Assembly: GCA_902541215.1 (NCBI GenBank)
Contig: CACBPV010000004.1
Span: 18,569-82,568 of the forward strand
DNA length: 64,000 nt
Direction of reading: 5' to 3'
Source: an uncultured Alphaproteobacteria bacterium
GTDB taxonomy: Bacteria; Pseudomonadota; Alphaproteobacteria; HIMB59; GCA-002718135
The notes below the pieces were generated by a model. That model was not told the origin of the DNA. It worked only from the letters and a program-made list of their open reading frames with translations, and ran no database searches. Both the position numbers and the translations under genes were made by a program. This document shows, piece by piece, positions 1 to 64,000 of the stretch (its first letter is position 1; each line of letters begins with the position of its first letter).

Positions 1-1115
1 TTGGTTTTACCGAAACATATGACACTGGAAAAGGTGGTTTAGAAAATGCTGATGAAGTCTACCCTGTTATAAAAAAGTGGTTAGAAAATAATGGAGAAAA
101 AGAAAATTGGTTCTTACATGTAAATATGTGGGATCCTCATACTCCGTATGATACGCCTGAAGACTTTGGAAATCCTTTTAAAGATGATCCTATTGAAGAA
201 TGGGTGACAGAAGAATTAATTAAAAAACAAAGGATTAGTTTCGGACCGCATAGCGCTAGAGAGGTACCTGGATTTAATGAAGATCTTGGAGGAAAGTATA
301 CAATGGGAGTGGGCGAAATTAAAAATACTTCTGATGCTAAAGAACAAATTGATGCATATGACACTGGAATTAAGTACGCTGATTTTTATTTAAATAAAGT
401 TTTTGAAGATTTAAAAAAAATGAATCTTTGGGATGATACAGCAATAATTATTTCAGCAGACCACGGTGAAAATCAAGGCGAGTTAAATGTTTGGGGAGAT
501 CACCAAACAGCTGATCATATAACTAATAGAGTTCCATTAATAATTAGATGGCCGGGGCTAACAGATACAAACAAAGGAAGTACTGTAGAAAATAAATTTT
601 ATAATTTAGATTTAACTTCAACTATTTCTCAAATTACTTCATCTTCACAACCTGACAGATGGGACGGTATTAATTTCACTGAAAATTTAACTAATAGTAA
701 ATCATCAAATGGAAGGGATTATTTAGTTATTAGTCATGGTGCTTGGAGTTGTCAAAGATCAGTAAGATGGGATAATTGGTTACTGATAAGAACGTACGAC
801 ACTGGTTTAAAAGATTTTCCAAAATATATGCTTTTTGATATTGAAAAGGATCCGCATGAGTTAAATAACCTAGCAGATCAGCATAAAGATCTCCTAGCTC
901 ACGGAATGTTTTTAATCGATGAGTGGATTGAAGAAAATATGTATGAGGCTGATAGAGGAGATCCACTTCAAGGTGTAATTAGAGAAGGCGGTCCTCATCA
1001 TGCAAATATTTATTCAAAAGTCTGGAATACATATGTTGAGCGTCTTGAAAAAACAGATAGAAAAAAACACGCTGACAATCTTAGGAAATATAAAGGAAAA
1101 CCTTTTAGTAAATAA
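1..1115 (+). CDS. Sulfatase-family hydrolase, 5'-truncated by the window edge
   Basis: Frame 3 is open from nt 3 to the TAA at 1113-1115, so track ORF 126..1115 begins at an internal Met. Upstream in-frame codons read ...ENWFLHVNMWDPHTPY. The conserved sulfatase xDHG motif (SADHGENQGE) follows. The N-terminal FGly motif lies outside the window. Confidence 0.85.
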   Translation, partial: GFTETYDTGKGGLENADEVYPVIKKWLENNGEKENWFLHVNMWDPHTPYDTPEDFGNPFKDDPIEEWVTEELIKKQRISFGPHSAREVPGFNEDLGGKYTMGVGEIKNTSDAKEQIDAYDTGIKYADFYLNKVFEDLKKMNLWDDTAIIISADHGENQGELNVWGDHQTADHITNRVPLIIRWPGLTDTNKGSTVENKFYNLDLTSTISQITSSSQPDRWDGINFTENLTNSKSSNGRDYLVISHGAWSCQRSVRWDNWLLIRTYDTGLKDFPKYMLFDIEKDPHELNNLADQHKDLLAHGMFLIDEWIEENMYEADRGDPLQGVIREGGPHHANIYSKVWNTYVERLEKTDRKKHADNLRKYKGKPFSK

Positions 1116-1127
1116 ATCTAAATCATA

Positions 1128-2495
1128 ATGAATATTAAATCTAAACCAAACATCATTGTATTTTTTACTGATCAACAACGTTGGGATACTTCTGGTTTAC
1201 ATGGCAATCCATTATCCTTGATGGAGAACTTCGATCATTATGCAGTCGAAGGCACACATCTTTATAATTCATTTACATGCCAACCAGTTTGTGGGCCTGC
1301 AAGAGCTTCATTACAATCAGGAATGTATGCAACAAAAACTGGATGTTTTAAAAATAGAATACCTTTAAAAAAAAATATTAAAACTCTAGCAAAACATTTA
1401 TCAAAAGAAGGATATGCTACTGGATATATTGGAAAGTGGCACCTCGGCTCATCTGAACCTGTTAAAAAAGAGGATCGAGGTGGTTATGATTATTGGTTGG
1501 GATCAAATCTATTAGAATTTACTTCTGATGCTTATGAAACATATGTTTATGATGGGCAGAATAAAAAAGTGTTTCTTCCTGGATATAGAGTTGATGCAAT
1601 AACTGATGCAGCTATAAATTTTATAAAACTAAATCAAAAAAAACCATTTTTTCTTTTCGTTTCTCTTATTGAACCACATCACCAAAACAATACAGATGAT
1701 TATCCACCACCTATTGGATACAGAGAAAAATATACAGGTAAGTGGTCTCCGCCAGATCTTTCATCTCTGGTTGGATCGTCTCCTCGACATTTAGGAGGTT
1801 ATTATGGAATGGTGAAAAGAATAGATGAAGCTTATGGAAGAATGATTGATGTTATTAAAAGCTTAAAATTATTTGATGATAGTGCCATTATTTTTACATC
1901 TGATCATGGAAATAATTTTAAAACACGAAATAGAGAATATAAACGTTCATGTCATGAAAGTTCAATACGGGTTCCTACTTCTTTAATTGGAAATGTTTTC
2001 CAGCAAGGTGGACGTATAAAAGAACTAACCAACATATTAGATATTCATGCAACAATATTGGATTTAGCAAAAGTCAAAAATACTTCTCATTGTGATGGTA
2101 GTTCAGTATTGCCTTTAGTGAATAAAACTTCCAAAAAATGGGATAACGAAATTTTTATTCAGATCAGTGAAAGTCAATTAGCTAGAAGTCTGAGAACAGA
2201 AAAATGGAAATATTGTATTGCTGATCAAGACTCTAATGGAAGTGATAAACCTTCATCTAATCAATACACAGAAACAAATTTATATGATCTTGATGCTGAT
2301 CCATATGAATTAAATAACTTAATTGGTATTAATACTTATGATGAAATAGTAACCTCCTTAAGAAAAAAGATTAAAAGTAAAATTAAAAAAGTTGAAAATA
2401 TAACAACTAAAATTATAAAAGCTAAAAATGTAAATAATCCTGGTCAAATGGGATTAAATCCCGATTCTTTTCACAGATTAAAGAAAAAACTTTAA
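1128..2495 (+). CDS. Cys-type sulfatase (arylsulfatase A family), no signal peptide
   Basis: N-terminus is MNIKSKPNIIVFFTDQQRWD (metal-binding strand). C-x-P-x-R motif sits in CQPVCGPARASLQSG. GKWHLG and TSDHG are present. Starts 12 nt after the previous sulfatase. Confidence 0.9.
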   Translation: MNIKSKPNIIVFFTDQQRWDTSGLHGNPLSLMENFDHYAVEGTHLYNSFTCQPVCGPARASLQSGMYATKTGCFKNRIPLKKNIKTLAKHLSKEGYATGYIGKWHLGSSEPVKKEDRGGYDYWLGSNLLEFTSDAYETYVYDGQNKKVFLPGYRVDAITDAAINFIKLNQKKPFFLFVSLIEPHHQNNTDDYPPPIGYREKYTGKWSPPDLSSLVGSSPRHLGGYYGMVKRIDEAYGRMIDVIKSLKLFDDSAIIFTSDHGNNFKTRNREYKRSCHESSIRVPTSLIGNVFQQGGRIKELTNILDIHATILDLAKVKNTSHCDGSSVLPLVNKTSKKWDNEIFIQISESQLARSLRTEKWKYCIADQDSNGSDKPSSNQYTETNLYDLDADPYELNNLIGINTYDEIVTSLRKKIKSKIKKVENITTKIIKAKNVNNPGQMGLNPDSFHRLKKKL

Positions 2496-2526
2496 TAATT
2501 TTTTTTTTCGTATTAATCTAATTTTT

Positions 2527-4029
2527 ATGAAAACAGTTTTCCTTTTATTTGATTCTTTAAATAAAAGAATGTTAAATTCTTATGGTGGTAAATATATTGA
2601 AACACCAAATTTTAACCGATTGGCAGAAAAATCAGTTCAATTTAATAATCATTATATTGGAAGTATGCCATGTATGCCCGCAAGACGTGATATGCACTCG
2701 GGACGCTTAAGTTTTTTGCACCGTGCATGGGGCCCCTTAGAACCATTTGATAATTCATTTCCAGAAATTTTAAGACTTAAAAATACATATACTCATCTTG
2801 TGACTGATCATTATCATTACTTCGAAGACGGTGGTGCAACGTATCATAATAGATTTAATTCTTGGGATTTTATTAGAGGACAAGAGAGTGACCCATGGAA
2901 AGCTATGGTTCAACCGCCTCTTGAAAAACTGAGAGAAAAATATCATCAATCTCAATTAAATCTAACTGATAGGGAAACAGGTTATTATCATTATGCAATC
3001 AATAGTGAGTTTATTAAAGAAGAAAAAGATTTTCCTTCCGTCAAATGCTTTCAATCTGGATTAGATTTTATTAATATCAATAAAGATGCAGATAACTGGT
3101 TCCTTCAATTGGAAACCTTTGATCCACATGAACCTTTCTTTGCACCTGAGCGCTTTAGAGAAAAATTAAAAACTAATTACAAAGGCCCAAGATTAGATTG
3201 GCCTCAATATGACAGAGTTAAAGAAACAGATGATGAAGTCGCGGAATTAAAAGCTAACTACATTGCTTTAATTGGTTTATGTGATTACTTGTTAGGTACT
3301 GTCTTAGATTATTTTGATGAGAATAATTTATGGGATGACACTGCATTGGTTTTAACTACTGATCATGGCTTTATGCTCGGAGAACATGATTGGTGGGCTA
3401 AAAATAGAATGCCTTTATATAATGAAATTGCCAATATTCCGTTCTATTTCTATCATCCTGAATTTAAAGATCATACCGGTGAGCAAAGAAATGTTGTAAC
3501 ACAAAATATTGATCTGATGCCTACGTTTATGACAATGCACGGCCATGATGTTCCTAAAGAAGTAAAAGGTAAGTCCATTTTGAATTTTTTAGATAAAGAT
3601 AATGAAAATGATTATTTTGCTTTGTATGGATATTGGGGCGGTGGAATTAATATCTCTGATGGAAAATATTCATATTTTCACTACCCTGAAAATTTTGATC
3701 AGTATGATAGAAGTAGATTCCAATACACTTTAATGCCAACTAATATGAGACAATTTTTTTCACACGAAGAGTTACAAACAGCAACTATGCATGAGCCTTT
3801 TGATTTTACAAAGAACATACCAGTTATGAAAGTAAATAGAATACTTCGAAAGACTGATCCACATAAATCTTTAGAAGATACTAAAAGTTCACTCTATGAT
3901 TTAAAAAAAGATCCAGGTCAATTAAGCCCAGTTAATGATATTTCTTTAATGAATAAATATAAAAATATCATGTTGGAAGAAATTAAAAATTATGATCCTC
4001 CAGAAGAATTATTAAAAAATTATTTCTAA
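2527..4029 (+). CDS. Sulfatase-family protein (Cys-type motif), no signal peptide
   Basis: N-terminus is MKTVFLLFDSLN. C-x-P-x-R motif sits in GSMPCMPARRDMHSGR. TTDHGFMLGEH is present. 500 aa. Confidence 0.85.
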   Translation: MKTVFLLFDSLNKRMLNSYGGKYIETPNFNRLAEKSVQFNNHYIGSMPCMPARRDMHSGRLSFLHRAWGPLEPFDNSFPEILRLKNTYTHLVTDHYHYFEDGGATYHNRFNSWDFIRGQESDPWKAMVQPPLEKLREKYHQSQLNLTDRETGYYHYAINSEFIKEEKDFPSVKCFQSGLDFININKDADNWFLQLETFDPHEPFFAPERFREKLKTNYKGPRLDWPQYDRVKETDDEVAELKANYIALIGLCDYLLGTVLDYFDENNLWDDTALVLTTDHGFMLGEHDWWAKNRMPLYNEIANIPFYFYHPEFKDHTGEQRNVVTQNIDLMPTFMTMHGHDVPKEVKGKSILNFLDKDNENDYFALYGYWGGGINISDGKYSYFHYPENFDQYDRSRFQYTLMPTNMRQFFSHEELQTATMHEPFDFTKNIPVMKVNRILRKTDPHKSLEDTKSSLYDLKKDPGQLSPVNDISLMNKYKNIMLEEIKNYDPPEELLKNYF

Positions 4030-4150
4030 AAAATACCACAAATCCCAGGAAAATATCTTTATTTTAAAAAAAAATTGTCATTTTAAATTATTGTATAAAT
4101 TTCTATATCGGCTAGATTAAATTCATTATTTTAATAATTTGGGAGGAAAA

Positions 4151-5446
4151 ATGAATTTTTTAAAATTTATTACTAAAAAAATTTACTTATTTATTTTCTC
4201 ATTATTTTTATCATTTGGTTTTATAACAACTAGTTATGCTACTGATATAACAATATGGGATTTAAGTGGTAGGAACGGTCAGGATGAGTTTTATGATAAT
4301 CTCAATAAAGAATACAAAAAAATTAATCCTGATGTAAATATAATTCTTCAAACATTTGAAAATGAAGCTTACAAAACTCAAATTCAAGTGGCCTTAAATG
4401 GTAATGATGGACCAGATGTATTCTTTAACTGGTTTGGTGAAGATAGTGCTCGTTTAGCAAGAGCGGGATTAGCATTAGATATAACTCCTTATGCAAATGT
4501 TGAAGGCGGATATGGTAACTACATTAGTGAAGGATTATCAAACACAACTGCTGTTAATGGTAAAATATATGGAGTACCAAATACTTCAGTCTCAAAATAT
4601 TTTCACTATGACCCCGCTTTTTTTGAAGCAAATAGCTTAACAGTTCCAAAAACATTTGATGACTTATTAAATCTTTGTAGAGATATTAGAGCAATTGATT
4701 CTTCTATTGTTCCATGGCCTTTAGGAAACTCAGAAAGATGGAAGCTTAATCACGTTATAACTATGTTAAACCAAAGAGTTGTAGGTGAAGAAAATACAGC
4801 TGCAGATTATAGCCTATCTGCATCAGAAGATGAGTTATTTACTAACCCAGCATATGTTGAAGCGTGGCAGAAAGTTGTAGATTTACAAGATGCAGGTTGC
4901 TTTCAGGACGCACCTAATGCAACAGCACCTGAGTTGACAAGATCAATGTTTTCATCACAAATTTCACCAATGATATATTGTGGGACATGGTGTGGAGGCA
5001 TCTTTGATAGTGAAGGTTTTTCTGACTTTAGTTATTTTAGATTTCCAGAAGTAGTTGGAGGAGCGGGTGCGGCAACTGTAGGCTTCCTTGTTCCATCTGG
5101 TATGATGGTTTCAGCAAAAACACCTCATCCTGAGATCGCAGCTCATGTTGCCTCATTTATGGTATCAGATGATATGGCATTGCAAGCAGCTGAATTAATG
5201 GGCTTTATGCCTTCTAATCCCTCTAAAATTGGCGAAATGAGTAATCCAACTCATTGGTTTAATTTTTATGTTAATGATATTGCAGACAAAACAGGACACG
5301 TAAACGTTTTGGATGTTTTATTAGAAGCAAATGTTTCAAATGCTTATCTTGATATGGGAACTGAAATTCTAAATAGAACGAAGACTCCGCAAGAAGCTAT
5401 GGATTTCATTAGACAGGTTGCTTTAGAAGCTAAAGCAGCGATGTAA
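4151..5446 (+). CDS. ABC transporter substrate-binding protein (CUT1 / family-1 sugar SBP)
   Basis: ATG at 4151 follows a GGGAGG Shine-Dalgarno; the track TTG at 4139 lies inside that SD. Signal peptide MNFLKFITKKIYLFIFSLFLSFGFITTSYA/TD. Size, composition and position upstream of MalF/MalG-like permeases fit an extracellular sugar-binding protein. Confidence 0.85.
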   Translation: MNFLKFITKKIYLFIFSLFLSFGFITTSYATDITIWDLSGRNGQDEFYDNLNKEYKKINPDVNIILQTFENEAYKTQIQVALNGNDGPDVFFNWFGEDSARLARAGLALDITPYANVEGGYGNYISEGLSNTTAVNGKIYGVPNTSVSKYFHYDPAFFEANSLTVPKTFDDLLNLCRDIRAIDSSIVPWPLGNSERWKLNHVITMLNQRVVGEENTAADYSLSASEDELFTNPAYVEAWQKVVDLQDAGCFQDAPNATAPELTRSMFSSQISPMIYCGTWCGGIFDSEGFSDFSYFRFPEVVGGAGAATVGFLVPSGMMVSAKTPHPEIAAHVASFMVSDDMALQAAELMGFMPSNPSKIGEMSNPTHWFNFYVNDIADKTGHVNVLDVLLEANVSNAYLDMGTEILNRTKTPQEAMDFIRQVALEAKAAM

Positions 5447-5456
5447 ATATATTATT

Positions 5457-5490
5457 AATTTCGGCTATTTTTTAATAGCCGAAATTTTTT
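5457..5490 (+). terminator. Intrinsic terminator/attenuator hairpin between the SBP and permease genes
   Basis: Perfect 13-bp stem AATTTCGGCTATT / AATAGCCGAAATT (5457-5469 / 5474-5486), 4-nt loop, then TTTT running straight into the permease ATG at 5491. Confidence 0.6.
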
Positions 5491-6396
5491 ATGGACAAAA
5501 ATAATACACAAACAAATAGTTTCTCTTTGTCAAATGACAAAGTTTCCGTTGCTATACTTCTCATACCAGCTTTAATATTTTGTACGATTTTTATATTTAT
5601 ACCTGCTATTGGCACCATTGTAGGTTCATTTTATAGTTATAGTCTTACCTCAATGAATAACTGGAAATGGGTTGGCTTTGGCAATTATGTTAAAGCAACT
5701 CAAGATGAATATTTTTGGGTAGCTTTAAAAAATAATTTTATAATAGTTTTTGCATCTATTGTTCTTCAAGTAGGTGTAGGAACAATTTTAGCCGCAATTC
5801 TAGATAGAGGTATAAAGCATGGAAAAGTAATTTTTAGAACAATAATATTTACCCCAATGGTTATATCGTCAGTAGCCGTGAGCTTAATTTGGTTAATAAT
5901 TTATGATCCAAATGTAGGTATTTTAAATGCAATTTTTAAATCCATCGGTTTGCCAACCCCTTCCAAAGGATGGTTAGGCGATCCTAATATCTCAATCTGG
6001 ATGATTATGATTACTGCAGCATGGCAGAATACAGGATTTATGATGGTGTTAATATTGGCAGGCTTACAAAGTGTTTCTAAAGAAGTTTATGATGCAGCAG
6101 AGATAGATGGGGCAACTGGGGTCAAAGCTTTTTGGTATATTACCCTTCCAATGATTAGAAATGTTTTAATTGTTGCAATTTTAATTACAACAATTGGTGC
6201 ATTTAAAGTTTTTGAATTTATTTTTGTATTTACAGGAGGAGGCCCTGCAAATGCAACACAGGTTTTAGGTACATATATTTATTTACAAGCTTTTAATTTA
6301 TTGCACATGGGATATGCTAATGCAATATCTGTAATACTATTAATTATTGCATTATTTCTTGGTTGGTTACAACTTACATCAAGTAGGAAAGCATAA
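5491..6396 (+). CDS. ABC transporter permease (MalF/UgpA-like, CUT1)
   Basis: Multi-TM protein with an EAA-loop region, AAEIDGATGVKAFWYITLPMIRN. Confidence 0.9.
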   Translation: MDKNNTQTNSFSLSNDKVSVAILLIPALIFCTIFIFIPAIGTIVGSFYSYSLTSMNNWKWVGFGNYVKATQDEYFWVALKNNFIIVFASIVLQVGVGTILAAILDRGIKHGKVIFRTIIFTPMVISSVAVSLIWLIIYDPNVGILNAIFKSIGLPTPSKGWLGDPNISIWMIMITAAWQNTGFMMVLILAGLQSVSKEVYDAAEIDGATGVKAFWYITLPMIRNVLIVAILITTIGAFKVFEFIFVFTGGGPANATQVLGTYIYLQAFNLLHMGYANAISVILLIIALFLGWLQLTSSRKA

Positions 6397-7214
6397 TGAC
6401 AAGATTTAAGTTAGCAAATTTGATAGCTTATGGTTTTGTAAGTCTTTTTAGTATTTATGTTCTTATGCCAATTATTGTAATGGTATTAACAACTTTTAAA
6501 TCTAAACGAGAAATTTTTTTAGAACCTTTAGGATTGCCTAGTCAATTTGGCTTATCTTCATTTGAAAAAGCTCTAAGTGTAGGGCTTGGCAGTTTTATGT
6601 TAAATTCTTTAATAGTTTCTTTCTTCGCTGTTTTTTTAATTGTTACTATTTCAGGAATGGCAGCTTACGTACTTTCAAGAATTGATTTTAAAATTAATAA
6701 ATTTGTATATTTATTGATTGTTGCAGGGTTTGCTATTCCGCCAGCTGCTGTTTTAGTACCATTGTATACGATGGTTTCGAACTTAAATTTACTAAACAGT
6801 TTATTTGGAGTTATTATGCCTCTTACTGCATTTGGAATTCCTTTTACCGTTATTCTTTTTTATGCTTTCTTTTTAGATTTTCCAAAAGAAGTAGAGGAGG
6901 CTGCAACTATTGATGGTTGTACAAAACTTCAAATTTTTTTCAGAATAATTGTACCCTTATCTGGACCAGTTATTGCAAGTGCTGCAATTTTTCAAACTGT
7001 TTGGATTTGGAATGAATTTTTATTAGCACTAATAATGTTAACTTCAGACGACTTTAAAACTTTGCCTATAGGTCTATTAAAACTAAGAGGAGAGTGGACA
7101 TCTGATTGGGGGGCAATTATGGCAGGACTTACAATAGCGGTAATTCCTGTCTTAATAGTATTCCTAATATTCCAAAAGTATTTTGTTAGATCATTGGCAG
7201 GGTTAGGAAAATAG
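6396..7214 (+). CDS. ABC transporter permease (MalG/UgpE-like, CUT1)
   Basis: TAATG overlap with the upstream permease. EAA loop EAATIDGCTKLQIFFRIIVPLSGP. Six predicted hydrophobic segments. Confidence 0.9.
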   Translation: MTRFKLANLIAYGFVSLFSIYVLMPIIVMVLTTFKSKREIFLEPLGLPSQFGLSSFEKALSVGLGSFMLNSLIVSFFAVFLIVTISGMAAYVLSRIDFKINKFVYLLIVAGFAIPPAAVLVPLYTMVSNLNLLNSLFGVIMPLTAFGIPFTVILFYAFFLDFPKEVEEAATIDGCTKLQIFFRIIVPLSGPVIASAAIFQTVWIWNEFLLALIMLTSDDFKTLPIGLLKLRGEWTSDWGAIMAGLTIAVIPVLIVFLIFQKYFVRSLAGLGK

Positions 7215-7228
7215 TATAAGTTTATTAT

Positions 7229-7507
7229 ATGGCAAAAAGACAAAAAGTTTTAGCTCTCTATTTAAAGTTTCCAAGTTTAGAGGCTGAAGTTATTTCTTGG
7301 GCTACTTTTGATGGTACCGGAAAAAAACTTCATATGACTGGCGATAGTGATGAGCCCCCTTATCCAACAGGTCTTGATGCATTATTAGATGGATGGAGAT
7401 TATTTCAATCTAGCCAGGCTATTCCAGAATATCCAGGTCAAGAATTTAGAACATCATATTTAAAACATGAATTTTTTTTTGAAAAATTAGAGGAAGGAGA
7501 TTTTTAA
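7229..7507 (+). CDS. Hypothetical 92-aa soluble protein (no recognised family)
   Basis: The ORF fills the gap between the permease and the dioxygenase exactly. Its stop is 1 nt before the next ATG. Composition is non-repetitive (…DEPPYPTGLDALLDGWRLFQ…). No motif recognised. Confidence 0.5.
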   Translation: MAKRQKVLALYLKFPSLEAEVISWATFDGTGKKLHMTGDSDEPPYPTGLDALLDGWRLFQSSQAIPEYPGQEFRTSYLKHEFFFEKLEEGDF

Positions 7508-7508
7508 C

Positions 7509-8429
7509 ATGGCAAAATTATTAACAACAGAACAGATGGCAGAATTTGCTAGTAGTGGATGCTTATTTTTTGAAGAATTAATTGATAAAGAAACAAATAA
7601 AGAATTCTTAGATGATATTGGTCATACGAGTGCAGACAAAGTTGATAGTATGGAAACATATAATAAAAATATTAAAGCGACTAGCAGCATTCCAAGAATA
7701 AAAGCTGGATCGCCTTTAAAAAATGCCTATCCAGTTAATTCACCATTAGAAAAGATTTTAAAAAATGAAGTAGTAGCTGGTGCTATACAAAGTTTAGTCG
7801 GTTCTAATCCTATTGTTGATCATCAAGCTTTACATTTAACTTTTCCAACTAAGTTTTTTAAAGGAGCTAATAAAAGACAAATGTCTCAAGGAAACCATCA
7901 GGACAGTACAATCGATCCAAGATCTACATTTGACATACAGGTATTTTATTTTCCAACTGAAGTCACAAAGGAAATGGGAGGAACAAGATATCATCCTGGA
8001 ACACATTTACGAATAGTTAATGAGTTTGCTATTGCAAAATATCAGAATATTTTAGGCCAAAAAAGTATAGTATGTAAACCTGGTACCATAGGAATATTTC
8101 ATAATGGCTTGTGGCATGGAGCAGGTGTTAATTTTTCTGACGAAATTCGTTATATGTTTAAAGTAAGACTACAACCAACTGAGAAACAGGAATTGTTGTG
8201 GGATCCAGAAAAAAAATATAAACCTCTACCTAATCGTGCTCTTTATTGGACTGATGAAAACAAAGAAGAGACCATAAATGATATTCTAATGCAATCCTAT
8301 CCTTGGCAAGAAGCTGATACAAATAGACTTGATAAAATAAATGTTGTCAAGTTTTGGAGATTATTAACTGGTCACAAGAAAATGGATGTCGACTATTGGC
8401 TTACAAGAATTGAAAATAAATTATATTAA
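7509..8429 (+). CDS. Fe(II)/2-oxoglutarate dioxygenase, phytanoyl-CoA dioxygenase (PhyH) family
   Basis: H-x-D iron motif in GNHQDSTID and a distal His in GLWHGAGVN. PhyH-like N-terminus LTTEQMAEFASSGCLFFEELI. Confidence 0.75.
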   Translation: MAKLLTTEQMAEFASSGCLFFEELIDKETNKEFLDDIGHTSADKVDSMETYNKNIKATSSIPRIKAGSPLKNAYPVNSPLEKILKNEVVAGAIQSLVGSNPIVDHQALHLTFPTKFFKGANKRQMSQGNHQDSTIDPRSTFDIQVFYFPTEVTKEMGGTRYHPGTHLRIVNEFAIAKYQNILGQKSIVCKPGTIGIFHNGLWHGAGVNFSDEIRYMFKVRLQPTEKQELLWDPEKKYKPLPNRALYWTDENKEETINDILMQSYPWQEADTNRLDKINVVKFWRLLTGHKKMDVDYWLTRIENKLY

Positions 8430-9931
8430 TTGAAATCTCTTTCATCACCTTTTAAAGGAACGATATCACAAGTTTCTTGATACCATGAAAGCATTTTTTC
8501 TTTAAGTTTTTTAAGTTCTGTTTCATATTGTAGATCATCAATAACATTATTAATTTCTGCAGGATCTTCGATTAAATTATAAAGTTCATCTTTTTCATAA
8601 GCTCTTTTAATATATTTAAATTTTTTATTTCTGCACATTGTTGCTTTTGTATGCATCAAAATTTCATCTTCCTTACCCTGTAGGCTTACTCTAGGATAAT
8701 AAAGACCATGGGGTAGTTGTAGACTTTGGTTTTCACTGGCTTGTCTTTCTAATCTAAGTCTACCACCTTCTGTAAATACTTCTTCTCTATGATTATCTAC
8801 CTTTTGATCAATAAAATTTTTAATACTCTTTCCAAAATGCCAATATGATGGTTCTATATTACTATAGTCATATATTGTACCAGCTACATCAATCAATTCA
8901 ATCATTGTATCACTCACACCATTAAGTGAGTTCTCACTTTTGGGTGGTTTAATTATTAGAGGAACGTTAGTTAAACAATCTTGAAAAGTATTCTGAGTTT
9001 TTTCTACCAGATTATAATCTCCAGTAAAATCACCATGATCTGAAAGGAAAATAATTAAGGTATTATCATACATATTATTTTGTTTTAATTTATTTACTAA
9101 AAGACCAAATTGGTAATCAACTCTTGCACACATGCCAAGATAAACAGCTCTTAATTCATTCCAACGATCATCGGTCCAATTTTGCATTTGTTGACCATCC
9201 ATTATTCCTTTAAGGAGACTTGGTTTGTCCTCCCATGTTTTGTATTGATATCTTTCAGGAATTAAATTTCTGTCTATAGATGAGAACCATGGATCTTCAA
9301 CACAGTAAGGCGGATGAGGATATCCAAGTGGTAAAAATAAACAGAATGGTTTTTCTTTTTTATAATCTTCAATAAAATCTAATGCTCCATAAACCATGGA
9401 CCAATCATCATCGAAATAAATGTCTTTATCTTTTTTATCTAATTTTCCTTTAAAGAAACTATAATAATTATCTCCATCTTTAGGACCTCTCCATGATAGA
9501 TCTCCACCATGTGTGCCCGGCTGTTGAGTATAACCCCATTTTTGAAAATCTCTATTAGTTGGTTCAAAATAAATATCACAATGATTACGATATCCTTCTT
9601 GACCTGCTATCAAATCATTTTTTCCACCCCACCAAATAAAGTAATCTTTATCTTTTAGTTCTGATAAAATACTGGCGTCCCCTTGATCAGTATGTAGCAT
9701 GTAATGCATTGTTCTATGTCCGTGAACATGAGGATACCAACCAGTCATAAATGAGCAACGACTTGGAGTACAAACTGTAGCTTGGCAGAATGCATTCTTA
9801 AATGCAATTGCATCATTATTTATAATATTATCTAAGTTTGGTGTTTTAGCTCCAGGATAACCAAGATATCCTAGCATATCCCCTCTCCACTGATCTGGAT
9901 TAAAGATTAAAATATTAGGTTTCTTTTGCAT
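8426..9931 (-). CDS. Cys-type sulfatase, no signal peptide
   Basis: N-terminus is MQKKPNILIFNPDQWRGD. C-x-P-x-R motif sits in CQATVCTPSRCSFMTGWYPHVHGHR. LSDHGDF is present. Its stop codon overlaps the PhyH stop (shared TTAA). Confidence 0.9.
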   Translation of the reverse strand: MQKKPNILIFNPDQWRGDMLGYLGYPGAKTPNLDNIINNDAIAFKNAFCQATVCTPSRCSFMTGWYPHVHGHRTMHYMLHTDQGDASILSELKDKDYFIWWGGKNDLIAGQEGYRNHCDIYFEPTNRDFQKWGYTQQPGTHGGDLSWRGPKDGDNYYSFFKGKLDKKDKDIYFDDDWSMVYGALDFIEDYKKEKPFCLFLPLGYPHPPYCVEDPWFSSIDRNLIPERYQYKTWEDKPSLLKGIMDGQQMQNWTDDRWNELRAVYLGMCARVDYQFGLLVNKLKQNNMYDNTLIIFLSDHGDFTGDYNLVEKTQNTFQDCLTNVPLIIKPPKSENSLNGVSDTMIELIDVAGTIYDYSNIEPSYWHFGKSIKNFIDQKVDNHREEVFTEGGRLRLERQASENQSLQLPHGLYYPRVSLQGKEDEILMHTKATMCRNKKFKYIKRAYEKDELYNLIEDPAEINNVIDDLQYETELKKLKEKMLSWYQETCDIVPLKGDERDFN

Positions 9932-10011
9932 TTTTAGAGTTAATTTTTATATGTTTTTTATCTAAAAAAAAGACAAATTGAATTACATAAAAATTCATAT
10001 ACAAAAAGATA

Positions 10012-11169
10012 ATGAAAGTTGGTGTAATAGGTTGTGGAAATATAGCAGATATATATTTCCACAATGCAAAAAATTTTTTTAATAATTTTGAAATTATTGC
10101 TTGTGCAGATTTAAATCCTGATGCATCAAAGAAATATTCTGAAAAATATAGTATCAAAAATTTATCCGTTGAAGAATTACTATCTAATGAAGATATTCAA
10201 TTGGTTATAAATCTAACCATTCCAAATGCTCATTTTGAAGTTTCAAAATCAATTTTAAATTCAGGTAAGCACTCTTATTCTGAAAAACCTATTTCTATTG
10301 AATTTGACGAAGGAAAAGAGTTATTAAATTTAGCTAAATCAAAAAATCTATATGTAGGTAGTGCCCCAGATACTTTTTTAGGTGCTGGAATACAAAAATC
10401 AAAGCAAATCATTGAGGATGGTACAATTGGGGAAATAGTTTTAGGCAGTATTTCAATGGGTGTAGCGGGACATGAAATTTGGCATCCAAATCCCGACTTT
10501 TATTACAAATATGGCGGAGGTCCAATTTTAGATATGGGTCCATATTATTTTTCAGCATTAGTAAATTTATTAGGGCCCGTCAAAAGTGTCTATAGTCAAT
10601 CTCGTACAGTTTACTCTCAAAGAGAAATTGGGAGTGGAGAGAGAAAGGGTGAAAAAATAGTGGTTGATATTCCAACAACTTTGATCTCTCAAATTGAATT
10701 TAGTAATGGAGCGTTAATTGATTCTTTTTTTTCATTTGATGTTTACAAACATAATAAGTCTCATATTGAATTATTTGGAACAAAAGGTGCTATTAATGTT
10801 CCTGATCCTAACATGTTTGGTGGAGAAATTAAAATTTGTGATGAAAAGAAATCAGATTGGAAAACTATTAAAACAGATGACATGAATCTAGGACGATTAA
10901 ATACAAATCGGACAGGTGGAGAAAAAAATGACAAAGCAAACGAAGATCCTACATCTGCTAACTTTAGAGGAATTGGCGTTTGTGAAATGATTGATTCAAT
11001 TAAAGAAAATAAAGTTAATAGATGTAGTGGTGAGTTAAGTCTACACGTTTTGGAGATAATGCAATCAATTCTTAAATCTGCTAAAATTGATGAAAAAGTA
11101 AATTTAGAAAGTGTAACAAACATTCCTCAATCTTTTTTAGATACAGAGAATGGGAAATTTTTAAAATAA
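10012..11169 (+). CDS. Gfo/Idh/MocA-family NAD(P)-dependent oxidoreductase (ThuB-like position)
   Basis: N-terminal Rossmann MKVGVIGCGNIADIYF and the EKP motif (YSEKPIS). 385 aa. Confidence 0.85.
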   Translation: MKVGVIGCGNIADIYFHNAKNFFNNFEIIACADLNPDASKKYSEKYSIKNLSVEELLSNEDIQLVINLTIPNAHFEVSKSILNSGKHSYSEKPISIEFDEGKELLNLAKSKNLYVGSAPDTFLGAGIQKSKQIIEDGTIGEIVLGSISMGVAGHEIWHPNPDFYYKYGGGPILDMGPYYFSALVNLLGPVKSVYSQSRTVYSQREIGSGERKGEKIVVDIPTTLISQIEFSNGALIDSFFSFDVYKHNKSHIELFGTKGAINVPDPNMFGGEIKICDEKKSDWKTIKTDDMNLGRLNTNRTGGEKNDKANEDPTSANFRGIGVCEMIDSIKENKVNRCSGELSLHVLEIMQSILKSAKIDEKVNLESVTNIPQSFLDTENGKFLK

Positions 11170-11180
11170 GGGAGTTGTAA

Positions 11181-11894
11181 ATGAAAAAAGCTTTAATAGT
11201 TTATGGAGGATGGCCTGGACACCAACCAGAAAAATGTAATGAAATTTTAACTGAAATGTTAGAGCCTGATGGTTATGAGATAAGATCTGAGTATTCAACT
11301 TCTGCATTTGCCCAAGATTATGTTCATGAAATGGACTTAATTATACCAATAGTAACGATGGCTTTTCATCATTCACCTAGTGGTGAAATTAAAAAGAACG
11401 AAGTGAATAATGTTGTAAAGGCAGTTATAAATGGTTGTGGTCTTGCTGGGCATCATGGAGGAATGTGTGATGCTTTTAGACAATCAATTGATTGGCAATT
11501 CTTAACTGGTGGTCAATGGGTAAGTCATCCTAATGGTATTCATGATTATAAAGTTAATATAACTAAAAAAGATGATCCAATAATGGATGGTGTTGAGGAT
11601 TTTGATTATCATTCTGAACAGTATTACATGCATGTAGATCCTATGAACGAAGTTCTTGCAACAACTACATTCCAAGGTCACGAAATCTGGAAATTAGAAC
11701 AAGAACCTGGAAAGCCTGGAGATGACCAATATCAAACTGAATGGATAAAAGGTGTAGAAATGCCAGTTGTATGGAAAAGAAAAATTGGAAAAGGTAAAAT
11801 TTTTTACACATCTCTTGGTCATTTTGCTCATGAACTAAACCATCCTGAAATGAGAAAAATTTATCATCGTGGTTTGCTTTGGGCATCAAGATAG
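11181..11894 (+). CDS. ThuA-domain protein (trehalose-utilisation-like, class I GATase-like fold)
   Basis: MKKALIVYGGWPGHQPEKC at the N-terminus and …IFYTSLGH… near the C-terminus are typical of ThuA-like proteins. Lies 11 nt after the Gfo/Idh/MocA gene. Confidence 0.7.
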   Translation: MKKALIVYGGWPGHQPEKCNEILTEMLEPDGYEIRSEYSTSAFAQDYVHEMDLIIPIVTMAFHHSPSGEIKKNEVNNVVKAVINGCGLAGHHGGMCDAFRQSIDWQFLTGGQWVSHPNGIHDYKVNITKKDDPIMDGVEDFDYHSEQYYMHVDPMNEVLATTTFQGHEIWKLEQEPGKPGDDQYQTEWIKGVEMPVVWKRKIGKGKIFYTSLGHFAHELNHPEMRKIYHRGLLWASR

Positions 11895-11918
11895 AGTAAA
11901 ATAATCAACGGAGAAGAT

Positions 11919-13232
11919 ATGACAAATTATTTCAAAAATATTCCTGAAATAAAATATGAAGGAGAAAATTCCTCTAATCCATTAGCATTTAAATTCTACG
12001 ATGAAGATAAAGTTGTTTTAGGCAAGTCTATGAAAGAGCATTTAAGGTTTGCTACTTGCTATTGGCATACATTTACTTGGCCAGGTCTAGATCCGTTTGG
12101 CGGTCAAACATTTGATAGACCTTGGATGCAAGCAGGTGATGAAATGAAAATGGCTGAAATGAAACTTGATGCTGCATTTGATTTTTTTACAAAAATAAAG
12201 ACTCCACTTTTCTGCTTTCACGATAGAGATATTTCACCTGAGGGCTCAAATTATGCTGAAACGCAAAAAAATTTCTTCCACATTATAGATTTAATGGAAC
12301 AAAAAATTAATGACACTGGAATGAAATTATTGTGGGGAACAGCAAATGCTTTTTCTCATAAAAGATATATGAGTGGTGCATCTACCAATCCAGACCCAGA
12401 AGTTTTTGCATATAAAGCTGCACAAGTAAAAGATTGTATGGATGCAACGATGAGATTGGGTGGTCAAAACTATGTTCTTTGGGGTGGAAGAGAAGGATAC
12501 GAAACTATTCTTAATACTGACATGACTAAGGAAACAGCTAATCTTCAAAGATTTCTCGAATTAGTTGTTAATTATAAACACAAGATAGGATTTAAAGGTC
12601 AAATTTTATTGGAACCAAAACCTCATGAACCAACTAAACATCAATATGATTTTGACTCTGCTACTTGCTTAGCGTTTTTACGCAAGGCAGGTTTAGAAAG
12701 TGAGATTAAATTAAATGTTGAAGTTAATCATGCAACTTTATCTGGTCATAATTTTGAACATGAAATTGCTTATGCATCTTCAAACAGTGCCTTAGGAAGT
12801 ATTGATATTAATAGGGGCGATACTTTAATAGGTTGGGATACCGATCAATTCCCAAATAATCCTGCAGACTTAATTATGTCATTTTATTTTATTTTTAAGA
12901 ATGGCGGCTTAGGTCAAGGAGGTATGAACTTTGATGCAAAAATAAGAAGACAATCTATTGATGCTGAAGATTTATTTCATGCTCACATTGGGGGTATGGA
13001 TGTATGTGCAAAAACACTTATCGCTGTAGAAAAATTAATGAATGATAATGTTATTCCTAAGTTTATTGAAAATAGATATGAAGACTGGAATAAAAATTTG
13101 GGACAGTTTATTCATAATAAAGATACTGGATTAGATGATATAAATAAAAAAGTAATCGATGATAATATTGAACCAGAACCTCGTTCAGGAAGACAAGAAT
13201 ATCTGGAAAATATCTTAAATAAATATTTGTAG
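11919..13232 (+). CDS. xylA: Xylose isomerase
   Basis: Class II XylA motifs: FATCYWHTF, FCFHDRD, LWGGREGY, EPKPHEPTKHQYDFD, NVEVNHATLSGH, GWDTDQFP. 437 aa. Confidence 0.92.
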   Translation: MTNYFKNIPEIKYEGENSSNPLAFKFYDEDKVVLGKSMKEHLRFATCYWHTFTWPGLDPFGGQTFDRPWMQAGDEMKMAEMKLDAAFDFFTKIKTPLFCFHDRDISPEGSNYAETQKNFFHIIDLMEQKINDTGMKLLWGTANAFSHKRYMSGASTNPDPEVFAYKAAQVKDCMDATMRLGGQNYVLWGGREGYETILNTDMTKETANLQRFLELVVNYKHKIGFKGQILLEPKPHEPTKHQYDFDSATCLAFLRKAGLESEIKLNVEVNHATLSGHNFEHEIAYASSNSALGSIDINRGDTLIGWDTDQFPNNPADLIMSFYFIFKNGGLGQGGMNFDAKIRRQSIDAEDLFHAHIGGMDVCAKTLIAVEKLMNDNVIPKFIENRYEDWNKNLGQFIHNKDTGLDDINKKVIDDNIEPEPRSGRQEYLENILNKYL

Positions 13233-13274
13233 TTACTAACCATAAGTTTCTATACTAATTGATTTATAAATATT

Positions 13275-14204
13275 ATGAAAATTTATAAATTAGATACAGC
13301 ATCAGATTTTGAAAAATTAAACCTTTGTCTCGCAATAGGTAATTTTGATGGAATACATAAAGGGCACCAAGAAATAATAAATAAAATTAAGGAGATTGCA
13401 TCAAACAATAATTTGTTATCTTCTATAATGAGTTTTAATCCTCATCCTCGTATTTACTTTAATCAAATTAATGAGCCTTTTAATATTTATACTCAAAGTG
13501 ATAAAATAAATTTTCTTGAAAGATTGGGTTTAGATATATTTATAGATTTTTCTTTTGATAACAATCTATCAATATTATCAGCTGATCATTTTGTAACTAA
13601 AATTCTTATTGATAAATTAAATATTAAATACTTAGTTATAGGTACTGACTTTAAGTTTGGAAAAGACAGGAAAGGTAATTTTAAAACATTAGAAAAGTAT
13701 GCTGAAAAAAATAATTTTAATATTCATTTAATTGATCCAATTATGCTTGCTGATAAATCGGATAAATATTCATCTTCAATAATTCGATCACATATAAAAG
13801 ATGGTTATATGGAAGATGTTACTGAATCTTTAGGTAGGCCCTGGCATATGCATGGAACAATAATTGAAGGTGATAAAAGAGCTAGAGAAATCAATTTTCC
13901 GACTGCTAATATGATACCAGATCAACACATATTACCAAAAAGAGGTGTTTACTGTGTGGAAGTGCTATTAGAAGGCAAAAAATACAAAGGTGTTTCAAAT
14001 TTTGGTTTAAGACCAACAGTTGATGGAAGCAAACTCCTTCTAGAGACACATATGTTTAATTTTAGTGAAGAAATATATGGTAAAGAATTGACTGTTGAAT
14101 TCCTTACATTTATTAGATCTGAACAAAAATTTAATAATTTTGAAGAACTAACCAAGCAAATCAACAAAGATATAAATAAAGCTAAAGAATATCATCAATT
14201 ATAA
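13275..14204 (+). CDS. ribF: Bifunctional riboflavin kinase / FAD synthetase
   Basis: GNFDGIHKGHQ nucleotidyltransferase motif. C-terminal riboflavin kinase region with PTANM and the ETHMFNF…YG pattern. Confidence 0.9.
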   Translation: MKIYKLDTASDFEKLNLCLAIGNFDGIHKGHQEIINKIKEIASNNNLLSSIMSFNPHPRIYFNQINEPFNIYTQSDKINFLERLGLDIFIDFSFDNNLSILSADHFVTKILIDKLNIKYLVIGTDFKFGKDRKGNFKTLEKYAEKNNFNIHLIDPIMLADKSDKYSSSIIRSHIKDGYMEDVTESLGRPWHMHGTIIEGDKRAREINFPTANMIPDQHILPKRGVYCVEVLLEGKKYKGVSNFGLRPTVDGSKLLLETHMFNFSEEIYGKELTVEFLTFIRSEQKFNNFEELTKQINKDINKAKEYHQL

Positions 14205-16981
14205 TGGAATATAAAGATACAATTTTTCTTCCCAAAACATCTTTTGAAATGAGAGCTAATCTTCCCTCAAAAGAACCTGCAATAATAGAGGAGTGGGATA
14301 AAGAAAATATTTTTAAAAAGCTAAGAGATAAATCTAAAGGTAGAGAAAAATTTGTTCTTCATGATGGTCCCCCATACGCAAATGGACATATTCATATGGG
14401 AACTGCTCTTAACAAAATTTTAAAAGACGTCATTGTGCGAACACAACAAATGGCAGGTAAAGACTCAATTTATGTACCTGGATGGGATTGTCACGGTTTA
14501 CCAATTGAATGGAAAATAGAAGAAGAATATAGAAAAAAAGGAAAGAACAAGGATGATGTTCCAACTGTTCAATTTAGAAATGAGTGTAGAGAGTTTGCAG
14601 AAAAATGGATTGATATACAAAAAAAAGAGTTTAGGCGACTTGGTGTTGAAGGGGATTGGGAAAATCCATATCTCACAATGTCAAATCAAGCAGAAGCACA
14701 AATTGTTCGAGAGCTCGGAAAATTTCTTCTTGATGAAAGTTTGTATAAAGGAGCAAAACCAGTTCTCTGGTCTGTTGTAGAAAAGACAGCTTTAGCTGAT
14801 GCAGAAGTTGAATATGAAGATCATACGTCTAACACTATATATGTTAAATTTTTAATTAAAAATTCTACCGATAAAGATTTAATTGATTCTAATATCGTTA
14901 TTTGGACAACAACTCCTTGGACTATTCCAGGTAATAGAGCTTTGGCTTATGGAAAAGAATTAGATTATTCACTTATTGTTGTTGAAGAATTAGAAGAAGA
15001 TAGTTTAGTCAAAAAAAATGATAAATTAATATTTGCTTCAGAACTTGTAGAAAGTGTAACTGAAGAAATTGGAATCAAAAAATTTAGTACAAAAAAGAAA
15101 TTTAAAGGAGATAATTTATCTTCTTGCGAATGTGAGCATCCATTTAAAAAATTGGGATATGATTTTATTGTAAAACCATTTCATGGAGACTTTGTAAATT
15201 TAGAACAGGGAACAGGGGTAGTTCATATAGCTCCTGGACACGGAGATGATGACTATGTTTTAGGCATAAAAAACAATGTTGATATTATCCAGACAGTACA
15301 AGATGATGGAAAATATAATCAACACGCTGTTGGTTTTGAAGGTGAACATATTTATAAAGTAGATCATAAAATTGCAGATAAATTAGAAGAATTTTCAAAA
15401 TTATTATTTAAGGGTACTCTTCGTCATAGCTACCCACATTCGTGGAGGTCTAAAGCTCCTCTTATTTATAGAAATACTCCTCAATGGTTCATTTCTATGG
15501 AAAAAAATAATCTAAGAGACATTGCTCTTAAATCAATTGATGAAACTATTTTCTATCCTCCTCAAGGTCAAACAAGGCTTAGATCAATGATTGAAACTAG
15601 ACCAGATTGGTGTGTGTCTAGACAAAGAGTTTGGGGTGTACCTTTACCATTATTTGTAAATAAAAAAACGGGTCAACCTTTAAGAGATGAAAATATTATC
15701 AATAGAATAGCAGACATATATGAAAAAGAAGGAAGCAATACGTGGTTTACCGAAGATCCACAAAGGTTTTTAGGAGATGAATATTCACTTGATGATTATG
15801 AACAGGTTAAAGATGTAGTTGAAGTATGGTTTGATAGTGGTTCTACACATGCTTTTTGTCTAGAACATAGAGAAGATTTGAAATGGCCTGCATCGATGTA
15901 CTTGGAAGGAAGTGATCAACACAGAGGATGGTTTCATTCATCTCTTTTGGAATCTTCTGGCACAAGAGGTAAAGCGCCTTATGAAAGTGTCCTGACACAC
16001 GGGTTTGTTGTTGATGGAAGAGGACGTAAAATGTCTAAATCTTTAGGTAATGTTATTTCTCCTGATGATATTTTAAAAAAATATGGAGTAGATATTTTAA
16101 GATTATGGGTTGTTGCTTCTGATTATTATGATGATCTTAAACTTGATAATGCCATTCTTCAATCACAAGCAGAGTCTTATAGAAGAATAAGAAATACCTT
16201 TCGTTTTTTAATCGGCAATTTAAGTGATTTTACTGAAGAAGAAGCTATTGATGAGAGTGAGTTTCCAGAGTTAGAAAGATATCTTCTACATCGGTTGTGG
16301 GAAGTTGATAAAGTTGTTCAAAAATGTGTATCAACATTTAACTTTCACTTGATGTTTACTACACTACTGAACTTTTGTTCAAGTGATCTTTCAGCTTTTT
16401 ATTTTGATATTAGAAAAGACACAATATATTGTGATAGCAAAGAGTCCGTTCAAAGAAGATCTACTAGAACTCTATTAAATTTAATTTTTAATCATTTAGT
16501 AAGATGGTTTGCCCCATCTATTTCCTTTACTTCTGAAGAAGCCTGGAAAGCTATGGGAAATAAAGAAAGTATACACCTACAAGATTTTTTACAATGTAAA
16601 AATGAATATGAGGATAATCAATTAAATGAAAAATGGAGTTTAATTAAAAATATTAGAAAAGTTGCTACTGGAGCAATTGAAAAAATTAGAGAAGAAAAAA
16701 TTATTCGCTCAAGTCTTGAGGCACACATAGATATTTTTGTTTCTGCAGAAAATTATAAAAAATTAGAGAAAGTAATGTTTGATGAAATTACAATTACTTC
16801 ATCATTTTCTTTGTATGTTATTGACGAAAAATCCAAAGGTTTTTCTATTGAAGATATTTCTGATGTTATCGTAAAAGCTTCAAAGGTAAATGGAGAAAAG
16901 TGTCAAAGATGTTGGAAATATGAGGCAAAGTTAATAAATGATGAAGTTTGTAACAGGTGTAATACTGTAATATTTAAGTGA
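14204..16981 (+). CDS. ileS: Isoleucine--tRNA ligase
   Basis: HIGH-type motif PPYANGHIHMGTA and KMSKS (GRKMSKSLGN). C-terminal Zn-finger cysteines (CQRCW…CNRC). 925 aa. TAATG overlap with ribF. Confidence 0.97.
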   Translation: MEYKDTIFLPKTSFEMRANLPSKEPAIIEEWDKENIFKKLRDKSKGREKFVLHDGPPYANGHIHMGTALNKILKDVIVRTQQMAGKDSIYVPGWDCHGLPIEWKIEEEYRKKGKNKDDVPTVQFRNECREFAEKWIDIQKKEFRRLGVEGDWENPYLTMSNQAEAQIVRELGKFLLDESLYKGAKPVLWSVVEKTALADAEVEYEDHTSNTIYVKFLIKNSTDKDLIDSNIVIWTTTPWTIPGNRALAYGKELDYSLIVVEELEEDSLVKKNDKLIFASELVESVTEEIGIKKFSTKKKFKGDNLSSCECEHPFKKLGYDFIVKPFHGDFVNLEQGTGVVHIAPGHGDDDYVLGIKNNVDIIQTVQDDGKYNQHAVGFEGEHIYKVDHKIADKLEEFSKLLFKGTLRHSYPHSWRSKAPLIYRNTPQWFISMEKNNLRDIALKSIDETIFYPPQGQTRLRSMIETRPDWCVSRQRVWGVPLPLFVNKKTGQPLRDENIINRIADIYEKEGSNTWFTEDPQRFLGDEYSLDDYEQVKDVVEVWFDSGSTHAFCLEHREDLKWPASMYLEGSDQHRGWFHSSLLESSGTRGKAPYESVLTHGFVVDGRGRKMSKSLGNVISPDDILKKYGVDILRLWVVASDYYDDLKLDNAILQSQAESYRRIRNTFRFLIGNLSDFTEEEAIDESEFPELERYLLHRLWEVDKVVQKCVSTFNFHLMFTTLLNFCSSDLSAFYFDIRKDTIYCDSKESVQRRSTRTLLNLIFNHLVRWFAPSISFTSEEAWKAMGNKESIHLQDFLQCKNEYEDNQLNEKWSLIKNIRKVATGAIEKIREEKIIRSSLEAHIDIFVSAENYKKLEKVMFDEITITSSFSLYVIDEKSKGFSIEDISDVIVKASKVNGEKCQRCWKYEAKLINDEVCNRCNTVIFK

Positions 16982-17430
16982 TTAAAACAGCAGTATTCAT
17001 TTTTTTGATTTTATTAGATTTATTAACAAAATTTTTTATTCAGAATAATTTATTTTTAAATCAATCAATACAAATCAATGAATATTTTGATTTAGTTTAT
17101 GTTCAGAACTTTGGTGTTTCTTTTGGTTTATTTTCTGGTTATGTTTCTCATTGGATATTAATACTTATAGCTTTAATAGTTGTTATATTAATTTTTTATT
17201 TACTTATTAAATCAGATAAACAACTTGAAAAACTGGCTTATTTCTTTGTTATAATTGGGGCTTTGTCAAATATTATTGATAGATTGATAAATAGTTATGT
17301 TGTTGATTTTATCTTACTACATTATGAAAATTTTTATTGGCCAGCATTTAATCTAGCAGATATTTATATTACAATTGGAATTATCATGTTAATAATGAGT
17401 TTTTTTATAAAATCAAAAACAGTAAAATGA
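16978..17430 (+). CDS. lspA: Lipoprotein signal peptidase (signal peptidase II)
   Basis: VQNFGVSFGLF, IIDRL and FNLADIYI motifs with four TM segments. GTG start overlaps the ileS stop (GTGA). Confidence 0.85.
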   Translation: MIKTAVFIFLILLDLLTKFFIQNNLFLNQSIQINEYFDLVYVQNFGVSFGLFSGYVSHWILILIALIVVILIFYLLIKSDKQLEKLAYFFVIIGALSNIIDRLINSYVVDFILLHYENFYWPAFNLADIYITIGIIMLIMSFFIKSKTVK

Positions 17431-17858
17431 AAAACGTTATTTTTGTAACAATCATTTCCTCAATTTTTCTATCCTCTTGTAATAGTATAAGAAGTAGTGC
17501 GGGTGTAGAAAGAAAAGTAATAGATGAATACAATGTAGTTGAAAATCCTCCATTAGTAATCCCGCCAAATTTTAATTTACTACCACCTGATCAAATTGAA
17601 TCAAAAGATATTGATGATACCGATAGTGAGCTTGCAAAGGAAATTCTCTTTGGTCTAGATGAAGAAAGTGATGAAACACCTTCTGAAAATTCTGTTATCG
17701 ACAATATTTTAAAAGAAACTGAAGCAGATCAAGTAGATAATAGTATCAGGGAAGATCTTGATGGAAACTCAGAAGATGAGATAAGCCAAGATAATACAGA
17801 TGTTAAAAGTGAAAATATAGAAGAGCCAAAAAAGAAAAAAAGATTTTTCTTCTTTTAA
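17427..17858 (+). CDS. Putative lipoprotein with an acidic tail (DUF3035-like position after lspA)
   Basis: Lipobox in MKNVIFVTIISSIFLSSC/NS. Strongly acidic C-terminal half ending KKKKRFFFF. ATGA overlap with lspA. Confidence 0.6.
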   Translation: MKNVIFVTIISSIFLSSCNSIRSSAGVERKVIDEYNVVENPPLVIPPNFNLLPPDQIESKDIDDTDSELAKEILFGLDEESDETPSENSVIDNILKETEADQVDNSIREDLDGNSEDEISQDNTDVKSENIEEPKKKKRFFFF

Positions 17859-17866
17859 TTTTATAA

Positions 17867-19066
17867 ATGGAAATAAAATACTTTAATTCAAATTTTGACA
17901 AAATCACTCAAAATAAAGATACTGATCAAAGTATAACTAATTTAATAGAAAAACTTCCTTCTCTGAATATTGTTTCAGACAAAAATTTATTAGAAGAAAC
18001 CATAAAAATTTCAAAACAATTTAAAGAGAAAAAGGAAAAAATAATTGTATTTGGTACAGGAGGTTCAAATTTAGGAGCTAGAGCATTAAATAATATTATT
18101 TCCAATAATAAAATTATCTTAGAATTTTATGATAATGTTGATCCTATTAATTTTGAAAAAAATTTTCAAAATATTAATTTTGAGCTAACTGGCTTCTTAG
18201 TTATTTCAAAATCGGGTACTACACCAGAGACATTATCTCAATTTTCATGTCTCTATCAAAAGGCAATAGAAGCTAACAAAGTTGAAGATTTTTTTTCAAA
18301 TACTCTAATCATAACTGAATTTAAAGAGTCACCACTTTTTAAAATTGCAAAAGATAATAATTGTTTACTTTTAGAACATCATAAAGATGTTGGAGGGAGA
18401 TACTCTATATTTACCAATGTTGGTATAGTTCCTGCAATCATTTCTGGATTAAATATAGATGCACTTTTTGGTGGAGCATCTGAAGTAATTAATAATATTG
18501 ATAATTACAAACCGTACAATCTTGGAAGATATTTAACTCAAAAAGAAAATATAAAATTTACTAATAATGTTTTAATGACATATTCTGATTCACTTTATTT
18601 TTTTGGAAAATGGTATCTGCAACTTTGGGCAGAAAGTATTGGAAAAAATAATAAAGGTATTACAGCAATTCATTCAGTAGGCACCACTGATCAGCATAGT
18701 CAACTACAACTGTATTTAGATGGACCTAAAGATAAATATTTCACCTTCATCACTACAGATCATTCAAATAAGGGCATAAAAATTAATAATAATATGTTTG
18801 AAAATACCGATATTGACTATTTTAAGGATAAAACAATGGGAGATCTAATGGAGGCTGAACAGCGCGCAACCATTGAAACTTTTAAATTAAATAATTTTAG
18901 TTTTAGAGAAATCTATATTCCTAAAATAGATGAACAAAACTTAGGTAAATTATTATCTTTTAGTATAATAGAGACAATTGCTTCCTGCATGTATTTAGAT
19001 GTTGATCCTTTCGATCAACCTGCTGTTGAACAAGGTAAAAAATTAACTAAAACTTATTTAAGATAA
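17867..19066 (+). CDS. pgi: Glucose-6-phosphate isomerase (short SIS-type PGI)
   Basis: GTGGSNLGARAL, ISKSGTTPETL, VGGRYSIF and GTTDQHSQLQLY motifs. 399 aa. Confidence 0.8.
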   Translation: MEIKYFNSNFDKITQNKDTDQSITNLIEKLPSLNIVSDKNLLEETIKISKQFKEKKEKIIVFGTGGSNLGARALNNIISNNKIILEFYDNVDPINFEKNFQNINFELTGFLVISKSGTTPETLSQFSCLYQKAIEANKVEDFFSNTLIITEFKESPLFKIAKDNNCLLLEHHKDVGGRYSIFTNVGIVPAIISGLNIDALFGGASEVINNIDNYKPYNLGRYLTQKENIKFTNNVLMTYSDSLYFFGKWYLQLWAESIGKNNKGITAIHSVGTTDQHSQLQLYLDGPKDKYFTFITTDHSNKGIKINNNMFENTDIDYFKDKTMGDLMEAEQRATIETFKLNNFSFREIYIPKIDEQNLGKLLSFSIIETIASCMYLDVDPFDQPAVEQGKKLTKTYLR

Positions 19067-19618
19067 TTTAAAAATATAAATTATTGTTTTACCGTAAGTC
19101 TTTTTTTGAAGTAGATTTAAATTTTCTGGAATTACAATATTATCTTTCACGCCCGTTTCTAAACCAATCACGGTAGTATTTTTAATGTTACTTGATAAAT
19201 TTTCTAAAAGATTTGTTAAATTATACTTTGCATATGGTGGATCAATATAAACAACTGAAATATTTTGAAATTCTATTTCTAATTTAGAATGAATAAGGTC
19301 TTCTTCATAAATTTTAAATTGATTATTTTTACAAATATTTAAACAATTTTTTTTTAAAATTTTAAGAACTTCAAAATTATTCTCAAAAAAAATTACTTCA
19401 CTCATACCTCTAGAAATTGCTTCTAAACCCATTGTGCCAATTCCTGCAAAAAGATCTAAAAAAATTTGATTTTTATATAATTCGATAGAATTTTTGATTG
19501 CATAACTTTCAATAATTGAAAAAAAAGCTTCTCTTTTTAGAGAAGAAGTTGGTCTTACAAAATCATTAATACTAGCTAATTTTTTTTGCTTAAACTTTCC
19601 TCCAGTAATCCGTATCAT
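19058..19618 (-). CDS. rsmD: 16S rRNA (guanine966-N2)-methyltransferase
   Basis: SAM motif DLFAGIGTMGLEAISRG and the DPPY motif. 186 aa. Confidence 0.85.
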   Translation of the reverse strand: MIRITGGKFKQKKLASINDFVRPTSSLKREAFFSIIESYAIKNSIELYKNQIFLDLFAGIGTMGLEAISRGMSEVIFFENNFEVLKILKKNCLNICKNNQFKIYEEDLIHSKLEIEFQNISVVYIDPPYAKYNLTNLLENLSSNIKNTTVIGLETGVKDNIVIPENLNLLQKKTYGKTIIYIFKLS

Positions 19619-20307
19619 TTGCTAATTGAATTTAATTTTTGAAATTGCCCTTCTTTAAGTCTTCCAAGCTTATAAGGGCCATATGCAATTCTTATTAATT
19701 TAACAATATTCCATGAAAAATAATTACAAATATTTCTAATTTCTCTATTTTTTCCTTCTTTAAGTTTAAAAATTAACCAACTATGATTTTTTAATTCCTT
19801 TTCAAAGGCAACTTTAATTTTTTTATAACTAATTTCTTTAATTGTAATGCCTTTATTAATTTTTTGTAAATCAGTACTTTCTACATTGCTATTTATACAA
19901 ACTCTATAGATCCGCTCTATGTTTGAGGATGGATGTTCTAAATATCTTGAATAATCTCCATTATTAGTTAGCAAAATCAACCCTTCACTCATATAATCCA
20001 ATCTTCCTACACTTATTAATTGACCGACATTTTTTGGTAATAAATCAAAAATTTTTTTTCTACCTAAATTATCTTTTGTACTACAAATATATTTTATTGG
20101 TTTGTATAACTTCCATACTTCAACTTTATTTGCTTTTTTAACAATTTTATTATTAACCTTAATTATATCTAAATTACTTACTTTATGACTTGGATGAAGG
20201 CATACTTGATTATTAATTTTAATTTTTTTTTCTATAATTAATTTTTCTGCATCTCTTCGTGAACAAATTCCAGCACTTGATAGATATTTTGAAATTCTAA
20301 TATTCAC
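19615..20307 (-). CDS. Pseudouridine synthase, RsuA/RluB family, with N-terminal S4 domain
   Basis: S4-like N-terminus (RISKYLSSAGICSRRDAEKLI). Catalytic motif GRLDYMSEGLILLTNNG. Confidence 0.85.
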   Translation of the reverse strand: MNIRISKYLSSAGICSRRDAEKLIIEKKIKINNQVCLHPSHKVSNLDIIKVNNKIVKKANKVEVWKLYKPIKYICSTKDNLGRKKIFDLLPKNVGQLISVGRLDYMSEGLILLTNNGDYSRYLEHPSSNIERIYRVCINSNVESTDLQKINKGITIKEISYKKIKVAFEKELKNHSWLIFKLKEGKNREIRNICNYFSWNIVKLIRIAYGPYKLGRLKEGQFQKLNSISK

Positions 20308-21002
20308 TTTGTTTCACTAATAAAATTTTTAATTATTTTTATATCATATTTTGTTATTAAAAATTCAGGATGCCATTGTAAGCCAATACACCATTTGTGC
20401 TTTTTATGCTCTATTCCTTCAATAACACCATCATTTGCTGCACACGAAACATTTAAGTCCTTACCTACTTTTTTTATTGATTGATGATGTGCACTATTAA
20501 CATTTATTTTTTGAGCTCCACATATCTTATGTAGTTGAGTATTTTTCGAAATATTAACACTATGACTAGTTTGATTTCTTGGATTCACTTGTTCATGGTT
20601 TATTGGATTTCTTTTTAAATCTTGTATTAATGTTCCACCACATGCAACATTGATAAGTTGTGCACCACCACAAATTCCTAATATAGGTTTGTTGTATTTA
20701 AAAAATTTATTGAAAATATTTAATTCAAAATTTGTTCTCTTATTTTTAATATTTTTAGATTGAGTATTACTTGTTTTATATAATTTAGGATGAATATCAA
20801 AATCTCCCCCAGTAATAATTAAACCATCAATTAAATGACAAAAATCATCAATATATTTTTTTTCATGTAACAAAGGAAATGGAATAGCATTAAATTTTGT
20901 TAAGGAAGTTAAGTAATTTTCCCTTAACGCATACCATGGAAATTTTGAGTATGTTTTCTTTTTTTCAATATCAAGAGTTATTCCAATAATTGGTTTTTTC
21001 AT
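20304..21002 (-). CDS. Gamma-glutamyl hydrolase / class I glutamine amidotransferase (peptidase C26, PuuD-like)
   Basis: Nucleophile elbow GICGGAQLINV, then SAHHQS and LQWHPE motifs. Confidence 0.8.
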   Translation of the reverse strand: MKKPIIGITLDIEKKKTYSKFPWYALRENYLTSLTKFNAIPFPLLHEKKYIDDFCHLIDGLIITGGDFDIHPKLYKTSNTQSKNIKNKRTNFELNIFNKFFKYNKPILGICGGAQLINVACGGTLIQDLKRNPINHEQVNPRNQTSHSVNISKNTQLHKICGAQKINVNSAHHQSIKKVGKDLNVSCAANDGVIEGIEHKKHKWCIGLQWHPEFLITKYDIKIIKNFISETK

Positions 21003-21042
21003 TATAATTCAACTATAATGTACAACATAAGTGTGTTCCAGA

Positions 21043-21498
21043 ATGAACGTTGATTTTTTTATGAAAGAAGCAATTATTGAAGCAGACAAAGCTTATAATT
21101 TAAATGAGGTTCCAGTTGGAGGAATACTTGTTGATAATACAACGAACAAGATTGTGGCCAGAAACTACAACACAATAAATAAAAATAAAAATGCTATCAA
21201 ACATTGTGAATTAAATCTTATTCAAGAAACTTGCGAAAGACTAAAACTTAAATATTTAGAAAATATGACATTATTTGTTACCTTGGAACCATGCACAATG
21301 TGCGCTAGTGCAATAAGTGAAGTACATATTAAAGATCTATATTTTGGGGCATATGATGAGAAAAATGGAGGAATTGAAAAACTCCGAGTTGCTTTTCAAA
21401 GAGAAAATATATTTATGCCAAATATTTATGGTGGCATTATGGAAAAAGAATGTAGTAATTTATTAAAAAAATTTTTTAAATATAAGCATGATAGATAA
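21043..21498 (+). CDS. tadA: tRNA-specific adenosine deaminase
   Basis: CDA zinc motifs HCELNLI and PCTMCASA. ATG at 21043 gives MNVDFFMKEAI…, preferred over the track GTG at 21031. Confidence 0.85.
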   Translation: MNVDFFMKEAIIEADKAYNLNEVPVGGILVDNTTNKIVARNYNTINKNKNAIKHCELNLIQETCERLKLKYLENMTLFVTLEPCTMCASAISEVHIKDLYFGAYDEKNGGIEKLRVAFQRENIFMPNIYGGIMEKECSNLLKKFFKYKHDR

Positions 21499-22819
21499 AA
21501 TAAATATACCAGAATTTGAAGTTTCAGAATTTAATCAAGCATTTAAAGAAGTAATTGAGTCAAATTTTAATTATGTAAGAATTAAAGGAGAAATTTCTGA
21601 GGTAAAAACCGCTACAAGAGGGCAAATTTATCTAACACTTAAAGACGAGGATTCTATTTTAAGTGGAGTGATCTGGGATCAGAAAAAAAAATATTTAGAT
21701 ATAAATCCAGAAATAGGTCTAGAAATAATAGCAACAGGGAGAATTACCACTTGGTCTCGCTATAAAACTACTTACCAAATAGATATTGATAAAATCGAAA
21801 TTGCAGGAGAGGGAGCACTTCTAAAGCTTATTGAAGAAAGAAAAAAAAGACTGCAAAAAAAAGGTTATTTTGATGAAGATAAAAAAATCTCATTACCTTT
21901 TTTGCCTGAGAGATTAGGTATTATTACCTCTCCAACTGGCTCTGTAGTACATGACATAATTAATAGAGTGAATGATCGTTTTCCAATGCCTTTAGATATA
22001 TGGCCTGTTTCTGTACAGGGCGTTGACGCGGCAGATAGTATTATAAATGCTATCGAAGGTTTCAATAAACTTAAATCTAGCAAACCAGATGTTCTTATTA
22101 TTGCTAGAGGTGGAGGTAGTACTGAAGACTTAATGGCATTTAATGATGAACATCTTGCAACAAGTGTTTTTGAATCAAAAATACCAATTATTTCAGCAAT
22201 AGGCCATGAAACAGATACAACAATAATTGATTTAGTATCAGATTTGAGAGCGTCTACACCAACTGCAGCAGCTGAAAAAGCTACTCCAGTAAAATATGAA
22301 TTGATAGAAAAAATTAAAAATTTACAACTTAGATTAAACACCAAAGTTAATTCACAAATTCAGTCCAAAAAGGAAAATTATGATTACTTAAATAAGTTTC
22401 TTAAATCCCCAAGCTCAATAGTTAATAATTACAAGGAGAAGCTTTTAGATGATTTTAAAAATTTAACATTATCAATTGAAAACAAATTTAGCATATCTAA
22501 ATTGAACCTAATAAATTTAGGCAAATCTGTAATTTCTCCAGACTCATTATTAAGTTTAAAACAAACAAAGATTGATAATCTTTCAAAAAATCTTAATTTA
22601 AATATTGCCAATAACTACAAAGATAATCTTGAAAAATATAAAGCAAATATCAGACTGCTTAATTCAAATTCTATCTCTTCAAATCTTAAAAAGGGATATT
22701 CAGTTTTGATGAATAATACGAAAATTGTTAAGACTACAAAAAAAATTGCTCCTAATGATCAGTTATCGGTTAAGCTTGTTGATGGTACAATTGATATTAA
22801 GGTAAAAAAAATTAACTAA
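21488..22819 (+). CDS. xseA: Exodeoxyribonuclease VII large subunit
   Basis: N-terminal OB fold (VRIKGEISEV…GQIYLTLKD), IARGGGSTEDL and SAIGHETDTT motifs, and a long coiled C-terminal region. Confidence 0.87.
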   Translation: MIDKINIPEFEVSEFNQAFKEVIESNFNYVRIKGEISEVKTATRGQIYLTLKDEDSILSGVIWDQKKKYLDINPEIGLEIIATGRITTWSRYKTTYQIDIDKIEIAGEGALLKLIEERKKRLQKKGYFDEDKKISLPFLPERLGIITSPTGSVVHDIINRVNDRFPMPLDIWPVSVQGVDAADSIINAIEGFNKLKSSKPDVLIIARGGGSTEDLMAFNDEHLATSVFESKIPIISAIGHETDTTIIDLVSDLRASTPTAAAEKATPVKYELIEKIKNLQLRLNTKVNSQIQSKKENYDYLNKFLKSPSSIVNNYKEKLLDDFKNLTLSIENKFSISKLNLINLGKSVISPDSLLSLKQTKIDNLSKNLNLNIANNYKDNLEKYKANIRLLNSNSISSNLKKGYSVLMNNTKIVKTTKKIAPNDQLSVKLVDGTIDIKVKKIN

Positions 22820-23675
22820 ACCTTTTGTGTTGCCAGAACCATTGAGAGGGTTCTGATTTAATCCACTCTTCTATTTTGAGATGTATCGTTTCCATCATTT
22901 GATTATCACTGATATTTACATCATTGTGATAAAAAGGCTCAAGAAAGGTAAGCTCAATTTTTCCATTATCAATTCTTTTATTTTTAATTGGGATTATTGG
23001 TAATTTATATTTTCTTGCTAGTTTTAAAAAACCTGTTTGTGTTTTAACTTTTTGTTTAAAAAATAAAACTTCTTCACCAGAAGAATCTTTCTGATCAATT
23101 ACAACCAAGATTGACAAAGAGTTTCTTATAGCTTCAGTAATATCTTTTGCACTTTTTTTTCCTTTTGGAGTATAAAAACTCTTAGACGATACAAGCGAGT
23201 TTGTTCTAATTTTTAATAATAATTTATCTATAAAATGATTATTAATATGTCTATATACTGCACCTAGATTTATACCAATTCTATCTAAACTAGGTACTAC
23301 AACTTCCCAATTAGACTGATGAATACATATAAATATTCCTTGGGAATTATTTTTAATTAAATTTTCGATATTTTCAATTTTATTGTACTTTATTTTTTTT
23401 TTATCAAATAGATAGTTTAACCTAGGAATTTCAGAAATTGTTCTTCCGAGATTATCCCAACTTTTTTTAACTATACTTTTAACTTCCTCCTCTTTCATAT
23501 TAGGAAATACATATTTACAATTTTTAATTGCAGTCTTATTTGCACCAGAAAATTTACCAAAAGTACTGAACAAAAAAGAAGCAAATTTAGCTGACATATT
23601 TAATGGCAAAAATTTAAATAAGAAAAATATTAAAAAAACTATAATATATTCAAAAAAATAAATTATATTTTTCAT
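22812..23675 (-). CDS. Lipid A biosynthesis (Kdo2-lipid IVA) acyltransferase, LpxL/HtrB family
   Basis: N-terminal TM segment and an acyltransferase HxxxxE-like motif (CIHQSNWEV). Sits directly downstream of lpxK-waaA. C-terminus has WFWQHKRF. Confidence 0.75.
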   Translation of the reverse strand: MKNIIYFFEYIIVFLIFFLFKFLPLNMSAKFASFLFSTFGKFSGANKTAIKNCKYVFPNMKEEEVKSIVKKSWDNLGRTISEIPRLNYLFDKKKIKYNKIENIENLIKNNSQGIFICIHQSNWEVVVPSLDRIGINLGAVYRHINNHFIDKLLLKIRTNSLVSSKSFYTPKGKKSAKDITEAIRNSLSILVVIDQKDSSGEEVLFFKQKVKTQTGFLKLARKYKLPIIPIKNKRIDNGKIELTFLEPFYHNDVNISDNQMMETIHLKIEEWIKSEPSQWFWQHKRFS

Positions 23676-24670
23676 ATTGCTAAATCATTTATTTTATTCT
23701 CTAAAATGTTACCCAGTATTTCTTTAAGAAGATTTTCATCTTCAAATTTAATTTCTCCATTCAAAGTGCTTACTAAAGATCGATATGATTTAGGAATTCT
23801 TACAAAATCTTTTTTTGTAGTAACTAATACTGATTTTGTAAGATTTGCATTTTCTGCTAAATTTAACATATCATTTTCATCAAAAATATGATGATCAGGA
23901 TAGCTAATTTTTTTTTCTAAAATAGCACCTTGTTCGGAAAGTGAATTATAAAATTTTTCAGGATAAGCAATACCTGCAAAAGCTGTCACTTTTTGATTTT
24001 TATATATTTTATTATCAGCACTGATTTGAAATTTAGCATGAATAATAGGAACAGTACTTGGAATTTTATCTTTAACATCTTGAGATATTTCTCCAATTAC
24101 AATTACAAGATTTGCTCTGGAAATACCTCTTGATATACTCTCTCTAAGAGGACCAGATGGGATTACTCGTTTATTTCCAAAACCTTGTTCTCCATTAATT
24201 ACAATAATTGAAAAATCTTTTTGAAGAGTTGGATTTTGAAAACCATCATCCATAATTATACAGTCAGCGCCTTGTTCTTTAGCTAAAATAAAGGACTTGT
24301 TTCTATCCTGTCCAATCCAAGTTGGTGCAACTTCAGCTAGTAATAAAGATTCGTCTCCCACACTTTTTGCTGAGTGCCATTCTTTAACAAGGACATTAGA
24401 TGTTTCAACACCACCATATCCTCTTGAAACAAAATGAGGATTATATCCATTAAGTTTTAATAAATTTCCAATTTTTAAAGCAACTGGTGTTTTACCAGCA
24501 CCTCCTACCACTATATTGCCAATACAAATTACAGGAATTTCAGAAGATGTTTTTCTACTAACAAAATTTCTTATTTTTGTTCCAAATCTAAACAGCAAAG
24601 AGAGTGGATATAAGGAATTCGATAAGTATGTGTCATTTTTTTTATACCAAAATTTAGGAGCTTTAAGCAT
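23672..24670 (-). CDS. lpxK: Tetraacyldisaccharide 4'-kinase
   Basis: P-loop GNIVVGGAGKTP. Start moved to the ATG at 24670 (MLKAPKFWYKK…), which sits 1 nt after the waaA stop. The track's longer ORF would overlap waaA by 77 nt. Confidence 0.85.
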   Translation of the reverse strand: MLKAPKFWYKKNDTYLSNSLYPLSLLFRFGTKIRNFVSRKTSSEIPVICIGNIVVGGAGKTPVALKIGNLLKLNGYNPHFVSRGYGGVETSNVLVKEWHSAKSVGDESLLLAEVAPTWIGQDRNKSFILAKEQGADCIIMDDGFQNPTLQKDFSIIVINGEQGFGNKRVIPSGPLRESISRGISRANLVIVIGEISQDVKDKIPSTVPIIHAKFQISADNKIYKNQKVTAFAGIAYPEKFYNSLSEQGAILEKKISYPDHHIFDENDMLNLAENANLTKSVLVTTKKDFVRIPKSYRSLVSTLNGEIKFEDENLLKEILGNILENKINDLAI

Positions 24671-24671
24671 T

Positions 24672-25892
24672 TTAATTAATGTACTTTTCGATGTCTTTGA
24701 AAAGCCTTTCTTTTTCAAAGAAAGATCTATTAGAAAAATCAAGTGCATTTGCTTGAATTTTTTTAATTTCCAAATTATTATTTAGTAATTCTTTCATTTT
24801 TAAATCAATATCTTCAAACTTATTTACCATTATACATGAATTCGCTTTTACCATATCTTCATAAATATTAGTCCAATTATCAACATAATTACCACTAATA
24901 ATAGCACAACCATAACTTGCAGGCTCTATAGGATTATGTCCGCCAATATTTTTTAAAAAAGAACCACCTAAAATAACTAAATCACTAATTTTAAAGTATT
25001 GATCTAATTTTCCAAAACTATCAATTATTACGATATTATTTTCTTCAAACTCTTTTTTTGATTCTAAAGATATTTTAAATCCTTCTTTATTTAATTCTTG
25101 CTTAATTTTATTAATTCTTTCTGGATGCCTTGGTGCAAGATAAATTTTTAAATTAAATTCACAAATTGTTTTTTTAATACATTTAATTATCTCTTTTTCT
25201 TCATTAGAATGAGTACTTGTAATCATGATTGTATTTGATTGATCTTTATTTATTGATGAATTTTTTTTATTCTTAGCTAATTTTAAATTTCCAACATAAT
25301 CAATTTGTAAGTTTGTTAATTCTTGAATTCTTTTTTTGTCATTTTTACTTTGTGCAAAAATTTTATTAAAACTCTTTAAAGAGTTTTTGTAGAAATTTTT
25401 TGTACTTTTCCATTTTTTAAAAGAAGTTGGAGATATCCTTGCATTTAAATATAAACAATTGATATTTTTAATTCTAATTTTACTAAGCATATTTGGCCAA
25501 ATATCTGACTCTATCCATAGTATCAGATCTGGTTTCCAAAAGTTTAAAAATCTTGTGCACCACAGAGACACATCAAATGGAATGTACTGATGGATAATTT
25601 TATTTTTATAAAACTCATTAATATATTCTGCTGAAGATTTTGTTGTTGTAGTAACTAAAATATCAAATACTTTATGATATCGTTCTATTATTAAATCTGA
25701 AGATTTAAACTCGCCAATACTTGCTGCATGTATCCATAAAATTTTTTTCTCACTATTTTTTTTTACTGTTGGCTTCCCAAACCTTTCAACAAATCTTAGC
25801 CTATCCTCCTTTTTTCTATAGATACGAATAAAAATATTAAAAATAATTACTGGTATGAGAAGAGTACTGAGTATTTGATATATTCTAAGCAT
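24672..25892 (-). CDS. waaA: 3-deoxy-D-manno-octulosonic acid (Kdo) transferase
   Basis: N-terminal TM anchor, WIHAASIGE motif and a GT30-like C-terminal domain (GGSF…GGHNPIEPA). Confidence 0.87.
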   Translation of the reverse strand: MLRIYQILSTLLIPVIIFNIFIRIYRKKEDRLRFVERFGKPTVKKNSEKKILWIHAASIGEFKSSDLIIERYHKVFDILVTTTTKSSAEYINEFYKNKIIHQYIPFDVSLWCTRFLNFWKPDLILWIESDIWPNMLSKIRIKNINCLYLNARISPTSFKKWKSTKNFYKNSLKSFNKIFAQSKNDKKRIQELTNLQIDYVGNLKLAKNKKNSSINKDQSNTIMITSTHSNEEKEIIKCIKKTICEFNLKIYLAPRHPERINKIKQELNKEGFKISLESKKEFEENNIVIIDSFGKLDQYFKISDLVILGGSFLKNIGGHNPIEPASYGCAIISGNYVDNWTNIYEDMVKANSCIMVNKFEDIDLKMKELLNNNLEIKKIQANALDFSNRSFFEKERLFKDIEKYIN

Positions 25893-26556
25893 TTAGATTT
25901 TTTTCTGCTGATTCCATGCAATCATTAATTTTTCCTTCCAAGAAATTCTTATATTTATCTAAATCATCATCTTTAGTAGAAGAAGGAATAGTAATTGGCT
26001 CACCCCAGACAAATCTACATTTTGAAAATGGATATGTTATTAAAAATGAGTCCCAAGATTTAAGTTTAAGATTTTTACTTGAAGCAAAACCAAGTGGTAT
26101 AATTGGGACTTGAGAATGAATTGCAATTTTTATAATTCCTTCTGAGACTTTCTTATTTGGTCCTCTCGGTCCATCAGGAGTAATACCAATATAATTTCTA
26201 TCTTTTAAAATTTTAAATACTTTCCTTAATGAAGGTGATTTATTTTTTGACATTATAGAAACATTTTTTAAATTAAAATGACCTGCAATATATGCACCAA
26301 ATCGACCATCACTATGGCTAGATGCCAACATATTTAACACAGCTTTACTTTTCCATACATGTCCTATCATCATCAATTGACCATGCCAAAATGCTAAAAT
26401 AAAAGGTTTATTCTCTCTCCACAATTTTTCTGGTAATTCAGAGTTTATAATCTGTATTTTAGAAGTGTAACATACAAACAAGATATATAGGTAACCTATA
26501 AATGCCAAAATTTTTTGAGATATAGAAAATTTAAAAATTTTTTTTTTAAAACTCAT
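25885..26556 (-). CDS. DUF374-type lysophospholipid-acyltransferase-like protein
   Basis: 223 aa with one TM segment and a TPDGPRGP motif. Occupies the usual position between msbA and waaA in alphaproteobacteria. Confidence 0.7.
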   Translation of the reverse strand: MSFKKKIFKFSISQKILAFIGYLYILFVCYTSKIQIINSELPEKLWRENKPFILAFWHGQLMMIGHVWKSKAVLNMLASSHSDGRFGAYIAGHFNLKNVSIMSKNKSPSLRKVFKILKDRNYIGITPDGPRGPNKKVSEGIIKIAIHSQVPIIPLGFASSKNLKLKSWDSFLITYPFSKCRFVWGEPITIPSSTKDDDLDKYKNFLEGKINDCMESAEKNLNA

Positions 26557-28294
26557 TTTCCAACTGTTCTCTTAGTTGTAATTTTTTGTAAATAGTTGAT
26601 TTTGAAATTAACTCTTCATGCTTTCCCTGACTTTCAATTTTGCCTTTATCTAAAACATAGATAATGTCTGCGTCTTCTATTGTGCTTAATCTATGTGCAA
26701 TTATTAATTTAGTTTTATTTTTCATAAGACTATTTATTGTTTCATGAATTTTATTTTCAGTTATGTTATCTAAAGAAGATGTAGCTTCATCCATAATTAA
26801 AAGTGGCGAATCTTTTATTAGAGCTCGGGCAATAGCAATTCTTTGTCGTTGTCCACCCGATAATTTTATTCCATTTTCTCCAATAATAGTGTCTAGTTTT
26901 TGATCCAATTCTTCTGAAAAACTACTCACCCCAGCATTTTTAGCGACTAAACTAATCTCTTCATCAGTTGCTTTAAGATTTCCATATTTAATATTGTTAA
27001 ATATACTTTCATTAAATAAAATTGTTTCTTGAGTCACTATTGAAACACTATTTCTTACATCTGTCAGATCTAATTCTTTTATATCTTTAGAATTAATTAA
27101 TATAGAACCTGAATAATTATCATATAATCGCAAAATTATATTTGCTATCGTTGATTTACCAGATCCGGATAAGCCAACTAACGCAACTTTTTTTCCTTTT
27201 GGTATTCTTAAACTTATTTTATCAAGTACTGTATTATCGTTATATGCAAATGAAACATCTTTAAATACAATGTCACCATCTAGATCTAAGGTTTTTTTTG
27301 GAGAAATATTTTCCATACTTTTTTCACTTGTATCTAAAAGTTTAAATATTCTCTCTGCTCCAGCCAGGCCTTCCTGAATACTAATATTTAGATTGCCAAG
27401 TGCCTTTACTGGCTGATAAGCCAGAAGAAGACTTACTAAAAAACTCATAAATTGACCTGTTGTCATACTTTCGTTTAAGACAAATACGCCCCCAGCATAA
27501 ATTGAGAGTGCTACAGCTAAACTTCCAATAAATTCCATTAAAGGGCTTAAGCGATTGCTAATAAAAGCAGATTTTGTAAAATATTTTTGAATGAAACTAA
27601 TTGTTTCAAAAGCTCTTTGTTTTTCATAGTTTTCTCTTGAGTATGCTTTTACTTGTCTAATACCTTTAATGCTCTCAGCTAATACATTGGAAAAAACTGC
27701 AATTTCGTTTTGGATAGTGTAAGTAATTTTTCTTATACTCTTTCCAATTTTTCTTATGGGCCAGATCGCTAAAGGGAATGCAAAAAAAGCAAAAAGAGTT
27801 AGGGTCCAACTTTGGTAAAACATATTACCTAGTAAAAAAATAATAACTAAAACATCTTTTATAATTCCTGTTACAGATTTAACTATTGCAAGTCTTAAGT
27901 AGTAAGTATCATTGATGAGTCTTGAAATTAAATTACCTGACTTAGAGTCATTATAAAATTTCATATTCAAATACATGAGTTTTTCAAACATCTGAGTTTG
28001 AAGTTTTGCAATAATAGAATGTGCAACTTTACTCATTTGATAAGAGTGAGTATATGTTGCCAATCCTTTACAGAGGGTCACTATAATTATTGCAATTGGA
28101 ATTAAAAATAACATTTCTTTATTACCTTTGATTAAGACTTCATCAAGCGCAGGTCTTACTAACCAAGCATGTAAACCTGTTGCTGCTGCTGAGATAACCA
28201 TCATCAATAAAGCTAATATTATTTTGAGTTTATGACTCATTAAATAATGAAAAACTATTCTTGAAGTAACTGACTGTTTTTTATCTGAAGACAT
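26546..28294 (-). CDS. msbA: Lipid A export ATP-binding/permease protein (ABC exporter)
   Basis: Six-TM domain plus NBD: Walker A GLSGSGKST, signature LSGGQRQR, Walker B LLIMDEATS. Lies in a lipid A gene context. Confidence 0.85.
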   Translation of the reverse strand: MSSDKKQSVTSRIVFHYLMSHKLKIILALLMMVISAAATGLHAWLVRPALDEVLIKGNKEMLFLIPIAIIIVTLCKGLATYTHSYQMSKVAHSIIAKLQTQMFEKLMYLNMKFYNDSKSGNLISRLINDTYYLRLAIVKSVTGIIKDVLVIIFLLGNMFYQSWTLTLFAFFAFPLAIWPIRKIGKSIRKITYTIQNEIAVFSNVLAESIKGIRQVKAYSRENYEKQRAFETISFIQKYFTKSAFISNRLSPLMEFIGSLAVALSIYAGGVFVLNESMTTGQFMSFLVSLLLAYQPVKALGNLNISIQEGLAGAERIFKLLDTSEKSMENISPKKTLDLDGDIVFKDVSFAYNDNTVLDKISLRIPKGKKVALVGLSGSGKSTIANIILRLYDNYSGSILINSKDIKELDLTDVRNSVSIVTQETILFNESIFNNIKYGNLKATDEEISLVAKNAGVSSFSEELDQKLDTIIGENGIKLSGGQRQRIAIARALIKDSPLLIMDEATSSLDNITENKIHETINSLMKNKTKLIIAHRLSTIEDADIIYVLDKGKIESQGKHEELISKSTIYKKLQLREQLENEF

Positions 28295-29157
28295 TAAAAA
28301 GTATGTAAAAGTAAAAATAACATAATTGCAAAAATATTATTTTGTCTAAAATAATAATTTGAACTTAACGGTGATGTTATATCCCATTTCTGAATTGCTA
28401 TATACGTACAAATTGCGATAGTGGCTATAATAATTGAACTAAGTAAAAAATTTGAGGAATTCCATACGAAATAAGACAATATAATTAAGATAATAAGATA
28501 GCATGTTTGAACAAATCTTTTACCATTTTTATCAAAATAAACTGCAGTAGATTTGATTTTATTTAAAACATCATCTGACCTATCTTGGTAGGCATAAATC
28601 GTATCATATGCTAACGTCCAAAAAATACATACAAAATACAATAAAATAAAATCAAATGTAATTCGTGTATTAAATTGCATTGAAACTATTAGCACACCCC
28701 AACTAAAAATAATTCCAAGTAATAATTGTGGGAAGAAAGTTATTCTTTTCATAAAAGGATATAAAATAACAAATGGCACACTTAACAAACCTAATACAAT
28801 TGATTTAAAATTAAACTCGAGAAGAATGAAAAAACTAATTGCCAATAATATTATTAATAATAATATCGCTTCAGTAATAGAAATCTTTTTTGATGCTAAA
28901 GGTCTAAATTTAGTACGTGTAACTTTTTGATCAAAATCAATATCAATAATGTCATTAATTATACAACCCGCACTTCTCATTAAAAAAGAACCAATTAAAA
29001 AAAGTATATACCAAAATAATAGTTTAGAAGTTTCTGTTTTTAGTAACGCTAAACCAAACCAGCAAGGCCACATTAATAGAAGGAAGCCAATAGGTGTGTT
29101 AAGTCTGATTAACTCGCAGTAATCAAATATTTTTTTTACAACTAAGTTATCCCACAT
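28294..29157 (-). CDS. ubiA: 4-hydroxybenzoate polyprenyltransferase
   Basis: UbiA motif NDIIDIDFD and a second Asp-rich motif (YAYQDRSDD). Polytopic membrane protein. Confidence 0.85.
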   Translation of the reverse strand: MWDNLVVKKIFDYCELIRLNTPIGFLLLMWPCWFGLALLKTETSKLLFWYILFLIGSFLMRSAGCIINDIIDIDFDQKVTRTKFRPLASKKISITEAILLLIILLAISFFILLEFNFKSIVLGLLSVPFVILYPFMKRITFFPQLLLGIIFSWGVLIVSMQFNTRITFDFILLYFVCIFWTLAYDTIYAYQDRSDDVLNKIKSTAVYFDKNGKRFVQTCYLIILIILSYFVWNSSNFLLSSIIIATIAICTYIAIQKWDITSPLSSNYYFRQNNIFAIMLFLLLHTF

Positions 29158-29192
29158 ATATGAATATAATGTTATAATTCTAAATTATTGAA

Positions 29193-29924
29193 ATGAAAAT
29201 GTCTAAAACACGATTATTTGTCTCAAAAAAATTATCAGCAAATATTTTAATTTATATAAAAAATAAACAACATCATTTTTTAAAAAATGTTCTTAGAATC
29301 AAAAAAGAAGATAATATAAATTTGTTTGATGGTTTTACAGGTGAATGGTTATCCAAAGTAATTTCAATAAACAGAGATAACATTGTTTTACAAATACAAA
29401 ACAAATTGAAAGATATTCCTCAAGAAACTGATTTATGGTTAATTTTTGCTCCAATTAAATCTTATAGAATGAATATTACTATTCAAAAAGCTACTGAGCT
29501 TGGCATCTCAAGATTTATTCCGATTTTGACTGAATATACAAACCAATCAAAAATAAATTTTAAAAATTTTGAATTGAATATGATTGAAGCGTCAGAACAA
29601 TCTGAGAGATTGTCTATTCCGACTTTAGATAAAACAATTAAACTAGAAGATTTAATTAATAATTTTCCATCCGATAGAGGGTTAGTTTTTTGCGATGAAG
29701 GAAATGAAAATTTACCAACTATTTACAATGCATTAATCAACGAAACAGAAAAATATAAAAAATGGGCTGTCATTATTGGACCTGAAGGTGGTTTTTCTGA
29801 AAAGGAACGAAAAAACATCTCTTCATTATCTTCATGTATATCCGTCTCTTTGGGAAAAAGAATTCTACGATCAGACACTGCAACTACAGCTGCAATTTTC
29901 TCTATTCAATCGGTTATTGAATAA
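29193..29924 (+). CDS. rsmE: 16S rRNA (uracil1498-N3)-methyltransferase
   Basis: PUA-like N-terminus and a SPOUT C-terminus (IIGPEGGFSEKE … LGKRILRSDTA). Confidence 0.8.
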   Translation: MKMSKTRLFVSKKLSANILIYIKNKQHHFLKNVLRIKKEDNINLFDGFTGEWLSKVISINRDNIVLQIQNKLKDIPQETDLWLIFAPIKSYRMNITIQKATELGISRFIPILTEYTNQSKINFKNFELNMIEASEQSERLSIPTLDKTIKLEDLINNFPSDRGLVFCDEGNENLPTIYNALINETEKYKKWAVIIGPEGGFSEKERKNISSLSSCISVSLGKRILRSDTATTAAIFSIQSVIE

Positions 29925-30022
29925 ATCATAATGAGCGACAACCTGTCCTAGAATTTTGCCTCTAAATCACTGGTTAATTTACTGAATAATTTATTTATTA
30001 GTGTATACAATAATAAATTAAG

Positions 30023-32432
<2,410 letters not shown>

Positions 32433-32437
32433 CTTAA

Positions 32438-33358
32438 GTGGATGCTAAATCCTTAGAAGCTGGTTATAGCAATAATTTTCTTTTAAGAAAATTTAAAGGC
32501 TATTACGAACTAATGAAACCAAGAGTTATGTCCTTGGTTATCTTTACAGCTTTTGTTGGAATGTTTTTGGCACCAGGGCAGATAACATTTCTAAACAGTT
32601 TTTTAGTAATTATTGCTATTGCACTTGGAGCGGGTTCTTCAGCAGCAATCAATATGTGGTTTGACGAAGACATTGATAAAACTATGGAAAGAACAAAACT
32701 AAGACCAATTCCGCTTGGAATAGTTTCAAAAAATGAGGCACTAGTTGTAGGAATATTAACAGGTACTGTTTCTTTAATTTTGATGCAATGGTTCTCAAAT
32801 TCATTAGCAACAAGCTTACTTCTTTTTACAATTCTTTTTTATGTATTTATTTATACATTTTGGCTTAAACGAACAACTTCATTAAACATAGTTATTGGAG
32901 GCGCAGCCGGAGCAATTCCTCCAATTATTGGATGGACTGCTGTTGTTCCAGAATTAAGTTTTTTACCAATTAGTTTATTTATAATTATATTTTTCTGGAC
33001 CCCACCACATTTTTGGGCCTTATCAGTTTATAGATATAATGATTATAAAAATGCGAACGTGCCTATGTTACCAAATGTAAGTAGTATTGATGATACAAAA
33101 AAACAGATTGTTTATTATGCTGTAATATTAATTTTATCGAGTTATCTTCCATACTTAGATAGTAAAGTTGGAATAATATACTTAACTATTGTTACTACAT
33201 TAAATTTATTATTATTTAATAGTTCGCTAAAGTTAAAAAAATCTAAAGAAAAAAAATCAATACCAAATTCTGAAGGATTAAAATTTTTTGCTATTTCAAT
33301 TCTTTACCTATTCAGTTTATTTTCAGCATTGTTGATTGATAATGTGGTATTAAGATGA
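32438..33358 (+). CDS. ctaB: Protohaem IX farnesyltransferase (haem O synthase)
   Basis: GTG start. ELMKPRVMSLV, MWFDEDIDKTMERTKLRP and PPHFWAL motifs. Confidence 0.9.
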   Translation: MDAKSLEAGYSNNFLLRKFKGYYELMKPRVMSLVIFTAFVGMFLAPGQITFLNSFLVIIAIALGAGSSAAINMWFDEDIDKTMERTKLRPIPLGIVSKNEALVVGILTGTVSLILMQWFSNSLATSLLLFTILFYVFIYTFWLKRTTSLNIVIGGAAGAIPPIIGWTAVVPELSFLPISLFIIIFFWTPPHFWALSVYRYNDYKNANVPMLPNVSSIDDTKKQIVYYAVILILSSYLPYLDSKVGIIYLTIVTTLNLLLFNSSLKLKKSKEKKSIPNSEGLKFFAISILYLFSLFSALLIDNVVLR

Positions 33359-33462
33359 AAAATAGAAGAAGAAAAAATATTATAACTCTAATTATTTTAC
33401 TTTGTATAGTTGCATTTTTTTATTTATGGACTCTGTTTAAGGCTAATATTTTTGGAGTATAA
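33355..33462 (+). CDS. Unannotated 35-aa single-pass membrane peptide between ctaB and ctaG
   Basis: Absent from the ORF track because it is too short. Encodes MKNRRRKNIITLIILLCIVAFFYLWTLFKANIFGV. Its ATG overlaps the ctaB stop (ATGA) and its stop overlaps the ctaG start (TAATG), filling the gap exactly. Confidence 0.45.
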   Translation: MKNRRRKNIITLIILLCIVAFFYLWTLFKANIFGV

Positions 33463-33977
33463 TGACTAATACCAGAACAGCTTTAGGACTATCATTAATT
33501 GTTTTAACAATGATTACTTTAGTTGCATTTTCGGTACCGTTATATGACTTATTTTGTCGTGTTACTGGTTATGGCGGTAAGACAAGTACATCTGAGTTCC
33601 TTTCATCATCAATTTTAGAAAGAGATATTAATCTTAAATTTAATGCTGATGTTAATGATAGTATAAATTGGACTTTTACTGCACCAGAAAATATTAAATT
33701 TAAAGTCGGTGAAAATAAACTTGTTAATTATAAAGCTACTAATCAATCTGACGTAGAAACAATCGGAACTGCGACATTTAATGTTCTACCAGAAAAGGTC
33801 GGTCCATATTTTATTAAAACACAGTGTTTCTGTTTCGAAAAGCAGGCTTTGAAACCTGGAGAAACAGTTGAAATGCCTGTTGTGTTTTATATAGACCCTT
33901 CAATTAACGAAGATCCAACAATGAAAGATGTTGAAGAGATAACGTTGTCATATACCTTTTTTAAATATATAGAATAA
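33462..33977 (+). CDS. ctaG: Cytochrome c oxidase assembly protein CtaG/Cox11
   Basis: N-terminal TM anchor, LYDLFCRVTGYGG, and the copper motif CFCF (TQCFCFEKQ). Confidence 0.9.
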   Translation: MTNTRTALGLSLIVLTMITLVAFSVPLYDLFCRVTGYGGKTSTSEFLSSSILERDINLKFNADVNDSINWTFTAPENIKFKVGENKLVNYKATNQSDVETIGTATFNVLPEKVGPYFIKTQCFCFEKQALKPGETVEMPVVFYIDPSINEDPTMKDVEEITLSYTFFKYIE

Positions 33978-33980
33978 TCC

Positions 33981-34826
33981 ATGGCTAATAAATCAACAAC
34001 AGGGCAGAAACATCCATATCATTTAGTTGATCCAAGCCCACTTCCATTTTTATCATCAATAGCTGGTCTTGCAATGGCTGCTGGTCTTGTATTTTACATG
34101 CATTATGGAACTTCTTGGCTTCTCATTCTAGGCACTATTGGTTTACTAACTATTATGTTTCTATGGTGGAGAGACGTAATCAAAGAGTCAACTTTTCAAA
34201 AGGTTCACACACCTGTCGTAGAACTTGGATTAAGATATGGAATGGCGCTTTTTATTGCTTCAGAAGTTATGTTCTTTGTTGCTTTTTTCTGGGCTTTTTT
34301 TGATGCAAGCTTAACACCTAAATTACCTATAGAAGAATTTTCAGAAACTTTTGATAGTAATGGTGCAGTTGGAATTTGGCCACCAGAAGGTATTAAAACC
34401 TTTGATCCACTTGATGTGCCTTTTTTAAATACATTAATATTATTAATGTCAGGTACTACTTGTACATGGGCTCACCATGCTGTTAGAGAAGGACATAGAG
34501 ATCAAGCTATTCAGGCATTATGGTGCACTGTTGGTCTTGGAATTTTCTTCTCATTTATGCAGGGTGTAGAATATTATGAGGCAGCTCATCATTATTTTAG
34601 TTTTACTGATGGAATATATCCATCAGTATTTTATATGGCTACTGGTTTTCATGGATTTCATGTAATGGTTGGAACAGCATTCTTAGCTGTTTGTTTGTAT
34701 CGTGTTTACAAAAATCATTTTACCCCAGATAGACATTTTGGTTTAGAAGCAGCAGCATGGTACTGGCACTTTGTTGACGTAGTTTGGCTGTTCTTGTTTG
34801 TCTGCGTTTATGTTTGGGGTGCATAA
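33981..34826 (+). CDS. ctaE: Cytochrome c oxidase subunit III
   Basis: HPYHLVDPSPLP N-terminus, GFHGFHVMVGT and AAWYWHFVDVVWLFLF motifs. Confidence 0.94.
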   Translation: MANKSTTGQKHPYHLVDPSPLPFLSSIAGLAMAAGLVFYMHYGTSWLLILGTIGLLTIMFLWWRDVIKESTFQKVHTPVVELGLRYGMALFIASEVMFFVAFFWAFFDASLTPKLPIEEFSETFDSNGAVGIWPPEGIKTFDPLDVPFLNTLILLMSGTTCTWAHHAVREGHRDQAIQALWCTVGLGIFFSFMQGVEYYEAAHHYFSFTDGIYPSVFYMATGFHGFHVMVGTAFLAVCLYRVYKNHFTPDRHFGLEAAAWYWHFVDVVWLFLFVCVYVWGA

Positions 34827-34904
34827 ATTAAAAACTTTCCAATAAAATTTATTTTATTTAGTTTATTTTGTATTTCGCTGACAATATTTTTAGGAATTTG
34901 GCAA

Positions 34905-35516
34905 TTGCAAAGACTTGAATGGAAAGAAAAAATTATAGCCGAATTTAATGAACTAAAGGATCAAAAACCACTGTCACTATCAATGGGAAAAATGAAGTAT
35001 CCAAACATTGATGAGTTTACTAAAGTTATAACTTTAGGAACTGTTGATAGAAGTAAAAAAATTTTTTTCCCTGCTAAAACATTGAATGGGATTTCTGGTG
35101 TTAGAATAGCCAGTTTATTGTCAGATAATCATGGTAATAATTATTTAATTGATGAAGGTTGGTTTGAGCAAAGTAGATATGATTATTTTAAAGACAATAA
35201 TGAAATAATAAATGCCGAAATTCTAGGATACATCCGATATCCAACCCAAAAACAGATGTTTACTCCCGAGAATTCTATCTCTTCAAATGAATGGTATTAT
35301 TATGATTTGGAGCAAATTCAAACTTTCTTAAATGTTAAGATCAATCAGAAATTTTTTATTAAAAATATGAGCAATTATGCTGAGAATTTCTTAATACCAT
35401 CATCTCAAAATCATAATTTTTCAAATAATCATTTGCAGTATGCAATTACATGGTTTTTGATGAGTCTTTCTTTTTTGATTATTTTTATAATGTATTTATT
35501 TAGGAAGAAAAAATGA
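34905..35516 (+). CDS. SURF1-family cytochrome oxidase biogenesis protein (true start probably upstream; see findings)
   Basis: The SURF1 hallmark GIWQLQRLEWK straddles the TTG at 34905. A C-terminal TM segment follows NHLQYAITWF. The frame stays open back to the ctaE stop at 34826. Confidence 0.8.
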   Translation: MQRLEWKEKIIAEFNELKDQKPLSLSMGKMKYPNIDEFTKVITLGTVDRSKKIFFPAKTLNGISGVRIASLLSDNHGNNYLIDEGWFEQSRYDYFKDNNEIINAEILGYIRYPTQKQMFTPENSISSNEWYYYDLEQIQTFLNVKINQKFFIKNMSNYAENFLIPSSQNHNFSNNHLQYAITWFLMSLSFLIIFIMYLFRKKK

Positions 35517-36991
35517 AAACATATTTAAAACTTAAAGAGATCTTTAATGAAGCTTCACTGACATCAGATATTGCAGGTATTTTACACTGGGATATGGCAA
35601 CAATGATGCCGAGCAGCTCAAGAGATCAAAGATCAGATCAATTAGCCTATTTATCAAAACTTAGTCATAGTAAAATTTCATCTTCTGAAGTTGGTGATTT
35701 AATTGAAGACTCAAAGAATCTTAATCTAAATAACAGTGATCTGAAAAACTTAAATGAAATGGATAGAGAATATAAATTAGCTTCTGCTATTCCAACGGAG
35801 CTTGTAGAAAAAATTTCAAAATCTTCAGCTAAATGTGAAGGTGTTTGGCAAGAGGCAAGGGAAAAGTCGGATTTTAATTTAGTAAAAAAAGATTTAGAAG
35901 AACTTATAAATTTAACAAAAGAAGAAGCAAATATTTTAGGGGAAACTTTTAAAGTTTCTCCTTATGAAGCACTAATAAATAAATTTGAACCTTCTTCAGA
36001 AGAAAATAAAATATCTGAAGTATTTGATGATTTACAAAAATTTCTAACACCACTTATTGATAATATTATTGATAAGCAAAAAAAAGAAGAAACACTTCAA
36101 TTTGAAATAAGTATTGATGAAGGAAAGCAGAAAAATATTTCTGAATATATAATGAAACAAATAGGTTTTGATTTTACAAGAGGAAGACTTGATAAAAGTG
36201 TTCACCCTTTTTGTGGAGGATCTACAAATGATGTTAGAATTACAACTAGATATAATAATGAAAATCCATTTTCATCTTTAGATGGTGTTATGCATGAAAC
36301 AGGACATGCATTATATGAGCTAAACCTACCAAAAGATTGGATACATCAGCCAGCAGGTAAATCTAGAGGGATGGCCATGCATGAAAGTCAATCACTATTA
36401 ATTGAAATGCAAATCACTAGATCTTTAGCTTTTAAAAAATTTTTATCTAATACTTTAAATAAAAAATTTAACATTAAAGACAAAGCTACAAATCCAGACA
36501 ATCTTTACAAATTAGGTACTCGAGTAAATAAATCTTTTATAAGAGTTGAGTCGGATGAAGTAACCTATCCCTTGCATATTATTTTAAGATTTAATTTAGA
36601 AAGAAAAATTTTTAACAATGAAATAAATATTGCAGACATTCCAGATGCCTGGAATCATGAATTTAATAGATTATTTAATTTATCTATAAATAAAGATACT
36701 GATGGATGTTTACAAGATATTCATTGGTTTGCTGGATTATTTGGATACTTTCCAACATATTCATTAGGAGCACTCACTGCTGCTCAGTTTGCGTCTCAAT
36801 TGAGAGCTGATCAAAAGGAATTAGATCAGGAAATAGAAATTGGTGAATTTTCAAATTTAGTAAATTGGCTTAAAAAAAATATCCATGAAAAAGCTAGTTT
36901 TTTTTCAACTAATGAAGTTTTAGAACAGGTTACAAAGTCGCCTTTAAATGCTAAATATTTCAAAGAATATATTACTAATCGCTATCTTTAA
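35513..36991 (+). CDS. Carboxypeptidase Taq (peptidase M32) metallopeptidase
   Basis: HETGHALYE zinc motif, plus HPFCGG and MHESQSLLIE. ATGA overlap with SURF1. Confidence 0.9.
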   Translation: MKTYLKLKEIFNEASLTSDIAGILHWDMATMMPSSSRDQRSDQLAYLSKLSHSKISSSEVGDLIEDSKNLNLNNSDLKNLNEMDREYKLASAIPTELVEKISKSSAKCEGVWQEAREKSDFNLVKKDLEELINLTKEEANILGETFKVSPYEALINKFEPSSEENKISEVFDDLQKFLTPLIDNIIDKQKKEETLQFEISIDEGKQKNISEYIMKQIGFDFTRGRLDKSVHPFCGGSTNDVRITTRYNNENPFSSLDGVMHETGHALYELNLPKDWIHQPAGKSRGMAMHESQSLLIEMQITRSLAFKKFLSNTLNKKFNIKDKATNPDNLYKLGTRVNKSFIRVESDEVTYPLHIILRFNLERKIFNNEINIADIPDAWNHEFNRLFNLSINKDTDGCLQDIHWFAGLFGYFPTYSLGALTAAQFASQLRADQKELDQEIEIGEFSNLVNWLKKNIHEKASFFSTNEVLEQVTKSPLNAKYFKEYITNRYL

Positions 36992-38367
36992 TGAAATATT
37001 TAAGCACAAGAGATGACTCTCTAAGTAGATCATTTAACGATATTCTTTATCAAGGATTATCGAGAGATGGCGGTCTATATTTACCCCAAAGCTGGCCCAA
37101 AATAGACTTACTAAGCTTAAAAAATAAATCATACGAAGAAGTGGCATGTGAAATAATTTTTCCTTATGTAAATGAAAATATAGAAAAATTAGATTTACAA
37201 AAAATTTTAAATGAAACCTACTCAAATTTTAATCATGAAAAAATAGCTCCATTGGTAGAATTAGAAAATAATAAATTTTTATTAGAATTAATTTATGGGC
37301 CTACTTATGCTTTTAAAGATTACGCTTTACAATTTCTTGGTAACCTATTTTCTACAAGTTTAGAGATGTCTCCAAAAAAAATTACTGTTTTAGGCGCAAC
37401 TTCTGGTGATACCGGGTCAGCTGCAATTCATTCTTTTAAATCAAAAAAAGATATAAATGTATTTATTCTACATCCTCATAATAAAGTATCACCTATTCAA
37501 CAAAAACAAATGACTACAGTAATTGATAAGAATATTTTTAATATTGCTATAGATGGCAATTTTGATGATTGTCAAAAAATTGTCAAAGAACTATTTGTTG
37601 ATGATGAAATACAACAGTCTACTTCTTTAACTGCTGTAAACTCTATAAATTGGGCGCGATTAATTGCCCAAGTTGTTTATTATTTTTGGGCTTACTTGCA
37701 AACTGATAAGCAGCAAATTAATTTTATTGTTCCTTCAGGAAATTTTGGTAATATTTTTTCAGCTTTCGTTGCTAAACAAATGGGATTACCTATTGGTCAT
37801 TTACATATTGCAACCAATTCTAATGATATCTTGAAGTCCATAGTAGACACTGGAGAAATGAAAAAAAAATCTGTTTCTCAAACATATAGCCCTAGTATGG
37901 ATATACAAGTTTCAAGTAACTTTGAGAGGCAAATTTTTGAAAGCCTAAATAGAGATAGCAAAAGAGTAAATAAAGTATTTGAAAGCTTTTCATCAACAGG
38001 TTTTTATCAATTTGATGACTCTGTTTTAGCTAAGTTTCAGCAAATATATAAGGCTTCCTCAATTGATGATAGCCAGACTCTGGAAACAATTAAATATGTA
38101 TATGAAAAATTTAATTATATTGCTGATCCACATACTGCAACAGGATTAAAAGTATTATTAGATAAAAAAGATGATGAAGCCTGGGTATCTTTGGTTTGTG
38201 CACATCCTGCAAAATTTGTCAATGCTGTGAATAAAGCAATTAATAAAGAAATTGATATACCAAAAGAATTGAGCAATCTCTTTGATAAAGAGGAAAAGAT
38301 GACTATATTACCTAATAGTTCTATGGATGTAAAAAACTTCATCTTAGAAAAAATAAGCAATGCATAA
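36991..38367 (+). CDS. thrC: Threonine synthase
   Basis: MKYLSTR… N-terminus and a PLP-lysine region PTYAFKDYALQFLG. 458 aa long form. TAATG overlap with the upstream gene. Confidence 0.9.
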   Translation: MKYLSTRDDSLSRSFNDILYQGLSRDGGLYLPQSWPKIDLLSLKNKSYEEVACEIIFPYVNENIEKLDLQKILNETYSNFNHEKIAPLVELENNKFLLELIYGPTYAFKDYALQFLGNLFSTSLEMSPKKITVLGATSGDTGSAAIHSFKSKKDINVFILHPHNKVSPIQQKQMTTVIDKNIFNIAIDGNFDDCQKIVKELFVDDEIQQSTSLTAVNSINWARLIAQVVYYFWAYLQTDKQQINFIVPSGNFGNIFSAFVAKQMGLPIGHLHIATNSNDILKSIVDTGEMKKKSVSQTYSPSMDIQVSSNFERQIFESLNRDSKRVNKVFESFSSTGFYQFDDSVLAKFQQIYKASSIDDSQTLETIKYVYEKFNYIADPHTATGLKVLLDKKDDEAWVSLVCAHPAKFVNAVNKAINKEIDIPKELSNLFDKEEKMTILPNSSMDVKNFILEKISNA

Positions 38368-39613
38368 AATTACAACACTAGAAAATGGATTAAGAATAGT
38401 AACCCAGAATATGCCAGGGCTGGAAACAGTATCAATGGGTATATGGAATTTTGTTGGTGGTAGAGATGAAACAAAAGACATAAATGGTGTTGCTCACCTT
38501 TTAGAGCATATGGCTTTTAAAGGTACCTCAACTAAAAACGCTCTTCAAATTGCTGAAACAATTGAAAATGTTGGCGGAGATATAAATGCCTATACTTCAA
38601 AGGAAATAACAGCTTATTATGTAAAACTCTTAGCTGATGACCTACATTATGGAATCGATATTCTGACAGATATTTTGCAAAATTCTACATTTGCTGAAGA
38701 TGAACTTAATCGAGAAAGAGGAGTCATAATTCAAGAAATTGGTATGTACCTTGATACACCTGATGATATGATTTTTGATTATTGGCAAGAAAAAGCATAC
38801 CCGGACCAGCCAATGGGACGTTCCATATTGGGTAAAACTGATATTATTAAAAATATTTCAAGAGACGAAGTTAAAGACTTCATGATGAACCATTATAATC
38901 CAAAAAAAATGATCATAAGTGCAGCTGGAAAAATTGACCATGATCAATTTGTAGAATCTATTAAAAAAGCATGCACCAACCTACCATCTGGATTATCTAC
39001 TGAAAGACAAAAAGCTGATTACAAATCTGGAGAATACAGAGAAGATAAAAAATTAGAACAGATTCACTTACTACTTGGTTTTGAAGGCATAGATTATCAC
39101 CATAATGATTACTATTCTTTATTGGTTTATTCTTCTTTATTAGGTGGAGGTATGTCATCAAGATTGTTTCAAGAGATAAGAGAGAAACGTGGTCTTGTAT
39201 ATGGTATTTCATCTTTTAGTTCATCTTACACTGACACGGGTGTTTTTGGAATTTATTGTGGAACAGGTGAAAATCAAATTCAAGAGCTCATACCTGTTTT
39301 ATGTGATCAATTAAATGAAAGTCCTAACTCAATTACTGAAAAGGAAATAAATAGAGGTAAAGCTCAACTGAAAGCAAGCTTAATGATGGGGAGGGAAAGT
39401 GCATTTAGAAGATGTGAGAGTGCTGCTAGACAACTTCTAGTCTTTGATAGAATAATTGACCCCTCTGAAACTATTAAAAATATAGATAAGGTTTCTAAAG
39501 AAACTGTTCAAAAAATTGCTAATGAAATTGTAAAAGGACCAATAACTATATCAAGTATTGGACCATTATCTAAACTTGAAAATATCAATAAAATACAAAG
39601 TCGTATTAACTAA
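38360..39613 (+). CDS. Peptidase M16 family (processing-protease-like) zinc protease
   Basis: Inverted zinc motif HLLEHMAFKGT with downstream E (REREVIIQEI-like: RERGVIIQEI). Confidence 0.87.
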   Translation: MHKITTLENGLRIVTQNMPGLETVSMGIWNFVGGRDETKDINGVAHLLEHMAFKGTSTKNALQIAETIENVGGDINAYTSKEITAYYVKLLADDLHYGIDILTDILQNSTFAEDELNRERGVIIQEIGMYLDTPDDMIFDYWQEKAYPDQPMGRSILGKTDIIKNISRDEVKDFMMNHYNPKKMIISAAGKIDHDQFVESIKKACTNLPSGLSTERQKADYKSGEYREDKKLEQIHLLLGFEGIDYHHNDYYSLLVYSSLLGGGMSSRLFQEIREKRGLVYGISSFSSSYTDTGVFGIYCGTGENQIQELIPVLCDQLNESPNSITEKEINRGKAQLKASLMMGRESAFRRCESAARQLLVFDRIIDPSETIKNIDKVSKETVQKIANEIVKGPITISSIGPLSKLENINKIQSRIN

Positions 39614-39635
39614 ATTTTTCAAAAAATTTAAAAAA

Positions 39636-39842
39636 TTATTTTATTTTTAAATCCTCTCTAATTGAATGATTAAGTTTTCCATCTTCAGATGATAAATTCA
39701 TAGATACTTTTATGGATTCACCAATTTTGATACTTCCTTCAGTAAATTTTTTTCGTATGTAATTTTCTATTTCACGTTGAGAGCTAATACCAACTTGTTT
39801 AAGAAATTTTCTAATTTCTAGATTTAAATTATCTTCATCCAT
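39636..39842 (-). CDS. Small conserved-looking hypothetical protein (68 aa)
   Basis: Non-repetitive ORF (…IRKFLKQVGISSQREIENYI…) in an otherwise empty convergent gap. No motif assigned with certainty. Confidence 0.45.
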   Translation of the reverse strand: MDEDNLNLEIRKFLKQVGISSQREIENYIRKKFTEGSIKIGESIKVSMNLSSEDGKLNHSIREDLKIK

Positions 39843-39895
39843 GATTTACTATAAATTATTTTGATAGATTCATTCAATAATGTTATTAATTTTAT

Positions 39896-40336
39896 ATGGA
39901 AACTGCTTCTTTTAAAACTAAACTCGGTTGGATTACGGTAAAAAAAAAGAGAGGTAGCCTCTTTTCACTGAGTTTTGGAAAAACAAATAAAAAAATTAAC
40001 TTAATTAATATTAAGAATCAGATTAATTTATATGCTTCTGGAAAACTTAAAAATTTTAAGGTTAACTATTCTGTTGAAGGCTCCCCTTTGCAAAAAAAAA
40101 TTTGGAAAGAATTGTCTAAAATTCAATATGGTAAAGTTTCAACATATGGAGAAATAGCAAAAAAAGTTGGTACGTCTCCAAGATATGTAGGTAATGTTTG
40201 TGGACAAAATAAACTTTTACTTATTATTCCATGTCACCGCATAATTCGTAGCGATGGTAAACTTGGAGGATTTTCTGGAAGAGGGGGGATCAAGTTAAAA
40301 AAAAGATTACTCAACTTAGAACAAAATGTCTCATAA
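39896..40336 (+). CDS. ogt: Methylated-DNA--protein-cysteine methyltransferase
   Basis: Active site IIPCHRIIRSDG and a wHTH region YGEIAKKVGTSPRYVGNVCG. Confidence 0.87.
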   Translation: METASFKTKLGWITVKKKRGSLFSLSFGKTNKKINLINIKNQINLYASGKLKNFKVNYSVEGSPLQKKIWKELSKIQYGKVSTYGEIAKKVGTSPRYVGNVCGQNKLLLIIPCHRIIRSDGKLGGFSGRGGIKLKKRLLNLEQNVS

Positions 40337-41054
40337 AATAATTATTCTTCAACATACACCCTTAGTAACACCTGGATACTTTACAAAGTTAATGAATGAA
40401 GACTTAGTTGAAACAACTATTATTCGATTGGATAAAGGAGAAAAGATTCCTTTTAACCTTGATATATATGATGGAATGATCTGTTTAGGTGGACCAATGG
40501 ATACTTGGATGGAAGAACAATATCCGTGGATGGTTGATGAAAAAAATAAGATAAAGGAATTTGTTCAAAATAATCAGAAACCATATCTCGGAATCTGTTT
40601 AGGCTGTCAATTTTTAGGAGAAATTCTTGGTGGTAAAGTAATTAAATCTAATCCTCCAGAAATCGGTGTGCTAAATATTAATATTTTAGATAATAAAAAA
40701 AAGGATCAACTTTTTCAAAATTTTGATAATCAGATTAAAGCATTACAATGGCATAGTTACGAGTTATGTGAACTAAATAATTCTGATGTTACAATTTTAG
40801 GTTCATCAGATATTACAAAATTTCAAATTTTTAAGTATAAAAACCATGCTTATGGCATTCAATTTCATATGGAAGTAGATGAAAACACAATTATTAAATG
40901 GTCCAAAGTTCCTGAATTAAAAAATGCTTTAGAAAAATATTTAGGCAAAAACTCCACTGATGAACTAGATAAATTGCTTAGAAATAATATTAAAGAAATG
41001 AACTATAATACTAAAAAATTATACGAAAATTTTAAAAATTTAATGACTACCTAG
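40326..41054 (+). CDS. Class I glutamine amidotransferase-like protein (GuaA-N-like)
   Basis: Nucleophile elbow GICLGCQFLGE and HxE (FHMEVD). Confidence 0.75.
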   Translation: MSHKIIILQHTPLVTPGYFTKLMNEDLVETTIIRLDKGEKIPFNLDIYDGMICLGGPMDTWMEEQYPWMVDEKNKIKEFVQNNQKPYLGICLGCQFLGEILGGKVIKSNPPEIGVLNINILDNKKKDQLFQNFDNQIKALQWHSYELCELNNSDVTILGSSDITKFQIFKYKNHAYGIQFHMEVDENTIIKWSKVPELKNALEKYLGKNSTDELDKLLRNNIKEMNYNTKKLYENFKNLMTT

Positions 41055-41088
41055 CTGTTTCGTGTTTAAATAATTATGGAGATTTAAT

Positions 41089-42141
41089 ATGAAAAAAATA
41101 AAAGGCCCTGCAATATTTCTTGCCCAGTTTGTAAGTGATGATGAACCTTTTAACTCATTAGAGTCAATATCAAAATGGGTTTCTAATTTAGGATACAAAG
41201 GCGTACAGATACCTTCATGGGATTCAAGATTAATTGATTTAAAAAAAGCTTCTGAAAGTAAAGATTATTGTGATGATATAAAAGGAATTCTTGAAAATAA
41301 TAATTTACAACTAACAGAGTTATCTACTCATCTTCAAGGTCAGCTTGTTGCTGTTCATCCCGCATACGATATTCCTTTTGATGGATTTGCAGATGAAAAA
41401 GTACGAGGCAATCCAAGCAAAAGAAAAGAATGGGCTATTGATCAATTAATACAAGCAGCAATGGCTTCAAAGAACTTTGGACTAAATGCACACGCAACTT
41501 TTTCTGGTGCACTAGCTTGGCCATATTTATATCCATGGCCTCAAAGACCAGAAGGATTAGTAGATGAAGCATTTAATGAACTTGCAAAAAGATGGAAACC
41601 AATTTTAAATAAATTCGACGAGGCTGGGGTAGATCTTTGTTATGAAATTCATCCTGGTGAAGATCTACATGATGGTATTACTTTTGAAATGTTTTTAGAA
41701 AAGGTTGGCAATCATCCACGATGTAATATGCTTTATGATCCAAGTCATTTTATTCTTCAGCACTTAAATTATTTAGATCATATTGATATCTATCATGACA
41801 AATTAAAAATGTTTCATGTAAAAGATGCTGAATTAAATCCAAGTGGGAAACAAGGTGTATACGGAGGTTTTCAATCATGGATTAATAGAGCAGGCAGATT
41901 TAGATCATTAGGAGACGGTCAGGTTGACTTTAAATCTATTTTTTCAAAACTATCTGGTTATAATTTTGATGGTTGGGCAGTTCTAGAATGGGAATGTTGT
42001 ATAAAAAGTCCTCAACAAGGGGCAGAAGAAGGTGCGAAATTTATAAAAGAACATATCATAGATGTGACTGAAAAAGCATTTGATGATTTTGCTGACTCAG
42101 GAATGGATGAAGAAACTAATAAAAAACTTTTGGGTATTTAG
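41089..42141 (+). CDS. Sugar phosphate isomerase/epimerase (xylose-isomerase-like TIM barrel)
   Basis: AP-endonuclease-2/xylose-isomerase-like pattern (…YEIHPGE…, …FHVKDAE…, …AVLEWE…). 350 aa. GGAG RBS upstream. Confidence 0.75.
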   Translation: MKKIKGPAIFLAQFVSDDEPFNSLESISKWVSNLGYKGVQIPSWDSRLIDLKKASESKDYCDDIKGILENNNLQLTELSTHLQGQLVAVHPAYDIPFDGFADEKVRGNPSKRKEWAIDQLIQAAMASKNFGLNAHATFSGALAWPYLYPWPQRPEGLVDEAFNELAKRWKPILNKFDEAGVDLCYEIHPGEDLHDGITFEMFLEKVGNHPRCNMLYDPSHFILQHLNYLDHIDIYHDKLKMFHVKDAELNPSGKQGVYGGFQSWINRAGRFRSLGDGQVDFKSIFSKLSGYNFDGWAVLEWECCIKSPQQGAEEGAKFIKEHIIDVTEKAFDDFADSGMDEETNKKLLGI

Positions 42142-42153
42142 GAGGGAATTTCA

Positions 42154-43305
42154 ATGACAAAAAGATTAAAATTAGGAATGATAGGTGGTGGCCAAGGAGC
42201 TTTTATAGGAGCTGTTCATCGTCTATGTGCAAGAATGGATGATAAATATGAATTTGTTGCTGGTTGTTTATCTTCAACCCCTGAAAAAGCTGCAAAATCT
42301 GCTGAAGAAATTGGTCTCGATCCTTCAAGAAGTTACCCTGATTTTAAAACTATGGCTGAGGAAGAAGCTAAAAGAGATGATGGTATTGATGTAGTATCTA
42401 TTGTTACACCAAATCATATGCATGCTGCACCAGCAATTGAATTTCTAAATAAAAATATTCATGTCATTTGTGACAAACCTATGACCTCTACAATGGAAGA
42501 TGCTCATAAATTAGTTGATGCAGTTTCTAAATCTGATGCTCATTTTTTCTTAACTCATAATTATTCTGGCTATCCAGTCGTTAGAGGTATGAGATCACTG
42601 ATTGAACATGGAGCACTTGGAAAAATAAGAATTGTTAAAGGATCTTATTTGCAAGGATGGCTCGGATCAAAAGAGGAAGATTCCGGTTCAAATAAACAAG
42701 CAGAATGGAGAACAGATCCCTCTAGAAGTGGAGCTGCAGGTGGTGTAGGTGATATTGGGAGTCACACTATGCATTTATTAGAATTTATAACTCAATTAAA
42801 ATTACAATCAGTTAGTGCAGATCTTACAACTTTTGTTGAAGGAAGAAAATTAGATGACGATGCATCGATTATGATAAGATTAAATAACGGAGCTAAGGGC
42901 TCATTATCTATCTCTCAAGTTGCGACAGGAGAAGAAAATAATTTTACTGTAGCTATTTATGGAGACAAGGGAGCATTAAAATGGAGTCAAGAAAATCCAA
43001 ATTATGCAACCTTTAGTCAAGTAGGAGAACCTAGCCAAATAATAACAAGAGGTGGTTCTATCAAAGTTGAGGGAACTGAAGCTAACGTTAGAATCCCTGC
43101 TGGTCATCCAGAAGGTTATCTTGAAGCATTTGCACAAATTTATTCAGATGCTGCCGATGTTATACAAAATAAGAAAAATAAGGAAGAATTATTAAAGATA
43201 CTTCCAAACATTGATGATGGTTTGCACATTATGAAATTCATAAATGCAAGTGTCGAATCTAGTTCAAAAGACTCAAAGTGGATAAATTTATCTGAAATTA
43301 TATGA
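42154..43305 (+). CDS. Gfo/Idh/MocA-family oxidoreductase
   Basis: Rossmann LKLGMIGGGQGAFIG and the CDKP motif (VICDKPM). AGGAGGG RBS upstream. Confidence 0.85.
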   Translation: MTKRLKLGMIGGGQGAFIGAVHRLCARMDDKYEFVAGCLSSTPEKAAKSAEEIGLDPSRSYPDFKTMAEEEAKRDDGIDVVSIVTPNHMHAAPAIEFLNKNIHVICDKPMTSTMEDAHKLVDAVSKSDAHFFLTHNYSGYPVVRGMRSLIEHGALGKIRIVKGSYLQGWLGSKEEDSGSNKQAEWRTDPSRSGAAGGVGDIGSHTMHLLEFITQLKLQSVSADLTTFVEGRKLDDDASIMIRLNNGAKGSLSISQVATGEENNFTVAIYGDKGALKWSQENPNYATFSQVGEPSQIITRGGSIKVEGTEANVRIPAGHPEGYLEAFAQIYSDAADVIQNKKNKEELLKILPNIDDGLHIMKFINASVESSSKDSKWINLSEII

Positions 43306-43410
43306 ATTTTTCCCTTGTTTTCTTGTATTTTTTTATTCATGCAAAAAATGCATAGCAAACTTTACTTAAATATTCTTAATAAATTTTAATAATAAAGTAA
43401 ACCAACATTA

Positions 43411-43461
43411 CGTTCATCATTCTTATTGAATGACGGAAGTAGACGAAAGTCGAAGGAACGC
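43411..43461 (+). promoter_or_regulatory. Glutamine riboswitch aptamer (glnA RNA motif), copy 1
   Basis: Sequence CGTTCATCATTCTTATTGAATGACGGAAGTAGACGAAAGTCGAAGGAACGC. P1 is CGTTC/GAACG and P2 is TCATTC/GAATGA. The conserved core ACGGAAGTAG is present. P3 is GAC-GAAA-GTC, followed by GAAGGAACGC. Confidence 0.8.
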
Positions 43462-43478
43462 ATGCAAAGTTATAAAAT

Positions 43479-43528
43479 CGTTCAATTTGCAGTTTGCGAA
43501 TCGGAAGTAGGTTAAACCGAAGGAACGC
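43479..43528 (+). promoter_or_regulatory. Glutamine riboswitch aptamer (glnA RNA motif), copy 2
   Basis: Sequence CGTTCAATTTGCAGTTTGCGAATCGGAAGTAGGTTAAACCGAAGGAACGC. It has the same invariant strands as copy 1. P2 (ATTTGC/GCGAAT) and P3 (GGT-TAA-ACC) differ in sequence but remain paired. Confidence 0.8.
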
Positions 43529-43620
43529 GGATCTTAGTAATTAATTTCCATAGCTAAGCATGAAAAGTAACACATGACTCAGTGTGAGCCATGTACTGTG
43601 AAATTTATAATGGAGGATTA

Positions 43621-44907
43621 ATGTTAAAAAAATCTATATATTTCATTGGCATTGTAACTGTCTTCTTACTTTTTAGCTCTTACGCAAGAGCAGAGGTAGA
43701 TGGTGAAGTGCAATACATATTAAATACTTTCCTATTTCTTGTATCTGGGTTCTTGGTCATGTGGATGGCAGCAGGATTTGCAATGCTTGAATCAGGACTT
43801 GTTACATCCAAAAGTGTAGCAACAATTGCAGCTAAAAACATCGGCTTGTATTCAATTGCAGGAATAATGTTTTGGTTAGTCGGATACAATATGGCTTATG
43901 GTATACCCGCTGGTGGATTTATTGGATCTCCAATTCCTTGGAGTGATGGTAGCGCTGTCGATACAGGTTATTCAGATGGTTCTGACTGGTTCTTTCAGAT
44001 GGTATTTTGTGCAACAACTTGCTCAATTGTATCTGGAACACTAGCTGAAAGAATTAAAATTTGGCCATTCTTTATTTTTTGTGCTTTATTAACTGGGTTC
44101 ATTTATCCAATCGAAATGGGTTGGCAGTGGGGCGGAGGATACTTAGCGGAAGCTGGTTTCTCAGATTTTGCTGGTTCAACTCTAGTACATAGTGCAGGAG
44201 CGGCAGCAGCACTTGCTGGTGCAATTTTATTAGGCCCAAGATTAGGAAGATTCACTGATAGTGGTGAAGCAGCTCCAATGGAGCCTTTTGCGAATTCTTC
44301 AATACCTCTTGCAACTCTTGGTGTATTTATTCTATGGCTTGGATGGTTCGGATTTAATGGTGGATCTCAACTTGCAATGGGTACATTTGATGATGTTACA
44401 GCAGTAGCAACAATATATATTAATACTAACTTGGCAGCTGGTGCAGGTGTAATGGCTTGTGCAGTAATTTCAAGACTAGTAACTGGTAAAACAGATGTTG
44501 TTATGATGCTTAACGGAGCATTAGGTGGTTTAGTAGCAATTACTGCAGAACCATTAGCTCCATCACCAATCCTAGCAATAATCATTGGTGCAGTTGGTGG
44601 TTTAATTGTCTTCTACGGTACTAGACTTTTAATATCTCTTAAAATTGATGATGTTGTTGGAGCAATTCCTGTACACGGTTTTGCTGGAATTTTTGGAACA
44701 TTAGTTGTTCCAATTTCAAATAGCGCAGCAAGTTTTGGAGCTCAACTTTACGGTATAATAGCAATTAACGTTTTCGTTTTTGTTGTATCATTTATTATTT
44801 GGTACATCATGAAAATGCTCTTTGGTATTAGAATAAGTGAAGAAGCTGAAAAACTTGGAACAGATAAATCTGAAGTAGGCGTAATGGCTTACAGCATCAG
44901 AGACTAA
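43621..44907 (+). CDS. amt: Ammonium transporter (Amt family)
   Basis: ATG at 43621 follows GGAGGA. Signal peptide MLKKSIYFIGIVTVFLLFSSYARA/E. Amt motifs AAGFAMLESGLV, FAGSTLVHSAGAAAALAGAILLGPR, DDVVGAIPVHGFAGIFG. Confidence 0.94.
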   Translation: MLKKSIYFIGIVTVFLLFSSYARAEVDGEVQYILNTFLFLVSGFLVMWMAAGFAMLESGLVTSKSVATIAAKNIGLYSIAGIMFWLVGYNMAYGIPAGGFIGSPIPWSDGSAVDTGYSDGSDWFFQMVFCATTCSIVSGTLAERIKIWPFFIFCALLTGFIYPIEMGWQWGGGYLAEAGFSDFAGSTLVHSAGAAAALAGAILLGPRLGRFTDSGEAAPMEPFANSSIPLATLGVFILWLGWFGFNGGSQLAMGTFDDVTAVATIYINTNLAAGAGVMACAVISRLVTGKTDVVMMLNGALGGLVAITAEPLAPSPILAIIIGAVGGLIVFYGTRLLISLKIDDVVGAIPVHGFAGIFGTLVVPISNSAASFGAQLYGIIAINVFVFVVSFIIWYIMKMLFGIRISEEAEKLGTDKSEVGVMAYSIRD

Positions 44908-44957
44908 TGAATTTAGTGATTAGCACATCAACTCCTTATAGTTGGTCACTAAAAAAT

Positions 44958-44977
44958 GGGAGAGCATTTGCTCTCCC
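44958..44977. terminator. GC-rich hairpin downstream of amt (possible terminator)
   Basis: GGGAGAGC-ATTT-GCTCTCCC, an 8-bp GC-rich stem in a very AT-rich spacer. The A-tract lies upstream, not downstream, on the + strand, so the T-tract exists only in the minus orientation. Confidence 0.4.
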
Positions 44978-45007
44978 AAACCTCTTAAACATTAGCGGGA
45001 GGGTCAA

Positions 45008-45382
45008 ATGACTGAAACAGAAATTATTAAAGAAAAAAAAAGAAACATATATTCAAGTTTTTTTTCAGAAGATTATGTTTCAAAATTTTTATTTAAATCA
45101 ATTTTGCATCACGTTATTTCTCTAGAGATCTATGAAAATAATAGATTAAGTGGAATTTCATTTGAAACAATTTGTGCAAATATACCTAAGTCAATTGGTT
45201 CTAGATCTTCTATTCAATCAATTTTAAACGAAGCCTTAGAAAAAAATATTTTCGTAAAAGAACAAAGTAAAACTGATAAACGAATTAAGAATTACTACTT
45301 AAGTAATAATTTTTTTAATATAATTAACTCTTGGTTACAAAAAGAGGGTTCATTTTTTAGTAAGTTGAGTATAGAAAATTAA
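45008..45382 (+). CDS. Hypothetical 124-aa protein, winged-helix (MarR-like) DNA-binding fold suspected
   Basis: Strong SD GGGAGGG 6 nt upstream. The pattern ISFETICANIPKSIGSRSSIQSILNEALEKNIFVKEQSKTDKRIKNYYLS reads as helix-turn-helix plus a beta wing. No family assigned. Confidence 0.5.
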   Translation: MTETEIIKEKKRNIYSSFFSEDYVSKFLFKSILHHVISLEIYENNRLSGISFETICANIPKSIGSRSSIQSILNEALEKNIFVKEQSKTDKRIKNYYLSNNFFNIINSWLQKEGSFFSKLSIEN

Positions 45383-45412
45383 TTTATTTCAATCAATCAG
45401 AGGAAATTATAT

Positions 45413-45604
45413 ATGAAAACATCATTTATTATTACTGGAAAGAAACATACTTTGAAGTATGAAAGAAAAATGCCTGAAAAAGAAGTAATTAAAATGAAAT
45501 CATTTGTTACTAATAAAGGTGTTAAACTTACAAAAACTACAAAGTTTAAAATAAAAAAAGTTTTAGAAAAAGATAAGGAAAGGGTTTTTGAAATTGTTCT
45601 ATAA
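45413..45604 (+). CDS. Hypothetical 63-aa lysine-rich protein
   Basis: AGAGGA SD-like element upstream. The ORF fills the gap up to the convergent yqgE stop with zero spacing. No motif recognised. Confidence 0.4.
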   Translation: MKTSFIITGKKHTLKYERKMPEKEVIKMKSFVTNKGVKLTKTTKFKIKKVLEKDKERVFEIVL

Positions 45605-46156
45605 TTAACAACTACCCGAAAATATTGAAAGTTTACTTGTATCTATTCCTAACAAATTAAATGCATCATTCCATTTATTGTTAACTTTTTCGTCAAAAAT
45701 AAAATCACTATTTGTTTTTAGCGTCATCCAACTATTTGACGCTAATTCCTTTTCAATTTGTCCTGGACCCCATCCTGCATATCCAAGAGCTAGAATACTA
45801 TTCTTTGGACCATTACCCTTAGAAAGGTCTTCAAAAAATTCTGAAGTACTAGTCAACGCTACCCCTTTATCTATCGTTAGGGTTTCTTTTTGAATTACTT
45901 CGTCAGAATGTAAAACGAACCCCCTCCCACTTTCAACAGGACCACCATAGCGAATGTAAAGTTTCTTATCTTCTAAAGGCTTGTCTATACCTAGTTGTTC
46001 AAGCAAATCGGGGTAAAGATCATAATCAATTTTTTTGTTGATTATTATACCCATAGCCCCATCTTTTGAGTGCGCACACATATAAATTACCGTTTTTTCA
46101 AATCTATCATCTTCTAATGAAGGCATTGAAATTAAGAACTGACCAGTTAAATTCAT
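45605..46156 (-). CDS. YqgE/AlgH family protein (UPF0301)
   Basis: MNLTGQFLISMPSLEDDRFEKTVIYMCAHSKDGAMGIIINK, GGPVE and GYAGWGPGQIEKE are family hallmarks. Confidence 0.87.
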   Translation of the reverse strand: MNLTGQFLISMPSLEDDRFEKTVIYMCAHSKDGAMGIIINKKIDYDLYPDLLEQLGIDKPLEDKKLYIRYGGPVESGRGFVLHSDEVIQKETLTIDKGVALTSTSEFFEDLSKGNGPKNSILALGYAGWGPGQIEKELASNSWMTLKTNSDFIFDEKVNNKWNDAFNLLGIDTSKLSIFSGSC

Positions 46157-46213
46157 ATAGTATATATATTCGCGTTAATTTATATTTTTCAATATTGTAT
46201 TGATTTATTTTAT

Positions 46214-48268
46214 ATGAACAAGGTAATAAAATTTATAAATCTATTAAAAATTGCAATAATATTTGCTTTTGGACTATTTAGCACACCTGGATATTCCTTA
46301 TCTTCAGATTGGGCTATTAGTGAAAAATCAAAAGTTAGATTAATTTCACCAATAACCTCATCAAATAATAATCAATTAATTTTAGCATTAGAATACGAAC
46401 TAGAAGATGAATGGAAAACATACTGGAAATCGCCTGGCGGAGGAGGTTTTCCTCAAAAAATTATATGGAATAATTCTTCAAACGTTAAAGATATAAAAAT
46501 ACTATGGCCAGAGCCAATAGAATTTGAAATACTAGGTTTAAAATCAATTGGATACAAAGATAAAGTTATCTTTCCTTTGATTGTAGATCTTGAAGATAAT
46601 CAAAAACAAACAAATTTAAATTTAAATATTAATTATTTAGTTTGTAAAGATGTTTGCATTCCAGGTAGCGCAGATATTTTTCTAAATATACCATCTGGAG
46701 ATGGTGATTATACAGATTATTTTTTTGAAATTGAAAAAGTTCTATCTACTACATTAAATAATAATATTGATTTTACACCTATTTCTAATTTCTCATTTAA
46801 GGCTATTGAAAATAACAATAGTGTTATTTTTGATATTGAAATATCAACTACCTCTTTTTTTGATGATCCAAAAATTTTTATTCACACACCATTTGGATTA
46901 CCTGTTGTAGAACCAATAAATAATTATTCCCTTGATTTCCAAAAATTGAATACCTCTTTATATTACAGTGCCGATCAATTTAATGAAAAAAAATTTCCAA
47001 TAGAAATATTTTTTTATGATAATAATCACAGCTTTAAAATTGAAAAAAGTGTAGAAATTGAAAATATAGATAAAAATATTACTATAAATACTAGTCTTAT
47101 ATACTTACTCTTAATTTCACTAATAGGTGGTTTTATTTTGAATCTTATGCCATGTGTTTTTCCAGTATTATCGTTAAAATTATTATCTGTAATTAATACT
47201 GAAGATAAAAAGATAAAAAGTAGCTTTTTTATAACCGTATTGGGTATTATCACTTCTTTTCTAATACTTGGTGCATTTTTTGCTATCCTGAAACAAATCA
47301 ATATTTCAATATCTTGGGGTATGCAATTTCAAGAACCCTACTTTTTAATGTTTATTTTGATAATTATATCAATGTTCTTCTTGAACACACTTGGTCTTTT
47401 CCAAATAAATTTACCAAGTTTTTTATCTTCATCAAAAATTTTAAATTCAGGAAATAGTTTTTATTCAAAGAATTTTTTTAATGGTTTTTTTGCTACACTA
47501 CTTGCTACACCATGTTCTGCACCTTATTTAGGAACAGCTGTCACAGCTGCATTTACTCAATCAACAACATATCTATTTTTAATATTCTTTTTTATGGGTG
47601 TAGGAATGAGCATACCTTATTTGGTTATAGCTTTTTTTCCAAGCCTAATTTCATTCTTACCTCGATCAGGAAAATGGATGATTTATTTTAAATATTTTTT
47701 ATCTATTTTATTGTTAATAACAATAGTTTGGCTATTAAGTATATTGAATAATTATTTTAATTATTTCTTTTTATTTACATTTGCAGTTTTATTAACATTA
47801 ATATCAGCAATTTTAAAATTTAGAATTTATCAAATTCCCTTAATTATTTCTTTAATAATTATTTTCTTTCTAACTCCATATCTAAATTCTTTTCAAAAAA
47901 TTAATGAAGAAAATTATAAAAGTAACGATTGGTTAGATTTTAATTCCAAAAGTATTCCTGAAATAATTGCTAATAATGAAATTGTTTTTTTAGATATAAC
48001 AGCAGATTGGTGCATTACCTGTAAGTTTAATAAAATTAATGTTTTAAACTCAAAAACAATTTCATATTTTTTTGATTCGCAAGAAGTAACATTAATAAAA
48101 GCTGATTGGACACAACCAAATGAAAAAATAAATAAATTTTTAAAAAAATATAATAAATTTGGAATACCTTTTAATGCATTTTATTCTTCGAAGTTTCCAG
48201 AAGGTATAGTAATGAATGAAATATTGACTGAGAAACAAATATTTGAAACCTATAATAAAGTTAAATAA
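46214..48268 (+). CDS. DsbD/ScsB-family thiol:disulfide interchange (protein-disulfide reductase) membrane protein
   Basis: Signal peptide. N-terminal periplasmic domain with YLVCKDVCIP. CcdA-like core with LMPCVFPVLSLK and TPCSAPYLG. C-terminal thioredoxin WCITCK. Confidence 0.82.
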   Translation: MNKVIKFINLLKIAIIFAFGLFSTPGYSLSSDWAISEKSKVRLISPITSSNNNQLILALEYELEDEWKTYWKSPGGGGFPQKIIWNNSSNVKDIKILWPEPIEFEILGLKSIGYKDKVIFPLIVDLEDNQKQTNLNLNINYLVCKDVCIPGSADIFLNIPSGDGDYTDYFFEIEKVLSTTLNNNIDFTPISNFSFKAIENNNSVIFDIEISTTSFFDDPKIFIHTPFGLPVVEPINNYSLDFQKLNTSLYYSADQFNEKKFPIEIFFYDNNHSFKIEKSVEIENIDKNITINTSLIYLLLISLIGGFILNLMPCVFPVLSLKLLSVINTEDKKIKSSFFITVLGIITSFLILGAFFAILKQINISISWGMQFQEPYFLMFILIIISMFFLNTLGLFQINLPSFLSSSKILNSGNSFYSKNFFNGFFATLLATPCSAPYLGTAVTAAFTQSTTYLFLIFFFMGVGMSIPYLVIAFFPSLISFLPRSGKWMIYFKYFLSILLLITIVWLLSILNNYFNYFFLFTFAVLLTLISAILKFRIYQIPLIISLIIIFFLTPYLNSFQKINEENYKSNDWLDFNSKSIPEIIANNEIVFLDITADWCITCKFNKINVLNSKTISYFFDSQEVTLIKADWTQPNEKINKFLKKYNKFGIPFNAFYSSKFPEGIVMNEILTEKQIFETYNKVK

Positions 48269-48273
48269 AAAAC

Positions 48274-48741
48274 ATGGTTATTGATGATTTTAAAGTTCCT
48301 ATTATTAAAAAAGGTATTTCATCTATATCTTCATTAAAAAATGAATTTATAAATAAAAAAAATATTCTATTTGGTGTTCCGGGTGCATTCACGCCAACTT
48401 GTTCTGAGAAACATCTTCCAGGTTACATAAAATTATATAATTCATTTATAAATAAAAAAATTGATGGCATTTACTGTCTATCTGTAAATGATGAACATGT
48501 GATGAAATCTTGGTTATTAAGTTATACTGATGGAGAAAAGATCAATGGAATTGCAGACGGAAATGCTGAGATTACAAAATATTTTGACCTGCTATCTGAT
48601 AAGACAAAAAATTATATGGGCTTTAGGTGTCGAAGGTTTGCCATGATAATTGAGAATAACGTGATTATAAACAAGTTTATTGAAAATGATGGTGAATATA
48701 ATGTTAGTTCAGCTGAATATATTTTAGAACAAATCCAATGA
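48274..48741 (+). CDS. Peroxiredoxin (Prx5 type)
   Basis: PGAFTPTCSEKHLPGY peroxidatic-Cys motif. 155 aa. Confidence 0.87.
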   Translation: MVIDDFKVPIIKKGISSISSLKNEFINKKNILFGVPGAFTPTCSEKHLPGYIKLYNSFINKKIDGIYCLSVNDEHVMKSWLLSYTDGEKINGIADGNAEITKYFDLLSDKTKNYMGFRCRRFAMIIENNVIINKFIENDGEYNVSSAEYILEQIQ

Positions 48742-49475
48742 ATAAGATTAATTTAGAAAATAGAGTAGCAATTGTAACTGGAGGAGCACAAGGCTTTGGG
48801 TTAGCAATTACAAAAAGATTTATAGAGTCAGGTGCAAAAGTATTAATATGGGATAAAGATACAGAATATTTGAATAAAGTTGATTTAAAAAATACTCAAA
48901 AAATTGAAGTTGATGTTTCAAATTACAAAAGTGTAGAGAGTGCATTTGCTGAAAGTCTTAAGTATGAAAACAAAATTGATATTTTAATAAATAATGCAGG
49001 AATAGCTGGACCAAACTTTAAGACATGGGATTATCCACTTGAGGAATGGCAAAAAGTTATAGATATAGATCTAAGTGGAGTATTTTATTGCTGCAAAACT
49101 ATAGTTCCTCATTTTATCAAAAATAATTATGGACGTATCGTTAATATTTCTTCAATAGCTGGCAAGGAGGGTAATCCTAATGCAATGCCTTATAGTGCAG
49201 CAAAAGCAGGAGTTATCGCACTTACTAAATCTTTAGGAAAAGAATTAGCTGAAAATAACATTTCAGTGAATTGTGTTACTCCTGCACCTGCTAAAACGCG
49301 TATTTTTGATCAAATTACCCAAGAACATATTGATTATATGTTATCAAAAATTCCTAGAAATAGATTTGTGTTAGTTGAAGAATTAGCTTCTTTAGTTGCA
49401 TGGATGTCTTCTGAAGAAAATTCTTACACAACAGGCTCAACTTTTGATTTGAGTGGAGGTAGAGCTACTTATTAA
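48738..49475 (+). CDS. Short-chain dehydrogenase/reductase (SDR)
   Basis: TGGAQGFG cofactor motif, NNAG, and catalytic S…YSAAK. Confidence 0.9.
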   Translation: MNKINLENRVAIVTGGAQGFGLAITKRFIESGAKVLIWDKDTEYLNKVDLKNTQKIEVDVSNYKSVESAFAESLKYENKIDILINNAGIAGPNFKTWDYPLEEWQKVIDIDLSGVFYCCKTIVPHFIKNNYGRIVNISSIAGKEGNPNAMPYSAAKAGVIALTKSLGKELAENNISVNCVTPAPAKTRIFDQITQEHIDYMLSKIPRNRFVLVEELASLVAWMSSEENSYTTGSTFDLSGGRATY

Positions 49476-50449
49476 TTTTTTCTTCTTTGTATTAGAGCGT
49501 AGACTGTTACAGCTACTGTAATCATGAGTCCGTTAATAAATTTTACATAAAAACCAGATAACCCTAAAGCAACTATTCCTGATTCTAATGATCCAATAAT
49601 TAATACTCCAATAAAAGTTCCAAAAATAGTACCTTTACCACCAAAGACTGAAGTACCACCAACAAAGACAGCTGCTAGTGTCGTTAACATTAAACCTTCA
49701 CCTTGTGTAGGCCAGAAATATAACATTTCATACATTGTAAAGATTCCTGCTAAAGCAGAGAAAAAACCTAATTGAACAAAAGCAATAATTTTTACATTAT
49801 CAACATTAATTCCCATCATTTGAGCACTTGCTTTGTTGTCACCTACAAAGTGGATGTGATTTCCAAATTTATGGTATCGATAAACCCATTGCATTAATCC
49901 AGTTAAAACAATGAACCAAATAAATTGCATTGGAATTTTTCCAAATAATTTTTCAACAAATATCATATGATGCCAGGTTCCATCTGCCACATCGACGATT
50001 GCAATACCACTACCTTGGGAAATTACATTAACCAATCCACGCCAAAAAAATAATGTCCCTATAGTAGCTACTATTGAAGGAATACCTATTTTAGTAACGA
50101 GTAATCCATTAACCAGACCCGCAAACATTCCAAGAGAAGTTGCAAGTATAAATGCAATGAAAACGTTACCATCAGTTGATGTCATAACCATTCCAAATAT
50201 TAATGAAGTAATTCCAACTATAGAAGGAAATGATAAATCAATTTCACCAAGCGTAACAACAAACGTTGCTGATATAGCAATGATTCCAAAAAAAGGCATT
50301 GATTGCATAAATGCTCTATAAATTGGAAAGCGAGTGAAAACATGTGGTGCACCTAAAAAGTATATTAGAAACAGAACGATTGCGATTATTGTAATACTAA
50401 TCTCAAGTTTATGTGTTTTTACAAAATAACTATTTAATAAATTACTCAT
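49472..50449 (-). CDS. Monosaccharide-type ABC transporter permease (RbsC/FrcC-like)
   Basis: 325 aa, about 9-10 TM segments, last gene of the SBP-ATPase-permease operon. Confidence 0.85.
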   Translation of the reverse strand: MSNLLNSYFVKTHKLEISITIIAIVLFLIYFLGAPHVFTRFPIYRAFMQSMPFFGIIAISATFVVTLGEIDLSFPSIVGITSLIFGMVMTSTDGNVFIAFILATSLGMFAGLVNGLLVTKIGIPSIVATIGTLFFWRGLVNVISQGSGIAIVDVADGTWHHMIFVEKLFGKIPMQFIWFIVLTGLMQWVYRYHKFGNHIHFVGDNKASAQMMGINVDNVKIIAFVQLGFFSALAGIFTMYEMLYFWPTQGEGLMLTTLAAVFVGGTSVFGGKGTIFGTFIGVLIIGSLESGIVALGLSGFYVKFINGLMITVAVTVYALIQRRKN

Positions 50450-51217
50450 TTAATCTTCCACTTTAATTTTCCCAGATTCATGCAACTGTATCATTTTCTG
50501 TACAAGTTCTTCTCTTGATATTTCTTCTTTATTAAACTCTCCTACAACTTCACCCCTATCCAAAATAATAAATCGGTCTGCAGCACCATAGACATGAATT
50601 ATATTATGATCGATAAAAATTGCTGATTTATTTTCATTTTTTAAACCCTTTACGAAATTCAGGACTTTTTCTGTTTCTTGAATTGATAAGCCCATAGTTG
50701 GCTCATCTAATACGATCAAATCAGAATTAAAATATAATGATCTACCAAAAGCAACACCTTGCTTTTCTCCACCAGATAATCCCATTACTTGAGAGTCAAC
50801 CGTTATAGCCTTTGATGTAAATCCAATATAGTCACGAAGAATTTTCTCTGCTTCTTTTCTCTGTTTTTTTATATCTAAAAAGCCAAATGAATTTGTAATT
50901 TCTCTTCCAGCAAATATGTTTCTAAATAATTCTTGTTGATCACACAATGCTCTTTCTTGGTAAACTGCTTCAATTCCCATTTTTCGTGATTGAGCAACTG
51001 ATTTAATTTGTACTTCTTCATTTTTAAAAAATACTTTTCCTGAGTTTGGACTATGAACTCCAGTTATGACTTTTATAAGTGTTGATTTGCCAGCTCCGTT
51101 ATCACCTATTAAAGCTACTACTTCACCTTTATTTATTTTGATGTTTACGTCTTTTAAAACTTTTACGTTTCCAAAGTTTTTGTAAATATTTTCTAATTTT
51201 AAGAGTTCTTCTGCCAT
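50450..51217 (-). CDS. ABC transporter ATP-binding protein (single NBD)
   Basis: Walker A GDNGAGKST, signature LSGGEKQG, Walker B LIVLDEPT. 255 aa. Confidence 0.92.
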   Translation of the reverse strand: MAEELLKLENIYKNFGNVKVLKDVNIKINKGEVVALIGDNGAGKSTLIKVITGVHSPNSGKVFFKNEEVQIKSVAQSRKMGIEAVYQERALCDQQELFRNIFAGREITNSFGFLDIKKQRKEAEKILRDYIGFTSKAITVDSQVMGLSGGEKQGVAFGRSLYFNSDLIVLDEPTMGLSIQETEKVLNFVKGLKNENKSAIFIDHNIIHVYGAADRFIILDRGEVVGEFNKEEISREELVQKMIQLHESGKIKVED

Positions 51218-51250
51218 AAAAATAAACCTGCCTTTAAATAAGGCAGGTTT
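51218..51250 (-). terminator. Intrinsic terminator/attenuator hairpin between the SBP and ATPase genes
   Basis: 11-bp stem AAACCTGCCTT/AAGGCAGGTTT (51224-51234 / 51240-51250). On the minus strand it is followed by ATTTTT running straight into the ATPase ATG at 51217. Confidence 0.55.
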
Positions 51251-51262
51251 TAATATTTTAAT

Positions 51263-52243
51263 TTATCTTATTTGTACTGCTGCTAATGGAGCAACAGCTT
51301 CCACGTTATCAGCTGTTACAAATGCAGCACCAGTATCCATTGCTAATCCAGCCATTCCATATTTTGTGCTTAGGAATAATTGTACAATAGGCATATAACC
51401 TTGAATAAATGGTTGCTGATCAATTACTACGTCAATGTAACCAGAATTAATTCCATCAACAATAGGAGCTGATAAGTCAAATCCAGCACCACATACTTCT
51501 TCTGTACCATGACCTGCAGCTTTCATGTAAGTAGGTAAACTTGCAGTTAATCCACCATGATCTGTAATTGCCATTTTGATATCAGGATTTGCACTGTAAG
51601 TCGCAACGTACATAGGAGTTCCTTGAGATGCATCTGAGTTTACGTTATCAGGAATTTCTTGATACACAACCTCAACACCAGCTGCTTCAACACCAGCTAT
51701 TGCACCTTTAGTTCTTTCTCCTCTATTTGGCATACTTGCAAGACCCCAAATAAACGCTTTATCTCCAGCTTGAAGCCCACAAACTTCAACAGCTTTTTTA
51801 CCTAGATTAAATCCAGCATCAAATAAATCTGCACCTGCGTAACCAAAACCTTCAGTTTTATATTCTGATTCAAGATCAGGAAGAGGTGTGTTCATAGTAG
51901 TAATTACTATTCCCATTTCTCTAGCCTCTTGAATGATAGGTCTCATTGCAGCATCACCTGGGAAACCATAAATTGCAATTCCATCAGGCTGTAAAGCAAC
52001 AGCTTCTTTAAATTGCTTAATCATAATTTCTGAATTCCATTGTGACCAGTAATAATCTACGTCACAACCAGTATGTTCTGCTGCAGCTACTGCACCATTG
52101 TAAACGATAGTTCCAAATGGTCCACCTTCTGGCCCACCTGGGAAAAAGATAAATTTCTTATCACAGCTGTAATCATTTTTTGCTACTGCTGAAGTAGATA
52201 CAAAAGCAAAAAATAGAGCAATGACGGCAAAAATTTTTTTCAT
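51263..52243 (-). CDS. Periplasmic sugar-binding protein (RbsB/LacI-type fold) of the ABC transporter
   Basis: Signal peptide MKKIFAVIALFFAFVSTSAVA/K. 326 aa, first gene of the operon. GGAGGAATT RBS upstream on the minus strand. Confidence 0.85.
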   Translation of the reverse strand: MKKIFAVIALFFAFVSTSAVAKNDYSCDKKFIFFPGGPEGGPFGTIVYNGAVAAAEHTGCDVDYYWSQWNSEIMIKQFKEAVALQPDGIAIYGFPGDAAMRPIIQEAREMGIVITTMNTPLPDLESEYKTEGFGYAGADLFDAGFNLGKKAVEVCGLQAGDKAFIWGLASMPNRGERTKGAIAGVEAAGVEVVYQEIPDNVNSDASQGTPMYVATYSANPDIKMAITDHGGLTASLPTYMKAAGHGTEEVCGAGFDLSAPIVDGINSGYIDVVIDQQPFIQGYMPIVQLFLSTKYGMAGLAMDTGAAFVTADNVEAVAPLAAVQIR

Positions 52244-52432
52244 AATTCCTCCAAATAATTTATGATTTATTTTATAAGTGATTAAATCAATAATACAATT
52301 AAATTAAAGTATTATACGTCTTATTACATTCATATTCTTGAACTCCTGGATAGATTAAATGGTCGCACTTAATCAGGAATTTAATTTATTTTTTATATTT
52401 ATAATATTATCAAAAAGTGGTATTTTTTAATA

Positions 52433-53419
52433 ATGGATGTTGATTTAGGTAAATGGTATAGAGCCAACATAGATAAAAAAGAATTTAAACAATTATGTGT
52501 GAAATCTGATTGGCAAGGTTTCAAACACATGATTATTTTTTTCTCTTCTTTGGTTCTTTTCGGTTATTTAGCATATGTTACTTGGGGTACTTGGTGGTCT
52601 TTACTATTTTTTTTAATATATGGAAACATTTGGGGATGCAGTGATGCTATTTGGCACGAAACTGGTCATAGAACAGCATTTAAATCTAAATTCTGGAATG
52701 ACTTCTTTTATTACATAGCCAGCTTTATGGATAACTTTGAGCCGATTAGATGGAGGTATTCACACTACCATCATCATACCTATACTCAATTTAATGATCC
52801 TGTAGATTTTGAAATACATGTTAAAAAACCAACTGACCTGATTGTATTTTTCTCTCACTATATTCCATTTTCAGGTTTATTTTTCTTTAAAAATTCTCTT
52901 CAATGGGAAACTATAAAACATGCCTTCGGTGTAACTACAGATGTAATGAAAGTTTGTATTCCTGAAAACGAAAGATGGAAATGTAGATTATCCGCTTGGA
53001 GTCATCTCTCTATTTGGATCATAAGTATTGCTTCTTCAGTATACTTTCAAAGCTGGCTTCCAGTTCTATATGTTTTATTGCCTAATTTTTATGGAAAAAC
53101 CCTTGTCATGCTTATGGGCCTTACTCAGCACGCCGGACTTAGAGAAGATAAAAGAGATCATAGGTATACAACCAGAACGGTATATTTAAATCCAGTTTTA
53201 AGTTTTTTATATTGGCATATGGAATATCATGTTGAGCACCATATGTTCCCTCAAGTTCCCTCACATAATTTACCTAAACTACATGCTATGATTAAAGATC
53301 AATTACCACCTGCCAGAAAAGGTCTTCTAGGCGCTTATAAAGAAATTGTTCCAGCACTCATAAAACAAGCAAAAAATCCAGACTATCAAATTCCATTATC
53401 TGTTCCTAGTAACGCTTAA
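52433..53419 (+). CDS. Membrane fatty-acid-desaturase-family di-iron oxygenase, paralog 1
   Basis: His boxes HETGH, HYHHH and HVEHH plus QHAG. Hydrophobic helices between the boxes. Confidence 0.8.
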   Translation: MDVDLGKWYRANIDKKEFKQLCVKSDWQGFKHMIIFFSSLVLFGYLAYVTWGTWWSLLFFLIYGNIWGCSDAIWHETGHRTAFKSKFWNDFFYYIASFMDNFEPIRWRYSHYHHHTYTQFNDPVDFEIHVKKPTDLIVFFSHYIPFSGLFFFKNSLQWETIKHAFGVTTDVMKVCIPENERWKCRLSAWSHLSIWIISIASSVYFQSWLPVLYVLLPNFYGKTLVMLMGLTQHAGLREDKRDHRYTTRTVYLNPVLSFLYWHMEYHVEHHMFPQVPSHNLPKLHAMIKDQLPPARKGLLGAYKEIVPALIKQAKNPDYQIPLSVPSNA

Positions 53420-53424
53420 ACTTA

Positions 53425-54654
53425 GTGAAAAAAAACATTATAATTTTAGGCGGTGGTCAAGCCGGAATCTATGCTGCAAGAGAAATTAGAAAAAATGATA
53501 CAGAATCAAATATTAAAATTTTAGGTGAAGAAAATTTATTACCATACGAAAGACCTCCTTTATCTAAAGATTTTTTGCTAGATAAAAAAAATGAACAAGA
53601 TCTCTATTTTCATTCTAGCGAAGTACTAAAAAATGAAAATATAGATTTTGAAAATATATTAATTACTAAAGTTGACTTTGAACATAAAAAACTTTTCTCA
53701 AAAAATGAAGATGTTTACACTTATGATACTTTACTGATTTCAACAGGTTCCGATAATAAAAGACTTAGCCTAGATAATAATTTAAACGATGATGTTTATT
53801 ATCTAAGAAACTTAGAAGAAGCCAAAACAATTAAGGAAAAAGTTTTAAATAAAAATAAAATAACTATTATTGGTGGTGGTTTCATTGGTTTAGAAATTGC
53901 TTCATCTTTATCTCAACTTCAAAAGAAAGTAACTGTTATCGAAATCAGTAATCAACTTATGGGAAGAATTATACCCAAACAAATTGCTGATTTAGTTCAA
54001 AGCACTCATATAGATCATGGAAATAAAATAATATTAAATAAACAGATAGATAAAATAACTAAAAAAAATGATAATTTTGAAATTTTATTAAACGATAATT
54101 CTTTAATAGAAACAGATTTTGTAATTGCAGGTATAGGCTCAACTCCGTCTGTAAAGTTATTTGAAAATACAAATTTAAAGCTTGATAACGGTATAGTTAC
54201 TAATCAATTTTGTGAAACTTCTATTAAAAATGTTTATGCAGCAGGTGATGTATCTAATTTTTATCATCCATTATATGAAAGAAATATGCGACTTGAGTCT
54301 TATCAACATGCACAAAATCATGGAATATGTGCTGGAAAAAATATTGCTGGAGTAAAAACAGAATACACTTCAATTCCTTGGATGTGGTCTGATCAATTTA
54401 ATTTGAATCTTCAACTGACTGGTATTTGTGATGAGTATGATGAAATCATCGAAAGAGGTAATGATATTAATAAAGGTGTTATTTATTTTTTCCTAAAAAA
54501 TAATAAAATAAGAGGAGCATGTGGTGTTGGAATCATAGGAAAAGTAGGCCGTGACATTAGAATAACTTCTAAATTAACTGAGAAAGATACCATTGTAGAT
54601 AAACAAATTCTCTCAGATCAAAATCTAAAATTAAATAAACTTATACAAAAATAA
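53425..54654 (+). CDS. FAD-dependent NAD(P)H:ferredoxin reductase (pyridine nucleotide-disulfide oxidoreductase family)
   Basis: GTG start. FAD motif IIILGGGQAG, NAD motif ITIIGGGFIGLEIAS, and AAGDV. 409 aa, as for BphG/TodA/putidaredoxin-reductase-type reductases. Confidence 0.87.
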   Translation: MKKNIIILGGGQAGIYAAREIRKNDTESNIKILGEENLLPYERPPLSKDFLLDKKNEQDLYFHSSEVLKNENIDFENILITKVDFEHKKLFSKNEDVYTYDTLLISTGSDNKRLSLDNNLNDDVYYLRNLEEAKTIKEKVLNKNKITIIGGGFIGLEIASSLSQLQKKVTVIEISNQLMGRIIPKQIADLVQSTHIDHGNKIILNKQIDKITKKNDNFEILLNDNSLIETDFVIAGIGSTPSVKLFENTNLKLDNGIVTNQFCETSIKNVYAAGDVSNFYHPLYERNMRLESYQHAQNHGICAGKNIAGVKTEYTSIPWMWSDQFNLNLQLTGICDEYDEIIERGNDINKGVIYFFLKNNKIRGACGVGIIGKVGRDIRITSKLTEKDTIVDKQILSDQNLKLNKLIQK

Positions 54655-54706
54655 CAATTTAATTATTTTGTATTTATTTTCATAAAATAGCTATTATATA
54701 CAAACT

Positions 54707-55024
54707 ATGTCTGAAAAAAATTGGATTGAAGTAGGGTCTACAGATAGTATTGAAGAAGAGGATCTCATCAGATTTGATCATCAAGATAAAACTTTTTGTG
54801 TGTATAAGCTAACAGATGGTTTTTATGCTACTGATGGAATTTGTACACACGAGGCGGTACATCTTGAAGATGGTTTGGTTATGGATGATGAAATTGAATG
54901 TCCAATGCACCAGGGAATTTTTAATATTAAATCTGGAGAAGCTTTAAGCCCACCAGCGTGTGAGGATTTAAAAACATATCCAGTTAAAGTTGATAATGAC
55001 AAAATTTTCATTAAGATAGATTAA
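54707..55024 (+). CDS. Rieske [2Fe-2S] ferredoxin
   Basis: CTHEAVH … CPMHQGIF (C-x-H / C-x-x-H). 105 aa, no oxygenase catalytic domain. Confidence 0.87.
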   Translation: MSEKNWIEVGSTDSIEEEDLIRFDHQDKTFCVYKLTDGFYATDGICTHEAVHLEDGLVMDDEIECPMHQGIFNIKSGEALSPPACEDLKTYPVKVDNDKIFIKID

Positions 55025-55043
55025 CTATTTTTTTGGAGATTTT

Positions 55044-55871
55044 ATGAGCAGAAAAAAACTTACAGTTTATGATTATTTGCAATGCAAGGGTAAAAGACAA
55101 CTAAGTGTTATGTTCGTGCATAATGCTGATGAAGCTGCAGCAGCTGAAGAAGCAGGCATTAACATGATTTGTACTTCTCATGATGCTCCACAATTTGGTA
55201 TTTTCAATTCTTTTGATGAGCTTAAGCGAATTCGCGAGGCTGCACCAACTTGCTTTATGCAATCCGGAGGAGCAGTAAGAGTAGCTTCTGAATACGAAGC
55301 AATGAAACTATCACACAAGTATTTAGACATTGGTGCAGATGTTATCTATGGTGGTAATTGGAGTTACAAATGGATTAGAGCATTAAGAGATGAATATGTT
55401 CCAATTAATAGTCATGTTGGATTAGTTCCAGGAAATGCTACTTGGATTGGAGGATTTGTTGCACAAGGTAAAACAGCAGATAAAGCCATAAGAATATTAG
55501 AACATACTCTTGAGTTACAAGAAGCGGGTGCTATTGGAGTTGAACTCGAAGTAGTTCCACCAAAAGTTGCAGAAGTTATTACAAAAAAAGTTGATATCAT
55601 GACTCTCTCAATGGGAAGTGGTTCTGGATGTGATGGGCAATATTTATTTGCTAATGATGTACTCGGATATACTCAAGGAAAAATTCCAAGACATGCACGA
55701 ATTTATAGAGATTTTAAAAAAGAATTTTCAAAACTACAAGCTGAAAGAGTAAATGCATTCAAAGAGTTTCACGATGATACGGTAAACAAAAAATTTAATG
55801 ATCCTAAAATCACTGTTAATATTGATGAAGGTGAATTTGAAAAATTTTTAAAGCTTTCAGAAAAATTTTGA
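55044..55871 (+). CDS. 3-methyl-2-oxobutanoate hydroxymethyltransferase (PanB)-family protein, divergent
   Basis: Collinear with PanB (…SHVGLVPGN…GGF.AQGK…LQEAGAIGVELEVVP…). The canonical N-terminal GDSLGM strand is not recognisable. Confidence 0.7.
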   Translation: MSRKKLTVYDYLQCKGKRQLSVMFVHNADEAAAAEEAGINMICTSHDAPQFGIFNSFDELKRIREAAPTCFMQSGGAVRVASEYEAMKLSHKYLDIGADVIYGGNWSYKWIRALRDEYVPINSHVGLVPGNATWIGGFVAQGKTADKAIRILEHTLELQEAGAIGVELEVVPPKVAEVITKKVDIMTLSMGSGSGCDGQYLFANDVLGYTQGKIPRHARIYRDFKKEFSKLQAERVNAFKEFHDDTVNKKFNDPKITVNIDEGEFEKFLKLSEKF

Positions 55872-55874
55872 TTA

Positions 55875-56891
55875 ATGTTCGCGGGCGAAGTTGATTTAAA
55901 AACTTGGTATAAACCAAAAATAGATAAGAAAACTTTAAAGGAACTTTCTAAGAGATCCGATATTAAAGGTTTATTAGATATATACGTATTTATTGTTGCT
56001 TTAATATTAAGTGGATATCTGTGTATTATAAGTTGGGGTAGTTTATGGTCAATACCTGCTCTTTTACTTTATGGAAATATTTTCTATTGTAAAATCATAA
56101 GCATTCAACATGAAACAAATCACGAAACATATTTTAAAACAAGAGCGTTAAATAAATTTTTTTATCATATAACTTCTTTACTCGGTGGTTTTGAGGCAGT
56201 TAGATGGAAGTGGAGTCATTTTCATCACCATACTTACACCATATTTACACATGAGGAGGTGTATGATTACGAAAATAATAGTCCGAAACCAACAGAACCT
56301 GTCAGATTTCTTTTAAATTTTTTACCCCTTGGTCCAATAATTAATATTCAAAAAATAAGACATTTTACGCATTTTGAAATTATTAAACATTCATTTGGGA
56401 TAATTACTCCTGTTGTAAAAGTTACAGTACCTGAAAAAGAGATAAAAAAAATAATTAATAGTTCAAGATTATATTTAAGTTTTTGGCTACTTGTAATTTT
56501 ATCCTCAGTTTTGCTTCAATCATGGTTGCCAATTATTATGATAATTTTTCCTCCATTTTATGGCAACACTGTATTAATGATTTGTGCCATGACTCAACAC
56601 GCAGGACTAGCCGATAATATTAAAGATCATAGAAAAAGTACAAGAACTGTTATTATGAATCCCCTTTTTAGTTTTTTGTATTCAAACATGGAGTATCATA
56701 TTGAGCACCATATTTTCCCAAAAATCCCATGCCATAATTTAAAAAAATTTCACAAAATAGTTAAAAATCAAATGCCAGAACCTCACAACGGAATAATTTC
56801 TGCTTATAGATCAATAATCCCAGCAATATTTAAGCAATCTAAAGATAAAAATTATTATATTGATGTGAAGGTTCCAGATACGACAATTTAG
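55875..56891 (+). CDS. Membrane fatty-acid-desaturase-family di-iron oxygenase, paralog 2
   Basis: Collinear with 52433..53419 over its whole length. His boxes HETNH, HFHHH and HIEHH plus QHAG. Confidence 0.8.
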   Translation: MFAGEVDLKTWYKPKIDKKTLKELSKRSDIKGLLDIYVFIVALILSGYLCIISWGSLWSIPALLLYGNIFYCKIISIQHETNHETYFKTRALNKFFYHITSLLGGFEAVRWKWSHFHHHTYTIFTHEEVYDYENNSPKPTEPVRFLLNFLPLGPIINIQKIRHFTHFEIIKHSFGIITPVVKVTVPEKEIKKIINSSRLYLSFWLLVILSSVLLQSWLPIIMIIFPPFYGNTVLMICAMTQHAGLADNIKDHRKSTRTVIMNPLFSFLYSNMEYHIEHHIFPKIPCHNLKKFHKIVKNQMPEPHNGIISAYRSIIPAIFKQSKDKNYYIDVKVPDTTI

Positions 56892-56929
56892 TCTCTTTTT
56901 TTTTATTCAAAATATACTATAAATACAAC

Positions 56930-57934
56930 ATGGGTAATCAATTAAATGATAGTGATTTTGGTACAAGAGATAAAAGAGGTCATTGGAAACCATTTGGTAC
57001 AATAAGTATTAACCCACCTAAAGATATATTTTTTAACCCAATAAAATTTTTAAAGTATTTTTTTAAATTTCCTGGAATTTTTTTCCCATGGACTTTTGTC
57101 TTTGCAGCAATAACAGTTGCTACATATCTTTTTTTGACTCCTTCTTTAGAGACAATGAAAACTTTTGAAATAGGATGGATATCATATATATTTTTTAGAA
57201 ATGCAGTTATTATTTTGCTCTGGACAGGCTTCTTTCATTTAAGATTAAAGACACAAGGAACTTCATTTAAATATAATCCGCGACCTTTGGAGAAAAATAA
57301 CTCAACATTTCTATTTAATGATCAGACTAAAGATAACCTATTCTATACTTTTTGTAGTGCTATTCCATTGTGGACAGCTTATGAAGTAATTACATTTTGG
57401 GCATTTGCAAATCAAATAATCCCTTATGTAAGCTGGGAGACGTATCCAATATATTGTTGTTTTATGTTCTTTCTTGTCCCGTTTATAAGAGACGCACATT
57501 TTTACTTAACTCATAGATTATTACACTGGGCACCACTTTATAAAATTGCACATAAAGTACACCACCGTAATACGAATACAGGTGCTTGGTCAGGTATGTC
57601 TATGCATCCAATAGAGCATATACTCTATTTTTCAGGAATCTTAGTTCATTGGATAATCCCTTCACATCCTCTTGTTGCGATGTATCATGTATTTCATGCT
57701 GGTTTAGCACCTACACCTGGACATACAGGATATGAAAAAATGACTTTCAAAAATGGTGTATCAATACCAACAGGTGATTATATGCATTATATTCATCATA
57801 AATATTTTGAATGCAATTATTCAGGTGGAAATACTAGTTTCTTAGATAAATTAATGGGTACGTTCCATGATGGATCTGAAGAAGCAACGAAAGAAGTAAT
57901 GGCTCGTATTAAAGATAAAGCACATTATCTCTAA
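56930..57934 (+). CDS. Fatty acid hydroxylase / sterol desaturase superfamily membrane di-iron oxygenase
   Basis: His motifs HRLLHW, HKVHHRN, HPIEH and HYIHHKY. N-terminal TM segments. Confidence 0.8.
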   Translation: MGNQLNDSDFGTRDKRGHWKPFGTISINPPKDIFFNPIKFLKYFFKFPGIFFPWTFVFAAITVATYLFLTPSLETMKTFEIGWISYIFFRNAVIILLWTGFFHLRLKTQGTSFKYNPRPLEKNNSTFLFNDQTKDNLFYTFCSAIPLWTAYEVITFWAFANQIIPYVSWETYPIYCCFMFFLVPFIRDAHFYLTHRLLHWAPLYKIAHKVHHRNTNTGAWSGMSMHPIEHILYFSGILVHWIIPSHPLVAMYHVFHAGLAPTPGHTGYEKMTFKNGVSIPTGDYMHYIHHKYFECNYSGGNTSFLDKLMGTFHDGSEEATKEVMARIKDKAHYL

Positions 57935-57978
57935 ACTTATCTTCATAAATTTTAAATTTTATTATAATGATCTAAAAT

Positions 57979-58854
57979 ATGAGTAAGGTCGAATTATATA
58001 AAGATGTAAAAAATAGTTTGGGAGAAGGTATCACGTGGTCTTCAATTGATCAAAGTTTACTTTGGGTAGATATTAAACCAAAATCAGTTTTATTCAGAAT
58101 TGATTTAGATAACGAAAAATTAGAAACTTTTGATTTACCTGATTTTGTAACAGCAACATCAATAATCTCAAAGAATGAAATTGCTTTAGTCTCAAATAAT
58201 GGAGTAAATAAATTTAACTTTCAATCTAAAAAATACGAAAGAATAATTAATGTTGAAGATGATATTTTAACAAATAGATCTAATGATGGTGCCTCTGATG
58301 CTAGGGGCAGGCTCTGGTTTGGCACTATGCAAAATAATTTTAATCAAGATGGAAGTGCAAAATCTTTAAATGCTAAATCTGGAAGTTTATATTGTCTATC
58401 TGACAATAAGGTAAATATTGTTGAAACAAATCTTGGTATACCCAATACATTTATTTGGAGTCCAGATAATACGAAATTTTATTTTGCCGATACAACTGAG
58501 GGATCATTACTAGAATACAATTTTAACCTAGATAAAGGTAGTTTGTCAGACAAAAAAAATTTCTTCAATTTTGATAGAGGTGCTCCAGATGGATCAACTA
58601 TTGATAGCGATGGCTTTATTTGGAATTGTCGTTGGGGTGGTTCATGTGTAGTGAGAATTGATCCTAAAGGAAGAATAGATAAAATCTATGAGCTACCTGT
58701 TGAAAATGTAACAAATTGTGTATTTGGAGGAAGTGATCTTAAAACTTTATTTATTACAAGTGCTACAAATTCAGGTAAAAATCAATATGATGGTAGTCTA
58801 TTTGCATTAAATGTTAATGTGTCTGGACTTGAAGATAATAAATTTAAAATTTGA
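57979..58854 (+). CDS. SMP-30/gluconolactonase/LRE-family lactonase
   Basis: LGEGITWS, NDGASDARGRLWFGTM, PNTFIWSPD and PDGSTIDSDGFIW six-blade propeller motifs. Confidence 0.87.
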   Translation: MSKVELYKDVKNSLGEGITWSSIDQSLLWVDIKPKSVLFRIDLDNEKLETFDLPDFVTATSIISKNEIALVSNNGVNKFNFQSKKYERIINVEDDILTNRSNDGASDARGRLWFGTMQNNFNQDGSAKSLNAKSGSLYCLSDNKVNIVETNLGIPNTFIWSPDNTKFYFADTTEGSLLEYNFNLDKGSLSDKKNFFNFDRGAPDGSTIDSDGFIWNCRWGGSCVVRIDPKGRIDKIYELPVENVTNCVFGGSDLKTLFITSATNSGKNQYDGSLFALNVNVSGLEDNKFKI

Positions 58855-58886
58855 TTTTTTACTTTATTTAGCTAAAACTTTCACAC

Positions 58887-60620
58887 ATGAATAAAAAAAA
58901 TAAATATAGATCTTCTAATTGGTATAATTCTAAATCACATCGAAGAGATACATTTATTCATAGAGGCTGGATGAGAAATCAAGGTCATCCAAATCATTTG
59001 TTTGATGGCCGTCCTGTAATTGGAATTTGTAATACATGGTCAGAATTAACTCCTTGTAATGGTCATTTCAGAGAGATAGCTGAGTCTGTTAAAAAAGGTG
59101 TTTATGAAGCTGGCGGTTTTCCTCTTGAATTTCCTGTTTTTTCAGCAAGTGAATCCAATTTAAGACCTACAGCTATGTTGTTTAGAAATTTAGCAAGTAT
59201 GGATGTTGAAGAGGCAATAAGGGGTAATCCTATAGACGGAGTCGTATTATTAATGGGTTGTGATAAAACAACACCTTCATTAATGATGGGAGCTGCAAGC
59301 GTAGATCTTCCTACAATAGGTGTTTCAGGTGGCCCAATGCTTAATGGACACCATCAGGGTGAAACAATAGGTTCTGGCACTGGTGTTTGGAAACTTGATG
59401 CAGATTTAAACGCTGGTGTAATTACAGAAGAAGATTTTATTAATGCAGAAATTTCAATGAGTAGATCAAAAGGTAATTGTATGACAATGGGTACTGCATC
59501 AACAATGGGATCAATGGTGGAAGCATTAGGGATGTCACTACCTGGAAATGCTGCGATACCTGCAGTTGACTCAAGAAGATATGCTTTAGCTCATATGTCT
59601 GGAAAAAGAATTGTTGAAATGGTTAAGGAAGATATAACTATGTCAAAAATTGTTACAAAAAAATCATTTGAAAATGCAATCAAGGTCAATGGAGCAATAG
59701 GGGGATCTACAAATGCAGTTATCCATCTAGCTGCAATCGCAGGTCGAATGGAAATAGATTTAGATTTAGAAGATTGGAATAAATGTGGAGATGGTATTCC
59801 AACATTAGTAAATCTACAACCTTCTGGAAAATACTTAATGGAAGATTTTTATTATGCAGGTGGTGTTCCTGTAGTTATAAAAAGATTAATGGAAAAAAAT
59901 CTATTAGAAGAAAATGAAATGACTGTTAATGGAAAAACTATATCTGAGAATAATATAAATGCTAAATGTTGGAACAATGATGTTATCAAAGAATTTGAAA
60001 ATCCTTTAACAAAAAATGGAGGAATTAAAATTCTTAGGGGTAATATTGCTCCAAATGGTGCAATTATTAAACCATCAGCTGCATCACCAGAATTAATGAA
60101 ACATACTGGAAAAGCGGTAGTTTTTGAAAGTGTAGAAGAATTTCATGAAAAGATTGATGATCCCAATTTAGACGTTGATGAAAATTCAATATTAGTTTTA
60201 AAAAATTGTGGGCCAAAGGGTTACCCTGGTATGGCTGAAGTAGGTAATATGCGTCTTCCACAAAAAGTTCTTAAAAAAGGTGTGAGAGATATGATTAGAA
60301 TATCTGACGCTAGAATGAGTGGTACAGCATACGGTACGGTAATACTTCATACATCTCCAGAAGCTGCAGTTAAAGGTCCTTTAGCAGCAGTTCAAAATGG
60401 TGATGAAATAGAAGTAGATGTTGATCAGGGTATAATGAATTTAAAAGTTAATGAAGAAACAATAAAAAATCGTCTAGAAAATTATTCACCTGTTGTTCCA
60501 GAAATCACAGGTGGTTATCAAAAAATGTATGTAGAGCATGTTATGCAAGCTGACAAAGGAGCAGATCTTGATTTTCTTATTGGAAAAAGAGGAGCCGAAG
60601 TAAAAAGACATAGTCATTAA
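58887..60620 (+). CDS. IlvD/Edd-family dehydratase (sugar-acid dehydratase type)
   Basis: GICNTWSE, MGCDKTTPS and RISDARMSGTAYG motifs. 577 aa, with an N-terminal extension as in arabinonate/xylonate dehydratases. Confidence 0.9.
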   Translation: MNKKNKYRSSNWYNSKSHRRDTFIHRGWMRNQGHPNHLFDGRPVIGICNTWSELTPCNGHFREIAESVKKGVYEAGGFPLEFPVFSASESNLRPTAMLFRNLASMDVEEAIRGNPIDGVVLLMGCDKTTPSLMMGAASVDLPTIGVSGGPMLNGHHQGETIGSGTGVWKLDADLNAGVITEEDFINAEISMSRSKGNCMTMGTASTMGSMVEALGMSLPGNAAIPAVDSRRYALAHMSGKRIVEMVKEDITMSKIVTKKSFENAIKVNGAIGGSTNAVIHLAAIAGRMEIDLDLEDWNKCGDGIPTLVNLQPSGKYLMEDFYYAGGVPVVIKRLMEKNLLEENEMTVNGKTISENNINAKCWNNDVIKEFENPLTKNGGIKILRGNIAPNGAIIKPSAASPELMKHTGKAVVFESVEEFHEKIDDPNLDVDENSILVLKNCGPKGYPGMAEVGNMRLPQKVLKKGVRDMIRISDARMSGTAYGTVILHTSPEAAVKGPLAAVQNGDEIEVDVDQGIMNLKVNEETIKNRLENYSPVVPEITGGYQKMYVEHVMQADKGADLDFLIGKRGAEVKRHSH

Positions 60621-60639
60621 TTAAATATTATTAAAATAG

Positions 60640-61689
60640 ATGAATAACAATTTTAATCCTTTGTCTGCTGAAGAATTAACTTCAAGAATAAATAAAATTC
60701 CTAGAGTTAATCTAGCTCAATTACCTACTGTACTTGAATTTGCACCTAATATTTCTAAAGAGTTGGGTATAAATCTTTATATCAAACGAGATGATTGCAC
60801 TGCATTAGCTTTTGGGGGAAATAAAACAAGGCATTTAGAGTTTATAATGGCTAAAACATTATCTGGAGATTATGACTGTATTTTAACTGGGGCTGCATCT
60901 CAATCTAATTTTTGCCGCCAAGCTGTAGCTGCTGCAAATAAACTAAATTTAGATAGTTATTTAGTATTAATGCACGGAATAAAAGGTAACTTAATGCAAG
61001 GTAATTTTTTATTATATAATATTCTAGGCGCTAATGTTGATGTTATTGATGGTGAGAATTTAGAAGAAATACCAAAGCATTTAGATATAAAATATAATGA
61101 GTTAATAAAAGAAGGTCGAAAACCTCTATTAATTTATGGAGGATTTGGAAAAGAGGATACCACTCTTGCTGGTATAAGTTATGCAAATGCTATGGCTGAA
61201 ATTGATTTACAAATGAAAGAGCAAAATTTTATGGCAGATCATCTATTTGTTACTGCTGCTAATATGACACAAGCAGGTTGTGAATTAGGAGCTAAGATAT
61301 TAAATTGGCCAACTCGTATTCAAGGTATTTCTCCTGTTTATTGGGAAATGGATATTAAAAAAGATATAGCGAGAATATGTAATGATGCAGCAAAGATGCT
61401 TGATATTAATTTAGAGTTTTCACATAAAATGATTAATCATGACAATAATTATGTAGGTGAAAAATATGGTGCGACTACAGAAGATGGAATAAAAGCAACA
61501 AAGCTTTTAGCTAATAAAGAGGGAATTATTTTAGATCCAGTTTATACATCAAAAGGTTTTGCAGCTTTAATTGATTATGTTGAAAAAGGAATCATTAAGA
61601 AAGGTGAAAACGTCATTTTTATGTTCACTGGTGGTAGTCCGGCAGTTTTTGCATATAACGATGAAATTGCAAATAATTCTAATCAATAA
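60640..61689 (+). CDS. PLP-dependent ACC deaminase / D-cysteine desulfhydrase-family enzyme
   Basis: KRDDCTALAFGGNKTRHLEF (PLP-lysine region) and C-terminal FMFTGGSPAVFAY. Confidence 0.8.
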   Translation: MNNNFNPLSAEELTSRINKIPRVNLAQLPTVLEFAPNISKELGINLYIKRDDCTALAFGGNKTRHLEFIMAKTLSGDYDCILTGAASQSNFCRQAVAAANKLNLDSYLVLMHGIKGNLMQGNFLLYNILGANVDVIDGENLEEIPKHLDIKYNELIKEGRKPLLIYGGFGKEDTTLAGISYANAMAEIDLQMKEQNFMADHLFVTAANMTQAGCELGAKILNWPTRIQGISPVYWEMDIKKDIARICNDAAKMLDINLEFSHKMINHDNNYVGEKYGATTEDGIKATKLLANKEGIILDPVYTSKGFAALIDYVEKGIIKKGENVIFMFTGGSPAVFAYNDEIANNSNQ

Positions 61690-62863
61690 TTTCAAATTTA
61701 TCTAAATATTTATTTGATAACTTAATACCTAATCCATGTTTATTTTCATCTAATTCGATAAAACCATTTTTTGCTTGAGGTTCGCCATCAAAAATATACC
61801 AAAATAATTCATTACCAATTTCTACAGGCCAAAATGGAAAATACTCAACTATTGGAGCGTTTGCTGAACTCATAGAAATATGAAAATTATGAACTTGTCC
61901 TGCGTGAGGAATAACTGGTATTTGAAATGCTTCAGCTAAAGCAGAAATTTTATGTGCCTGTGTTATACCACCAACTCTATTCGTATCAAATTGCACAACA
62001 TCAATTGCTTTTTTTTCTAGTAATTGTCTAAAACCAAAAAGTGTATATTCATGTTCACCACCAGATATAGGAGTTCTACATGAGGCTTTTAGATCTGCAT
62101 AACCATCAATATCATCAGCAATAACTGGTTCTTCTAACCAACGAAGATTTTCATTATCAATTAATCGCATCATTCTTTTTGCATATTCAAATGTCCATCC
62201 CATATATACATCTGCCATAAGATCAACATTATCACCAACAACTGATCGCACTGTTTTGATTAACTCAATATTTTTATGCATACCTTCAGCACCATCAGTG
62301 GGACCCCAACCAAGTCTTAATTTCATTGCTTTAAAACCTTGATCAACATAATCCTTAGCTTCTTTTGCAAGACTATCAAGAGGTTGACTATAAAGCTTAC
62401 TTGCATAACAGGGGAGTTTTGATTTAGTTTTTCCACCTAATAATTTGAATACGGGTTGTTTAGCAGATTTTCCAAGTGCATCCCATATTGCAATATCAAC
62501 AGCACTAATAGCTGTCATACCTACACCTTTTCTCCCCCAAGCTAGTGTTTGGCGATACATCTTTTGCCATATATGCTCATAATCCCATATACTTTCACCA
62601 ATAATGGCTGGAGCTAAGTAAGTATCTACAACTGATTTACATGGTTCTGGGGATAATGCTGCATTACCTAAACCTACCAAACCATCACTTGTTTCAATCT
62701 CAACAACTAACCAGCTATGAAATTTATATGTTGTCCATCTATCACTTGAAATATTTTCTTGATTCACAATATCTGCAGCATTTGTGCAAAAATTTTCGTG
62801 AATTTTTTGAATGGGCCCTGTCCATTTATAGACCTTTGCTTTAACATTTACAATTTTACTCAC
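61679..62863 (-). CDS. Enolase-superfamily dehydratase (mandelate racemase subgroup, L-rhamnonate dehydratase-like)
   Basis: AISAVDIAIWDALGK, FKAMKLRLG, LMADVYMGW, RWLEEP, ISGGEHEY and VIPHAG patterns. Confidence 0.85.
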   Translation of the reverse strand: MSKIVNVKAKVYKWTGPIQKIHENFCTNAADIVNQENISSDRWTTYKFHSWLVVEIETSDGLVGLGNAALSPEPCKSVVDTYLAPAIIGESIWDYEHIWQKMYRQTLAWGRKGVGMTAISAVDIAIWDALGKSAKQPVFKLLGGKTKSKLPCYASKLYSQPLDSLAKEAKDYVDQGFKAMKLRLGWGPTDGAEGMHKNIELIKTVRSVVGDNVDLMADVYMGWTFEYAKRMMRLIDNENLRWLEEPVIADDIDGYADLKASCRTPISGGEHEYTLFGFRQLLEKKAIDVVQFDTNRVGGITQAHKISALAEAFQIPVIPHAGQVHNFHISMSSANAPIVEYFPFWPVEIGNELFWYIFDGEPQAKNGFIELDENKHGLGIKLSNKYLDKFEIID

Positions 62864-62912
62864 AAAATAATTATTATACTAATTTAAATCAATTTAAGAG
62901 AATTTTTTAATA

Positions 62913-63890
62913 TTAAGATAAGAGTTTAAGTAATAACTTTAAAGATTCTAGCATCGGACTTACATTAGCTTTATTTTTACCCACAATATCAAAAGCTGTT
63001 CCATGAGCAGGCGTAGTTATAGGTATTGGCAGACCACCTTGAACTGTAACACCTTTTTCAAATCCAAACGATTTAAGACCTGATTGTATGGCGTCATGAT
63101 ACATTCCAACAAGACAATTATACTCTTTATTTTTATAAGCTTTAATAAATGATGTATCACATGGTAACGGGCCAAAAACTTTGATTTTCATTTTTCTTGC
63201 TTTGTTTATTGCAGGAATTATTATTTTTTTCTCTTCATTTCCAAACTCAGCGTGAGGATTTAAAGCTTGAACACCTACTTTTGGATTTTTTAATCCATTT
63301 TTTTTTAAATACTTATTAACTAATTTAATTGGTTCAAGAATATTTTTAATAGTGATATTTTTTGCAACATCTTTAAGGGGAATATGTGAAGTTACTCTAG
63401 CAGTCCAAAAATTATTTAATACATTAAGTTCACAAACGTAGCTTTTTATTTTAAATTTATTTTTAAAATAATGGAGTTCATCCTTAAATTTCATACCAGC
63501 AAGATCTAAACTTGTTTTATTAAACGGAGCAAAATTAATTCCATCTATTTTTTTCTTATTATATAAATCAACCGCTATATCGATAGAATTTAAAACAGAA
63601 ATTCCTGATTTTATATTTGCTTTTCCAATTGGATATCTTACTTTTCTTTTAGTAATATCAAAGAAAATCTTACTAGTACTTTTAAATTCTATCTGATCAA
63701 AATTATTAATAAACTTAATATTTTTTTTATTTTTTTGTTTTGTTAAATGTCCATCAAATACAGATTTTTCTCCAATAATTACAATATTTATTTCTTTTAA
63801 AATATTATGAGATAGAATTTTTGAAATTAATTCAGGACCAATTCCAGATGGATCACCTAAAAGAACAGCTATACTTTTTTTATTTCTCAT
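62913..63890 (-). CDS. PdxA-family NAD-dependent 4-hydroxy-acid-4-phosphate dehydrogenase
   Basis: LLGDPSGIGPELI, ALNPHAEFG, MYHDAIQ and TTPAHGTAFDI motifs. Confidence 0.85.
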   Translation of the reverse strand: MRNKKSIAVLLGDPSGIGPELISKILSHNILKEINIVIIGEKSVFDGHLTKQKNKKNIKFINNFDQIEFKSTSKIFFDITKRKVRYPIGKANIKSGISVLNSIDIAVDLYNKKKIDGINFAPFNKTSLDLAGMKFKDELHYFKNKFKIKSYVCELNVLNNFWTARVTSHIPLKDVAKNITIKNILEPIKLVNKYLKKNGLKNPKVGVQALNPHAEFGNEEKKIIIPAINKARKMKIKVFGPLPCDTSFIKAYKNKEYNCLVGMYHDAIQSGLKSFGFEKGVTVQGGLPIPITTPAHGTAFDIVGKNKANVSPMLESLKLLLKLLS

Positions 63891-64000
63891 TAAATTCTAT
63901 AAATCTTCTCTGCATTTTTTAAAAAAATTTTATCATGTTCATTTTGTGAAAAATTTTTTACAATATTAAAGTATGAATCCCAATAATTATCAAAAGTATT
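63890..64000 (-). CDS. C-terminal fragment of an upstream ORF (amidohydrolase-like tail), truncated by the window edge
   Basis: The minus frame is open from the window edge: …NTFDNYWDSYFNIVKNFSQNEHDKIFLKNAEKIYRI*. Its stop overlaps the PdxA-family ATG (TAATG). The tail resembles metal-dependent TIM-barrel hydrolases, but too little sequence is visible to be sure. Confidence 0.4.
   Translation of the reverse strand, partial: NTFDNYWDSYFNIVKNFSQNEHDKIFLKNAEKIYRI

Follow-up and report, generated by a model that had tools for sequence, protein, structure and literature searches.

A described system of this design is MocDEF, the 'ferredoxin oxygenase complex' of rhizopine catabolism, which joins a Rieske ferredoxin and its reductase to a desaturase-family membrane oxygenase (Bahar 1998). 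The MocDEF oxygenase system, which is analogous to XylMA, is said in the literature to demethylate 3-O-methyl-scyllo-inosamine. A marine analogue is the P450-dependent demethylation of 6-O-methyl-galactose, which is tied to the handling of formaldehyde. The literature reports no substrate or activity for the close homologues of the proteins described below, the LacI-linked rhizobial 'mocDEF' operons included.

Gene organization and conservation of the cluster

The 64-kb window, i.e. the whole stretch of DNA analysed, is from a member of the Pelagibacteraceae (SAR11), the most abundant bacterium of the ocean. Positions 52433–57934 contain six co-oriented open reading frames on the + strand, encoding proteins of 328, 409, 105, 275, 338 and 334 aa and separated, in order, by spacers of 5, 52, 19, 3 and 38 nt. 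The Pfam matches of all six proteins are far over the gathering scores. The upstream flank is a divergent CUT2-type sugar ABC importer consisting of a solute-binding protein (SBP), an ATPase and a permease, while the downstream flank encodes a lactonase, an IlvD/Edd-type aldonate dehydratase, a PLP enzyme, an MR-family dehydratase and a PdxA-family dehydrogenase. The original prediction had described six same-strand genes with spacers of 3–52 nt, a set of protein motifs, and a position between a sugar importer and sugar-acid catabolic genes; the genes, every one of the motifs and both flanks were found as described.

The cluster is kept in most of the 64 SAR11 loci that could be judged, which are the denominator for the gene counts that follow. 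The SBP gene divergent from the first oxygenase gene (des1) and the PanB-like gene are each present in 60/64, the Rieske ferredoxin and reductase genes in 55, the FA_hydroxylase gene in 53 and the second oxygenase paralogue in 50. This co-occurrence is well beyond chance. The cluster is accessory and varies within SAR11. Six SAR11 loci retain an oxygenase and the PanB-like gene while missing the ferredoxin and reductase, so the electron donors may be replaceable. The same SAR11 genomes contain a second sugar-uptake locus, in which two further oxygenase paralogues are interleaved with two sugar ABC systems, ThuA and a Gfo/Idh/MocA oxidoreductase, and an aldehyde dehydrogenase adjoins one of the paralogues.

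The membrane di-iron oxygenases

Two of the oxygenases are MocD-like members of the FA_desaturase family. Oxygenase 1 (des1; 52433–53419, + strand) matched PF00487 with 114.5 bits and oxygenase 2 (55875–56891, + strand) with 115.3 bits, against a cutoff of 29.7. They share 44% identity along their whole length and carry the motifs HETGH/HYHHH/HVEHH/QHAG and HETNH/HFHHH/HIEHH/QHAG, respectively. The invariant histidines of oxygenase 1 are residues 75, 79, 111, 114, 115, 233, 266, 269 and 270, plus 163 and 243. An AF2 model of this protein (pLDDT 90.2) was matched by Foldseek to AlkB (8F6T/8SBB) with a probability of 1.0 and an SCD1-type match was not found, which indicates a hydroxylase-type fold. 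Against the acyl-lipid desaturase equivalogs of NCBIfam the oxygenases scored only 20–36 bits, with cutoffs of 475–500 (35.9 versus 500).

Oxygenase 1 is 40–43% identical over its full length to products of R. etli and S. meliloti genes annotated mocD or hydrocarbon oxygenase, with a mocD-annotated gene of R. johnstonii 3841 in the same identity range, and oxygenase 2 is 34–39% identical to homologues from rhizobia and Caballeronia. The R. etli and S. meliloti 1021 operons are annotated mocD/mocE/mocF, and the neighbour order in these two genomes and in R. johnstonii 3841 is the same as in SAR11; orthology to the experimentally studied MocD rests on annotation transfer and the 40–43% identity.

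The third oxygenase (56930–57934, + strand) belongs to the FA_hydroxylase or 'sterol desaturase' family (FAH; PF04116, 71.3 bits) and has the motifs HRLLH/HKVHH/HYIHH. Full-length homologues (38–42%) are encoded directly upstream of a MocE-type ferredoxin and a reductase in S. meliloti pSymA, Mesorhizobium and Paracoccus yeei. This type of enzyme builds its own MocE/reductase/sugar-SBP modules elsewhere. A true S-(hydroxymethyl)glutathione dehydrogenase, which at 582.8 bits exceeds the cutoff of 543.95, is also encoded in the Mesorhizobium operon, and in Chloroflexota an FAH homologue adjoins a CUT1 ABC importer, a Gfo/Idh/MocA oxidoreductase and a TPP enzyme.

Electron transfer proteins

The FAD-dependent ferredoxin-NAD(P)+ reductase (53425–54654, + strand) is MocF-like and of the HcaD/AndAa type, with a Pyr_redox_2 domain (208 bits) and Reductase_C. 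It scored 303.8 bits against HcaD and 285.3 bits against AndAa in NCBIfam, both under the equivalog cutoffs, and is 30–31% identical to the products of rhizobial genes at the mocF position. The Rieske [2Fe-2S] ferredoxin (54707–55024, + strand; Rieske Pfam 60.5 bits) has the motif CTHEAVH...CPMH and scored 136.0 bits against the MocE family TIGR02377, at but just short of the cutoff of 136.15. It is up to 61% identical to proteins named 'MocE family 2Fe-2S type ferredoxin' by PGAP and to R. etli mocEa.

The membrane di-iron enzymes had been predicted to be the only plausible electron acceptors. The window contains one real Rieske motif, no Rieske-motif ORF of at least 250 aa was found in 86 related loci (~1.6 Mb), and a search for a canonical Rieske alpha subunit just outside the cluster found none in the window or in those loci, in agreement with this assignment. 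In SAR11, Rhizobiaceae, Phyllobacteriaceae, Rhodobacterales and Burkholderiaceae the ferredoxin and reductase genes adjoin those of His-box oxygenases.

The PanB-derived protein

PanB is a methylene-THF-dependent hydroxymethyl (C1) transfer enzyme. The product of the fourth gene (55044–55871, + strand) matched Pantoate_transf with 127.8 bits over residues 82–251 only, and the PDB PanB matches span only residues ~60–230. Its scores are under the PanB cutoffs (TIGR00222, 103.1 versus 207.55; NF001452, 116.3 versus 272). When aligned with the E. coli enzyme, His136 and Glu181 are retained, Asp45, Asp84 and Glu114 are missing, and Lys112 is replaced by Tyr in all 15 of 15 members of the PanB-like family. 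Assignment as a genuine ketopantoate hydroxymethyltransferase was rejected on these scores and missing residues; lacking four conserved PanB positions, the protein forms a distinct family coupled to these oxygenases. Full-length identity to its counterparts in the operons of Rhizobium, Sinorhizobium and Marivivens is 41–44%, and PanB-like paralogues multiply alongside the oxygenases, L053 having as many as three. The embedded gene is no peculiarity of this locus but a conserved operon partner. The Caballeronia module does not contain it, so the PanB-like protein is not obligatory.

Importer and flanking catabolic genes

The importer genes lie on the − strand. The permease (49472–50449; CUT2 or ribose-type) scored 134 bits against NCBIfam ribose/arabinose permeases, under the equivalog cutoffs, and the single-cassette sugar-type ATPase (50450–51217) matched YtfR/XylG/RbsA over one cassette; both are syntenic in SAR11 loci. 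The periplasmic sugar-type SBP (51263–52243) has a signal peptide. Its sole NCBIfam match is the rhizopine-catabolism SBP model, of which it is not a member (83.9 bits versus a cutoff of 420), and its PDB matches to CUT2 sugar SBPs are weak. The AT-rich divergent intergenic (promoter) region between the SBP gene and des1 (52244–52432) matched no Rfam family. Its sole GC-richer palindrome (52353–52374) was rejected as a conserved operator, being present in only 5 of 63 distinct loci.

An SDR-family dehydrogenase beside the importer (48738–49475, + strand), a possible sugar 1-dehydrogenase, is generic (under the FabG and glucose 1-dehydrogenase cutoffs); it is syntenic in most SAR11 loci and may belong to the pathway. 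Probable downstream catabolic steps are encoded on the + strand by a syntenic SMP-30/gluconolactonase-family lactonase (57979–58854; PF08450, 241.9 bits) and an IlvD/Edd-family aldonate (arabinonate-like) dehydratase (58887–60620; NF004784, 914 bits), which scored 835.7 against the L-arabinonate dehydratase model (cutoff 882). An IlvD-like gene likewise adjoins the Caballeronia module. No lipid genes were found near the cluster, and no glycosyltransferase or nucleotide-sugar genes within the locus.

Transcription in seawater

The cluster is transcribed in seawater, as the locus is covered by metatranscriptome contigs from four studies. These contigs, which are unstranded and may include DNA, bridge the des1/reductase, ferredoxin/PanB-like, PanB-like/des2, FAH/lactonase (57661–58015) and lactonase/dehydratase (58144–58936) junctions. 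Word depth was 275–5800 for the SBP compared to 1–400 for the oxygenase genes, with low contig depth for the reductase and oxygenase 2.

Proposed function

The reading preferred here, with a probability of roughly 0.55, is a MocDEF-type three-component monooxygenase system, expanded in SAR11, that oxidatively demethylates or hydroxylates a methyl group of imported methylated sugars or cyclitols. Electrons would pass from NAD(P)H to the FAD reductase, from there to the soluble MocE-type ferredoxin, and on to the di-iron centres of the three integral-membrane His-box oxygenases. The substrates would be small, soluble, cytoplasmic carbohydrate-like molecules such as methylated or deoxy sugars and cyclitols, entering through the divergent, very highly expressed ABC importer. 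Such a substrate is supported by the recurrence of sugar SBPs and ABC systems and of iol and Gfo/Idh/MocA neighbours: a sugar-type importer almost always accompanies the oxygenases (SAR11, Sinorhizobium, Caballeronia, Marivivens, Paracoccus, Chloroflexota), the operons of Caballeronia, S. meliloti pSymA and P. yeei include sugar SBPs, and iolG-iolC-iolD lie next to the Marivivens module. Given this linkage and the tiny lipid-desaturase scores, the substrate is most likely a small molecule taken up by the cell, as originally proposed, and not a membrane lipid.

The likeliest chemistry would be methyl-group hydroxylation, which for an O-methyl group amounts to oxidative demethylation, the C1 unit being released at the level of formaldehyde. 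Such release is supported by the Mesorhizobium S-(hydroxymethyl)glutathione dehydrogenase, the PanB ancestry of the recurrent partner and the 6-O-methyl-galactose analogue. The PanB-derived protein may handle the hydroxymethyl or C1 unit, by transfer to tetrahydrofolate or by retro-aldol removal of a C-hydroxymethyl group; this is the weakest link, since O-demethylation needs no second enzyme, the hemiacetal collapsing spontaneously. The demethylated sugar would then be oxidised by the adjacent dehydrogenase, lactonase and aldonate dehydratase.

The strongest competitor, although unlikely, is the same system acting on an imported carbohydrate-like substrate by other chemistry, such as deoxy-sugar C-H hydroxylation (e.g. 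at the C6 methyl, turning fucose, rhamnose or quinovose into a hexose), ring-carbon hydroxylation or desaturation, with the PanB-like protein converting a keto-sugar or keto-acid intermediate in the manner of a class-II aldolase or an isomerase. Hydroxylases of free small molecules occur in the family, among them GntB, an L-arginine gamma-hydroxylase weakly matched by the oxygenases (44.2 bits), and AlkB, the fold match, is a methyl hydroxylase. The arabinonate-like dehydratase, an L-rhamnonate-dehydratase-like MR enzyme near the cluster and the aldehyde dehydrogenase of the second SAR11 locus also fit, and the multiplication of PanB-like paralogues suggests recognition of a sugar-derived product, not of free formaldehyde. 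However, a demethylase is the sole system of such architecture for which a function has been reported, one FAH-type operon contains a formaldehyde-pathway dehydrogenase, and the PanB reaction is itself a C1 transfer.

A biosynthetic cluster that tailors a sugar- or cyclitol-derived osmolyte, signal or cell-surface component is improbable. GntB is biosynthetic, and surface-glycan genes are frequent in SAR11 accessory regions (PMC11898729), but SBP-dependent ABC systems are importers, the SBP is among the most abundant transcripts, the neighbours are of catabolic type, glycosyltransferase and nucleotide-sugar genes are absent from the locus, and LacI-type regulators, as is typical for catabolic operons, control the rhizobial homologues. 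Modification of the cell's own membrane lipids by acyl desaturation or hydroxylation, with the sugar-gene position incidental, is very improbable. The Pfam family names, weak matches to DesA/DesB and CrtR models and an automated GO term ('lipid metabolic process') on FAH homologues point that way; against it stand the desaturase scores, the absence of nearby lipid genes and of an SCD1-type structural match, the accessory distribution, and the recurrence of sugar importers, LacI regulators, iol genes and TIM-barrel sugar isomerases alongside in several classes and phyla. That the partner of the ferredoxin and reductase is a soluble Rieske oxygenase with its gene in another part of the genome, the membrane enzymes using another donor, is scarcely credible despite matches to HcaC/HcaD and AndAb/AndAa models and the six loci without donors, as an alpha subunit is absent from the window and the related loci and adjacency to His-box oxygenases is kept from SAR11 to Burkholderiaceae.

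Comparison with MocDEF

The SAR11 locus differs from the rhizopine system in missing the rhizopine-specific mocA, mocB, mocC and mocR, and its SBP is far under the rhizopine SBP cutoff. The two share an oxygenase, a Rieske ferredoxin and an FAD reductase. The arrangement had been put forward as a 'hybrid', but the 1998 description of MocDEF, the MocE family model matched at its cutoff, and the oxygenase/ferredoxin/reductase/PanB-like operons annotated mocDEF in Rhizobium and Sinorhizobium place this design among those already known from rhizobia.

Gene organization of the oxygenase cluster

The original prediction of six plus-strand genes at 52433–57934 was matched exactly by the ORF calls, with spacers of 5, 52, 19, 3 and 38 nt between the six reading frames. 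Oxygenase 1 (52433–53419) and oxygenase 2 (55875–56891) both carried the Pfam FA_desaturase domain (PF00487; 114.5 and 115.3 bits, respectively) and were 44% identical to each other end to end. Between them lay the FAD reductase (53425–54654; Pyr_redox_2, 208.4 bits, and Reductase_C, 49.6 bits), the ferredoxin (54707–55024; Rieske, 60.5 bits) and a PanB-like gene (55044–55871), in which the Pantoate_transf domain (127.8 bits) covered residues 82–251 only. The last gene, FAH (56930–57934), encoded a protein of the FA_hydroxylase family (PF04116; 71.3 bits against a cutoff of 31) without sequence kinship to the two desaturase-family paralogues. The HxxxxH, HxxHH, HxxxH and HxxHH motifs of FAH were kept in six homologues. 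All of the motifs read from the sequence, namely the histidine boxes, QHAG and the Rieske CxH...CxxH signature, were found in the cluster proteins.

A CUT2-type sugar ABC importer lies upstream in divergent orientation and consists of a periplasmic solute-binding protein (SBP; 51263–52243, minus strand), a single-cassette ATPase and a permease. The cluster is followed downstream by a lactonase of the SMP-30/gluconolactonase family and an IlvD/Edd-type aldonate dehydratase, which scored 835.7 bits against the 882-bit cutoff for L-arabinonate dehydratase. Three further downstream genes, within 60640–63890, encode a CuyA-like PLP enzyme of the D-cysteine-desulfhydrase family, an L-rhamnonate-dehydratase-like member of the MR family and a PdxA-family dehydrogenase, each scoring below its equivalog cutoff. 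With the lactonase and the IlvD-type dehydratase added, these genes resemble a catabolic island, so far uncharacterised, for sugar acids or possibly amino-sugar acids.

An Rfam search of the divergent intergenic region for a riboswitch matched no family, and a conserved operator in this region was rejected, the sole palindrome being present in 5 of 63 distinct loci. Elsewhere in the window two tandem glutamine riboswitch aptamers (RF01739) were found at 43409–43464 (plus strand, 63.8 bits) and 43477–43531 (plus strand, 57.2 bits), directly upstream of an ammonium transporter gene (43591–44907; PF00909) and bearing no relation to the oxygenase cluster.

Conservation and variants in SAR11

The window was assigned to Pelagibacteraceae (SAR11) by a scan of GTDB species representatives. 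The locus was present in dozens of single-cell genomes at 95–99% protein identity, and in Ca. Pelagibacter sp. Uisw_094 at 82%. The window proteins were mapped onto 80 loci from the scan and three plasmid loci, and conservation was counted over the 64 SAR11 loci with sufficient flanking sequence. The neighbourhood recurs in related genomes, most of the 64 loci retaining the cluster with per-gene counts of 50–60: the divergent SBP gene and the PanB-like gene were each found in 60, the Rieske ferredoxin and reductase in 55, the FA_hydroxylase gene in 53 and oxygenase 2 in 50.

Six loci showed a reduced arrangement in which the SBP gene faces the PanB-like, oxygenase and lactonase genes, and the ferredoxin and reductase are missing. 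Two others contained oxygenase 1 beside the importer without ferredoxin or reductase, followed downstream only by distant PanB-like (31–34% identity) and desaturase-family (28–29%) genes. Many SAR11 loci carried a second PanB-like paralogue of approximately 45% identity between oxygenase 2 and FAH (L008, L031, L035, L040, L043–L045, L048, L051–L054, L059, L065 and L066 of the compared set), where the window has one copy, and one of these loci, L053, had a third paralogue (41% identity) near its start. The reductase was observed to diverge far faster than its neighbours, with 82–91% identity against 94–100% among near-identical genomes (window compared with loci L004–L076) and, in distant SAR11 loci, 54–71% against 73–94% for the ferredoxin.

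Transcription in seawater

Approximately 35% of the 31-mers of the locus were present in seawater metatranscriptomes from several studies, and contigs from four metatranscriptome studies covered the locus. These contigs bridged the junctions between oxygenase 1 and reductase, ferredoxin and PanB-like gene, PanB-like gene and oxygenase 2, FA_hydroxylase gene and lactonase, and lactonase and dehydratase. They show presence and probable co-transcription but do not prove an operon, the contigs being unstranded and liable to include DNA. Word depth was 275–5800 over the SBP gene and 1–400 over the other genes; in four seawater metatranscriptomes the SBP transcript stood one to two orders of magnitude above that of any other gene of the locus. 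One contig (run X3) joined position 52981 to 56625, running from oxygenase 1 into the corresponding stretch of oxygenase 2 and skipping 3643 nt. It is most likely a chimera of the two paralogues created during assembly, or else a rare recombinant allele without the reductase, ferredoxin and PanB-like genes.

Relationship to MocDEF and the rhizobial operons

The ferredoxin scored 136.0 bits against the NCBIfam model TIGR02377, 'MocE family 2Fe-2S type ferredoxin', 0.15 short of the curated cutoff of 136.15, and was up to 61% identical to proteins named as MocE family by PGAP, including mocEa of R. etli CIAT 652. Full-length homologues of oxygenase 1 with 40–43% identity were found in 294 plasmid or megaplasmid records, mostly from Rhizobium and Sinorhizobium, where the gene order is LacI regulator, oxygenase, Rieske ferredoxin, FAD reductase and PanB-like gene. 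In S. meliloti 1021 the genes SM_b20817-20 are annotated as LacI regulator, 'hydrocarbon oxygenase mocD', 'ferredoxin mocE' and 'ferredoxin reductase mocF'. The term MocDEF-like, as applied to the window, is thus a provisional one drawn from a family model, annotation transfer and identities of 40–61% to mocD-annotated or PGAP-named homologues.

MocDEF was described in 1998 as the 'ferredoxin oxygenase complex' of rhizopine catabolism (Bahar 1998), and a recent review presents it as demethylating 3-O-methyl-scyllo-inosamine and as a functional analogue of XylMA. Most of what is known of MocDEF comes from genetics. The original prediction had regarded a membrane di-iron oxygenase served by a Rieske ferredoxin and reductase as going beyond established knowledge; this does not hold, since MocDEF has represented the same kind of system since 1998, albeit a biochemically neglected one.

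Identity with the rhizopine locus itself was rejected, the SBP scoring 83.9 bits against the cutoff of 420 for the rhizopine SBP model. Among the window ORFs scanned, from 43.6 to 63.9 kb, there was no Gfo/Idh/MocA oxidoreductase, MocC-type TIM barrel or MocR regulator. A second class of MocE matches was likewise rejected as rhizopine mocCABRDEF loci: the S. meliloti pSymA locus (L086) contained no MocA, MocB, MocC or MocR, and two lower-identity matches (L091 and L092) were of the same FAH-containing type. A 333-residue R. etli gene following the PanB-like gene was considered as a counterpart of FAH and discarded, as it gave no tblastn match and carries an NrtR-type winged-helix domain. In two Rhizobium loci a conserved 332-residue protein with this C-terminal domain is encoded next after the PanB-like gene, ahead of nadA-nadB-nadC (R. 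etli, L084 11408–12406; R. johnstonii, L093 7831–8829).

For the LacI-linked rhizobial 'mocDEF' operons, catabolism of an inositol derivative has been suggested, and their role has been called unresolved in P. syringae. The literature search returned no reported function for the rhizobial operons; the S. meliloti tags appeared in a single paper, only as co-expressed neighbours with no function given, and an R. leguminosarum INSeq paper gave no phenotype for the operon. No paper was found that joins rhizopine or moc genes with SAR11, that joins a desaturase, a Rieske protein and ketopantoate hydroxymethyltransferase, or that describes the oxygenase cluster in SAR11. The cluster genes go unmentioned in two SAR11 pangenome papers and in the SAR11 Genome Atlas preprint, the published SAR11 SBP survey is confined to HTCC1062 and contains no counterpart of the window SBP, and in a paper on bacterial pinitol use MocD-type enzymes were not involved.

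The PanB-like protein

The PanB-like protein scored well below the models for PanB (103.1 against 207.55 for TIGR00222 and 116.3 against 272 for NF001452), and solved PanB structures matched only the C-terminal two-thirds, approximately residues 60–230, with E about 1e-22. E. coli PanB was aligned with 15 PanB-like members from SAR11, Rhizobium, Sinorhizobium and Marivivens, with attention to Asp45, Asp84, Lys112, Glu114, His136 and Glu181 of the E. coli enzyme, which we take to be its metal ligands, substrate-binding and catalytic residues. His136, Glu181 and the GGxxxxGK loop were kept in all 15 members, while all 15 lacked Asp45, Asp84 and Glu114 and had tyrosine in place of Lys112. In the E. 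coli PanB structure of von Delft (2003), Asp45, Asp84, Lys112 and Glu114 reportedly hold the Mg2+ and the substrate carboxylate. The family is further marked by a PRHAxxYRxF motif of its own and by an extended C terminus, and in the loci compared panC was never beside the gene.

The distribution of the PanB-like gene on plasmids mirrored that of the oxygenase: tblastn gave 271 records (140 Rhizobium, 86 Sinorhizobium and 9 Ensifer), compared with 294 for the oxygenase (146, 85 and 9, respectively). The protein search, among the best 120 matches listed, returned only close SAR11 relatives. From the scores below cutoff, the lost residues and this co-distribution, the PanB-like protein is, as judged by sequence, a neofunctionalised PanB-derived partner of MocD-like oxygenases. 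In records from SAR11, Rhizobium and Marivivens automatic annotation names it '3-methyl-2-oxobutanoate hydroxymethyltransferase' and assigns the GO term for pantothenate biosynthesis, which is likely to be a systematic mis-annotation; examples are the window gene at 55044–55871 and those at 10574–11383 of L084, 11302–12102 of L085 and 6986–7801 of L093 among the related loci.

Importer linkage and other oxygenase loci

An imported small molecule had been proposed as the substrate from the position of the cluster, and the comparison of loci supported an imported, carbohydrate-like one, linkage to an SBP-dependent sugar importer being near-universal in SAR11, Caballeronia and Marivivens. The Caballeronia genes are arranged as oxygenase, ferredoxin, reductase, SBP, permease and ATPase, with an IlvD-like gene alongside. 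This module contains no PanB-like gene, so the PanB-like protein is not obligatory. In Marivivens, a marine member of the Rhodobacterales, the oxygenase, MocE, PanB-like gene, a xylose-isomerase-like TIM barrel and a CUT2 ABC system are followed directly by iolG-iolC-iolD.

Homologues of FAH with 38–42% full-length identity and all histidine boxes kept were found directly upstream of a MocE-type ferredoxin and reductase in three places. On pSymA of S. meliloti S35m (L086 9958–13572) the genes are FAH, ferredoxin, a Peripla_BP_4 sugar SBP and reductase; on a Paracoccus yeei plasmid (L092 6849–12453) they are LacI, FAH, MocE, SBP, reductase and a TIM-barrel isomerase; and on a plasmid of Mesorhizobium sp. 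131-3-5 (L091 7844–13576) they are FAH, MocE, reductase, GntR, S-(hydroxymethyl)glutathione dehydrogenase and a TIM-barrel isomerase. The Mesorhizobium dehydrogenase passed its equivalog cutoff (582.8 against 543.95). S-(hydroxymethyl)glutathione dehydrogenase is an enzyme of glutathione-dependent formaldehyde oxidation, and finding its gene in an FAH operon fits what one would expect of an oxidative demethylase. The neighbours of a 58% identical FAH homologue from Chloroflexota include a TPP enzyme, a Gfo/Idh/MocA oxidoreductase and a CUT1 sugar ABC system, and another, solitary homologue adjoins FolD.

MocE-type ferredoxin and reductase genes therefore accompany His-box oxygenases of two families, and the SAR11 cluster combines both families with one such pair, which points to several terminal oxygenases on one electron chain. 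The proposal that the oxygenases share a chain is thus supported by the FAH-MocE-reductase modules and by the single pair in the SAR11 cluster.

A second locus with a constant layout (L078–L083) was found in single-cell genomes carrying the main cluster. In SAG AG-891-E17 (L079 2657–15363) it begins with a desaturase-family gene (362 residues), an aldehyde dehydrogenase and a CUT2 SBP, ATPase and permease, and continues with ThuA, a Gfo/Idh/MocA oxidoreductase, a second desaturase-family gene (333 residues), a CUT1 SBP, two permeases and a MalK-type ATPase. The 21 kb examined around this locus contained neither a ferredoxin nor a reductase, and the sole Rieske ferredoxin/reductase pair among the SAR11 loci examined is that of the window's cluster. 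A streamlined genome of approximately 1.3 Mb thus holds up to four MocD-like oxygenases and one of the FAH type, all in sugar-uptake operons.

Proposed function and alternatives

The reading that we prefer, at a probability of roughly 0.55, is that the cluster encodes a MocDEF-type three-component monooxygenase acting on ABC-imported methylated or deoxy sugars or cyclitols, probably by methyl hydroxylation, with C1 handling by the PanB-derived protein. Electrons would pass from NAD(P)H through the FAD reductase and the Rieske ferredoxin to the membrane di-iron oxygenases, which would most probably hydroxylate methyl groups of the imported compounds and so demethylate them oxidatively. The sugar skeleton would then enter the adjacent dehydrogenase, lactonase and dehydratase route.

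The C1 unit may be taken by the PanB-derived protein. PanB transfers a hydroxymethyl (C1) group between methylene-tetrahydrofolate (methylene-THF) and a carbon adjacent to a carbonyl group, and from this chemistry the PanB-like protein may be expected to deal with the oxidised methyl group. It could hand the C1 unit to tetrahydrofolate, which would suit the THF-linked C1 oxidation noted for SAR11 in the literature, or, where a C-methyl has been hydroxylated, it could catalyse retro-aldol loss of the resulting C-hydroxymethyl group. This C1 handling, proposed by analogy, is the weakest part of the model. PanB-like paralogues increase in number along with the oxygenases, and this speaks for a protein that recognises an intermediate derived from the sugar.

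Hydroxylation or desaturation by the same oxygenase system without demethylation is a distinctly less probable minority reading. It would make use of the same importer and electron chain; the reported activity of MocDEF and the formaldehyde-oxidation gene of the Mesorhizobium FAH operon are better accommodated by demethylation. A biosynthetic role for the cluster is improbable: the importer and the apparent sugar-acid catabolic genes beside it point away from one.

Modification of lipids, which the family name of the desaturase domain might suggest, is equally hard to favour. The two oxygenases scored 35.9 and 34.1 bits against DesB and 17.6 and 26.7 bits against DesA, where the cutoffs are 500. 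The best scores against characterised equivalogs were 44.2 bits for GntB (arginine hydroxylase), 35.9 for DesB and 26.1 for CrtR, with cutoffs of 380–500. An AlphaFold model of oxygenase 1 (pLDDT 90.2, pTM 0.88) was compared with known structures using Foldseek and matched AlkB (8F6T and 8SBB; prob 1.0, TM 0.40–0.51, E 0.013–0.033), the only functionally characterised structure among its matches. The other matches were only to desaturase-like subunits of chloroplast FtsHi motor complexes (TM 0.62–0.64); there was no SCD1-type match, and the oxygenase 1 sequence matched no PDB chain even at E = 1. With scores far below the DesA and DesB cutoffs and no match to the SCD1-type fold, the view that the desaturase-family paralogues are not acyl-lipid desaturases stands. 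His75/79, His111/114/115 and His266/269/270 of oxygenase 1 were invariant in 50 sequences, as were His163, His233 (of the QHAG motif) and His243.

A remote Rieske oxygenase as the true acceptor of the ferredoxin is very improbable, as a motif scan agreed with the prediction that the window offers no alternative acceptor, the ferredoxin carrying the sole Rieske signature in a real ORF of the 64 kb, and no Rieske-motif ORF of at least 250 residues occurred in the 86 related loci.

The preferred demethylation reading can be extended to the whole set of up to four MocD-like oxygenases and one FAH oxygenase which, with one Rieske/reductase pair and a hitherto unrecognised PanB-derived C1 family, would demethylate sugars or cyclitols of marine dissolved organic matter, passing C1 units to energy-yielding THF-linked oxidation and skeletons to sugar-acid catabolism. 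We regard this extension as tentative and somewhat doubtful.

Significance

SAR11 is the most abundant heterotroph of the surface ocean and has very few genes for carbohydrate use. A conserved, expressed locus whose SBP transcript ranks among the most abundant would mark a class of dissolved organic carbon consumed by SAR11, and demethylation would join carbohydrate turnover to the known C1 oxidation of these bacteria. If the sugar-demethylating battery is real, it would connect the cycling of marine carbohydrates with C1 metabolism in SAR11 in a way not yet described, and would add a new enzymatic route to sugar demethylation beside that of the P450. To our knowledge, the MocDEF design has been left essentially uncharacterised biochemically since 1998. 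The design is widespread and has a dedicated PanB-derived partner, and MocE-type ferredoxins also accompany a second His-box family, of the FA_hydroxylase type. Through the PanB mis-annotation, a step of the vitamin B5 pathway can be wrongly assigned to SAR11 and rhizobial replicons.

Comparison with known systems

The architecture of the cluster is already known from MocDEF; what appears undescribed is the expansion to more than one terminal oxygenase, drawn from two families, together with the PanB-derived partner and the setting among SAR11 sugar-acid genes. Both systems comprise a membrane oxygenase of the FA_desaturase family, a Rieske ferredoxin, which is MocE in MocDEF and a MocE-like protein just short of the family cutoff in the cluster, and an FAD-dependent ferredoxin reductase, with no Rieske alpha subunit, and both are tied to a sugar-type periplasmic binding protein and importer. 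The reported role of MocDEF is the oxidative demethylation of an imported cyclitol derivative. The cluster differs in its gene order (D-F-E rather than D-E-F), in having two MocD-like paralogues and an FA_hydroxylase-type oxygenase on one electron chain, in the PanB-derived gene embedded in the operon, and in leading to a sugar-acid pathway where MocDEF leads to an inositol pathway. The mocA, mocB, mocC and mocR genes of the rhizopine moc locus are absent.

The nearest relatives outside SAR11 are SM_b20817-20 of S. meliloti 1021 with the adjacent PanB-like gene, mocD-mocEa-mocFa on pA of R. etli CIAT 652 and the operon on pRL11 of R. johnstonii 3841. These LacI-linked operons contain the same four-gene module, PanB-like gene included, with identities to the cluster of 40–43% for the oxygenase, 54–61% for the ferredoxin, 30–31% for the reductase and 41–43% for the PanB-like protein. 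Unlike the cluster they include a LacI regulator and a TIM-barrel gene resembling xylose isomerase; only one oxygenase is present, and an FA_hydroxylase gene is missing.

AlkB and XylM resemble the cluster oxygenases as integral-membrane His-box di-iron enzymes, and they hydroxylate methyl groups. The QHAG motif with the invariant His233 lies between the second and third histidine boxes of oxygenase 1; AlkB has an additional histidine-containing motif at a presumably comparable place. Their electron donors are a rubredoxin (AlkG) or the plant-type ferredoxin-reductase fusion XylA, whereas the cluster has a Rieske ferredoxin and a glutathione-reductase-type reductase, and their substrates are hydrophobic hydrocarbons in place of the presumed polar imported carbohydrates. 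Ring-hydroxylating systems of the Tod, Bph and Hca type need a Rieske/mononuclear-iron alpha subunit, which neither the window nor the 86 loci contained.

In the marine Bacteroidota Zobellia and Formosa, a P450 with a ferredoxin and ferredoxin reductase converts 6-O-methyl-D-galactose to galactose and formaldehyde (PMC6292453, PMC9400963, PMC10033563). Like the role proposed for the cluster, this is oxidative sugar demethylation by a marine three-component oxygenase, tied genetically and physiologically to formaldehyde handling and detoxification. It differs in its terminal oxygenase, a soluble haem P450 unrelated to the membrane di-iron enzymes, in its type of ferredoxin and host lineage, and in its location within polysaccharide-utilisation loci.
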